The notes below the pieces were generated by a model, which worked only from the letters and a program-made list of their open reading frames with translations, ran no database searches and was not told the origin of the DNA. A program made the position numbers and the translations under genes. This document shows positions 1 through 64,000 of a DNA stretch of 64,000 nt, one piece after another; the stretch's first letter is position 1, and the number at the start of each line of letters is the position of its first letter. The stretch is from contig NC_086108.1 of NCBI RefSeq assembly GCF_963921235.1, positions 67,706,001 to 67,770,000 of the forward strand, given 5' to 3'. This DNA is from Mobula hypostoma (lineage: Eukaryota).

Positions 1-1
1 A

Positions 2-3000
2 TCCTGCCTCTATTGTGGTGATCCAGGACACTTCCGGGCTGCATGTTCCAAGAGTCCAGTAAAAGAGAATACCCGTCAGCAGGGAGGGGAATCTTGATGG
101 GTCGGTTCTCTCTACACTCAGCTTCCCCTAATCCTGTAGTGCTCGTAGCTTCCTTGTTGTGGAGGTCTCAGACCCATGAACTTAAGGCATTTATTGACTC
201 TGATGCAGCCGGGAAGCTTATGGACATCTCTCTCACTCAAAGATGGGAAGTTTCAATTCAGGAATTAGAGAAAAGATCAACATCAAGGCGCTGGATGGTT
301 GACTTCTGGGTGCCGGCCAGATCCACCTTTCCACCCAACCCCTCCAACTGGTGCTCGAAGGCAACTATCATGAAGAAATATCTTTCTATCTGGTTAATTC
401 ACCTGACCTGCCACTGGTACTTGGCCTCCCCGGTTATCCTGACATAATCCACGGATCGATTGGTCTCTGAAGGTACTCCAAGAGTGGGGACCGGCATGCC
501 TGTCTACCTGTCTGGGTCCAGCTCAAGCTCCATTCCATGAATCCCCTCCTGTGACAGCTAAGGATGTGGACCGGTCTGGGATTCCAGCTGGATCTGCGGA
601 TCTCCTTGAGGTTTTGAGTAAAAGAAAGGCCACCACCCTGCCCCCACACCGGCCATACGACTGTGCCATAGACCTCCTACCTGGCACTAGACCTCCCCAG
701 GGCCAGTTCTTTTTCCTCTCTCGTCCTGGAACGATGGCCATGGAGGAATACCTTAATGAGACATTGAACATGGAGTTTATCCATGCGTCAACCTCGCTGG
801 CAGGAGCGGGCTTCTTTTTTGTGAGCAAGAAAGATGGCAAGCTCCATCCCTGCATCGATTATCGGCCCCTGAACAATATCACTGTGAAGAACCGCTACCC
901 TCTTCCCTTGCTGGTGTCTGTGTTTGAACAGGGAGCAACCATATTTTCCAAAATTGATCTGCACAATGCTTACAATCTGATTTGCATAAGAGAAGGGGAT
1001 GAGTGGAAAGCAACTTTCATCACCTCTAATGGCCACTATGAATACCTGGTGATGCCTTTTGGTCTGGCCAATGCCTCCGCTGTATTCCAGGCCTTGGATA
1101 ACGATGTGCTCAGGGACATGTTGAATCAGTTTGTGTTTGTGTATTTAGATGACATCCTTATCTATTCCTGATCTCAGCAGGAGCATGTCCAGCATGTCTC
1201 GAAAGAACTCAGATGCCTTCCTGAAAATGACCTGCATGGCAAGGCTGAAAAATGTGAATTCCATAAAGACCAAGTGTCGTTTTTCGGCTATATTCTTGCC
1301 CCATCCAGTGTTCAAACGGACCCCAGTAAAATTCAGGCAGTTGCAGAGTGGCCAAACAGTCTACAATCAAACAGGTACGGCACTTCATGGGGTTTGTGAA
1401 CTTTTATCACCACTTCATCTGGAATTTAATGCACTCATCAAGAAAACCTCAGCAGGGTTCCATTGGACGGACGATGCTGACCAAGTATTTTCAGAGCTAA
1501 AGCGACATTTCACCACTGCCCCGCTGCTGCAACACCCGGACCCATCTCAGCCATTCATTGTCGAGGTGGATGCATCCGATGTAGGCATTGAAGCTGTCCT
1601 CGCTCAGCGCTCGTCTGCAGATAGCTGGCTGCACCCTGGTCCCTTTCTTTCCCATTGCTTGGCTCCGGCCGAGAGGAATTACAATGTTGGGAACCAGGAG
1701 CTTCTGGCTGTCAAGGAGGCCCTGGAGGAATGGCAACACTGGCTGCAGGGGGCAGAGCATCCATTCTTGATCTGGACAGATCACAAGAACCTCACCTATA
1801 TTCAGGATGCTAAGAGACTCAACTCTCGTCAAGCCCGGTGGGCTCTCTTCTTCACATGGTTCAATTTCATCCTCACTTAAAAAGACAGTTTTGGTGGCCA
1901 TCTATGTCCCAGGATGTCCAAGACTTTGTATCTGCCTATCCCACCTGCACTTAGAACAAGACATCACGCCAGCATCCTGCAAATCTGTTATGTCCACTGC
2001 CTGTGTCCCACTGCCCCTGGTCCCACCTCTCAGTAGATTTCATCACAGGTCTGCCCTTGTCTAATGGAAACACCACCAGTTTGGTCGTTGTAAATCGATT
2101 TTCCAAGGCTGCCCACTTCATTGCCCTCCCCAAGCTCCCATTGGCTCATGAGACTGCCACACTCATGGTTCAACAAGTGTTCGGGCTCCATGAGTTTCCT
2201 CAAGACATAGTGTCTGATCGTGGACCACAGTTCACTTCCCGCTTTTGGAAGGCTTTCTGCTCTCTTGTAGGAGCCATGGCCAGCCTCTCATCTGGCTTTC
2301 ACCCCCAATCTAATGGCCAGACTGAGAGAGTGAACCAGGAGTTGGAGACAACCCTGCACTGTCTTGCCTCTTCCAACCTCATGTCCTGGAGCTCTCAATT
2401 GGTTTGGGCAGAGGTTGCCCACAATAACCTCCAGTCGTCCTCCACCAGTATGTCTCCCTTTGAATGCCATAAGGGATTCCAGTCCCCGCTCTTCCCTGAT
2501 TAGGAGATCGACGTAGAAGTTCCTGCTGCTGAACAGCTGTTTCAGCATACCTGGAGATGAGCCAGAGCTTCTCTGCTGTGCACCCAGAAACAGCATTCCC
2601 GGCAGGCTGATCGGCTCTATCGACAGGTAAGGCCATTCAAGCCAGGAGAGGAGGTCTGGTTGGCATCAAGGGATCTTCCCCTGAAAGTCGAGAACCAGAA
2701 ATTGGCACCGTGCTACATGGGACCATTTGTAGCGGAAAAGGCTGTCAACAAAGTGTCCTATAGATTGTGTCTACCAGCATCACTGAAGATCCACCCAGTA
2801 TTCCCTGTTTCCCAGCTCAAACCGGTTACTACCTCTCCCCTGGCCCCAGTCACCCCACCTCCCCCTCCTCCCCACCTAGTAGATGGTTCCCTTGTCTATA
2901 CTGTGTGGCGCCTCCTGGCATCTCACTGGGTATGTGGTAAGGTCCAGTACCTTGTGGACTGGGAAGGGTATGGCCCAAAAGAACATACTGTACTTGGATC

Positions 3001-3083
3001 CCGGTGAAGGACATTTTGGACAAGTCGCTGATCCGGGATTTGCAGCGAACACAGGTCTGTGGCGCCTCAGGGGCTGCACCTAG
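2..3083 (+). pseudogene. Gypsy gag-pol remnant (PR-RT-RH-IN-chromodomain), frameshifted, with a deletion near 1880
   Basis: Motifs are split across ORFs 43-447, 551-1171, 1149-1880, 2003-2503 and 2660-3007. Confidence 0.95.
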
Positions 3084-3095
3084 AGAGGGGTGCCC

Positions 3096-3521
3096 TGTCA
3101 CAACCACGGATTCAGCAGCGCAATAGATACGGTAATTGCACTTCTGAATATGTATGTGCAACTAATGATAATTTAACCGTGATAGTATTTAACTCCATAC
3201 TTGTCGTTGTAGTGCTTGTTGAGACTTGGACAGAGCACGACAATGCTTCACTGCCTGTTTGCTTTCGGCCTTCCCTGAGAAATTTTACTTTCGAGTCAAC
3301 TGACTCTGAGGACTAGTGGTATTCTTTTAATGTTTAGATGTTCTTTTCAGCCACAGTGTAGGCTTCGTTTTCCATTTGAGAGTTTTAGTTAACAGCCCTA
3401 TTTGGCCTAGTGTTTATTGTTTTATTTTGCCTTTAACACTGATCGCATTAAAGTCTGTGAACTATCGACCTGCTTCAGTGTATCTCACTCCGCACTTGGA
3501 CCATATCCGCACCTAGTAACA
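3096..3521 (+). repeat. 3' LTR of the Gypsy element (~426 bp)
   Basis: Follows polypurine tract AGAGAGGGG (3082-3090); starts TGTCAC, ends GTAACA; ATTAAA near 3447. Confidence 0.8.
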
Positions 3522-3822
3522 CCCACGACCACTACCATCCAGAAGGACGAGAACAGAACATACCTGGGATCACCACCACTTGGAAATCCCCTTCCAAGTC
3601 ACCCATCATCCTGACTTGGAATCATATTGCCATTCCTTCATTGTTGCTGGGTCAAAATCATAGAATTCCTTCCCTGACAGCACTGTGGGTGTACCTACAC
3701 CTCAGGGACTGCAGTGGTTCATGAAGGCAGTTCATCACCACCTTCTCAAGGGCAACTAGGAATGGGCAATAGATGCTGGCTTAGCTGGCAGTGTCCACAT
3801 CCCATAAATGAATAAATAAAAA
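3522..3822 (+). mobile_element. 3' end of a non-LTR retrotransposon, probably the host of the Gypsy insertion
   Basis: LINE-like 3' end (CCTTCTCAAGGGCAACTAGG...CACATCCCATAAATGAATAAATAAAAA); a more decayed relative appears on the minus strand from ~4450. Confidence 0.55.
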
Positions 3823-5289
3823 GAAATCACTGGCACACTTATCAGACCAATAATTATGCTCTGGTTGTTTACATGCTAGCTACTATTGCAGAACAGGCCA
3901 GCTGCTTCATTGGGAGCTCAGGCATGTGCCATACAGATTCATACTGATGCTGTTGTGTCTCTGATTATCAAGGATTAAAAGTGGTCTTTGATTATCTCAC
4001 TTTGGTTATCTAACAGCTAACAGACTTGCAGCACTTTTAAAGAATTGCACCAGTGGAGTGACAACTGCTCAAATATCCTCTCAGGATGGTAGCAATTTGC
4101 AGTCTTACCCCTGCTGTCTGCTGGTGGAGCAGACTAAAGACCAGCCTTTGTGCTGAACTGCAGATACCCTCCTCCAGGTCCACCACCTCCTCTCCTGTTC
4201 CTTTACAACTATGCTAGAGTCCAGCCATTCGGGAAGAACATAATATGCAGGAGCATTATTAGGCCACTCAAGCCCATTATGCCTCCTTCTGTGATGGAGG
4301 AAAATTTACATGCATACATATGGCTCTCAGTGTTAATTTGGTTTGGTCTTGCTTTAATTAATTTTAGCTGAATGAAAGCTGGAATGAATTGTAGCAGTAA
4401 TAAGGTATGAACAGTATTTTTTAAAATTTCTAATGTTGAAATTGTTTACTCTTGGGGTAAAAGCATTACTGGCAGAGTGGCATTTAATGCTCATCTCACA
4501 ATGTACTTAAAAGGTTGTTGGAGAGCCATCTTCTTTAGTCCTTACAGTTCCAGCAGCAAAGCTTTGTGTTCAATTCTGTTAAGTGGACATTTCTAGATAT
4601 TTGATCTAGGAACAGGAGACATGTGTAGATGTATTTCCAGGATAATATTGGACTTGGAGTTAAGGTTGCAAGTTTTATCACTTGCTGAAGCTAGGTCAAG
4701 AGGGTTTTAGGGGCATTAAAAAGCATAACAAGTTGCAGCCATGTATTGTGTACGTGGCAGACCCTGATGCCATGTTGTGCCCTTGTTGAAGGACAAAAAT
4801 GTTTAGGATTTTGGCACACGTGATAATGAAGTAAGCTGTATCCTTTCGGATAATGTCAATCGTCTTGAGTATTTTGGAGTTGCATTCATCCTAAATTGTC
4901 CTGACTGATGATTTGCAGGTAGTGGAAAGATTTGGGGGAGAGGTCAGGAGTTAAGTCGCTTGATACAGATTCTGATGTACTCTTGCAGTCACAGATACTA
5001 TATGGCTGGACTAGTTAAGTTTATAGTTAATGGTGACACCTAGTATATTGATGTCTGCAGATGTATGAGTGTTCTTTTGACATGTGTGAGTAAGAAGTGA
5101 ATAGGCTCCTCTTGTTGAATGTTCTTGTCTAGTTCCACGTTTGTGTCCATGGCATTGCAATTAAAAGCATTACACTCTATGGATCCATAAATCATTGAAA
5201 ATAAATGGGGGAAAGCATATCCCACAGGAGAATTTTTGCTTTCCCAAAACCATAACAAAATCTCTCCATGCTGAAAACATGTGACAAAT

Positions 5290-5400
5290 CAAGAAGTCTC
5301 AGCCTGAAACATTGGCTGCTCATTTCCCTCCATAGATGCCGCCTGACCTGCTGAGTTTCTGCAGCATTTTGTGTGTTTTGCCCAAGATTTCCAGCATCTA
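5290..5400 (+). repeat. Old Penelope terminal-repeat remnant (family B)
   Basis: GTCTCAGCCTGAAACA...CATAGATGCCGCCTGACCTGCTGAGTTTCTGCAGCA resembles 30758-30870; ribozyme 5' core is lost. Confidence 0.7.
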
Positions 5401-5513
5401 AAAAAATCTCCCGTATCTGCATCATTTCAGCTTTTTGGAGAACATAATACGTGGCAACTTGATTAATTTAGATTATTTTTCTTGAATATTTACTAAAAGC
5501 AGCAACTTGTTTT

Positions 5514-5610
5514 GGGTCCTGACGAAGGGTCTCGGCCTGAAACGTCGACTGCGCCTCTTCCTATAGATGCTGCTTGGCCTGCTGCGTTCACCAGCAACTT
5601 TGATGTATGT
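5514..5610 (+). mobile_element. Stand-alone 97-bp Penelope terminal-repeat insertion carrying a hammerhead motif
   Basis: Nearly identical to 24589-24683; flanked by 10-bp direct repeat AACTTGTTTT (5504-5513, 5611-5620). Confidence 0.93.
5515..5550 (+). ncRNA. Minimal type-I hammerhead ribozyme motif
   Basis: GGTC-CTGACGA-AGGGTCTCGGCCT-GAAA-CGTC-GACT: CUGANGA and GAAA core boxes, stem II, palindromic ACGU stem III, GUC triplet, stem I GGTC/GACT. Confidence 0.85.
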
Positions 5611-6965
5611 AACTTGTTTTAATTCTGTTCTCAATTTTGAGTGTGATCCCACAATGTTGCAACTATCATTATTCCCTCTTCACTGACTATTAGTATCAAG
5701 CATGTCATGGTAAAGAATAACAGAAAGGAAAAACAAGTCTTGGATTTATTAGATCTTTCATCAATGTCTCAAAATATTTCAGATTATAACTTTGGTTCAG
5801 TGACTGTTGTTATATACAGTTACATGGCAATTCATTTTGTTCTCCAAAAGAGCCCATAGCAAAGAAACCTGTGACTAGTTGATCTATTTTTGGTGAGGAT
5901 TAAAACTCCATGCTTCAATAATCTCATCATATTCCTCTGGATGTGATATGAAAAAAAAACAGGCAGGCATATAGCTTGCAATGTTAATTTGGTCTGGCCT
6001 TCTAGTGTAACATCACATTAAAAAAATAGCACTTCTAACAATTCAGCAATCTCATAACATCATACTAAAGACTCAATCTAAATTAAAAGTGATAACTGCA
6101 ACTTTCTGGGCAAGGAGTATTTTCTATACACCCAATTTCACACAAGATATCCTTAGGCTCTTTATAATATTGGCAACAGAATTAATGTGTCAATATGTGG
6201 TCATATTTATTGGTGTGAACCCATGACTAAATAACTGTAATTATAAATTTATTTTACCCTTATCTTCAAACAATTAATTAGATATATAATACTTTAATCC
6301 CACATTCAAGTAAGGGAAATTTCCTTAATCTACCTTAAAATTTCCTTCTGTATTTTTGTTTCTTTGGTCATAAGCATGTAAGTTGTGAAAATGATTCTTA
6401 CAGTCTCCCTCTACACTTCACTAATATGCTTTCTTAATGTGACTTATAAAATGTTTCTTGAAAATACTAACTGGCACAGGGAGAGGGAAAAATCCCTTTG
6501 TATAATATGAAAAAGCAACAAAGGGAAATATTTGGCTTTTGAATATAAATAAGCTATATTAAAAGTAAAGCATAGTTAGTGAAATATAGGTTGACGTTAT
6601 CCTCTCCAGTACTGTCAAATCACATGTCAAATATAGATGAGAATTTTGAAACAGCAAGTAATTTTGTTCTTTTTTTAAGTGAGGCTTTTTTTTTACTTAT
6701 CAAGTCTCAACAATAAATTGTGCACTTAATTGCTGTAGATATAAATTAAAAACACAAATAAGTTAAGAAGAAATGTTGTTTTTGAAAAAATGAAATCAAT
6801 TCAACCAAAAATGTTGTCCATCATTAATATAAAATTGCGTTATAGGATATTTTGAAATACGTGTAATAATACAGATAATGAAATATAAACAGATTTATAG
6901 GTTATCATTTTTAGTTGAAGCTAATAAGTTATAAATAAAAATGTATATCAACCTTTTTTGAAATA

Positions 6966-7673
6966 TTAGAAACATAGAAACACAGAAAACTTACAGCACA
7001 ATACAGGCCCTTCAGCCCACAAAGCTGTGCCGAACATGTCCTTACCTTAGAAATTACCTAGGGTTACCCATAGCCCTCTAATTTTCTAAGCTCCATGTAT
7101 CTATCCAGGAGTCTCTTAAAAGACCCCTATCATATCTGCCTCCACCACCGTCGCCAGCAACCCATTCCATGCACTCACCACTCTCTGTGTAAAAAACTTA
7201 CCCCTGACATCTCCTCTGTACCTACCCCCCAACACCTTAAACCTGTGCCCTCTCGTGCTAGCCATTTCAGCTCTGAGAAAAAGTCTCTGACTATCCACAT
7301 GATCAATGCCTCTCATCATCTTGTACACCTCTATCAGGTCACCTCTCATCCTCCATCGCCCGAAGGAGAAAAGGTCGAGTTCACTCAATCTATTCTCATA
7401 AGGCATGCTCCCCAATCCAGGCAACATCCTTGCAAATCTTCTCTGCACTCTTTCTATGGTTTCCACATCCTTCCTGTGGTGAGGTGACCAGAACTGAGCA
7501 CAGTACTCCAAGTGGGGTCTGACCAGGGTCCTATATAGCTGCAACATTAGCTCTCGGCTCTGAAACTCAATTCCATGATTGAAGAAGGTCAATGCACCAT
7601 ATGCTTTATTAACTCCAGAATCAACTTGTGCAACAGCTTTGCGAGTCCTATGGACTTGGACCCCAAGATCCCT
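6966..7673 (-). mobile_element. CR1 LINE, 5'-truncated 3' end
   Basis: ORF 7116-7592(-) LYRTLVRPHLEYCAQFWSP...TRGHRFKV...FFTQRVVSAWN; GAAACATA-type tail. Confidence 0.95.
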
Positions 7674-7687
7674 CTTGCTTAACTGAG

Positions 7688-8123
7688 CCAGTGGTGCAGC
7701 ACTAGCTGGAGCGTGTTCGGCGCATCTCTAAGAAAAAAGCCAAAATAAGCAAGCTAATTAATTAGGTGCTGCCCAAGGTGATTTGGGTATCTCAGAAACT
7801 GCTGATCTCTGGGATTTTTATGCACAACAGACTCTGGAGTTTACAAGGAATGGTGCCAAAAACAAAAAAACATCCAGTGAGTGGATTTAACAAGATGGTT
7901 TCTCTCACAGGACAGCCACTCGCTGGATTTTTTTTTTGTTTTTGGCACCATTCTTTGTAAACTCCAGAGACTGTTGTGCGTAAAAATCCCAGAGATCAGC
8001 AGTTTCTGAGATACCCAAATCACCCTGGGCAGCACCTAATTAATTAGCCTGCTTATTTCGGCTTTTTTCTTAAAGATGTGCCGGACGTGCTTCGGTGCGC
8101 TCCGACTAGCGCTGCACCACTGG
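7688..8123. mobile_element. Fold-back (palindromic) element built from a Tc1-like transposase 5' fragment
   Basis: Inverted arms 7688-7884 and 7916-8123 around a 31-nt spacer; arms carry GGGTATCTCAGAAACTGCTGATCT... resembling the Tc1 HTH region (ISETADLLGF...KTSSE). Confidence 0.75.
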
Positions 8124-8369
8124 GTACTGCCTTTATAATTAGACACAGAAGGGAATAACATCCAGTTCGCTGGCCATGTTGATTATCAATACAATTAATG
8201 CAATTAACAACATTTCAAATATTAATCATTCTGCAAAAAATATACAGTCTTCTTCATGACCAAATTGCTGAACAAGCATTAATCTCATCCGTAGTCACTG
8301 TTGTGTCCTTATCCCAATGTGTTTCAGGAAATTAAGTCGTTCTAAACTAGATAATAGAATTTACATACA

Positions 8370-9515
8370 AATTCTGGAGCATCTGGACAGTAAAGACACC
8401 TACATCAGATTATAGTTATTGGCTACAGATCTGCATTTAATACTGCTACTTCAAGCAAACTCACGACCAAATTCCAGACCCTGGAAGCCAATGCCTCCCT
8501 TTGCAACAGGATCCTTGATTTCCTGACCAACAGACTGCAATTGGCAAGAGTAGGCAGCAACACCTTGGCCACAATTATCCTAAACACTAGAGCTCCAGAA
8601 GGTTGCGTCCTCAGCCCCCGAGTCTATTCCCTGTGCACTCATGACAGTATGGCCAAATTCGGTACTAGCTCCATTTACAAGTTTGCAGATGATGCATCCA
8701 TAGAGGGCCACATCCATAGTTGGAGTACAGGAACAAAATTACAAGGTATCAGGTAAACAACCTTTTCCTCAATGTCAACAAAAGAGCTGGTTACTGACTT
8801 TAAAAAGTGGGGCAGAGCACATGCTCCTGCCTACATCACAGTTTTGAGGTTGAGAGCTTCATGTTCCTAGATATGAACATCACCAAAATCCTGGCCTGGT
8901 CAAACCAGTTTGGTGTCATGGCCACAGAAGCTCATCGATGCCTCTACTTCCTCAGGAGGCTAAAGAAGTTTGACACGACAACCAACATTGACCCTTACCA
9001 ATTTTTTTCAGTGCACCATAGAAAGCATTGTCTGGATGCTTAATGGCTTGGTATGGCAACAGCTCTGCACTTGACCACAAGAAACCGTAGGGAGCTGTGG
9101 ACACAACTCAGCACCTCACAGGAACCAGCCTCCCCTCTACAGACTCTGTCTACACTTCTTGTTACCTCAGTAAAACAGCCAGCATTAGCAAAGACCCCAC
9201 TCAACCCATCAGCAGAAGGCACAAAAGCCTAAAAGCAAATGCCACCAGGTTCAAGGACAGCTCCTGTCTCACAGTTATTAGACTCTTGTATGATAAGGTG
9301 GACAATCTACCTCATTATGATCTTGCACTTTATCTTTTACCTGCACTGCACTTTTTAGGTAGCTTTTACACTTTATTCTGTATTGTTATTGTTTTCCAAT
9401 CTAGCCCAGTGCACTGTATAATGATTTGACCTGTATGATCAGTATGCACGACAAGCTTTTCACTGTATCTTGGTACATGAGACAATAATAAACTAATACC
9501 AATCCCAATACCAAT
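8370..9515 (+). mobile_element. Rex1/Babar-type LINE, decayed 3' part
   Basis: APEGCVLSP, YKFADD and CLYFLRRLKKF motifs; AATAAAC plus AATACC-repeat tail. Confidence 0.88.
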
Positions 9516-10842
9516 CTTTATTTAAATCTGGCTGAAAATGCAATTTATAAGAGAAGCAATAAAATTAAAAAAATCTTTTAGTATATGAGCTAAAAATTAA
9601 GCACTGAGTATTTCTGAACCTATTTTTCTTTATATTTAAAAATAAATAACTTATTTGTAACTATTTATGTAGTTTAACTATGTAGTTTAAAACATAATTA
9701 AATATTTCCTAAGCATCCTGTTTTGATTGGCATTGTTTGTAAGATACCAACTGCATCAATTTTTCCCAAAGCTTTAGATCTAATACAAAAAAGCAAGAAT
9801 GATCTAAATTTAATATATCACAAAGCTGTGTGACATGACTTCTTTTGTAATTAAGCAGCAGAGTATATTATTAAATAAAAATGCTTTTCATGAAACTTCT
9901 ATTTATTTATTGAAATGAGGACAGATAGACAAACCTGTTAACTAGATTGCAATATTAGTCATGGGCATACAAGTTCTGCATGCAGACGACAAAAAGGGAA
10001 TAAGTATTTTCAAGCATTGCCTGGTTTTAGTATGCCCTGTGATGGTTACATTCCTCAGTGCTTACTGATATTCACAATAAAATACTGGTAAAGACAAGGA
10101 TGCAAATAAAATGCGAATAACACTGAAATGAATTGTACTGTTAGATGTTTCAATGCCACTGCAACTTTTGTCACCATAAACAATCAGAAAATACAAGGAC
10201 AATGCTGATAAAACCCTCCCATATATTCAACAGTGACAGTCTGCTTTCTAATCAATGCTGTTAGAGGTCAATGTAATGAAGGGATGTGTTACATTCATTA
10301 TTATCTTGTGACATGAAAGGCATTTACCTTGCTTGTACATTTGGAAAATACTGCTGATGAAGGAATCAGTAAAAATATTCTTTTGGATGATGTTCAAGGG
10401 CTAAAAATAAACTTGGTAAGGTCGTAGACAAAATCATTGAGGAGGCAGGCTGGGTTATCAAAATTGCAATATTGAATTATTTTTAATCTGTGTTTCTTAT
10501 TATTGAGATTTTTTAAAAATTGCATTAAAATGTTCTGGAGTATAGCCATCATAGAATCATGTTAATTACCAATGAGAAAGAAAATGTTGTGTCTCTGTCA
10601 ATTGCAAAGGAGCTTTACAGCCTCGTCCCACTTTCAGAGCCTGCAGGTAACAGTTCTTCTAGTACGTATTCAAATACTGTTGAAATGTGATGATGATTTC
10701 TGCTTTTATCATCCTTGCAGGCACCAGATGAACAAAAGTCTCTGATTCTTCCATGAATTATTTTAAATTTATGCCCTTTAGTTTTTGACCCAAATGCTGA
10801 AGAAAACAGGTCCTTTCTACTTACTGCAACAAAACATCATTA

Positions 10843-11611
10843 ATCAAATCAAGTTTAATTATCATTCAACCATGCATGGATACAGCCAAAACAAGACAGC
10901 GTTCCTCTGAGGCCAAGGTGCCAAACATCCACAGCACTTTCAAATAGTGAGAAAAAAAAAGTCATGCAAGAAAACACATATATTGTCCCACAAATTGATG
11001 GTCCAGTTCCCAGCAATCCAGCCTGTCATTCCACTGACGAACACAGGAGGGCAGCACCAGTGGTAGAGGCCAGTCCCCAGCCAGGGCACCCTGGCTCACC
11101 TAGGCAGCAGCTGCAGCAAGCCTGTGGCTTGAGGCCTAGTCCAAGGCCACACTGCTGCCTTGCTGTCTGTTTCGCCACCAAACAAGGGAAAAAGGCTTGC
11201 GGCATCTCACATTATCAATATCCAACAGGGTCTTTCAATCACAAGAGAAACATGCAAGACAGTCACCCCTAGTTACATGCATACCACCTTTGCGCACCAA
11301 CTCCGATGCCTTCGAATAGCAAGCAGAAACATGGTCTGCACCAAGGTCAGCTCCTCCAAACCCAATCCAGCTCCTCTGACCCATCAGCTGGTTCACCCTT
11401 CTCCGGCCCACCAGCTGGCTCCCATGACACGTTGGCCAGCTACTCCAAACAACCAGCAGCTCGCTGATGTAGTAGACCTGCTGTACCCGTAGTTCTGGGA
11501 GTCCAGTGTAGTCATACAATCATAAAAAACACATTTATCAAAGAAAAGAATACCGTTGGCTGGCCCGCGAGTGGCCACTGCATCCAAACATATCACCATC
11601 TTACCGGAAGT
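10843..11611 (-). mobile_element. Non-coding retroposon with Rex1-like tail (putative non-autonomous element)
   Basis: Minus strand begins CTTCCGGTAAGATGGTG and ends TGATAATTAAACTTGATTTG; a related tail lies at 13656-13770. Confidence 0.55.
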
Positions 11612-13655
11612 CATCTTCTGTTCTAAAGAAAGTCTCCCTCAGGTACATCATTTCTCTCCTACTAATATGATGACCAAAACTTTATGCAGATCTCAAACAG
11701 TGCTGTATGCAATTCCAGTATAACCTCACTGTTCTTGCAGAGTCACAGAAACAAATAGCTCAGATCACAGGGCCCATGAACTTTGGATTAACCATCAAGC
11801 CCTACCTGCATTAATCCTTTATTTTGCCCACAATCCCATCGGCTCTTCCAGGTTTCACCACTCATGCATACACTATAGGGAATTTACCAAGACCAATATG
11901 CACATATTTGGGCGTGAGAGAAAACACACAAGGTCACACAGAGAATGTGCAAAAACCACAAAGACACCATCAGAAGCCAGGTCAATGGCTTATGAGGCAG
12001 CAGTCTTAATAGATGGCCCAGTTACACTCTAGCTCATAAAGGATAGTATGTCTGATACCTTTTTAACCACCTTGTTGACCTGTTCTGCTTTCTTTAGGGA
12101 TCCATGCCCAATCAGTCCTACGTCTATTGCATTAAAATAACTTTCCACCTATTGTACACTCCTTTGCTTTGCAGCATCTCCTTAGATGCATTATACTATA
12201 TTTTTCTGAACTGAATTCTTTCTGCTATTTGTGTACCAAATGAATAGACCATCCATCTATCTATATCTGTAGAGCAAAGCTTTTCTCTTCAGTATCACTT
12301 ATCTGCCCAATTCGTCCATCATCTCCTAACTTCTCTAACATGCCCCCCCCCCACCATATTCAGGTCTAACTCATTATTATACTTCACTTAAAGCAAAGGA
12401 TGGAGGACTGAGCTTCAACCTGTTGGTTCACAAAGAGATTGTACTTCTGATTGCTACATAATACAAGTAATTTTATACCCAAAATTCCCTGAATTTCAGT
12501 TTGAGTTTGCATCCCATCCTCCAATCACCAAATCAAATGTCAGCGGACCTCGAGGTTAAAATGAATATCATAGGATGGCCAATTTGCATTTTATTTGGTA
12601 TGCAGCACAGAGGAATCTATGAAGGCATATTGCTCTTTAAGTTTGAGAATGTGTTTACTCAGTTGAGTATAACATTATCAACAAGATCACAGTTTTGAGC
12701 CTTGCAGCTGCCAGTCACTCAGAAAAAAATAATCCACAAAGAGGGATTAAGGAAGAAGGAAATCATCAGACTTTATTTCAAAACTATCAACTGTTCAAAT
12801 GGCTTATAGAACCATTACATCAAAAGCAACAGCAGCATAAAATGTAATAGAACAGATAAACACACGTCATTATGAAGCTCTGTAGCAGAATCTATCTATC
12901 CAGATATATTTCTGAAGATGTTACCTTTGGAAACAATTTAAATGAAGTAATTCAGACTATGACTTCTTTCTTCCTTTTACATAGGAAAATCATGGCCGGG
13001 CTTTAGTTATCAATTAATTTCCCTGTGCGCAGTGATACAGAGATGAGAAAGAAGCCTATGTGTGAATTCAAATTCATTGAAGCACATTTCTCTCCCTCCT
13101 CTAGACTCTTTTTAGCCTACAAACTTTAAAATCTGCAATATGTGAACCTTAGAGTTTCAAAACCATAGTTTTGACCACAGTTATGATTTAAGCTGAAAGT
13201 ACGTATTATCACATATATATTTCCTTTCTGATGATATCGGGACATATTTTACCACACTATCCCTTTCATAGCTGTTTATAAGATGGTTATGATGCCTGGG
13301 AGCAAAAATCTTCTTGATTTATTTGGTGTTCTTGAGCTTCAACTGATTGTTTATTGTTTTTTAAAGCTGTTTTCTTTGCTTTAAAGGTTTATGTGTTTGA
13401 AATAAGTTGATTTTATCTGCGGCAAAATCATGCATTATAAAAAGAAAAAAACTGCATTTAGTTTTATCAATATCAATGACTTCTAATGACCGCAGAGATC
13501 AATTAATCATTAGGTAAACTAAAGATACAAACTGACAACAGAAATTATATGTATGCTTCATACTGGAAGAAAGGTTATGTATCATAAAACTTAAATTTAG
13601 TTGGAGGAGAAAATGTACAGTAATTTTTATTTATTCTATTTGTATGATATACTTC

Positions 13656-14025
13656 AATTGAATTCAAGTTTAATTATCATTCAACTATACCTGAGGACCC
13701 ATGAACAGTTAAACAAGACAGCGTTATTATGAGGTCAAGGTGCTAAAACATATTACCAACGGTCACACACAAGAACACAATCAAGGAATAAGAGTCACAA
13801 TGCCCACCCCACCCCCACCCATCCACGACACCGCAACTTAATGCACAGTGCTCACACATACGAGTCAATAAAACTATATAGAATATGTCAAAAATACAAC
13901 AACCGGACTATGCATGTATATAGTCCAGACCCCCCAGTCCACCAAGATCACCTGTCGACTGACCCCAACATGCATAGCCCATCAGGTGATACCACGACTT
14001 TGAGACCTAGTCCTCCTCTATACAA
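13656..14025 (-). mobile_element. Truncated copy related to the 10843-11611 retroposon
   Basis: Shares TCAAGTTTAATTATCATTCAAC...AAACAAGACAGCGTT...GAGG(C/T)CAAGGTGC. Confidence 0.6.
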
Positions 14026-15685
14026 GCACATGCAGAGTATTAATGAAAGCACAACCACACAAATTGATATGTATGCTGGCTTATATACAATATATGATAG
14101 ATATTATGCTGATAAGTTAGGCAAAATTAGAAAGGTAGAAACCACTCATAATACGAAAGCATAAATGGGACTGGGAAAAGGGAGTAAAAAATAGTTGGAG
14201 TTAGTATCAAGACTAGAATGTTACATTGACGAAAAAAAGAAACTGAAAATGGAAGTTACACCAAACTCATATTATAAAGGTAAGATAAAATACAATGATT
14301 TTGCTTTGACAAACAATTAATATACTCCCAAAGTAAATCTACATTTATATACAGGTTATATGTCTGAATATGTAATCTAAACAAGAGAGAGAGGGAGAGA
14401 GTGAGTGCAAGTCTTCCTCCTTTGATCCAGTTAATGGTAGTAATCGTAAGTTATTTCGTGAAATTAACTAATCATCCCCCAGTGCAGAATGAAGAAATGT
14501 GGGATGGGAGAAAATAACACCTACAATTCTGAAGTGGGTGTTCATTTAAATTTAGATTTCCGTCACAACTTTTGTGCCATTTTTTTCTCATTTGGTACTG
14601 TGATTGTGTATTACAGAAAATTAGTCAGATCGGAGAGAACAGTCAGATTAATATATAATAAATTAGTTTGGCTGGGAGATGGGAACTAGAGTGATAGGAC
14701 TGAGGATGGGGCAGTTGGTACACAAGTAGGTGCAGTGTGTAGTGAGTCTGTAAGTAAGGATAGGCAGAGGATTGGGCAAAATTGCTGTGACTGGAATGAG
14801 TTGAAGTGTAACATGGGGGAAAGATCAAAAAGGGTGATGAATACAGGAATAAAGGTGTGCATTTGAATGCACACAGAATGCAGAATTAAGTAGACGATCT
14901 GGTAGCAGAGTTAGAGATTGGCAGATATGATGTGGGCATCACTGAGTCATGGCTGGAAGAAGATCACAGTTGGGACCTAAACATCCAAGGATACACGTCA
15001 TATCAGAAGGATAGGCAGGTAGACAGAGTGGGTGGCATTGCTGTGTTGAGAAAAACATGAAATCAAATCCTTTCATGGACGTGGTGGCATAGAATTGGAA
15101 TATGTAGGATCTTAATGGGTAGAGTTAAGAAATTGCAAGGGTAAAAAGACCCTGATGGGAGTTACATACAGGCCACCGAATAGTAGTTAAGATGTGGGGT
15201 ACAAATTGCAATGGGAAATAGAAAATACATGTCAAAAGAGCAATGTTGCAATAGTTAAGGGGGATTTCAATATGCAGGAAGATTGGGGAAATGAGGCTGG
15301 TATTAGATCCCAAGATGGGGCATTTGTAGAGTGCTTATGAGATGGCTTTTTAGAGCAGCTTTCCCACCAGAGGAAAGTCAATTCTAGATTGAGTGTTGTG
15401 TGATGAACCCGATTTGATTAGGGAACTCAGGGAACCCTTAGTAGGCAGTGATCACAATGTGATAGAATTCATCCTGCAGTTTGAGAGGGAGAGGCTAAAG
15501 TCAGAACTATCAGTATTACAGTGCAATAAAGGGCATTACAGATGCATGAGATAGGAGCTGGCCAAAGTTGATTGGAAGGGAACACTAGCAGGGATGATGG
15601 CAGAACAACAAGGGCTGGAATTTCTGAGAGCAATTTGGAAGCCCCAGGATAGATAAAAGAGGAAGAAATATTCTAAAGTGAGGAT

Positions 15686-16915
15686 AAGTCAAGTCAAGTC
15701 AAATTTATTGTCATTTAACTACAATCATGTATATAACATAAAATGTATATAGAAATGAGACAATGTTTCTCCAAACCAGGATGTAAAACACAGTAGTGCA
15801 CAAAACACAGAATGGCTTATGAAGGTAAGGACAAAATCTGCAGATGAATCACACATAAATAGCAAACTAAAGTGCATTAATATTAAATATTATAAGGTAT
15901 GGAACAGATTAACCAGTGACACTTTGAATACATTGCGATCGGGAGTTCAGAAGATAAATGACCTTTGGAAAGAAACTGTTTCGCATACTTATCATTCTTG
16001 TTTTTATGCATTGTAGTCTCCTGCCTGATGGTAGAAAGTCAAAGAGGATGCTGGACAGATGGGTGGGATACTTATTAATACCAAGGGCCTTGTGTATGCA
16101 GCACTCTTGATAAATGTCCCCAACGGATAGTAGGGAGACCCCTATGATCCTCTCAGCTGTTCTCACAGTCCTTTGTTGGGATTTCTGGTTCGATGCTTGA
16201 CAGCTTCCATGCCAGATGGAGATGCAACTTGTCAAGATGCTCCCAAAGGTGCTCCTGTAAAATGCAGTTAAGATTGGGGAAGGGGAGCCTTGCCTCCTCA
16301 ATCTTCTTAGGAAGTGGAGGGGCAGCTGTGCCTTCTTGTTCAGGGAGGTGATATTAAGCGACCAGGTGAGGTCATCCGTGATGTAAACTCCAAGAAACTT
16401 GCGTACTTAACGCTCTTTATGAAGGAGCCATGTATTTACAGGGGGGAATAGTTTGTCTGCATGTTCCAGAAGCCCACAATTATTTCCCTTGTCTTCTCCA
16501 CTTTCAGACTTAAGTGGTTGTTCTCCACTGATCCATCAGCCACTTCACTTCCTCTCTATACTCCATCTCGTTATCATTCTTCATAAGGGCAACCGCTGCT
16601 GTGTCATCCACAAACCTGATGACACAGTTTGAGCTGGATCCTGTGACACAATCATGTGTCAGCAGTGTGAACAGCAGTGGACTGAGCACACAGCCTTGAG
16701 GAGTGCAAATGCTCAGCGTTATGTGTTGAGAGACGTTGCTGCCCACATGGACTGACTCTGACCTTACTGTTAAGAAGTCTAGTATCCAATTGCAGAGGGA
16801 GGCATTGAGACACAGCGAGTACTGTTTCTCCACCACTTTCTGGGCTATGATGGTGTTGAATGCCGAACTGATCTATAAAAAGAAGTCGGGCAGATGAAAA
16901 CCCGTTTTCCAGGTG
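15686..16915 (-). mobile_element. Rex1/Babar LINE fragment nested in CR1
   Basis: [27 protein letters not shown] and LPSGRR motifs; (AAGTC)n tail. Confidence 0.92.
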
Positions 16916-17125
16916 AAACAACACAACTATAGTTGACAAGGGAAGTCAAAGACAACATAAAAGCAAAAGAGAGTGTATATTATACAGCAAAAATTCGTGA
17001 GAAGTTAGAAGACTGGGAAGTTTTAAGAACCAACAGAAGGAACTAAAAGCCATAAGGAGAGAGAGGATAAAATATGAAGTTAAGCCAGCCATAATATAAA
17101 AGTGGATACCTAAAGTTTTTTTCAT

Positions 17126-17690
17126 ATCAGAATCAGAATCAGGTTTATTATCACTGCCATGTGACGTGAAATTTGTTAACTTAGCAGCAGCAGTTCAATG
17201 CAATACATATTCTAGCAGAGAAAAACATAATAATATTTATAAATAAAATAAAAATAATAAACAAATAAATCAATTACATTTATTGAATAGATTTAAAAAA
17301 TGTTCAAAAACAGAAATACTGTATATTAAAAAAAGTGAGGTAGTGTCCAAGGGTTCAATGTCTATTTAGGAATCTGATGGCAGAGGGGAAGAAGCTGTTC
17401 CTGAATCGCAGAGTGTGAGCCTTCAGGCCTCTGCACCTCCTATCTGATGGTAACAGTGAGAAAAGGGCATGCCCTGGGTGCTGGAGGTCCTTAATAATGG
17501 ACGCTGTCTTTCTGAGACACTGCTCCTTAAAGATGTCCTGGGTACTTTGTAGGCTAGTGCCCAAGATGGAGCTGACTAGATTTACAACCCTCTGCAGCTT
17601 CTTTCGGTCCTGTGCAGTAGCCCCTCCATATCAGACAGTGATGCAGCCTATCGGAATGCTCTCCATGGTACAACTGTAGAAGTTTTTGAG
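17126..17690 (-). mobile_element. Rex1/Babar LINE 3' fragment nested in CR1
   Basis: HPGHALFSLLPSDRR...RFRNSFFPSAIRFLN; (ATCAGA)n tail. Confidence 0.92.
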
Positions 17691-17957
17691 TATATATGAA
17701 GAGTAAAAGAGAGGCAAGAGTGGATTTTGAACTGCTGGAAAATGACGCTTGAGAGGCAGTTATGGGGATGAACTTAATAAGTACTTTGCATCAGTCTTCA
17801 CTGTGGAAGACACTAGAGGAATGCTGATGACTAGTGGTGTTCCACAGGGGTCAGTGTTGGGACGCTTCTGTTCACATTATACTGTAGGTCAAAGATTTGA
17901 TTTGGATGAGAGAATTGATGGCTTTGAGGCCAAGTCTGCAGACAATACAATATAGGT

Positions 17958-18140
17958 AACACTCACAACATGCTGGAGGAACTCAGCAGGTTGGGCAGCA
18001 TCCGTGGAAAAGATCGGTTGACGTTTCGGGCCGGAACCCTTCGTCGAGCGATCTTTTCCACAGACGCTGCCCGACCTGCTGAGTTCCTCCAGCGTATTGT
18101 GAGTGTTGCTTTGACCCCAGCATCTGCAGATTATTTTGTG
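17958..18140. mobile_element. 183-bp palindromic Penelope-derived insertion
   Basis: Inverted arms 17958-18016 and 18049-18107; 14-bp TSD AATACAATATAGGT (17944-17957, 18141-18154); hammerhead-like sequence in the loop. Confidence 0.9.
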
Positions 18141-21100
18141 AATACAATATAGGTGCAGGGGCAGGTAGTGTTGAGGATGCAAGGAGTTTGCAATAATGCA
18201 AGGAAGTATGCCATCATACACTTTGGTAGAAAGAATAAAGGCATGTACTATTTTCTAAACTGGAAGCAAATTCAAAAATCAGAAGTGCAAAGGGACTTGG
18301 GAATCCTTGTGCAGGATTCTCTGCAGGTTGGGTCGGTGGTAAGGAAGGCAAACGCAATGTTAGCATTCACTTCAAGAGGACTAGAATAAAAAAGCAAAGA
18401 TGTAATTCTGAGGTCAGACTGCACTTAGAGTATTGTGAGCAGTTTTGGAGGAGGTTCATGTGAATGATTCTGAGAATAAAACGGTTAATGAATGAGGAGC
18501 ATTTGATGGCTCTTGGTATGTACTCGCTAGAGTTTAAAAGAATGAGGGGGATCTCAGTGAAACCAATCGTTTATTGAAAAGCTTAGGTAGAGTGGATGTG
18601 GAAGTCTACTTGTTTCTTTTTGTGGGGAAGTCTAGGACCAGAGGGCACAGCCTCAGAATACAGGGATGTCCCTTTAGCACAGAAATGAGGTGGAATGTTT
18701 TTTAGCTAGAGGGTAGTGAATCTATGGAATTCTTTGCCACAGATGGCTCCAGAGGCCAACTCATTGGGTATATTTCATATGGAGGTGGATAGGTTATAGA
18801 TTAGTCAGGGTGTTCCAGGATATGGGGAGAAGGCAGGAGAATGGGGTTGAGAGAATAATAAATCAGCCATGATGGAATGGCAGAACAGACTCAATGGACT
18901 GAATGGCCGAATTCTGCTTCTATATCTTATGGTCTTATGGGCTTAATATCACAATCATGGAGACTTTATAAAATGTGTGTTCTGAAAATCTTTATAAATG
19001 GAATCAATGCAATTTATTATAAACCTTTCAGAATACACCCAGCCAGGTTTCAAATAATCCCCATAAACAACACCAGAAAACTGAAGTCACATTCGTCGCT
19101 TAAGAGATTTTCAATTCTGATAATCGGGGTAATTTTTCTAGTTGTGGCTGCCATTCAATCTGCTTGCATGGCCTAGTATAAAGTCCTTGGGTAGAGAACC
19201 ACAGTTTAAATAGATGATATAAGACGTCATGCTCCCAGGCAGCAAAATTAGTCCTCACATAGTTTCAAATAAAATACAAGAATCTCAAGAACATTTTCTT
19301 ACTGATAGGTACATTTCTAGGAGCAAACTTAAGGATTATCAAGAGAAAGGAGGTTTGAGGAGAAAAATCATTTTTGTTGTAATTTTTGTGCAGAAATGGC
19401 TCCAGTATTACAAAAATAATATTTGTCTTTCTGTAAAGGAGTTACAGAGAGACAAGAAATATCACTGAATTGACTATTTTACCTAATTTCTACTCTATGT
19501 CCTCTTCATTTACAGACTTCCAAAGTAATCTCCTAATTCTTCCTTACCTAGGTTCATCTAGATCAGTGGCTCCCCAAGTTTGCCCCCCAACCCCCAGAAG
19601 CAGTGGAAGTTTATAAGGGGGCAGTGGGGGCTGCTCAGTAAGGGGGACAACTGAGGGATTACAGGCTTAATTTAGGAAATTAGTTATTATATAAGGATTT
19701 GATTACAAAGATCACATAGTCACCTCATCTCTTGCAAACCAACTGTTCTCATAGACTTTGCTCAAAGCACGTGATAGTCGTTAAAAAGCAATGTGACAGT
19801 TCTGCATTTGGTGTTTCATTAGAAATCTGGATTGAAAGAATTGATGTCATTATTGATGTTCAGTACTGTAGTACATTGTTAGCTGCTATGACTCATGCAT
19901 TGACATATTTCCTGTGAATTAGGGTATGGTCTTCAATGGGGTAAAGTTCAGAATCTGCCCTTTTGAATGGTATTAACAGCATTTCTCTCACCAACAGCCC
20001 AACCAAGATATTGCTGCCCCACTTTATGTACCTTCAGGCAGAGAGGTAGGTTTTGCCTAAGCTATTATGATGTCATAACTTTCCCCTTTATTGATCTTAA
20101 TACTTGAGGTTGGACTTAAATAATAGACGATTGACCATGGACATTAATCCAGAGTGAAAATAGTAGAAGCAGACCAAACAATAAAGAATTGAGGACAATA
20201 TAGTGTGGAGAATCTGAAATATAGACTTATAGATTTATACCAGTATCAAACAACTAACAGCAGGCAATATGTCTGCTGTGTGAAAAAGTTTTTGCAAATG
20301 AGGCAATGAAACTGTACAGGCTCCTTGAAGATTTGAGGAGAATCCATTCTGGTAAAGCAAACGCAATTTGGATTATTTTCAGTCACCTTGTGAAAAGTTT
20401 CAGAAATGGGAAATACTTCAAAACATGTTTGATTGTTTGCATGCTTAATACAACATTTCATTTCCCATATTTAAACCTGGGAAGTCCCACACAATTCAAG
20501 AAGAACTGGTTCTGCTGGCAATAAGGGAGGTTCTGAGTATGGATTTGCATAAATCATCAGACCAAATAATTAAAGCAATTCTGCTCAGTAATAACTCTGT
20601 TCAAAGATAAATAGAGGAAATGTCTGAGAATATGACGATGCATTGTGCAACATACTTAACACAGCAGAATTTGCTCTGCAATTGGATGAGTCAACTTTGC
20701 CAGGCAACAAATCTTAGCTTCTTGCTGATGTTTGCTTCATTAAAGATGAAAGCATGGTTCAAGAGCAGTTATTTTCCAGGAAACATATATGTATGGGTGT
20801 GGGTCAATATTTCAGGTTGCTGAACAATTTTTCAAAGAGAGACATTTCACTCACCAACATTTTTGCTGGTGCAACAGATGGGGAAATTATAAATGACAGG
20901 ATGGCACTGTGGGGTTATTACATTCTTGAAAAAAGCTGTATCCAACATACTTACCTTTCACTGTGTAATTCATAGACAACCTAAGTGATCGGCTGCACAA
21001 ATCATTAAATACTGTTATCACAGCAGTAAATAAAATCAAGTCCCATGCTCTCAATTTTCAACTATTTTGAGAGATTTGTATTGAGAATGATGAACAGTTT

Positions 21101-21616
21101 AATCACCTGCTGTTGTACACAGAAGTCAAATGGCTCTCAAAAGGAAACTGCCTGAAACGCTTTTATGTACTTTTGGAAACTGTGATAAAATTATTTGAGA
21201 CTTGAATGCTTCATTCAGCAATCAACTCAAGAATATTAGGCATGATATTGCCTATTTGTCAAAACTATTTGCAAAATTTAATGAAATCAATCTTCAATGG
21301 CAAGGAAATGATGTGAATTTATCAAAGTCAAATCAGTTGTCTCCACATTTCTATCCAAGTTAACCCTATTTAAGTACAACATTTGTCATCATGACCTTTT
21401 CCAATTTCCAAGCCTCTCCAAGTTGGAAGAGAAAGAAAGAATACCAGATGATGATCTTCAAATATACTGTGCCCACCTGGATGAGATGTATAAAAACAGG
21501 TCAGAGAGATTTCAGCGCAAACAACAGGAATTCTGCAGATGCTGGAAATTCAAGCAACACACATCAAAGTTGCTGGTGAACGCAGCAGGCCAGGCAGCAT
21601 CTGTAGGATGAGGTGC

Positions 21617-21652
21617 AGTCGACGTTTCAGGCCGAGACCCTTCGTCAGGACT
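21617..21652 (-). ncRNA. Minimal type-I hammerhead ribozyme motif
   Basis: Reverse complement reads AGTC-CTGACGA-AGGGTCTCGGCCT-GAAA-CGTC-GACT. Confidence 0.87.
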
Positions 21653-22632
21653 AACTGAAGGAAGAGTGAGTAAGGGATTTGAAAGTAGGAGGGGGAGGGG
21701 GAGATCCAAAATGATAGGAGAAGACAGGAGGGGGAGGGATAGAGCCAAGAGCTGGACAGGTGATAGGCAAAAGGGGATACGAGAGGATCATGGGACAGGA
21801 GGTCCGGGAAGAAAGACAAAGGGGGGGGGACCCAGAGGATGGGCAAGGGGTATATTCAGAGGGACAGACGGAGAAAAAGGAGAGTGAGAGAAAGAATGTG
21901 TGCATAAAAATAAGTAACAGATGGGGTACGGGGGGGAGGTGGGGCCTTAGCGGAAGTTAGAGAAGTCGATGTTCATGTCATCAGGTTGGAGGCTACCCAG
22001 ACGGAATATAAGGTGTTGTTCCTCCAACCTGAGTGTGGCTTCATCTTTACAGTAGAGGAGGCCATGGATAGACATGTCAGAATGGGAATGGGATGTGGAA
22101 TTAAAATGTGTGGCCACTGGGAGATCCTGCTTTCTCTAGCGGACAGAGCGTAGATGTTCAGCAAAGCGGTCTCCCAGTTTGCGTCAGGTCTCGCCAATAT
22201 ATAAAAGGCCACATTGGGAGCACCGGACGCACAGTATATCACCCCAGTCGACTCACAGGTGAAGTGTTGGCTCACCTGGAAGGACTGTTTGGGGCCCTGA
22301 ATGGTGGTAAGGGAGGAAGTGTAAGGGCATGTGTAGCACTTGTTCCGCTTACACGGATAAGTGCCAGGAGGGAGATCAGTGGGGAGGGATGGGGGGGATG
22401 AATGGACAAGGGAGTTGCATAGGGAGTGATCCCTGCGGAATGCAGAGAGAGGGAGGGAGGGAAAGATGTGCTTAGTGGTAGGATCCCGTTGGAGGTGGCG
22501 GAGGTTACGGAAAATAATATGTTGGACCCGGAGGCTGGTGGGGTGGTAGGTGAGGACCAGGGGAACCCTATTCCTAGTGGGGTGGCGGGAGGATGGAGTG
22601 AGAGCAGATGTATGTGAAATGGGGGAGATGCA

Positions 22633-24293
22633 TCCCACACCATCACCGACTTTATCCGCTCAGGGGATCTCCCATCCACTGCTACCAACCTTATAGTTCC
22701 CACACCCCGCACTTCCCGTTTCTACCTCCTACCCAAGATCCACAAACCTGCCTGTCCTGGCTGACCTATTGTCTCAGCTTGCTCCTGCCCCACCGAACTC
22801 GTTTCTGCATACCTCGACACGGTTTTATCACCCCCTTGTTCAATCCCTTCCAACCTATGTTCATGACACTTCTCACACTCTTAAACTTTTCGATGATTTT
22901 AAGTTCCCTGGCTCCAATTTTCACCATGGATGTCCAGTCCTTATATACTTCCATCCCCCATCAGGAAGGTCTCAAAGCTCTGCGCTTCTTTTTGGATTCC
23001 AGACCTAATCAGTTCCCCTCTACCACCACTCTGCTCCGTCTAGCGGAATTAGTCCTTACTCTTAATAATTTCTCCTTTGGCTCCTCCCACTTCCTCCAAA
23101 CTAAAGGTGTAGCTATGGGCACCCGTATGGGTCCTAGCTATGCCTGCCTTTTTGTTGGCTTTGTGGAACAATCTATGTTCTGTGCCTATTCTGGTATCTG
23201 TCCCCCACTTTTCCTTCACTACATCGACGACTGCATTGGCGCTGCTTCCTGCACGCATGCAGAACTCATTGACTTTATTAACTTTGCCTCCAACTTTCAC
23301 CCTGCCCTCAAGCTTACCTGGTCCATTTCCGACACCTCCCTTCCCTTTCTAGATCTTTCTGTCTCTGTCTCTGTCTCTGGAGATAGCTTATCCACTGATG
23401 TCTACTATAAGCCTACTGACTCTCACAGCTATCTGGACTATTCCTCTTCTCAGCCTGTCTCTTGCAAAAACGCCATCCCCTTCTCGCAATTCCTCCGTCT
23501 CCGCCGCATCTGCTCTCAGGATGAGGCTTTTCATTCTAGGACGAGGGAGATGTCTTCTTTTTTTAAAGAAAGGGGCTTCCCTTCCTCCACTATCAACTCT
23601 GCTCTTAAACGCATCTCCCCCATTTCACGTACATCTGCTCTCACTCCATCCTCCCGCCACCCCACTAGGAATAGGGTTCCCCTGGTCCTCACCTACCACC
23701 CCACCAGCCTCCGGGTCCAACATATTATTCTCCGTAACTTCCGCCACCTCCAACGGGATCCCACCACTAAGCACATCTTTCCCTCCCCTCCTCTCTCTGC
23801 ATTCCGCAGGGATCGCTCCCTACGCAACTCCCTTGTCCATTCGTCCCCCCCATCCCTCCCCACTGATCTCCCTCCTGGCACTTATCCATGTAAGCGGAAC
23901 AAGTGCTACACATGCCCTTACACTTCGTCCCTTACCACCATTCAGGGCCCCAAACAGTCCTTCCAGGTGAGGCAACACTTCACCTGTGAGTCGACTGGGG
24001 TGATATACTGCGTCCGGTGCTCCTGATGTGGCCTTTTATATATTGGCGAGACCTGACGCAGACTGGGAGACCGCTTTGCTGAACATCTACGCTCTGTCCA
24101 CCAGAGAAAGCAGGATCTCCCAGTGGCCACACATTTTAATTCCACATCCCATTCCCATTCTGATATGTCTATCCACGGCCTCCTCTACTGTAAAGATGAA
24201 GCCACACTCAGGTTGGAGGAACAACACCTTTTACTCCGTCTGGGTAGCCTCCAACCTGATGGCATGAACATTGACTTCTCTAACTTCCGCTAA
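22633..24293 (+). pseudogene. Penelope-like RT + GIY-YIG endonuclease (Cys-rich linker suggests the Neptune group)
   Basis: FTMDVQSLYTSIPH, GVAMGTRMGPSYA, YIDD, PCKRNKCYTC, VIYCVRCS*CGLLYIGET*; in-frame TGA at 24024 and 24054; natural stop at 24291-24293. Confidence 0.95.
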
Positions 24294-24587
24294 TGCCCTA
24301 CCTCCCCCTCGTACCCCATCTGTTACTTATTTTTATACACACATTCTTTCTCTCACTCTCCTTTTTCTCCCTCTGTCCCTCTGAATATACCTCTTGCCCA
24401 TCCTCTGGGTACCCCCCCCCCTTGTCTTTCTTCCCGGACCTCCTGTCCCATGATCCTCTCGTATCCCTTTTGCCTATCACCTGTCCAGCTCTTGGCTCTA
24501 TCCCTCCCCCTTCTGTCTTCTCCTATCATTTTGCATCTCCCCCTCCCCCTCCAACTTTCAAATCCCTTACTCACTCTTCCTTCAGTT

Positions 24588-24623
24588 AGTCCTGACGAAG
24601 GGTCTCAGCCTGAAACGTCGACT
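24588..24623 (+). ncRNA. Minimal type-I hammerhead ribozyme motif in Penelope 3' repeat
   Basis: AGTC-CTGACGA-AGGGTCTCAGCCT-GAAA-CGTC-GACT. Confidence 0.87.
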
Positions 24624-27100
24624 GCACCTCTTCCTACAGATGCTGCCTGGCCTGCTGCGTTCACCAGCAACTTTGATGTGTGTTGCAGAGAGATTTCAGG
24701 ATCTTTTCTCGATCCAATAAATCCATGCCTGAAAGGTTGTAATGTGGAATTAACAGGAAGAATGGAGGAAGAACTGATCTTGCTGCAAAATGACTTTGAG
24801 CTGAAGGCAAGGTTCAAAAAAATCATACCAAGACTTTTGGTTGCAGATAGAAATCTCTCAATGCTATCCTGTACTGTGGAAAGAGATTACCACATTCTTT
24901 AGTGCTATCCAATGTTATATTTAGTGGAGCATGGTTTCAGAGCAGTCACCCAACTTCTTTCAAAGCAAAGAAACAGACTGTAAATTACTGAACGTGAGGA
25001 TCTGAGACTCCATCTGATTGACAATCAGCTTGATGTTGAGAAGCTGATATCACAGCACCCAGCCCATCCATCTTATTGAAATGTGAAAAAGCAATGTGGT
25101 ATTACTACTAATGAATGCTTTAAAGTTGCCGATGAAAATTGTTTTTATAGTAATTAAAGAAAGAAATAATTTTATTTGTAGCTTTAAAATGACTTGAATA
25201 ATTTTTTGTATTATTTGTAACTACTTTGAATTTACAGTTCCTAGTTTCTTTCTCTGTGTATCGTAAATTAATATTCTGTAGAGTTTTTATGGAATGACTG
25301 GAATGGGAAAGGGGTGCGCTGGGGATGTGGTCTGCAACCCAATGAGAGTGGTAACCCAAACAAATTTGGAAACCACTGATCTAGATCTTACTTAATTTAT
25401 CTAGATTTTTATTAAACACATCCATGCTATTCACATCAACTACATTTTTTGCCTTGTAAATTCCACACACTAATCACTGATTAAAGATTTTTCTCCGGGT
25501 TTCTATATTGGATTAAGAATCACCATCCATTTTTTTTTATATTTCTTGTCTGGTTTCCATTATGTCTGATTTCCTTCCCAATTTACTGGGCAGCTGAAAA
25601 TTCATAAGAAAGCTTATGAAAGGTTTTGATTCAAAATTCTATCCTTGAGTTCCTTTGCAAGGTTTCTTGGAGATCCTTGAACAGTATGGGACCAAGATAT
25701 ATAACTTAAAAAAGACAGAATGATTTAGCATACCAAAACATAACTGAACGTTCATAACAAAACTTCAGATGCTGGTCTAGATAAAGGCTCACATATTACC
25801 TGACTATTATTGTACAACAAGCTCTGACATAAGCTTTCAAAGTACCTTACTCACATAAAACCATGATTCAGTCAACATATTGATTCAATTTCCATTGGTA
25901 GCAATAATTATTGGAATATATTTATGAATGTTTCCAGCAAAACTGACTAAATAATAAATAATGTTACTTAGAATCTATAGAAAAATATGGTCTGGTGCTG
26001 AGGAACAGTGAAATTGTCATATTAGTCCCTCAGAATTGTTCAGCCAGCTAATATTATGGCTGAACTGTGACTTCTTCATATATGTGGCTTATATATATTT
26101 GCCTTAGCATTCTGTCATAACAAAACTTGTCAATCTCAGATTTAAAAGCAACAATTTATTTGGTATCAATTTTCATTTATGGAAGTATTTTTCAATCTTC
26201 TATCATTCTCTGTGTTTCTTGTTTTCACTCCTGAAAGGCAGGACATTAAATTTTGAACTCTACCCACTATATTTCTAGATTCCTCCACTTGTGAATAAAA
26301 TCTAAAGAAAATGGCCAGCGGTAAATAAAGAGAGGAGATTATGTCTGTGAGCCTGCTACCAGGATAGTCCTCTAAATTGTTTTTAGGTAATGAGAAGTTT
26401 TTCTGCTCTTTGTTCATTATGAAGGTGCAGAAATGAGTGTATGGACCAAAAGAGTGTCAGATGAGTACATTTGTTAAAGGGTATCCACGGGGGTCAAGTT
26501 TTGAGCACCTTTCTCAGATCAGCTCAGGTGGGGACCCCTATACATCAAAAAGAAACAGCACTCACAGGCATTGTGAATAGCGTTGGCTGTCCATTTCCCT
26601 CCATAAATCTTGCCTGACCAACTGAGTACCTCCAGCACATTGTGTGAAAGTCAGCCCTTGGATTGAGTGGTCTGTGGGTAATGGGAGCCATATACACCAT
26701 TGAAAATCTGGAAGTGGCACCCAGGCATGCATTAAATGTTATTGTTTTAATATCTGTTAAATTATTAAATGCACAGGGAACTTGAAACGAAAACTATAGA
26801 CAATCAGTATTTTATGTGGATGAAATTTTTTAATACTGGTTTCATTGCTTGTTGTACCATTACATTCAGATAATATACAAGGCTTTATAGACCATGATCT
26901 GATGTTTCATTATGTTTTGCTATGTTAAATACATATTTCTGTGTTATTAATTTCTATGTCTTAGCTATATACCATTATTCAAAGTAACTACCACTAACAA
27001 AGGAACTCAAGAATGGATTGCTATTATGCTACTTTGCAATACACACAAAATGCTGGAGGAACTCAGCAGGCCAGGCAGCATCTATGGAAAAGAGTGAACT

Positions 27101-27132
27101 GTTGACATTTCAGACCGAGACCTTTCATCAGG
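27101..27132 (-). ncRNA. Degenerate hammerhead motif (family B)
   Basis: Reverse complement CTGATGA-AAGGTCTCGGTCT-GAAA-TGTC; partner at 30748-30775 has GAAA changed to GGAA. Confidence 0.6.
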
Positions 27133-27867
27133 CCTCGAAAAAGAGATGAGAAGTCAGAGCAGGAAGATGGGGGGAGGGGAGGAAGAAGTACAAAGTGGCA
27201 GGTGATAGGTGAAACTGGGAAGGGGGAGGGGCATAAAGAGCTGAGAAGTTGATTGGTGAAAAAGATAAAGGGCTGGAGAAGGGGGAATCTGATAGGAGAG
27301 GGTAGAAGACAATGGAAGAAAGGGAATAGGGAAGAACACCAGAGGGAGGTGATGGGCAGGTAAGGAGATAAGATGAGAGACGGAAATGGGAATGGGGGAA
27401 TGGTGAAGTGCCGGGGGGTGGGGGTGGCAATTACCAGAAGTTCAAGAGATCAATGTTCATGGCATCAGGTTGGAAGCTACCACTCCAGCCTGAGTGTGGC
27501 CTAATCGCAGCAGTAGAGGATGCCATAGGCTGACATGTCAAAATGGGAATGGGAAGTATAATTGAAATTGGTGGCCACCGGGAGACACAGCATTTTCTGG
27601 TGGACGGTTTGTAGGTTCTCAGCGAAGCAGTCCCCCAGTCTACGTTGGGTCTCACTGATATACAGGAGGCCAAACTGGGAGCACCGGATACAGAATGATG
27701 ATCCCCACAGACTCACAGGTGAAGTGTCGCCTCACCTGGAAGGACTGTTTAGAGCCCTGAATAGTAGTGAGGGAGGAGGTGTAGGGGCAGGTGTGGCACT
27801 TGTTACTTGCAAGGAGAAGTGCCAAGAGGGAGATCAGTGGGGTTGGACAAATGGACAAGGGAGCTGT

Positions 27868-28135
27868 GAAATATAGAAACATAGAAAACCTACAGCACAA
27901 TACAGGCCTTTTGGCCCACAAAGCTGTGCCAAACTTGTCCTTACCTTAGAAATTACCCAGGGTTACCCATAGCCCTCCATTTTTCTAAGTTCCATGTACC
28001 TATCCAGGAATCTCTTATAAGACCCTATTTTATCCACCTCCATCACCGTCGCTGACAGCCCATTCCACGCACTCACCACTCTCTGCATAAAATCTTACCC
28101 CTGACATCTCCTCTGTACCTACTTCCAAGCACCTT
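27868..28135 (-). mobile_element. CR1 3' end fragment
   Basis: Matches 6969-7240, including the GAAACATAGAAAAC tail. Confidence 0.92.
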
Positions 28136-30356
28136 GTCTCCATTCCAACCTCACTCCTTCGGAACGCTCTGCTCTCCACTCCCTCCGCACTAATCCTAAC
28201 CTTATTATTAAACCCGCCGATAGGGGGGGTGCTGCTGTAGTCTGGCGTACTGACCTCTACCTTGCCAAGGCACAGCGACAACTCGCGGATACCTCCTCTT
28301 GATCATGACCCCACTAAGGAGCACCAGGGCATTGTCTCCCACACCATCACCATCCACTGCTACCAACCTCATAGTTCCCACACCTCGCACTTCCCGTTTC
28401 TACCTCCTACCCAAGATCCACAAGCCTGCCTGTCCTGGCCAACCTATTGTCTCAGCTTGCTCCTGCCCCACCGAACTCGTTTCTGCATACCTCGACATGG
28501 TTTTATCCCCCCTTGTTCAATCCCTTCCGACCTATGTTCGTGACACTTCTCACGCTCTTAAACTGTTCGATGATTTTAAGTTCCCTGGCCCCCACCGCTT
28601 TATTTTCACCATGGATGTCCAGTCTCTATATACTTCCATCCCCCATCAGGAAGGTCTCAAAGCTCTACGCTTCTTTTTGGATTCCAGACCTAATCAGTTC
28701 CCCTCTACCACCACTCTGTTCCGTCTAGCAGAATTAGTCCTTACTCTTAATAATTTCTCCTTTGGCTCCTCCCACTTCCTCCAAACTAAAGGTGTAGCTA
28801 TGGGCACCCGTATGGGTCCTAGCTATGCCTGCCTTTTTGTTGGCTTTGTGGAACAATCTATGTTCCGCGCCTATTCTGGTATCTGTCCCCCACTTTTCCT
28901 TCGCTACATCAACGACTGCATTGGCGCTGCTTCCTGCACGTATGCAGAACTCGTTGACTTTATTAACTCTGCCTCCAACTTTCACCCTGCCCTCAAGTTT
29001 ACCTGGTCCATTTCCGACACCTCCCTCCCCTTTCTAGATCTTTCTGTCTCTATCTCTGGAGACAGCTTATCCACTGATGTCTACTATAAGCCTACTGACT
29101 CTCACAGCTATCTGGACTATTCCTCTTCTCACCCTGTCTCTTGCAAAAACGCCATCCCCTTCTCTCAATTCCTCCGTCTCCGCCGCATCTGCTCTCAGCA
29201 TGAGGCTTTTCATTCTAGGACGAGGGAGATGTCTTCTTTTTTTAAAGAAAGGGGCTTCCCTTCCTCCACTATCAACTCTGCTCTTAAACGCATCTCCCCC
29301 ATTTCACGTACATCTGCTCTCACTCCATCCTCCCGCCACCCCAGTAGGATAGGGTTCCCCTGGTCCTCACCTACCACCCCACCAGCCTCCGGGTCCAACA
29401 TATTATTCTCCATAACTTCCGCCACCTCCAACGGGATCCCACCACTAAGCACATCTTTCCCTCCCCCCCCCCTGCATTCCGCAGGGATCGCTCCCTACGC
29501 AACTCCCTTGTCCATTCGTCCCCCCCATCCCTCCCCACTGATCTCCCTCCTGGCACTTATCCATGTAAGCGGAATAAGTGCTACACATGCCCTTACACTT
29601 CCTCCCTTACCACCATTCAGGGCCCCAAACAGTCCTTCCAGGTGAGGCAACACTTCACCTGTGAGTCGACTGGGGTGATACACTGCATCCGGTGCTCCTG
29701 ATGTGGCCTTTTATATATTGGCGAGACCCGACGCAGACTGGGAGACCGCTTTGCTGAACATCTACGCTCAGTCCACCAGAGAAAGCAGGATCTCCCAGTG
29801 GCCACACATTTTAATTCCACATCCCATTCCCATTCTGACATGTCTATCCACGGCCTCCTCTACTGTAAAGATGAAGCCACACTCAGGTTGGAGGAACAAC
29901 ACCTTATATTCCGTCTGGGTAGCCTCCAACCTGATGGTATGAACATCGACTTCTCTAACTTCCGCTAATGCCTCACCTCCCCCTCGTACCCCATCTGTTA
30001 CTTATTTTTATACACACATTCTTTCTCTCACTCTCCTTTTTCTCCCTCTGTCCCTCTGTATATACCCTTTGCCCATCCTCTGGGTACCCCACCCCCTTGT
30101 CTTTCTTCCCGGACCTCCTGTCCCATGATCCTCTCGTATCCCCTTTTGCTTATCACCTGTCCAGCTCTTGGCTCCATCCCTCCCCCTCCTGTCTTCTCCT
30201 ATCATTTTGGATCTCCCCCTCCCCCTCCAACTTTCAAATCCCTTACTCACTCTTCCTTCAGTTAGTCCTGACGAAGGGTCTCGGCCTGAAACGTCGACTG
30301 CACCTCTTCCTAGAGATGCTGCCTGGCCTGCTGCATTCACCAGCAACTTTGATGTC
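28136..30356 (+). mobile_element. Penelope-like element (family A), second copy: RT + GIY-YIG pseudogene and 3' repeat
   Basis: SNLTPSERSALHSL...IIKPADRGG start; ORF 28299-29645 has RT motifs; frameshift near 29345; TGA at 29699; near-identical to 22633-24680. Confidence 0.96.
30264..30299 (+). ncRNA. Minimal type-I hammerhead ribozyme motif
   Basis: AGTC-CTGACGA-AGGGTCTCGGCCT-GAAA-CGTC-GACT. Confidence 0.87.
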
Positions 30357-31878
30357 AATCCATGGCCTCCTCTACTGCTGTGATGAGGCCATTCTCAGAT
30401 TGGAGGTGTAACACCCTATATTCTATCGGGGTAGCCTCTAACCTGATGGCATGAACACTGATTTGTCATAATTGCAACCCCCCCCCCACTTCACCATTCC
30501 CCCATTCCTATTTCTCTCTCTCACCTTATCTCCTTAACTGCCCATCACCTCCCTCTGGTGCTCCTCCCTCTTCCCTTTCTTCCATTGTCTCCTACCCTCT
30601 CTGGTCAGATTACCCCTTCTCCAGCCCTTTATCTCTTTCACCAATCAGATTCCTAGCCCTTTAACTTCACCCCTCCTGGTTTCACCTATCACCTACCACT
30701 TTGTACTTCTTCCTTCCCTCCCTCACCCTTTTGCTCGGAATTGTCATCTGACGAAGGGTCTCGGCCAGGAATGTCAAGAGTTTCCTCTTTTCCATAGATG
30801 CTGCCTTGCCTGCTGAGTTTCTCGAGCATTCTGTTTGTGTTGCTTTGGATAACCAGCATCTGCAGATTTGCTTGTCCCCATGCTACTTTAATTATTTTGC
30901 CTAGAAATCAGTGAACGCAGTGGACCAGAATGTGATGCTACATTACTTGGCATTTCTCTGCATCTGCCCTATCATGAATAACTTGAAACTCCAAAATTAC
31001 CCCGGACTTTTTAAAAACTACAATCCAGAACTTTCCTTTGTTTTATCTCTCCAAGGCTTCTGAAATAAAAATCGAAATGTTGAAAATGCTCAGCAAGCCT
31101 GATTGGTACAGATTCAACATTTTCAATGCGAACTGTGGAAGATGGAATTTAATTTTAAGGAAACAGTGGAAACATGGATAATTTCATATCTTTCCAAGAA
31201 TGAAATAAATTGAAAATCCCACCGTTAATTATTGTTTAGAATTATAGAGTTGTACCGCACAGAAACGAGTTCCTTTGGCCCATCGTCCATGCCAACCATG
31301 GTGCCCATTTTCTCTAATCCCATTTGCCAGTATTAGACCAATATCCCTCTGTCCCTTTTCTATTCAAGTATCTGCCCAAACACTTTTAAACCCTGTAACT
31401 ATATTTCTCTACTACTTCATCTGGCAGCTTTTTCCAGATAACCACCAGATAAGAAATGTTCATTCTGAACCTCACTTAAATCCCCTGTCTTCAAACATAG
31501 ATTACTGCTTTGGTTCCTGAGGGGATATCCTAATTATTTAGTTACCCTCTTACTTATAATATTCTGATTTTTTTCCAGATTTTCCTTTATCTTACTTGCC
31601 AAGGTCATTTTTTGGCCTCTTTCTGTTCCAATTTATTTTGAAAATGCTTTCCTACCTTCCCAATAAGCTTCAAAGAGCTCTTTCAATAGCAATTTCCTAT
31701 AGCTAGCATATGTTTTTCTTTTTATTCCTGCTTTGTTACATTAGTCTATGGATTTTCTTGCTAAAAACTGAAAGATACTTTATTTTACGAGAAGGTGATC
31801 TCATCACTTAACATTTAATAAATGTCATACAATAAATTAAATTCTTTCTTTGTTTCAAGGGAACCCTAATAATCCCAG

Positions 31879-31973
31879 CAACATACATCAAAGTTGCTGG
31901 TGTACGCAGCAGGCCAAGCAGCGTCTGTAGGAAGAGGTGCAGTCGACGTTTCAGGCCGAGACCCTTCGTCAGG
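31879..31973 (-). mobile_element. Stand-alone ~95-bp Penelope repeat insertion with hammerhead core (31941-31974)
   Basis: TSD ATAATCCCAG (31869-31878, 31974-31983); sequence matches 5517-5610 in reverse. Confidence 0.93.
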
Positions 31974-34900
31974 ATAATCCCAGGTAGAATTTAGGTTACT
32001 AATGAAGTCAGGGTACAATTCACCAGGACTTCTGTGTGTCCAGCATTCATACTCAACATCCAACTGAAAAAAAAGTCATTCAAAATTGATGAGGAATGAA
32101 AGCATGCATCGTACTAAGTAGAAGATCTAAAACTTGATACAGGCTCTTGAACCTGCTGGAAATCTCCACAAGAAAACAATGTAAGATATTTAAATTACTT
32201 AATTTTAAAATTTATTTTGGGTGTAAGTTTTGTTAATAAACCTTCACTTTTTCCCAGCAATTATTTCAGCAGGCAGAACTAAACAGATATTTTTGGAGCA
32301 ATTAAGTGGTGACTTTATGTCATTTGCTGCTTTGTGATTTGATTGCTTTAGTTTAAGCTGTTGGTTGATATTGAATGTTTGGCTTTTCTTTCTGTTTGAT
32401 AAATGAAGCTGATTTTTATACAATGCCAGAATTATACCAACCAACATCGTTAATTGAACCATTCTTATTTTTCTTCCAAATCTTTTGAAATGTGATATTA
32501 GTTTCATCCGTGTTGCTGGTTATGCAAAACTTTTAATTATAAAAATTATATGTGCAGATGGCAAAAAATTAAATTCAAGTCATTTTCATTACTTTAATGA
32601 GGACTACTAAAAATGCCTAGGTTGCTTTATTGCATCCAGTAATTTTCTAAGTGGTCTTCTCGCTTTCCCTGGTAGAGAGTTACTGACAATGTGAAAATCA
32701 ATTATTTGGGAAAGGAAAAAGATTTAACGATAGTTCTCTTATTTCAAAACAGTTACAGCGATGAGTCACTGAGATATAACATCATATAAAGAGGGATGTT
32801 TGTGTATAAAATATGAGCTTGTTCACAGAAGTAATTCTGAAACATTTTTTAAAATATTTTTTATATTTTCCCCTTATACAGTATATAGTAAACTGAAGAT
32901 TACCTTGATTTGTGATTCATTGATGTAATAATCTCTGATTTAACTTAGCTATTTCTGTGGAAGTTTTTTTTCATCTCAAAAGGGTTTTCAAGACAACACT
33001 GGCTGATGGGGCATGAAAATCCATGATTAATAATAATAATAATAATAAGATAACATTTTCTAGTCCTGAGGCTGAAAGAATCACCAGAGGAGAACCTGCT
33101 CAAGCTGATCCTCTGTTTAGCAGAATCATCCCTTACTTTCTACCAGAGATGAGTTTTAGTCTCAATTGCTCCTGGTACAGGAGTTTGCCACAGCAGGCCA
33201 AGAAACCTGGCATGTTAATAATTCCTAATGGACGTTGCCTCACAATTAAAAGGATGCCCAGTTGTCAACCAGTCATCTAGCTTAGCGTGTTAGTCTACAG
33301 ATGAGATGGTGCAGTAGAAAGCTGGATCTTTTAACCCTACATGTCATACAGCCATCTGCATTCTCAGCTGCACTGACAGACCTGCCTTCTTGAACAGGGC
33401 GGACAAGAGCAGCCAAGAAGATAGGCCCCAATTGTGACTACTCAGTGCTTAATGTGGTTCTGCTCTTGAATGAAGTTGTTTGTCATATTGAATTGCTTGT
33501 CTTGTCAATTATAATTATGCAGAAGATAATCAAATGATCAGTAATAACTGGCAACATTGGAACAATGTTATAAAGGCGATTTGGCATCATGAATGCTTGG
33601 TAATGTTGAGAAGGTAGTTCTTGATGTTAATCGATTGTTTTGTGGGGACATTTTCCTGACTTACTCAAGTACCCAAGGTAGAAGAATAGCGATGTAAGTG
33701 ACCCCAGGCAAAGAAAGAATACAGAGAGAAAAATAACTTAAATCCACATTGCCCAGTACTCAACCAACAGATGTGACAACAGCTGATGGATCCAACAGCT
33801 CATGGATTCTCCTTATGACAAGGAAGAAACTTTCAGCAGTTGAGTCTCCTAGCTGTAAAATAATAACTACTGCAGAATTACATCAATGTTAAATGGTATT
33901 GAAAAATCAAAGTGGCACATGTGTTGCCCTGTGCTGAATGAGATAGAATATTCCTGTGTTCAGGTCTATAAAGACAAGTAAATAGAGATATTCTTCAAAG
34001 TCTTCCAATGGTAGAGAACATTCTTAAGTCTCTTTGAAACTTTTAAGAGCTAATCCTGAAATTCAGATTGTCCCTTCCACATAATAGAATGTGCTTTGTG
34101 TGATAATGAGTTGGCACTGATTGTGAGATTAATGTGTATTGTAGCTGCGGTAATTGTGTCAAATTCAAGTAAATTTCTTATCAAAGGAAATGTATCGGAT
34201 GTTTCTATTGGAAAACAAGTGATGAGACAGTTCAAATGTGTTTAAATCACTGTGCCAGTAAATTTTCCAGCTTTAGGATAAACTCCAATTCACCACCTAC
34301 CACACCCACCCCTGACACCTTCGTTGACTATCTACTCTGTCTAAAGGGGTTATCTAAAGGGGTAGTCAAAAATGAGCAGGGCTGGTGTTGACTGACTTGG
34401 ATGCAAAGTTGATTGCTGAAAACAATGCTTGGTATTTCCAGTCTTTGTTGTAGTTTATAAGGCATGGTATGGTAGAGAAAAGAATTTTGGTTTAAGCAAA
34501 ACCCAGTAGTTTCCAGATTCAAATCCTTTGTTCCACTTATCCTAGCATGTAGCACTATAGGTATTCAATTACCTATGCTTGAACCAGGAGAACTTCTTGA
34601 CTTCTAAAAGTAGAAGGCTTCCCTCATCCTCTCCAACTCAACAACTAATGCCAGTCCCTCAGTCATGGAGGACCCATTCACCTGCTTGCAGGAAATTGCA
34701 AACACTTTTAAAATGACTTCCAATGCCTTCCAGAGCCATAGTTCACCTCTTGTTCTGATGTTTACAATGGCTTTAAGAGCTCAAGGTAGTTTGAACTTGT
34801 GCGAACAATTCTTTAAGTTTTATCTTATGCTGGTGAACTAAATCAATCTACAATGCAGTTGGGCTGGCCAAACACTGAATTTGTGATAAGAGCAGGTGAA

Positions 34901-35109
34901 ACATATTTTGTGCACAACTGCTGGTTGCTGTGAATAAAGGTGGGTGAATTCAACACCATCATCTTGTATTCATTTTCCTGCATAATCCAATTAAGCCATC
35001 CTGAGCAGTTCAAGATAGGGGTTATTCTCCACGCAATCACAGGAAAAGTGTAGAATTCAAGGATGGTTTTGGGTAGTAATGCAATTTTTGATTTTGTTTG
35101 TATTATACA

Positions 35110-35565
35110 TAAAGAGGCATTTAGCCGGTTAGGTCCACGGTAGCTTCCTAAAGAAGAAAACTCTGAGTCCCATTACCCCTCTCCATATTTTCCTGTAACC
35201 CTGCTGCTTACTGTTTCAAACAAACCTACATGAAGAGCCAGTTTTCCTTCCAGCACTCCTTTTGAGATATGAGAGGAAACGAACACTAAGGAAATCCTAT
35301 AATCTCAGACAGAACTTGCAAATACCACACAAAGAGCATTCAGGGTGAAGATCCACCTCAGGACCCTGGAGTTATATTAATAGTTATGCCACCATGCTGC
35401 CTTTTGAATTTTGCATGTATTTTTTTAGATGTGTGAGGAAACTGGAGTAGTTGGTACTACTGCAGGGTGCAAATTCTACATTGACTATCAAAGGTCAGGA
35501 TTGAATCAAGATCCCTGGATCTGTGAGGTGGCAGTGCTAACTACCATATCATTCAGCTGCTCTTC
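35110..35565 (-). mobile_element. Two adjacent decayed V-SINE-like remnants
   Basis: TGAGAGGAAAC and TGTGAGGAAACTGGAG motifs plus tRNA-like heads, resembling 60828-61107. Confidence 0.5.
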
Positions 35566-35738
35566 TCACTCTCCAACTGCCACAGACTCTTTGTTCTTCA
35601 AAACTTAGGCAGCTCGTCATTAGCTGAGGGAAATTGGTAGCTGATAATTAGGAGGTTTGCTTAGCGCTGATTAATCTAATGTTATGAAACTTCATGGAGT
35701 CAGTGTAGAAGATTCCCATGGCTGCTGCTTCTCAATTG

Positions 35739-36207
35739 AATTGAACTGAACTGACGTTATTACTTATATCCTTCATATACACGAGGAGTAAAAATCTTAT
35801 CGTTACGTCTTCTTCTAAATGTGCAATGTGCAATTTATAGTAATTTATAATAAATAGTATGTATAACAGGACAGTCAATATAACATAGAAATACAATTGT
35901 ATCAGCGCAAGTTAATCGGTGTGATGTCCTGGAGGAAGAAGCTGTACTGGAGCCTGTTGGTCCTGGTTTTTATGCTGTGGTACCATTTCCCAGATGGTAG
36001 CTGCTGGAATAGATTGTGGTTGGGGTGAATTAGGTCCCCAATGATCCTTCGGGCCCTTTTTACACACTTGTCTTTGTAAATGTCCAGAATAGTGGGAAGT
36101 TCACATCTACAGATGCACTAGGCTATCCGCACCACTCTATGCAGAGTCCTGCAATTGGGGGAAGTTCAGTTCCCATACCAGGCAGTAATAAAGCCAGTCA
36201 GGATGCT
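35739..36207 (-). mobile_element. Rex1/Babar LINE 3' fragment
   Basis: ATTGA/ACTGA tail; TACCATTTCCCAGATGGTAG (LPSGKWY); flanked by CTCAATTG at 35731 and 36208. Confidence 0.85.
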
Positions 36208-39200
36208 CTCAATTGTATACCACTGGTGGAACTGCCCCATTGTTGAAACATATCACTCCCAGTTGACTAGACAGGTCTAATGCTATGAGAAAGACTGTTA
36301 CATTTTCTTCCAAATGGCATTTATTTTAGTTAAGAGGAAATCTGTGATTCTAGGAATAAAGCCAGGGTAAAGATTTATATTAATAGTGTATAGTCTGATC
36401 TCAAAATTAGCTAATGGAAGGAAATATATCATGTGACTAAATTAGAAAACCTTGTGAATTTTGAAAAAAAAATCTATTCCACAGTTCTGCCATCCCTCAT
36501 TTCATTTTGTAGAAGAATTTAATAAACATGTTAACTTAAGACTGAGTTTCAGCAAATAGTTAATATTATAGCCCTCTCACTCCTACTTCTGATATTGCTT
36601 ACAGAGGACCCATACTCTGATTTTGCTGATTTTTTGAGCCTCAGCAGCAAGTGTCCTACTAGTAAACCAAAGTATATCATTGACAGTGGATAGGTAATTA
36701 GAAACAGACAGCTTTGACAGATTTTCCATTTTTCAATCATAAGTGCTTCAAGATTTATTGTACTATCTCTGCCTCAGTTGTGAATGTTAACAGTATAGGC
36801 TGTCAATTAAATCTGGGACTTCTGTTGCTTTGGGCAGAGATCCACATAGGCAAAGAATTTACTAAGGAAGCCATTGCAAAGAATATTCTACTACCCAAGT
36901 GAAGAAATATTTCTTGTGAAATAACAAATGTGGCTCTATAATAATTTAAGAGTAAGATTTTTGCTTCATAACAGTAACTGAAATCATTAGAAACCAGTTG
37001 TCAGAAATATATAAAGAAATATGTTGCTACATTCTTAGACAGCTACTAATGTTAAGGATCTTATACTGATCACATTACTTATTGTATAGTAATCCACGAA
37101 CGTTCCAAGTTTTGTATCTGTAAAACTGCAGTTAAGGATTTAATTATCTGTAAATAGAAAACCCATGGAAACTATCTCTCCAAGACTCAAATATTTTTTC
37201 TAACAAATTATTCATAACAAAAGTGGGTTTTAATGGAACTTCAATGAATTCCTAGTGCAAGGAGAAGAATTCAGTGCCATCATTTGCTGTACTAGTTCTA
37301 AGATAGTCTAGACATAAATACTTTTTGAGTCTGGCAAAAATATTACAGTTGGTGAAAAAAAAATCAAGTCTCAGAAATGTTCCTCCTAAAAAGAATTGAT
37401 CAAGATTATACCAAAGCATTTGTCCAAATCTTTCACATATACAAAAATGTAAAAAGTGTACAAAATAATTGTAGAATTCCACTGAATATCATTTTTATTA
37501 CTGTTCTTATGATCATAAAGTTATGTAGAAGGAACAAAGACTGTCTAGATATATAAAGCATTTTTTGTTGTTTTATCATATTTTTGAGACTACTGAATAA
37601 AATAATATTGATGGCACACACAGTAGCATGTCAGCTTTTCGATAGAAACCCAGAATGTGATAAATATAACATTATGTATTATATTTAAAGAAAGCACACA
37701 TGGATGAACACACAAATAGTGGAATTGCTTATATATACTGTTTTTTTTCAGAGGGAATGGTAGATTTTGAAAATATGAATGAAATTAAGAGGGATGAAAA
37801 TTTGAAAATGTAGTAAATCATTAACAGTACTCATAATTTTACAACAGATTAGAAACTACCCCTAACTTCAGCCCCCACCCTAACATCCACTGTGTGACCT
37901 ACCTTTCTTGCAGCATCCAGTCTCCAGACCCTGTAATATTGACATGCTTAAAGATGACCGATTACCTCATTCTGCCGGGTGAGCAGCTGGCTGTCAGTAT
38001 GCCAATGCGACCTGACCATTAAAATCTGCCAAAGCTTGTCATCTGGGAGATAAAATCCAGCCTTTAATATTTAGGCTACAGATGAACACCAAATTCATTT
38101 ATGGAGCCGAGTCCAGCTATCATGGCATGTAAAATATTTATCAAATACTGTATAATAATAGAGAGACTTAGTGAGGTTGATAAGATGCAAGTTGATATTT
38201 GGTGAGGAATCTTTAAAGAGAATTTACATAGAACAAGCAAATGCTTTTTCATCTACTGTAACTTTGTCATTTTGTTTTCATGTAAGGGTAATCAATTTTC
38301 CATTCTAGTTTTGCTGGTCAGCCTATTACATCTGTCAGCTTAGCAGACACCAGATGATGTCCTGCTCAAATTACCAAGCATATCAAGTAATCTAACATTC
38401 ATCAATCATATCTTAAATAAGGGCAGTTAAAAGTAAAATATAGATACTATGCATTTTCTTTGAGCATGATGACTATGATGACAATATCTAGTTACAGAAT
38501 AATGTGTTCCAGAGCTTGGCTGAGCTAAGTAAAAAAAAAGGCAGGGATTTGAAGCAATTGATCAGTCCTAATGTCAGACACAAAATTCATGTAGATGCCA
38601 CAGAATATATTACTTAATGTAAATGGTCGTTCAATAAATTTTAACAGATTAAAATTAGAAATAAGTCTCCTGAAAAGATCTTGAGGTTACATTCCTGCTC
38701 TGCATTTATATGAGGTATTAAAGAAAAGAAAATCTGCATTTTTAGTATGTAGCAAATCTCTAATCATACATATAAAATTCTGGTGATGCTCTGGTACATA
38801 AAGGTGAAGTATAATCAAATTCCACTTTTTTTCCTATATTTTGCATCCTTCTGCAGTTAACCTGATATACAGGTCCTGCTGCAACCTTATTCTAGTTAAA
38901 TCATAAATACATGATCTAATATTACTGGACTTTATAACATGTTGTTACATGTCTATATGTAGCATATCTCTAAATGAAGATGAACGTATAAATACTTACC
39001 CTTGCTTAAATAAGTGTTACTCATTTTCAGAGCATAATATTAAAATTATTTCACATCTAAGATAAAAAAAAGTTGGATTATGGTCCGAAGGGTCTGTATA
39101 TTAGTCTACTTAAGACTTCACTACTATTTCATAGATCTGCAATTTATTTCAAATTAAACACTGGTAACATTAAATATAGATTTATGTCACAGATATTTTC

Positions 39201-40524
39201 TCTCTGCTTTTCTATTCATTATTTATATGTAAGATATAACCTGTCTATCAAGATCTCAACCCATCATTTAAGAAATTAAATATGCACATCAATAGCAATA
39301 CATTTTGATTAATTATTAATCAGTTGAGTTTTTATTACAAAACTTCAAATTATTGATGTATTTATTACCGGTTACATTTTGAGCAATTCGAATGGTTCTT
39401 TCAATGTCAGAACAGTATGTAAGAGAATTTCTAACAAAAATGTATCTTTCTCCCCTACATTTCACATCAGAAAAGTGATTATGATTTTCACCCTGTGAAA
39501 GATATCTTAGGGACCAGGACTTCAGTTTTCTGCCCTATTGGTCAGCCCTGTGCCCGATCAACATGAGAGGAAGCATCATTATCCTGAAATCTCCTAATGA
39601 CACCAGTAACCTTGGCCTGCAAAAGTACTACTTCAATCATGGTCAGTTTTCAATCAACCCCTTGACTCAGACTTAGCTCAAGCTCCTGGATAGCAGTATT
39701 TACAGCCAATCTGTCTAACACAAATGCTGTTCTCACTTGAGATGGAAATTAATCTTCGGTCCGCATCATACAGCAATTTGGTTACGACTTCTTTCTGTCT
39801 GGTCTACATAAGCAGATGGATCTATATATTTGTTGGTATTTATTGTGCACTGGATTTTTTTCCATTGAAAAGCTTTGTAAGCACAAACATTCAACTAAAC
39901 AAAAACTATATAGTAAAACATAGAAAACCTGCTGCCATTATAAGGAAGGATATTAACAGTACCTACTCAGCAGAATATTAGTTAAAATCCAAGGAATGCA
40001 GCTATTGATTCTTTCCATTCTGCTTTCTGCAGCAGCTAAATGCACAGCCAAGTTTTTCAGACTGTATGCAAATTTGAACCACTGCCAGTAATGTCTGCTC
40101 AAATAAATCTTCTGTTCCCAGTCCTAATCCTAATCTGATTGACAGCCAGACAATCAATACACCTTAAATTGCCACAAGGGGTGGAGATACGCTTTGTTCC
40201 AAGGGATATGGTTAAAAATGGACTATAGATTTGTTTGGCTGGCCACACAGCCAGAAGACCTAATAGGTGCCAACTAAGTAATGGTGTTGGGATAAATTGG
40301 ATAGTGAGGTCGGGACCTGGTAAAAAATAGTGCAAAAGGTTTTAAAAGTCCCATAAATTCTGGTCACCTCTGTAATGGCAAGTGTATCTGGTAATGCGGC
40401 TAAAAGGTGGTGATACACTTGATTACATGATTAATATTGTTCATTCAAGGCTTCCTCCATGACTGGTTAAGAAAAAGTAATGGCCTAGAAATTTGATTGT
40501 GTCATCCAGATGTTTGGGCATTAC

Positions 40525-41332
40525 ACAGGCAGCAACAGCTGGAAAGATGGGCTGAAGAATGGCAGATGGAACGTAATGCTGACAGGTATGAGCTCTTACA
40601 CTTTGGGACGACATACACTGTGAGCAGTAGGGCACTGAGGAGAGCAGTGGAAATGAGGCACCTAGGAATACAGATCCATAATTTGTTGAAAGTGGTGTCA
40701 CAGGTGGATGGGGTTGGTAAAGAGAGCTTTTGGCACGTTGGCCTGAATAAATCAAAGTACTGAGAACAGGAGTTGGGATGTAATGTTGAAGTTATATAAG
40801 ATGTTGGTGAGGCCTAATTTGGAGTATTGTGTATAGTTTTGGTTAAATACCTACGTGAAAGATATCAATAAGCTTGAAAGAGTGCAGATAAAATTAACAG
40901 GGATGTTGCCAGGACTTGAGAACCAGGGTTATAGGGAAGGGTTGAATAGGTTAGGACTTTATTCCTTAGAGCATAGAGAATGAGAGGAGAATTGATAGAG
41001 GTATTCAAAATGATGAGGGGTATACGTAAGGTATATCCAAGCAGGTTTTTTTCCACTGAAGTTGGGTGAGACTAGAACTAGAGGTCATGGGTTGAGGGTG
41101 AGTGGTGAAATGATGAAAAGCACGGGGGGGGGGGATCTTTTTCACTCAGAGTGGTAAGAGTGTGGAACAAGCTGCAGAAGTGGTGAATTCATGTTTGATT
41201 TCAATGTTTAAGAGAAATTTGGACATGAGGGCTTTAGAGGGCTATGGTCTGAGTGCAGGTCAATGGGAAAAGACAGATTAATAGTTTGGCATGGACTAGA
41301 TGGGCTGAAGGGCCTGTTTCTATGTCTCTGTG
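40525..41332 (+). mobile_element. CR1 LINE 3' fragment
   Basis: LERWAEEWQME, GTGAGGCCTAATTTGGAGTATTGTG, ACTAGAGGTCAT and GGGCTGAAGGGCCTGTTTC 3' end. Confidence 0.9.
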
Positions 41333-41399
41333 AGTGGAATGATGCAAGGTCGACATAGTTTCTGTTTAGATTAGTTGCCAGTTTGTTCTCTTAGACTGC

Positions 41400-41705
41400 A
41401 AGAACAGAAAAGGTGGAAGAACTCGACCAGTCAAGCAGCATCTGTGGAAAGTGAAACGATACTAGCATTTCAAGATTCAAAATTGTTTATTGTTATTCTT
41501 CAGTACATGAGTGTGAAGAAGAACAAAATGATTTCAGGTCCAAGACTCTTTGTCAGGACTGGAAAAGAGAGAAAATAATTTTAAGTTGCAAACAATGTGG
41601 GGAGGCATGGATAGGACATAACTTTACTGATTTCTCTTTTCATAGATGTTGCTTGATAGGCTGCGTTCGTCATCATTTCTGTTTTTGTTCCAGATTCCAG
41701 CATTG
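41400..41705. repeat. Very old inverted Penelope repeat pair, interrupted by a ~60-bp LINE tail
   Basis: GCAGCATCTGTGGAAA ... TTTTCATAGATGTTGC arms; degenerate hammerhead at 41531-41560(-). Confidence 0.55.
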
Positions 41706-43443
41706 ACTGTCTTAGTTGTTCTCCTAGTTTTCTCCATTTTATTTCTAATAACATCTTTGTGTGGCTGTTGGACAGCTTTGAAAATAATTGGTTTCAATCA
41801 AGAAATGGTCTGGTAAGTCAGCACGCTGTTGGGGTAACCACAAATGAGGAGGAGTGGAAGAGTACTTGGTGGCAAATTACCACATTGGGTTTCAATGGAA
41901 CATTTTTCTAGCCAAGCATTACTAAAGATCAATATGTAAAAGGTCGGGATATGTTAGGGAGCTATGCCATCTACAATTGTGACCTTACTTTATATGCCTC
42001 TCAGTACCTACTGGACAGCAAGAATTTCAGGAAGAAACATTAGCACAAAGTGTAAGGATTTCCAATGGAATTCACAAGGATGTAATGTGTGGTTTCCGAT
42101 GGGAAAATCACTACCTCAGAAAAATAAAATGCTTTCCCTATTGCCTTATTATGATGCTTAAACTCATGCATTCTATTAAAACAGAGCATGAAACAGTATA
42201 GTACTTGACAGGCTATTCACCCTATCACATTGTGCTGATCTTGATACCATTTTATACCAAGTCCTTCTTCAGTGTATTATCCATATCCCCCATTCCCATC
42301 ATATTCATTCTATCAAAAAACCTCTTAAACCCACCAAACTGCCCGATTCCACTACTACTCCTGGTCATCTCTTCCATGCACCTAACACACTGCACGTAGA
42401 ATCCAAAGAAATGGACCTCAGATCACCTTTAAACTCCCCCCTTCTAACCGTAGAAGCATGTCTTCTGGTGTCTGATATTTCTACCCTAGGAAGACGATTC
42501 CATGCATGTCTATCTTCTTTTATATGTGTTGGTCTTGTAATGAACGGATGGCTCTAGCCTTTCTGGTTGATGTTATACGGATGGTCTGTGATGATCAGAA
42601 ATAAAGTTTTACTATAAAAGTTGAGGGTATCATCAAATTTAAGTCATAGCATGGTAAAATGATTAAGGCTGTAAATAGTCTGCAGACATCTTCTGTTGCC
42701 TATTGCACACATTCTACTTCTGTAATATATCCTCCTGTAAATAAAATCTTCTTAATTCAGTCTATGTTTTCCTTCTTCCAGCTCAATTATACTCACACTC
42801 AAGTGTTTGCTGAGATTGGACACCATAAATGCTTTAGAAAAGCCTACTGAGTTAATGAAAGAAATGGGAGCAGGTAATGAAGGAGAGTTGGACAGTGATT
42901 CAAAATCTCAATGCGGCTATGGAAATAGAAATCTCCTAAGTTGGTAGAACTCTAAAAGATGTTCATAAAGCCATTCCCACTTGAAGAGGTTGCCAGTGAA
43001 ACTTTTCACATTTCTCTGGCTTGCAGCATGCTGACTTCTGCCTATCACAGATGATCCAGAAAAGGGTTCTCAACAGAATCCTCTCTTGGCACATTGACCA
43101 TAGAGGAAGAATCTTGGGGATTCAGAGTCTTTAATTGATGAAGCAATAGGGAATATAGCAATTTTAAGGAGATTGGAATGAAGGGGGATCCTATCCATTT
43201 TTGCTGTCAAAAGAATTTATACTGATATACACTGCAGCAAACAATAAATATGATAAAAAATGTTGACAATATATAACTATTATCTTAAAATTAATTTTGT
43301 GAGCATGAGCCCTTCATGAGTTTTGTATTATGGGAATAAGTATCCAAAAGCTGTTATTTATTCATTATTATTTAATATACAGCATGTCTGAGAGTTCTCC
43401 CCACTGGATTGCGAACAACATTTTCATCCATGTCATTTATACA

Positions 43444-44514
43444 CAGTAGATTAGTTAATCAGGGCAACTACTTATTTGGGATTATACTTAAGGAATAAAA
43501 AACAATCAAGAAAATTTGCCTGGATTCCCTTCTTTCATTTAGGGCACTGTGCCACTTAGTTGGGACAGGATACTGTTGCTAAACAGTTTCTAACCAGCAT
43601 TAGTCCCGTGAACTTGTTTGGCTGTTAGACACTACACTGTGCACAGAGTGAACAGTTGTTAAATAGCGTCAGCTGCATGTGTTTGTGTTCAAAAAGCAGT
43701 GATTTTTGTCACTGATAGTTGCTGAGAAATAAGCAGTAAGACAATTCAGAACTATCTTGCTCACTGTATTTTCAAACATTCAGACTTGGAGATGCCGAAA
43801 AGAACCTGAAGTGAAAATGAAACAATTTCACTACTTCAGCAAGTTCGATACTTCGAAGAATTTGAAGATATCGGCAATTACCTTGAATTACAATGAAAAA
43901 TGAAGATTTGGAGGATGAAATAATCAAAAGCATTGAAGGCAGCACATTAACTTCACGAGGTGTTTGTGCTGATTTTGTTCATTTACAATCAATCAAAAGA
44001 ACATGGCATCAAACACTGGATGAATTCCTCCATTGATAACTACTATAAAACTGTGTATGCTAATATTCAACTTTTATAGTACTATCGTAGCATTGGTAGT
44101 ATTCTCATTTGTTCTGTATTTCATTGAAATACAGAGGTGTGCTCGGTGGTGGGTGCTAAAGTTTTTTTTCCTCTGGTGGGGGGATTGTTGCTTGCTGCTG
44201 CTTACATGTGGGAGGGAGGTGAGCGGGGGGACTTTGAGGTCCTAATATTTAACTGTCATTCATTCTTTAGGGGCACTCCTCTGTTTTCATGGATGTTTGT
44301 GAAGAAGCAGCATTTCAGGATGTATATTGTATACACTTCTCTGACGTTAAATGTACTTTTGAACCATTGAAAACTTTGAAATACATAATTTTTTATTAAA
44401 CTAAATGGTAGTTTGTCTTTTTTATTTCCATAAAGATTCTGCTTATTGAAGCAGCCACTTAATTAAGCCGAAATGCACTGGTTCTGGTGTGTCCCAATTA
44501 ATTGGAATCCACTG
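43444..44514. mobile_element. TcMar-Tigger/pogo-like non-autonomous DNA transposon
   Basis: Right end GTCCCAATTAATTGGAATCCACTG followed by TA; degenerate left end CAGTAGATTAGTTAATCAGGGCA. Confidence 0.7.
44134..44375 (+). mobile_element. Short retroposon 3' fragment nested in the Tigger-like element
   Basis: 10-bp TSD TTGAAATACA (44124-44133, 44376-44385); TTGAA-type tail. Confidence 0.75.
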
Positions 44515-44518
44515 TATT

Positions 44519-44750
44519 ATAGAACAGAAATTTACAGCATATTACAGGACCTTCGGTCCACAATGTTGTGCCGATCACATAATCTCCTCTAGAAATTGCC
44601 TAGAATTTCCCTCTATTTTTTTAAGCTCCATATACCTATCTAAGAGACTCTTAAAAGACCCAATTATATCCGCTTCTACCACCGCTACCGACAGTGCATT
44701 CCGCACACCCGTCACTCTCTACGTGAAAATCCTACCTCTGACATTCCCCC
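44519..44750 (-). mobile_element. CR1 3' end fragment
   Basis: Similar to 6975-7210. Confidence 0.8.
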
Positions 44751-45857
44751 CAGAAGATGTCCCAATGATCAAAAAATCTGAATCCCTGCCCCCTGCTCTA
44801 ATCATTCAGCCACGAATTTATACTCCTATTCCTATTCCTATACTCACAGTCGCCTGGCACATCAACATGATATCACCAAAGGTCCCAGCACCAATCCCTG
44901 TGGTACACCATTTGTTAAAGGCTTTTATTCAGAAAAATTCTACACCCTGCCTCTTCATACCCAGTCAATTTAGGTACAGTTCACCAACATGCCCTAGATC
45001 CCTTGTGTACTGTGCTGTGGTGTTCTATGCTCTATTCCTTTTGCCATGTTTTAGTGCGTGTCAAAAAGGGAAGAAGAACAGGTTTATGACTGGCTAAAGA
45101 GCTGGCAGGAGGGCAACAGGTTTTTTACATCATTGGATCACTTCTGGAGGCAGGGGTGACCTGCACAATAAAGATGAACTGGACCTGAATTGGAGGGGGG
45201 AATTTCATAGAACCATAGACAGCCTACAGCACAATACAGCCCTTCAGCCCACAAAGCTGTGCCGAACATGTCCTTACCTGACAAATTACCTAGGGTTCCC
45301 CATAGCCCTCTATTTTTCTGAGCAACATATACCTGTCTAGGAGTCTCTTGAAGGACCCTATTGTATCTGCATCCACCACCATCGCCGGCAGCCCATTCCA
45401 AGCACTCACCATTCTCTGCGTAAAAAACCCCTGATATCTCATAGAACAGTGGTCCCCAATCACTGGGCCGCGGACTGGTACAGGGCCGAAAAGCATGTGC
45501 TACCGGGCTGTGAGGAAATGATATGATTTGGCGATATGAGTCAGCTGCACTTTTCCTCATTCCCTGTCATGCCCACTGTTGAACTTGAATGCACATGAGG
45601 TCATTACACGCGCGTCATTCATGTCAGCGCGGGAAGAAGATCAACTCCTCCAGCTTGCAAATGACGGTGGGCTGAAAAGTATGTTTCACATAACATCTCT
45701 GCTGGCATTCTGGATCAAAGGTTAAATATCCTGAGATAGCCACAATAGCACTGAAAACATTGCTTCCAACATATCTGTGAAGTGGGGTTTTCTGCATGAA
45801 TGCAACGAAAACTAAATTGCAGAATAGAGTGGACATAAGGAACCCCCTTCGAGTATC

Positions 45858-45947
45858 ACACATCAAAGTTGCTGGTGAACGCAGCAGGCCAGGCAGCATC
45901 TGTAGGAAGAGGTGCAGTCGACGTTTCAGGCCGAGACCCTTCGTCAG
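45858..45947 (-). mobile_element. Stand-alone ~90-bp Penelope repeat insertion with hammerhead core (45916-45949)
   Basis: TSD GAGTATC (45851-45857, 45948-45954). Confidence 0.92.
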
Positions 45948-46313
45948 GAGTATCGCTGTCTCTGATCACCCCTCGATGGGACCATCTTGTTGCAGGGAAA
46001 CAAGCCCAGGGCTCCCACTGATTCAGCGATATTGGTGTATTGTAATGATTTTATATGTTCATACGGGGAAAATATGTGCTGTGTGTTTAATATCCAAACG
46101 TTATTTAAAATGTTTTGATGCTATTGACTTATAAGTGACTTATAATTGACTTATCACTATATTCATGCGAGGAAAATATGCGCTGTGTGTTTAATATTAG
46201 ATTCGTTAGGTAAGCCCTTTTAGAAACGACATCGAGTGTATTAGCCACTTATAAGTGACTTATAGTTGATTTATCACCTATATTCTGCCATGATTAACAC
46301 CCTCCCCCCCACC

Positions 46314-46803
46314 AAGGGTTGCCAACTGTCCCGTATTAGTCAGGACATCCCGTATATTGGCCTAAATTGGTTTGTCCCATACGGGACCGCCCTTGTCCCG
46401 TATTTCCCCCGCTAAGGTAGAGTGTTCCTATGAAACCTTTCGTGCCGAAATGGCATAAAGCAAAGAAGCAATTACCATTAATTTATATGGGAAAATTTTT
46501 AGAGCATTCCCAGACCCAGAAAATAACCTACCAAATCATACCAAATAACACAAAACCGAAAATAACACTAACATATAGTAAAAGCAGGAATAATATGATA
46601 AATACACAGCCTGTATAAAGTAGAAGTAATGTATGTACAGTATACTTTCACTGAACAGAATCGCCAAAAACGACTTATAGAAAAAACTCGGCACGTACAT
46701 GCATGCGCACACAGGTACCTGCGCAAGGCTTCATGGTCATGGTAGTCTTCCTCGGGGTAAACACAACGTATTTGACTGCTACTCTCGTCCGTTGGCAACC
46801 CTA
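46314..46803. mobile_element. hAT (Blackjack-like) MITE nested in the Charlie element
   Basis: TIRs AGGGTTGCCAAC / GTTGGCAACCCT; 8-bp TSD CCCCCACC/CCCACACC; subterminal TCCCGTAT repeats. Confidence 0.8.
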
Positions 46804-46902
46804 CCCACACCCCCTCCCCACCAAACCCCTGGTCGGCTGGTCCACAAGAATATTGTCAGTAATAAATCGGTCCGCAGTGCAAAAAAAGGTTGGAGACCAC
46901 TG

Positions 46903-49900
46903 TTATAGATTATAGAACGTAGAATAGTACAGCACAGTACAGGCACTTCGGCCCACAATGTTCTGCCAACCCTTAAACCCCGCCTCCCATATTACACTCC
47001 CACCTTAAATTCCTCCATATACCTGTCTATTAGTCCCTTAAATTTCACTAGTGTATCTGCCTCCACCACTGACTCAGGCAGTGCATTCCACGCACCAACA
47101 CCAACCACTCTGAGTGAAAAACCTTCTTCTAATATCCTCCTTGAATTTCCCACCCCTTACCTTAAAGCCATGTCCCCTTGTATTGAGCAGTGGTGCCCTG
47201 GGGAAGAGGCGCTGGCTATCCACTCTATCTATTCCTCTTAATATCCTGTATATCTCTATCATGTCTCCTCTCATCCTCCTTCTCTCCAAAGAGTAAAGCC
47301 CTAGCTCCCTTAATCTCTGATCATAATGCATACTCCCTAAACCAGGCAGCATCCTGGTAAATCTCCTCTGTACCCTTTCCAATGTTTCCACATCCTTCCT
47401 ATAGTGAGGCGACTAGAACTGGACACAATACTTCAAGTGTGGCCTAACCAGAGTTTTATAGAGCTGCATCATTACCTCACGACTCTTAAACTCTATCTCT
47501 CGACTTATGAAAGCTAACACCCCATAAGCTTTCTTAAATAACCAATCTACCTGTGAGGCAAATTTCAAGGATCTGTGGACATGTACCCCCAGATCCCTCT
47601 GCTCCTCCACACTACCAGTATCCTGCCATTTACTTTGTACTCTGCCTTGGAGTTTGTCCTTTGAAAGTGTACCACCTCACACTTCTCCGGGTCGAACACC
47701 ATCTGCAGCTTCCCAGCCCACTTCTGCATCCTATCAATGTCCCTCTGCAATCTTCGACAATCGTCTACACAATCCACAACACCACCAACCTTTGTGTCGT
47801 CTGCAACCTTGCCAATCCACCCTTCTACCCCCACATCCAGGTCGTTAATAGAAATCATGAAAAGTAGAGGTCCCAGAACCAATCCTTGTGGGACACCAGA
47901 AGCCACAACCCTCCAATCCGAATGTACTCCCTCCACCACGACCCTCTGCCTTCTGCAGGCAAGCCAATTCTGAATCCACCTGGATAAACTTCCCTGGATC
48001 CCATGCCTCAAAGAACTCTATCAGGCTTATTAGACAAGATCCGCTCTTTGCAAAGCCATGCTGACTGTCCCTGATCAGACCATGATTCTCTAAATGCCCC
48101 ATAGATCCTATCTCTAAGAATCTTTTCCAACAGCTTTCCCACCACAGATGTAAGGCTCACTGGTCTATAATTACCCAGACTATCCCTACTACTTTCTTTG
48201 AACAAGGGGACAACATTCGCCTCCCTCCAATCCTCCGGTACCATTCCCGTGGACAATGAGGACATAAAGGTCCTAGCCAGAGGCTCAGCAATCTCTTCCC
48301 CCAGCTCGTGGAGCAGCCTGGGGAATATTCCATCAGGCCCCGGGGATTATCCGTTCTAATGTATTTTAACAACTCCAACACCTCCTCTCCCTTAATATCA
48401 ACATGCTCCAGAACATCAACCTCACTCATATTGTCCTCACCGTCATCAAGTTCCCTCTCATTGGTGAATACTGAAGAGAAGTATTCATCAAGGACCTCGC
48501 TCACTTCTACAGCCTCCAGGCACATCTTCCCACCTTTATCTCTAATCAGTCCTACCTTCACTCCTGTCATCCTTTTCTTCTTCACATAATTGAAGAATGC
48601 CTTGGGATGCCTATCCCAAGAATGCCTATTCGCCAAGGCCTTCTCATGCCCCCTTCTTGCTCTTCTCAGCCCCTTCTTAAGCTCCTTTCTTGCTTATATT
48701 CCTCAATAGACCCATCTGATCCTTGCTTCCTGAACCTCATGTATGCTGCCTGCTTCCACCTGACTAGATTTTCCACCTCACTTGTCACCCATGGTTCCTT
48801 CACCCTACCATTCTTTATCTTCCTCACCGGGACAAATTTATCCCTAACATCCTGCAAGAGATCCCTAAATATCGACCACATGTCCTTAGTACATTTCCCT
48901 GCAAAAACATCATCCCAATTCACACCTGCAAGTTCTAGCCTTATAGCCTCATAATTTGCCCTAACCCAATTAAAAATTTTCCTGTCCTCTCTGATTCTAT
49001 CCTTTTCCATGATAATGCTAAAGGCCAGGGAGTGGTGGTCACTGTCCCCTAGATGCTCACCCACTGAGAGATCTGTGACCTGACCCAGTTCATTACCTAG
49101 TACTATATCTAGTATGGCATTCCCCCTAGTCAGCCTGTCAACATACTGTGAAGGGAATCCGTCCTGGACACACTTAAACTCTGCCCCGTCTAAACCCTGG
49201 AACTAATCAGGTGCCAATCAATATTAAGGGAAGTTAAAGTCACCCATGACTTACTTTTGCACCTTTTCAAAATCTGCCTCCCAATCTGCTCCTCGGTATC
49301 TCTGCTGCTACCAGGGGGCCTATAGAATATTCCCGAAAGAGTAACTGCTCCCTTCCTGTTCCTGACTTCCACCCATACTGACTCAAAAGAGGATCCTGCA
49401 ACATTACCCATCCTTTCTGTAGCTGTAATAGTATCCCTGACCAGTAATGCCACCTCTCCTCCCCTTTTAACCCCCTCTCTATCCCTTTTAAAGCACTGAA
49501 ATCCAGGAATATTGAGAATCCATTCCTGCCCTGGTGCCAGCCAAGTCTCTGTAATGGCCACTACATCATAATTCCATGCATGTATCCAAGCTCTCAGTTC
49601 ATCACCTTTGTTCCTGATGCTTCCTGCATTGAAGTACATGCACTTTAGCTCTTCTACCTTACTACCTTTACACCCTTTATTCTGCTTCTCTTTCCTCAAA
49701 GCCTCTTTATATGTTAGGTCTGGCTTTACTCCATGCACTATACTTGCAGTTCTCGCATGATCTTTATCCTCCTCCACCTCATTATCTGCTCTAACACTCT
49801 GGTTCCCCTCCCCCTGCAAATATAGTTTAAACCCCCCCAGAGCAGCACTAGCAAACCTTCCCACAAGGATGTTAGTCCCCCTCCAGTTCAGGTGTAACCC

Positions 49901-50258
49901 ATCCTGTCGGAACAGGTCCCACCTTCCCTGCAACAAGGTGAGGGGTCTTGGCCCGAAACGTCGACTGTACCTCTTCCTAGAGATGCTGCCTGGCCTGCTG
50001 CGTTCACCAACAACTTTGATGTGTGTGACAGTCATCTGCTGCTCAGGCTTGCTATTCCCTGCTTAGGCTTGCTATTCCCTTTTTTATCCATGCACAGGCC
50101 GACCTTCACGCGATTGCGCAGTCGTGCCCCGTTCAAACTGCAAAAGAAATGACCTTCCCCTCCTCCATCTGCTCGCTTTTTACACTCTCCCGCTGTCTCA
50201 CAGGCCGACCTTCACGCGCTTGCGCAGTCGTGCCCCGTTCAAACTGCCAAAGAAATGA
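46903..50258 (-). mobile_element. CR1 LINE 'B', near full length: putative 5' UTR, end of esterase ORF1, APE-RT ORF2 (decayed)
   Basis: WDLFRQDGLHLNWRG (SGNH-esterase-type ORF1 end), YFNAGSI, AITETWL, SDH, SGVPQG, KVADD; TAGAA-type tail at 46903-46930. Confidence 0.92.
49941..50027 (+). repeat. Penelope family A repeat remnant lacking the CTGACGA box
   Basis: GGGTCTTGGCCCGAAACGTCGACTG...CTTTGATGTGTGT; no TSD seen. Confidence 0.88.
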
Positions 50259-50701
50259 CATCTGTACCTACTTCCAAGCACCTTAAAACTGTACCCTCCC
50301 GTGCTAGCCATTTTAGCACTGGGAAAAAGCTTCTGACTATCCAAATGATCAATGCCTCTCATCATCTTGTACACCTCTATCAGGTCACCTCTCATCCTCT
50401 GTCGCTCCAAGGAGAAAAGGCCGTGTTCTCTCAACCTATTCTCATAAGGCATGCTCCCCAATCCAGACAACATCCTTATAAATCTCCTCTGCACCCTTTC
50501 TATGGTTTCCACATCCTTTCTATAGTGAGGCGACCAGAGCTGACCAGGGTCCTATATCGCTGCAACATTACCTCTCAGCTCCTAAACTCAGTCTCACGAT
50601 TGATGAAGGCCAATGCACCATATGCTTTCTTAACCTCAGAGTCAACCTGCACAGCAGCTTTGAGTGTCCTATGGACTCAGACCCCAAGATCCCTCTGATC
50701 C

Positions 50702-52008
50702 TGTCACAGTGGGGTGCTGGGAATGGACCCAAATGCAAGACACAGACACTGAAGTACAAGGAACAGGACTTGACTAGAGTAGGTACGTGACAGGATACAG
50801 GCAAGGAGCAGGGACAAGAACGCAGACTTGGGCTAGGGAAAGCCAGACCAGGACTAGAAACCATGGACTAGAAGACAAGGCTTCGACTCCGAGCCCGAGA
50901 CTGGACAAGGACCCAGAACCTGTGTCTTGCCTCGGGCTCGGACCCCAGAACCAGGCAAGGACATGACATGGCTACAGGACAGGACGTGGCTAGGGTCTAG
51001 AGGCCTGCGCTTGGAGACAGGCTGGTGTCTTTGCTCTTGAGGCTTGAGGCTGGGGCCTTGGGTTCTTGGAGCTTGTTCTGCGGATACTCAAGGCTTGGGA
51101 TCCTGAGCTTGGCCGCCGGCTGGGGTCTGGGGTCGTGAGCTTGGCCGCCGGCTGGGGTCTGGGGTCGTGAGCTTGGCCGCCGGCTGGGGTCTGGGGTCGT
51201 GAGCTTGCAGAGGTTGATAACTCGGAGGCTGGAACTCGGAGACAGACTGAGAACTGTACATTAACATAGAGCCAGGACTTATCCTTTAAAAAGCCGGGAC
51301 TCATCTTTAACACGACACCAACATGAGACACGACAGTACATAGACATAGAGCCGGGACTTATACTTAGACAAGCCTGGACTCAACTTCTCCACAACAAGG
51401 TGGGACAGGTCCATCCGTCAGGTAATGGCAGAATGGCCGGACTTACCCAACAGAGGCAAAGACAAGACAAGACAGATCCCTCCACAGGGCAACGACTAAA
51501 TGGCCTGACTTACCCCACAGAGGCGAGGACAAGACAAGACAAGACCAAAGAACAAAGAACGACAGACTGTTCCATCTCTGCTCCGGGGTAGCTCTAAGTC
51601 TCAGTTTGGCCAGCAACCTCAGCTGGCTACAGAAACAGCCAGATCCATACCTAACTCAGAGTAGCTGGCAGCCACTCAGTTGGCCCGGGAACCAGCCGAA
51701 TCCATACCGCAAAGACAGCTCCAACCACTGACAGCAAGGCTCCATGAGGGGATGGTTCCCCAATGTGACCTAAAGATGGCAATTGGTGGCTCTAACCTTC
51801 CACCAGCAGGTTGCTCTCAGGGGAACTGACAAGCCAAACCAGCAGCTCACTTTCGACCCCAAGGCCACTTATATTCCAAGCCCCAAGATGTGGATCGGGT
51901 GCCTATGATTAACTCAACCAAACGAGGGACAGCTGGAAGACCCGGAGTCCTGAGTCCACGGACCGGACCGTGAACCGGAATGCGGACTTCACAGACCAGA
52001 CCATGATA
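50702..52008 (-). mobile_element. Solo LTR (Gypsy-like), 1307 bp
   Basis: Termini TGTCA...TGATA; 5-bp TSD GATCC (50697-50701, 52009-52013); splits CR1 'A'; minus-strand TATAAG near 51870. Orientation is tentative. Confidence 0.85.
51105..51207. repeat. 32-bp GC-rich tandem repeat, three perfect copies plus a partial
   Basis: GAGCTTGGCCGCCGGCTGGGGTCTGGGGTCGT starting at 51105, 51137 and 51169. Confidence 0.97.
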
Positions 52009-53343
52009 GATCCTCCACACAGCCAAAAGTCTTACCATTAATATTATATTTTGTCATCATATTTGACCTACCAAAATGAACCACCTGGGTTGAACTCCAC
52101 CTGCCACTTCTCAGCCCAGTTTTGCATCCTATTGATGTCCCGCTGTAAGCCCTGACAGCCCTCCACCTTTGTGTCATTGGCAAATTTACTAACCCATCCC
52201 TCCCCTTCTTCATCCAGGTCATTTATAAAATTCACGAAGAGTAGGGGTCCCAGAACAGATCCATGAGGCACACCACTGGTCACTGACTTCCATGCAGAAT
52301 ATGACCTATCTACAACCACTCTTTGCCTTCTGTGGGCAAGCCAGTTCTGGATCCACAAAGCAATGTCCCCTTGAATCCCATGCCTCCTTGCTTTCTCAAT
52401 AAGTCTTGTATGAGGTACCTTGTCAAATGCCCTGCTGAAATCCATATTTACTACATTTACTGTTCTACCATCATCAATGTGTTTAGTCATATCCTCAAAA
52501 AATTCAATCAGGCTCATAAGGCATGACCTGCCCTTCACAAAGCCATGCTGACTATTCCTAATCATATTATGCCTCTTCAGATGTTCATAAATCCTGCCCC
52601 TCAGTATCTTCTCCTTCAACTTACCAACCACTGAAGTAAGACTCACTGGTCTATAATTTCCTGGGCTATCTCTACTCCCTTTCTTGAATAATGGAACAAC
52701 ATCCGCAACCCTCCAATCCTCCAGAACCTCTCCTGTCCCCATTGATAATGCAAAGATCGTCGCCAGAGGCTCAGCAATCTCCTTACTCGCCTCCCACAGT
52801 AGCTTAGGGTACATCTCATCCGGTCCCAGTGACTTATCCAACTTGACGCTTTCCAAAAGCTCCAGTACATTCTCTTTCTTAATATCTACATGCTCAAGCT
52901 TTTCAGTCCATTGTAAGTCATCCCTACAATCGTCAAGATCGTTTTCCGTAGTGAATACTGAAGCAAAGTACTAATTAAGTACCTCTGCTGTCTCCTCCGC
53001 CTCCATACACACTTTTCCACTGTCACACTTGATTGGTCCTATTCTCTTACGTCTTATCCTCTTGCTATTAACGTACTTGTAGAATGCCTTGAGGTTTTCC
53101 TTAATCCTGTCTGCCAAGGCCTTCTCTTGGCTCCTTCTGGCTCTCCTAATTTCTTTCTTAAGCTCCTTCCTGGTAGCCTTATAATCTTCTAGCTCTCTAT
53201 CATTACACAGCATTTTGAACCTTTCGTAAGCTCTTCTTTTCTTCTTGACTAGATTAATAACAGCCTTTGTACCGCACTGTTCCTGCACCTTACCATCCTT
53301 TCCCTGTCTCATTGGAACATACCTCTGCATAACTATACGTAAA

Positions 53344-54023
53344 GCTCTCGGGAGGGTGGAGAAAATGGTGGCGTGACGACAGCGCACGCGGCCACTTCGA
53401 TGATGAGTATCCGTTATTTGTCAAGTAGGGGACTCTGTACAATCCTGATTTGATGGAGACAGACGTGAGAGCACAGCGGAACATCTGGAAAACTTCTGAA
53501 ATGTCTGCTTTGCTACCACTGCTACTGTGTGGTAACTGGAATCTCTGGAGCTGAAGGCCCCGAAATCCTCGGCTTAGCGTGTTTCAGCAGCTGGGGCAAG
53601 GTCGGAGGCGCTTGGCCGAGGATGGCACTCGGGAGGCTGCTCAGAAGCTCGGAGTTTTCGGATGGTTGGACTCAGGGTCGGCTGGGGTCGGCTGCTTCCA
53701 AGGTATCAGCAAGTTGACGGTGCCTGGAGGTTTATGGCAGGGAGTTTCTCCCTTTTGCCGCCTGCTATCGGGGACTTGGGAGTCGATCGGCTCAGGACTT
53801 TGAGACTATTTTTTTTACTGTGCCTATGGTCTGCTCTTTATCAAGTTATAGTATTGCTTTGCACTGCTGTAACTATATGTTATAATTATGTGGTTTTGTC
53901 AGTGTTAGTCTTTGGTCTGTCTTGTTTTCTGTGATATCACACCAGAGAAACATCGTATAATTTCTTAATGCATGTATGCATTTCTAAATGACAATAAAAG
54001 AGGACTGAGTGTTCTCATAATCT
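53344..54023 (+). mobile_element. Non-coding, CpG-rich retroposon inserted in CR1 'A'
   Basis: Interrupts CR1 at ...CGTAAA|TATCCCCTGAAC; 5' GAAAATGGTGGCG, 3' GACAATAAAAG. Confidence 0.75.
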
Positions 54024-54759
54024 AAATATCCCCTGAACATTTGCCACATCTCTTCCATACATTTCCCTGAGAACATTTGTTTCCAATTTATGCTTCCAAG
54101 TCCCTGCCTGATAGCCTCATATTTCCCCTTACTCCAATTAAATGCTTTCTTAACTTGTCTGTTCCAATCCCTCTTCAATGTTATGGTGAAGGAGATAGAA
54201 TTGTGATCACTATCTCCAAAATGCTCTCCCACTGAGAGATCTGACACCTGGGCAGGTTCATTTCCCAATACCAGATCAAGTACAGCCTCTCCTCTTGTAG
54301 GCTTATCTACATATTGTGTCAAGAAACCTTCTTGAACACACCTAACAAACTCCACCCCATCTAAACCCCTCACTCTAGGGACATGCCAATTGATATTTGA
54401 GAAATTGAAATCTCCCACCACGACAACCCTGTTATTATTACACCTTTCCAGAACCTGTCTCCCTATCTTCTCCTCAATGTCCCTGTTACTATTGGGTGGT
54501 ATATAAAAAACACCCAGTAGAGTTATTAGCCCCTTTCTGTTCCTAACTTCCACCCACAGAGACTCTGTAGACAATCCCTCCATGTCTTCCTCCTTTTCTG
54601 CAGCCGCGACACTATCTTTGATCAACAGTGCCACGTCCCCACCTCTTTTGCCTCCCTCCCTCTGTCCTTTCTGAAACATCTAAAGCCTAGCACTCAAAGT
54701 AACCATTCCTGTCCCTGAGCCATCCAAGTCTCTGTAATGGCCACAACCCCATAAAAGCT

Positions 54760-55610
54760 CCTTTTATGGAGCTTTGCCAATGCTACTGAGATGGGTTTGA
54801 ATTAGTCTGGCAGGGGAGTGGGAGTACTGCTGTTTGGGAGGTTGAGTCATATGTGGGAAGTAGAGCAGTCAAGTTTAGTGGGAACATTGAGCAGGAAGGG
54901 AAGTCTGAGAGGTCTTCAAAATGAAGACTTATCTGCATTTTATGGAAAGAAATTCACAGGTAAGATGGATGGTGCATAATATTGTTATAATGACGGAAGC
55001 ATGGCTGAGGAAATGGCAGGACTGAATGCTCAGTGCTGCGGGGAATGGGGGGCATGACAAAGAGCGGCGCAAAAAATGGGGTTCTACAATGCTGATCAGG
55101 GAGAGTGTCACTGGAGTACTTGGGGAGGATATCCTACAGGGTTTAGCTAATGAGACTATGCAGATCAGATTAGCTAATGAGACTAATAAGAAATGTGTGA
55201 ACACTTTGATGAGGCTATACTATGGATCTCCCGATAGTCAACATACATTAGAAGAACTGACATGTATAAGGATGGGGATAGAGCATAAAAGCTTTCGTGT
55301 TGCAGTAAAAGGGAATTTTATTTTTTGCAATATTGACTGGGATTGCTTCTGTGCAAGTGGCCTAGGGGGAGAGGAACTTCTGAAGTGCATTCAGGAGTAT
55401 TTTTTTCCTGAAGCAGTATATATAGAGTGCTACTAGAGAGGGGGCTGTGCTTGACCTATGGAATGAAGACAGACAATTGATTGGTGTTTCTGTGGGGGAG
55501 TCTTTTGGGAATATTGATCCTGAAATGGTAAGTTTCAGAGTCATCATGCAAGGAGATAAATTTGATCATTGATGTAGGGTCCTAAATTGGGGGAAGGTAG
55601 ATTTTGATAT
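54760..55610 (+). mobile_element. Old CR1 endonuclease remnant
   Basis: YYGSPDS, KGNF...NIDWD and LLKCIQE motifs in ORF 55026-55436. Confidence 0.7.
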
Positions 55611-56871
55611 AACATATATCAAACCAATAGGCAGCATTTTAAACGGAATTTTACAGTAAGAGTTAAAAGTGTTTTTTTTTATTGATATTTTCAAATGATC
55701 CTTTTCACAACATAAATGACATTGACTCAATACTTTTTATATCCCGCTACTTGGTAATTTGAGGATGATGGTGCATTGTACATCTCTGCTGGGAAATGCA
55801 ATCAAATGTGTACAATCCGGTTCTACAGATTAGTCATACTGTGTCACTAAATACAGCAAACTTCCTGGCATTTCCAACAGCTTGGCTACTGACTCACTTA
55901 TAAAACTGAATGATATGGTTTATCAAGTGCCAAAACACTAACTACTAAAGCTACTTAAAGGCAAAAGCAATATTATAACCAATACTTCATTACTTATATA
56001 ATTGAATATTAATAAATAGATAATAAAAAGTGTTTTAAATAATTATATTTGAAAAGTCATCATCTTTCCATTTTTGTTTTCTTAGACTTAACATCATGAT
56101 CAGTAAATCTTAATAATAATGAGGATAATGGACAGCTGATCACTCAAGGCAGTGATATTTCCGGGGCAGGTCTTGAAATGAGTGAGAGTTTCTTTTATTA
56201 GCCTACTCAAAGTGCTTGACATCTGTTCTATGTAGCAGCTCTATAATCTGAACCAATATTGGCTTAGGAATTGGTTCAACATTGTGAGGAATTGAGTCCA
56301 TAAATATGCCCAACTTCGCGAATGAAAAAAATAGCTGAATCTAATTCACCCCTCACCCACAAAACCCCCACTAGCATACTGAGGTAAAAATACATTCATG
56401 GAAAATGCTATGTTCTGTGACCTTTGCATCATGAAAAGTCAATATTGCAACCTATGATTATCAAAGAGCATTATAGAGGTATACAAAATACTGTTTAATT
56501 TTTGAAATTAATAGACTTCCGTCCACTTGCCTACTTTTACATTGGTGCAAAGTTCTAATGTGTGAGATGAACAAACTGCCATTCACTTTCAATGGGAAAT
56601 ATCTACATGCAAGCAATTCAATTGCTCATTTGGATGAAACTGCTTAAAACATAATAATAATCTAGGTTTAATTTCACGAACAAATGTTTAGATGTATGTA
56701 TTTGAAACCATATATTGTTTCACTTCTCACTACATGCATGCATCTTGCTTTGGTTGGCAAGTATTCAGAGTCATACAGCATGGAAACAAGACTTCTGGCC
56801 CACCAAGAACGCACCAAGCATCAAATGTTCATTTACATGAATGCTATTTTAAACCCATTTTATTTTTCTTA

Positions 56872-57925
56872 GACCTGGAACTCAACATTCCACTTGCAAT
56901 TGGATTCTTGACTTCCTGACCAAAAGATCACAATCATTAAGGATAGGCAGTAACATCTCCACCATGATTATGATTATTCTAAGCACTGATGCTCCACAAG
57001 GCTGTGTCCTCAGCTCCCTACACTACCCCCTGTACACTCAAGTGTGTGGCCAGATTCCACTCTAACATTATCTACATGTTTGCCAATGACATTACTGTAG
57101 TGGGCTGGATCACAAATAACAGTGAGATGGGAGTACAGGAAGGAGACAGATGGCCTAATGAATTGACGTCATGACAAAAACCTTTCCCTCGATGTGAGTG
57201 ACTTCAGGAAGGAGAAATGCACACTTTCTCCTGTCTCTATCAATAGTACGGAGGTTGAGAGGATTGTGAGCTTCAGGTTCCAAGGAATGAACATCACCAA
57301 TAGGCTGTAATAGTCCAACCCACAAAGGAACCATGGCCAAGAAAGCACCTCCACTTCCTCAGGAGGTTGAAGAAATTTCACATGTTCATTTTGGCCCTCA
57401 CTGTTTTTTAATCAACACATCAGATTAAGCATCCTAACTATGGCAACTGCTCTGCCCGTGACCACAAGAAACTGCAGAGTTTTGGATGTGGCTCAGTACA
57501 TCATGGAAATCAGCCTCCACTCCATGGACTCTGTCTATACTTCTCATACCTTGGTAAAGCAGCCAGCATAATTAAATACCCCACCCACCAAGGACATTCA
57601 CTCTTCTCACCCCTCTCATCAGGCAGAAGATACAAAAGCCAAAAAGCACATACCAGCAGATTCAAGCTCAGCTTTTACCCCACTGTTGTAAGACTATTGA
57701 ATGGTCACCCAGTACAGCAAGATGTACAATCTACCATATTATGGTCTTGCACCTCACTGTCTGCCTGCACTGCACTTTCTCTGCAACTAAAACACTTAGT
57801 CTGTTATTATTTTCCTTTACACTACCCTACTGCACCGTTGTAATGAAATGATCTGTGTGAATGGCATGCAAAACAAAGTTTTTCACTGTACTTTAGTTCA
57901 TGTAACAATAATGAACCAATTTATC
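56872..57925 (+). mobile_element. Rex1/Babar LINE decayed 3' part
   Basis: TGCAATTGGATTCTTGACTTCCTG, APQGCVLS, MFAND; similar to 8480-9495. Confidence 0.85.
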
Positions 57926-58672
57926 AATGTGCTCACCTACATGCTGGGGGTAATTTACAGTGGCTAGGTGCTCATGATCTCACATATCCTTGGAAAGTGG
58001 AAGAAGACGCATGCAGCCTCTGAGAGAATGTTCAACGTCTACACAGGCATATCGGAGATTAGAATAGAATCTAATTCAATGGATACCACTGAAATGAAAA
58101 TACACCAGGCATTATTACAGGTATCACCAAATATGAAGTTTTGTGCTTGGTTATAATTATGGATTAACCACTGTATGAACAAACAGAAGAGGTGTGGTCT
58201 CAGAATGAAATGTAAACATGAATAACAGTCACTATTGGCTACCTAATATTTTTAAATAACTTGCCACTAAGTTATCTCACAAATTAGGATTTTACTCTGA
58301 TTTACTGTAAGTTTTTCAAGTGTCATGTTAGCACACATTTGCACTATCAAGTTTTCTCTGCAAGAAAAGAAAATGAACATTTAGTTGCTTGTGTGGTGTT
58401 GATTAAGATAGAAACATCCTTTTTTTATTTTTAATGTGTCTTAGTTATTTTTAATGTGTTGAAAAATCCTCAGTTATTTTTTGAATGGGGACTTGTTTCT
58501 GCACAATGCTGGAAGCCTGACTTGGGTAGATAATGTTTAACTACTTTACTTATTGTCTCTCTTTGTCGACCACGTACAGCATCTTGCAGAGGTGTCAACC
58601 TCTTTCCCATCCTGCTCCCCTCAGCTCAGAAAGTTCTCCAACTTAACGCTCTCCGATCTACCAACCTGTTGA

Positions 58673-59392
58673 TAAGACCATAAGAATTAGGCCATTCAGC
58701 CCATCAAATCTGCTCTGCTATTCCATCGTGGCTGATCCGGATCCCACTCAAGCTTATACACTTGCCTTCTCGCCATATCCTTTGATGCCCTGACCAATCA
58801 GGAAATGATCAACTTCCGTTTTAAATATACCCATGCACTTGGCCTCCACCGCAGTCTGTGGCAGAGCATTCCACAGATTTACTACTCTTTCGCTAAAAAG
58901 TTTCTCCTTACCTCTGCTTTAAAGGGTCGCCCTTCAATTTTGAGGCAGTGTCCTCTAGTTCTGGATACACCCACCAAAGGAAACATCCTCTCCACATCTA
59001 CCCTCTCTAGTCCTTTCAATATTTGGTAGGTTTCAATAAGATCCCCCTGTATTTTTCTAAACTCCAGTGAGTGCAAGCCCAAAGATGCCAAACGTTCCTC
59101 ATATGTTAACCCCTTCATTCCTGGAATCATCCTCATGAACCTCCTCTGGACTCTTATAATGACAACACATCCTTTCTGAGATATGGCGCCCAAAACTGTT
59201 GACAATACTCTGTGTGGCCTGAATAGTGTCTTATAAAGGCTCAACACTATCTCCTTGCTTTTAAATTCTGCTCCCATTGAAATAAATGCCAACATTACAT
59301 TTGCCTTCTTTACCACAAACTTAAACATCTGGGAGTCTTGCACGAGGGCTCCCAAGTTCTTCTGGACCTTTGATGTTTGAACCTTCTCCCCA
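58673..59392 (-). mobile_element. CR1 LINE 3' fragment
   Basis: ORF 58882-59355(-) RVQRRFMRMIPG...SRTRGHCLKI; ATAAGACC tail. Confidence 0.92.
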
Positions 59393-60827
59393 TCATCCTA
59401 ACTGCCAGCAGCCCACATCCAGCCTGCACTGGCCCGTCTCCCAACTCTTCATGGTCTTAGATTGCTGACCATGCTCACAACTAGCAACACCCCCCCCCCA
59501 CCCCCCGACCCCACTGCCTACCAATCACCTGAACACCCTACATTTCCTCAACCAGCAATTGGGTCCTCCGATCTCTGTCCGTGTAAGACTTTTCAACAAG
59601 CTGTTTAAATTTTGTATCTAAACCGCTAACAACTCAGTGTTTTGACTGAGACAATTAGAGACAATGTTTCTTTAGCTGTTGGGTTCCTTAACTGTTTACT
59701 TGAAATTCTTACCCTTAAATTTATCAAAAAAATTTAATTCATGCCCATAAAAACTGCTCAGAGAATCACTGTAGGGCAGACTGGCACTTAAGTAAGACGT
59801 AGAAGCAGAATTAGGCCATTTGGCCTGTCATGCCTGCTCTGGCATTCTATCATGTCTGATACCTTATCCCTCTGAAACCCACTCTCCTGCCTTCTCCACT
59901 TAACCTTTGACACCCTTACTAATCAAGAACTTACCAACATCTGCTTTAAATATACTCAATGACTTAATATCCACAGCAATCTGTGGCATGAATTCCATAG
60001 ATTCACCACCTCTAACTAAAGAGATTCCTCTAATCTCTGATTTAAAGGGACATCCTTTTATTCTGAGGCTATCTCTGGCCCTAGAATTCCCCTACTATAG
60101 GAAGCCATGCTCTCCACATCCTCTCATCCAAGCCTCAATGAGATTCCTCCCCCTCCCCCCCCGACTTACTTCTAAACTCCAGCAGGTACAGGACCAGAGC
60201 CATCAAACTCTCTTCATACGTTAACCGTTCATTCCCAGGATCGTTCTTGTGAATCTCCTCTGGACCCTCTACAATGCCAGCACACCTTTTCTCAGATAAG
60301 GGGCGAAAAACTGTTCGCAGTTCTCCAAGTGCAGCCTGACCAGTGCCTTATAGAGCCACTCCATTACATCCTTTCATTTATAGTATATTCTAGTCTACTC
60401 AAAACAAATATTAACGTTGCATTTGCCTTCCTTACCATTGACTCAACCTACAAGCTAACCTTTAGGGAATCCTGCACAAGGACTCTCAAGTCCCTTTGCA
60501 CTTCTGATTTCCGAATTTTCTGCCTGTTTAGAAAATAATCTGTACCTTTATTCTTTCTACCAAAGTGCATGACCATACACTTCCCTGCATTGTATTCCAT
60601 CTGCCATTTCTTTGCCTATTCTCCTAGTCTCATACAAACGTAAAATCTTTCTGCAGACTCCCTGCTTTCTCAACACTACCATGTCCAGCACTTATCTTTG
60701 TGTCGTCCACAAACTTTGCCACAAAAACATTAACTTCATCATCTAGATCATTGAGATATAATGTGAAATGAAGTGTTCCAACACCAAGCCCTATGGAACG
60801 CTGCTAGTCACTGGCAGTCAACCAGAA

Positions 60828-61107
60828 ATTTTTATTTATTGAGATACAGAACAGAATGTGCCCTTCCAGCCCTTTGAGCCGTCGCACAGCATCCCCTAAT
60901 TTAACCCTCACCTAATCATGGGACAATTTACAATGACTAATTAATCTGCCAACTGGTACATCTTTGGACTGTGGGAGGAAACCGGAGCACCCGGAGGAAA
61001 CCCATGCGGAGAATATATAAACTCCTTACAGACAGTGGAGGAAATCGACCCTGAGTCACTGGTACTGTAAAGTGTTGTGCTAACTGCTACACTACTGTGC
61101 AGCCCCC
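60828..61107 (-). mobile_element. tRNA-derived V-SINE with CR1-like tail (HE1-like)
   Basis: A-box TAGTGTAGCAGTTAG, B-box-like GGTCGATTTCC, V-domain GGGTTTCCTCCGGGTGCTCCGGTTTCCTCCCACA, AATAAATAAA tail. Confidence 0.9.
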
Positions 61108-61836
61108 TTTGATCCCACTCTTTGCCTCCTGCCACTTAGCCAATCTTGTAACATCTTTCCTGTAATGCTATGGTCTCTCATTTTGTTTAGCAGCTTCATG
61201 TGCGGCCTTCTCAAAATCCAAGTATACACCTTTGTCTATCTTGCCTGTATTTTCCTCAAATAATTCCAACAGATTTTTCAGGTAAGTTTCCCCTTAAGGA
61301 AACTGTGCAGACGTTCAGCTATTTTATCAGGTGCCTTTAAGTACCCCATAACCTCATCCTTAATAATGGACTTCAACATCTTCATAACCGCTGAAGTCAG
61401 GCTAACTGGCCTACAATTTCCTTTCTTCTGTCTCCCTCCCTTCTTAAAGAGTCCAGTGATATTTGCAATCTTCCAGTCCTCCACAAACATTCCAGAATCT
61501 ATGATTCTTGAAAGATCATTACTAATACCTCCATAATCCCTTCAGCTACCTCTTTCAGAGTTCTCAGGCATAGTAAACCTAGTCTAAGTAACTTATTTAC
61601 CTTCAGACCTTTCAGCTTCCTAAGTACCTTCTCCTTAGTAGTAGCAACTACACTTACTTCTGCCCCTGACACTCATAAATTTCTGGCATATTGCTAGTGC
61701 CTTCCACAATGAGAAATGATGCAAAATACTTATTAAGTTCATATGCTATTTTGTTGTCCCCCAATACTACCTCCCCAGTATCGTTTTCCAGCAGACTAAT
61801 ACACACTTCATATATTTGAGAAAAGTATTTGGTATC

Positions 61837-63369
61837 ATTACAAGGATTAGTAGTAATGATCACTTAGGCACAGTGTGAATCTGTACTTACTGACAAGGAC
61901 CCTTTATTGTCTCAACTGAAGAGCACGAGAAATTACTTAACCAAATATCTGTGTGCACACCTACTGTTTTCCTGACTATTCATGAACAATCAGAGAATAG
62001 AAAAGGTAATACCCAAGAACTTCAAGAACTTAATGGCGGCAGAAAGTAATCGCAGAGGCCTCTCAATCAACACCAAGAAGACAGAAAGCATGGTCATCTC
62101 CAGAAAGGCAAACATCCCACAATGTGTGATCAAGATTGGAAATACAAACATCAAACAAGTCAACAAATTCAGATATCTTGGTAGCCTAATAACAAGTGAT
62201 GGCAGGTGCTACACAGATATCAAATACAGAATAGCAATGGCGAAGGAAGCTTTCCAAAAAATGAAGACCATATTAGCAGACAGAAAGATGAGCACGTACA
62301 CTAAAAACAGAATACTGCAGTGCTACATTTATTCTATCCTGACTTATGGTAGTGAATGCTGGACCATTTCTCCAGCAATGGACAACAGACTAGAAGCAGC
62401 TGACTTATGGTTCTACAGGAGAACGTTAAAAATATCATGGGCCACACACACATCAAATGAAGAAGTTCTCAGAAGAGCCCAAGCAGTTGGATCACTCATA
62501 CCAACAATAAGAGAAAGACAACTCAGATTCCTAGGACACATCATGCAGAAAGATGAACTAGAAAAACTCATGCTCTCTGGAAAGATCGAGGGGAGCAAAC
62601 CTAGAGGAAGACCTCAGCTTATGTACATCAAAAGCCTAGCCAGGTGGCTACACATCAAGGAAATGGAAGTCATCCAAAGAACAAGGGATAGATCTGTATG
62701 GAAAACCATGGTCACCAATGTCCGCATCGGATATGGTACCTAGACAGACAGACAGAATACCCAAGAAAGAAGTCTATGATGGCCAGGTTCTCCTCATGCT
62801 CTTATCCAATCTCCATGTATCCACAGGGTACTCCACATCCATGGTGGTTGGTCTCTGGAGAGTTATCACTGCTCTGTTTTTATACACTTGTCTTAGCAGT
62901 TCAAATGTTACATTTCAGTCTCCTTGGCTGTAGGTCATCTGACTGACCTATATCACCATCTTATTGGCTCTGGTTCAAGCCAGCATCCATCTATTGCCCT
63001 TTTCCACAAATGTCACTGGTAATTTATGGCTCTTTGTTCTAAATCAGTTAACAAATTAGTAATCAGTTTGAATCACTCAGGCAGACACAGGCATCACTAT
63101 TCACAAACCTGCATGTTATATCATACCAAAGAACACCTCACAAATAACTTCTTATTTGGAAATGAGCTCGAGTCCATCAATTGCCTGGAGCATCATTTCA
63201 TCTGCTTTAAAATACTGGTTCAGCCACAAAAAAAGGTCACAAAATGGCAGCCTCCATTCCATCAACCTCATGGCATGAACAAAGAACAAAAACAAATTTT
63301 TTCTACTTCTACTGTCATTGATTCATTTGAACTCATTGATTTGTGGTTGGTAGTTCTTCCTGGCGAACA
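61837..63369 (-). mobile_element. Putative solo LTR (ERV-like), interrupted by an RTE
   Basis: Interrupts CR1 with flanks GTATC/CTATC; on the minus strand it begins TGTT and has CCAAT (62963-62967), TATAAAAA (62877-62884) and AATAAA (61903-61908). Confidence 0.5.
62020..62755 (+). mobile_element. RTE-clade LINE, 5'-truncated, with uninterrupted reading frame
   Basis: GLSINTKKTE, FRYLGS, YGSECWT, RQLRFLGHI, RGRP; (AGAC)n tail; 12-bp TSD AATACCCAAGAA (62008-62019, 62756-62767). Confidence 0.95.
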
Positions 63370-64000
63370 CTATCGTCTTTTATATTTTTGATTAGCATAC
63401 CTTTATATTTCATCTTTTCTCTCCTTATTGCTATTTTAGCAGTCTTCTGCTGATTTTTAAAAGCTCCCACTGCTTTTTGCTATATTATATACCTCTTTTA
63501 TTTTTAAATTGGCTTGATTCCCTTGACAGCCACTGTTGCTTCATCCTTCCCTTAGGATACTTCTTCACCTGAATCATGAATACTTCATACTGAATCACTG
63601 ATACTAAATCGCCTAGTTCCTCTCAAGTTTTTATTTGTTCAAAGCATGGGCTACTTGAAAGTCCTCTTTTATAGCTGATCCCTACTTAACCCAAGACCAT
63701 TTCAGAGGACAGTTAAAAATCAGGCACAGTAGTGCTCAAGAGTCACATCCAGGCCATGTGAGAATGCCATCAACTGTTCCACATCAATTATTCAGCCCTG
63801 AAAAGAATATTTCCATTAGACATCTTACATTGATGTCTATGGAGAAAAAGTCAAAATTAGACCCTTTTTAATGAAGAAAATGGATGTCTACTTAAAAGAT
63901 ATTCTGTGCACTATTTTCCTTAACTAGCTGGTTTATGTATGAAAGAACATCAGCTACAAGCTCATTGGATCTAATCACTAAATTGCTATAAACCTTAGCA

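Follow-up and report, generated by a model that had tools for sequence, protein, structure and literature searches.

The three short, ribozyme-bearing insertions in the 64,000-nucleotide stretch of Mobula hypostoma DNA analysed here (hereafter the window) are almost certainly 5'-truncated 3' pieces of a Penelope-like element (PLE) of about 3.5 kb, which stop at a genuine hotspot of 5' ends. As insertions they are unremarkable remains of an element class already known; it is their boundary that matters. Throughout, position 0 is the C immediately before CTGACGA, the core of the hammerhead (in copy 1, window 5518), and the term arm denotes an uninterrupted run of element sequence between a 3' end and the corresponding 5' junction, so that an inverted insertion comprises two arms. 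The features of the window are collected in Table 1.

Table 1. Penelope-like sequences, target site duplications (TSDs) and hammerhead parts located in the window.
Feature	Position	Strand	Remarks
Left TSD, copy 1	5504..5513	+	10 bp, exact, AACTTGTTTT
Two untemplated G between TSD and element, copy 1	5514..5515	+	
Short copy 1	5516..5610	+	element -2..+92; type A at the 3' end
Minimal type I hammerhead motif	5516..5551	+	predicted; read from sequence against the available text of PMC4209133
Core CTGACGA, copy 1	5519-5525	+	
Helix II, copy 1	5527-5538	+	
GAAAC-GTC, copy 1	5539-5546	+	
Predicted cut, copy 1	5546/5547	+	
Helix I 3' strand, copy 1	5547-5551	+	5' strand shortened
Right TSD, copy 1	5611..5620	+	10 bp, repeat of AACTTGTTTT
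Short copy 2 with TSDs	31869..31983	-	element 31879-31973, positions 0..+94
TSD, copy 2	31869-31878 and 31974-31983		10 bp
Short copy 3 with TSDs	45851..45954	-	element 45858-45947, positions +1..+90
TSD, copy 3	45851-45857 and 45948-45954		7 bp; ends overlap element by microhomology
Fourth short copy	49938..50026	+	starts at +9 inside hammerhead
Long inverted insertion of parent	21501..24700	.	RT and GIY-YIG-like coding sequence, 14-bp TSD
Minus arm of inverted insertion	~21517-22616	-	tail present, end B
Plus arm of inverted insertion	~22616-24685	+	without tail, end A
Second long 5'-truncated parent copy	28135..30355	+	
Older related Penelope-like family	5296-5400, 17971-18086, 27051-27140, 30748-30840, 41532-41670		75-85% identity; one is a short inverted pair

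The parent family is highly abundant: in the 3.48-Gb genome, a 34-nt stretch of the hammerhead occurs 43,454 times without mismatch and a 35-nt stretch further 3' occurs 86,533 times, the latter being a lower bound for family size. A consensus of fetched copies contains a single 888-aa open frame, ending with a stop at -299, in which a reverse transcriptase (RT) is followed by a C-X4-C-X2-C linker and a GIY-YIG-like endonuclease end. Matches to Pfam were weak, with RVT_1 falling below cut-off at E=3.7e-5 and 1.8e-3, and the 88-aa endonuclease piece matched no Pfam family. Among 20 near-full-length loci, found through the far 5' part of the element, 11 are partial tandems in which +133 leads into the beginning of the ORF, giving a unit of ~3.5 kb and placing the two alternative 3' ends of the family (sites A and B, below) between the hammerhead and the ORF start. 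The partial tandems form pseudo-LTRs and are accompanied by adjacent inverted, truncated arms, and one end carries an optional tail of 30-40 bp. From these predicted coding and structural features, the architecture of the parent is that of an endonuclease-positive PLE, as such elements are portrayed in the available text of PMC8557442; by motif comparison with the same text, in which the relevant pattern is CX2-5CxxC, the predicted linker is of the Neptune/Nematis type.

To survey the family, we took the first 100 genomic matches from each of two 3'-anchored variant patterns, without selection on the 5' end; these 200 arms all lie within the first 29 Mb of one contig. Addition of 30 hammerhead-anchored loci and the window brought the set to 313 arms, of which 159 have an inverted 5' junction, 126 a simple and 21 a direct one, with 7 cut by the locus edge.

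The 5' ends of these arms are concentrated at the front edge of the hammerhead. In the 3'-anchored sample, 32 of the 155 arms that reach position 0 end within 0..-5, corresponding to a rate of 0.0375 per nt (32 ends in 853 nt at risk) against 0.0014 per nt further upstream (74 in 52,326; -41..-1200), an excess of 26.5-fold (p=1.5e-31); relative to +54..+11 the excess is 11.9-fold. Simple copies alone give 14/436 against 34/28,492, or 26.9-fold, and among all 313 arms the hotspot is the best 6-nt window with 53 ends, followed by a window with 13. The preliminary description had argued that the shared 5' boundary exceeded what random truncation would give and had proposed plotting 5' ends as a check; the boundary is borne out by this pile-up, and a smooth distribution of ends was not seen. 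Genome-wide, a hotspot class defined by an exact match to 0..+26 and mismatches at all of -8, -7 and -6 comprises 4,292 arms, compared with 31,955 arms with the family bases at -8..-6; corrected for chance, ~9,700 arms (22%) end at the hotspot and ~78% read through. Ends among 91 fetched arms of this class number 9, 8, 27, 25, 19 and 3 at 0, -1, -2, -3, -4 and -5, respectively, such that the sharp upstream edge, a drop at -5, matches the first pair of hammerhead helix I at -4, while shoulders extend from +10 to -20. Hotspot ends occur in all 8 of the largest haplotype groups. They also recur in the older related family, in which 20 of 75 at-risk arms end at 0..-5, a count that derives from a noisy alignment and leaves out 116 pattern matches mixing old and young copies. 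Within the parent family, the concentration of ends at -4..-2 is seen in every subfamily. A 5'-end hotspot at PLE hammerheads was not reported in any of the titles and abstracts listed by literature searches.

Re-examination of the window sequence upheld the clean TSDs of 10, 10 and 7 bp originally described for the three insertions. Over 0..+91 copy 1 is identical to 19 long copies, and the three short copies share 95-96% identity with the 3' ends of three long arms that the window also contains and that carry RT and GIY-YIG-like coding sequence. The two untemplated G residues of copy 1 resemble neither its TSD nor the family bases at -4/-3. A fourth short copy, nested in a LINE coding fragment, has no TSD that we could find. 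Given that TSDs of at least 8 bp flank 22 of 31 simple hotspot copies but only 2 of 235 swapped-flank controls, the TSDs of this class are not due to chance; in an enlarged set of simple hotspot copies a TSD was present in 38 of 67. Across 65 target sites no consensus emerged beyond A-richness 5' of the TSD.

At the 3' side, ends of the family fall into two groups, A with 156 arms (chiefly +91..+101) and B with 154 (chiefly +123..+133), while 3 lie between them (n=313). The modal ends, ~+94 and ~+130, lie 36 nt apart, and this difference is the known tail. Since long arms use the same ends (59 A and 59 B, n=121), the 3' end shared by the three short copies is the family's own tail-less end; the common end that had been pointed out is therefore present, but is not peculiar to short copies, being shared by 59 of the 121 long arms. 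Simple hotspot copies likewise divide into 31 ending at A, 35 at B and 1 beyond (n=67). The notion of a discrete ~95-nt unit does not survive this count, as the 35 copies that bear the tail measure ~135 nt.

Inverted pairs follow a strict rule, combining one A arm with one B arm in 66 of 67 cases and never two B arms, a pattern suggestive of a separate priming site for each of the two target ends. Arm lengths within pairs are coupled (41 both short, 17 both long, 8 mixed), and arms end at 0..-5 in 3 of 31 cases if the partner passed -40, compared with 26 of 51 if the partner is short. A shorter arm that stops at the hotspot although its partner runs on was seen in 3 of 22 inverted pairs, where 0.36 would be expected (p=0.006). 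At some simple 5' junctions, 9-13 apparently extra bases were found to be the reverse complement of the tail end, and hence to represent tiny inverted arms (e.g. contig C1 near 601742, L065, and 3315596, L085). From these, both ends may be primed even in simple insertions.

Rfam searches recovered no hammerhead in the window at E<=1, and the motif was identified by eye. In the predicted fold, helix I pairs -4..0 with +29..+33 and cleavage falls between +28 and +29. Because the 5' ends of most short copies fall inside the 5' strand of helix I, these copies break the predicted ribozyme: all five helix I pairs are present in 18 of 66 short copies versus 105 of 117 long ones. The hammerhead of the three insertions in the window is incomplete, with 4, 2 and 2 of the 5 pairs retained, one of the four using an untemplated G. 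Ribozyme cleavage was rejected as the origin of the boundary, the predicted cut lying ~30 nt downstream of the hotspot, in agreement with the initial view that self-cleavage does not define it. A local excess of 5' ends at +29 (~20 of 100 rows, counted by hand) is for the most part accounted for by GAC/GACT microhomology.

Several further features of this region were observed. An alternative hairpin spanning -18..+12 (-9.9 kcal/mol, loop -5..0) is predicted to sequester the catalytic core and to compete with the hammerhead fold. In 4 of 100 rows the core has been deleted, with +1..+28 lost between two GTC direct repeats (e.g. C1:103023575 and C1:139170725). A pyrimidine tract and CAG at -24..-6 (window 24567-24585) end just before helix I, in a motif that is branch-point-like and that also resembles an initiator element.

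We consider it somewhat probable that hotspot truncation arises at the end of the template, with an RT primed ~95 or ~130 nt from the RNA 5' end running off that end. By analogy with the anole element in the available text of PMC11167929, A and B would be internal RT start sites used after a GIY-YIG nick. The element RNA would begin in the pseudo-LTR at about -4..-2, either as a capped start or through trimming of its 5' end to helix I, and priming at the first A or B site of such an RNA could yield only a 95- or 135-nt cDNA, which, once joined to the other target end, would leave a TSD-flanked short copy. Long copies would instead stem from priming at the downstream pseudo-LTR of a read-through, tandem or circular RNA. 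Short copies, with neither a promoter nor an entire helix I nor anything past the site of priming, would give rise to no further copies. The geometry of the element bears on this scheme: since A and B are situated a short way upstream of the ORF, any RNA started in the pseudo-LTR has its first priming sites 95-135 nt from its 5' end, and because only a short run-off is possible on it, a fixed boundary would result in all subfamilies without a separate source. Trimming of an uncapped end to helix I would have a parallel in R2, for which the available text of PMC11331408 proposes the ribozyme fold as a barrier to 5'-3' decay.

The abrupt upstream edge of the hotspot speaks for such a template end, and untemplated bases at the junctions bear on the nature of the proposed RNA end. 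The last untemplated base is G at 7 of 14 hotspot junctions but at 0 of 19 others (Fisher p=0.0008), a signal that was noticed post hoc (5/9 versus 0/17 in the first set, 2/5 among later-added loci). In full-length L1 insertions, copying as far as the cap is signalled by one additional G (PMC11702581), and the G found here would fit copying to a capped RNA end. Among TSD-bearing hotspot copies, 7 of 38 have an extra G, 15 of 38 show microhomology and 23 of 38 are blunt or have extra bases, such that the junctions, mostly blunt or microhomologous, are unlike those of full-length L1. Arm-length coupling is expected if templates come in two classes, but fold-back predicts the same, so the coupling is not decisive; the pairs that combine a short arm at the hotspot with a longer partner require either two RNAs or a true RT stop. 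Penelope of D. virilis has its start site 46 nt ahead of an intron of 75 nt, the end of which coincides with helix I (PMC2377424, PMC4209133). This is ~120 nt further upstream than the start proposed here, which counts against an RNA-end origin of the boundary.

A more specific formulation, which we advance only tentatively, is that PLEs integrate strong-stop-like cDNAs, with a capped start at the first pairs of helix I, priming of target ends at A and B, and about one fifth of reactions running off the cap. Retroviral minus-strand strong-stop DNA is primed close to the RNA 5' end and completed by run-off. Here, unlike in retroviruses, synthesis under the preferred RNA-end explanation would be target-primed and its product directly integrated, without a tRNA primer, and the likeness is one of analogy only. 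If this formulation is true, thousands of genomic junctions map the transcription start of the element, and the minimal hammerhead is a 5'-terminal structure of the RNA rather than mainly a cutter.

It is rather unlikely, in our estimate, that the RT instead terminates at -4..-2 on an intact, longer RNA, blocked just upstream by an element protein (in the manner of a telomerase template boundary), by splicing factors at the tract and AG of -20..-6, or by the 5' arm of the alternative hairpin. Read-through by ~78% of arms with the rest stopping is what a leaky block would give, and the pairs in which the shorter arm halts at the hotspot as its partner passes it (3/22) are also in keeping with a stop. 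Furthermore, the zone of raised hazard, +10..-20, matches the -9.9 kcal/mol hairpin with its loop at -5..0, and the branch-point, pyrimidine and AG motif ends at -6, where the D. virilis intron ends. Conversely, hotspot windows are ordinary in fold stability, ranking 35th to 102nd of 613, and stronger hairpins upstream show no pile-up. An RT arrested by structure is expected to halt before entering a helix, at its 3' side. Here the enzyme enters the folds from their 3' side (+33 or +12) and ends pile up at -4..-2, past both predicted helices, which have already been copied; a stop by the fold itself therefore fits poorly, and the modest ranks together with the position of ends on the far side of the helices make simple thermodynamic stalling unlikely. 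What remains of the strong RT stop at the ribozyme fold that had been entertained earlier is the preferred stopping point as a pattern, whereas the fold as its cause fits poorly. A block also has to contend with the older family, in which the AG lies at -3/-2 and the peak is still at about -4..0, and leaves the extra G unexplained. The -22..-1 hairpin was discarded as a cause because the peak is the same in subfamilies with a perfect (12/63) or a mismatched (17/64) hairpin. Two related candidates were likewise rejected: splicing to the AG at -7/-6, with only 3 of 91 ends at -5 and 0 of 21 direct junctions joining -5 to an upstream donor, and an additional peak at the base of the alternative hairpin, where 1,643 arms end in -21..-11 and a hand count gave a broad plateau only.

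Improbable, by comparison, is an origin after reverse transcription, in which a full-length cDNA is cut or joined preferentially at this point, through cleavage of a hairpin loop or through microhomology in the self-complementary hammerhead region. The hotspot does coincide with the loop of the -18..+12 hairpin, many inverted junctions use microhomologies of 2-4 nt in the region, and 15 of 38 simple junctions show microhomology, as noted above. However, the hairpin is weak as cDNA (rank 132 of 613, at -3.6 kcal/mol), the ~27-fold excess is equally present among simple insertions into unrelated targets, and 23 of the 38 simple junctions are blunt or carry extra bases.

The lineage of the short copies was assessed from shared variants and from a tree. 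Two variants, GCTTGGCC and GATGTATGT, had been reported as private to short copies, but the pattern containing both has 11,975 matches genome-wide and marks a subfamily, 43 of whose first 100 carriers reach more than 100 nt upstream. Simple short copies make up 6 of 100 arms in this two-variant class, compared with 11 of 100 for the other pattern. A tree was built from 92 columns for 31 short and 121 long arms; the columns are few and many forks are unresolved. On it, 21 changes suffice to account for the short label, the mean under shuffling being 24, with 33-52 of 500 shuffles as low, and six sets of identical rows in the alignment span both groups; short and long copies thus interleave, contrary to the separate source lineage suggested at the outset. 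Among six diagnostic sites compared, only +20 differs, weakly (p=0.048, uncorrected), and the mean distance over 92 nt is slightly lower between short copies (4.5) than between short and long ones (5.4). No two of the 31 short copies have similar junction-adjacent flanks. An own lineage, diagnostic variants and fixed ends, as would characterise a SINE-like unit, were not found, and a crude exact-pattern scan of -5..+94 gave no Pol III A or B boxes. Nor did the copies show the tandem units, two or more intact hammerheads and cleavage-site bounds of retrozymes; they are single, dispersed and TSD-flanked, with bounds at -4..0 and +94/+130 as opposed to the predicted cut at +28/+29. Taken together, the interleaved tree, the lack of private variants, the use of both 3' end types and the unshared flanks give no support to a separate retrozyme or SINE. 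The early proposal, in which the Penelope protein would mobilise in trans a discrete, non-autonomous unit of ~95 nt that is retrozyme/SINE-like and has a lineage of its own, is therefore very improbable: thousands of similar short TSD-flanked copies, their slightly smaller distances and the weak difference at +20 speak for it, and are set against the interleaving, the long copies identical to copy 1, the mixed 3' ends (31 A, 35 B, 1 other), the scatter of 5' ends across 0..-5, the rarity of a complete helix I in short copies, and copies that are not tandem and end away from the cleavage site.

Much of this behaviour is already published, including, in the available texts of PMC11167929, PMC8557442, PMC3846280 and PMC4209133, the two start sites, the one-sided tail, the inverted arms and dispersed solo hammerheads. 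Endonuclease-positive PLEs are described with a pseudo-LTR, a one-sided tail of 30-40 bp and 5'-truncated and inverted insertions (PMC8557442, PMC3846280, as far as available). The present family resembles them in its order of RT and GIY-YIG-like domain, partial tandems, head-to-head arms, TSDs of mostly 11-16 bp, a tail on one arm and a hammerhead in the pseudo-LTR. It differs in that the available portions of those two accounts present heavy 5' truncation without a pile-up at the front edge of the hammerhead. For Poseidon PAc of Anolis carolinensis, the text of PMC11167929 available to us reports two internal RT start sites about a tail-length apart, after the hammerhead and at the ORF start, with extension of both DNA strands and uncut RNA as the template, hammerhead cleavage being dispensable in vitro. 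In that source the 3' ends are mapped and the main text is without a 5'-end hotspot; the Cys-rich linker found here, of predicted Neptune/Nematis type, also sets the present element apart from PAc.

Solo minimal hammerheads of metazoan PLEs number in the thousands and are called "probably related to truncated PLEs" in the available text of PMC4209133. With these the present copies share the core, a bulged base before helix II and a palindromic AC/GU replacing helix III, and they go beyond that account, as far as available, in beginning at a preferred point inside helix I. Non-LTR retrozymes are characterised, in the accessible text of PMC7761336 and bioRxiv 10.64898/2026.07.22.740005, by tandem arrays, at least two intact hammerheads and circular RNA. 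Like them, the short copies are non-coding, hammerhead-bearing and derived from PLE pseudo-LTRs, and dispersed monomers are reported for retrozymes as well; unlike them, the copies are single, mostly with a broken helix I, and bounded by putative RT start sites and the hotspot. In annotation, copies of ~95 or 135 nt could be mistaken for a SINE or a retrozyme monomer. The way in which PLEs are copied and the in vivo role of their minimal hammerheads are called a mystery in PMC7761336. The ~27-fold pile-up at the foot of helix I, not at the cut site, together with the rule of one A and one B arm, provides sharp predictions for the existing in vitro system and for 5'-end mapping.

Other elements were also observed in and around the window. 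Arms of the older Penelope-like family numbered 108 in 1.6 Mb of fetched DNA. By eye, positions 443-2503 contain frameshifted RT, RNase H and integrase-like frames with the look of a Gypsy-type LTR retrotransposon, and CR1/L2-like and RTE-like LINE coding fragments lie at 7116-7727, 47565-54679, 58882-59397 and 61976-62743.
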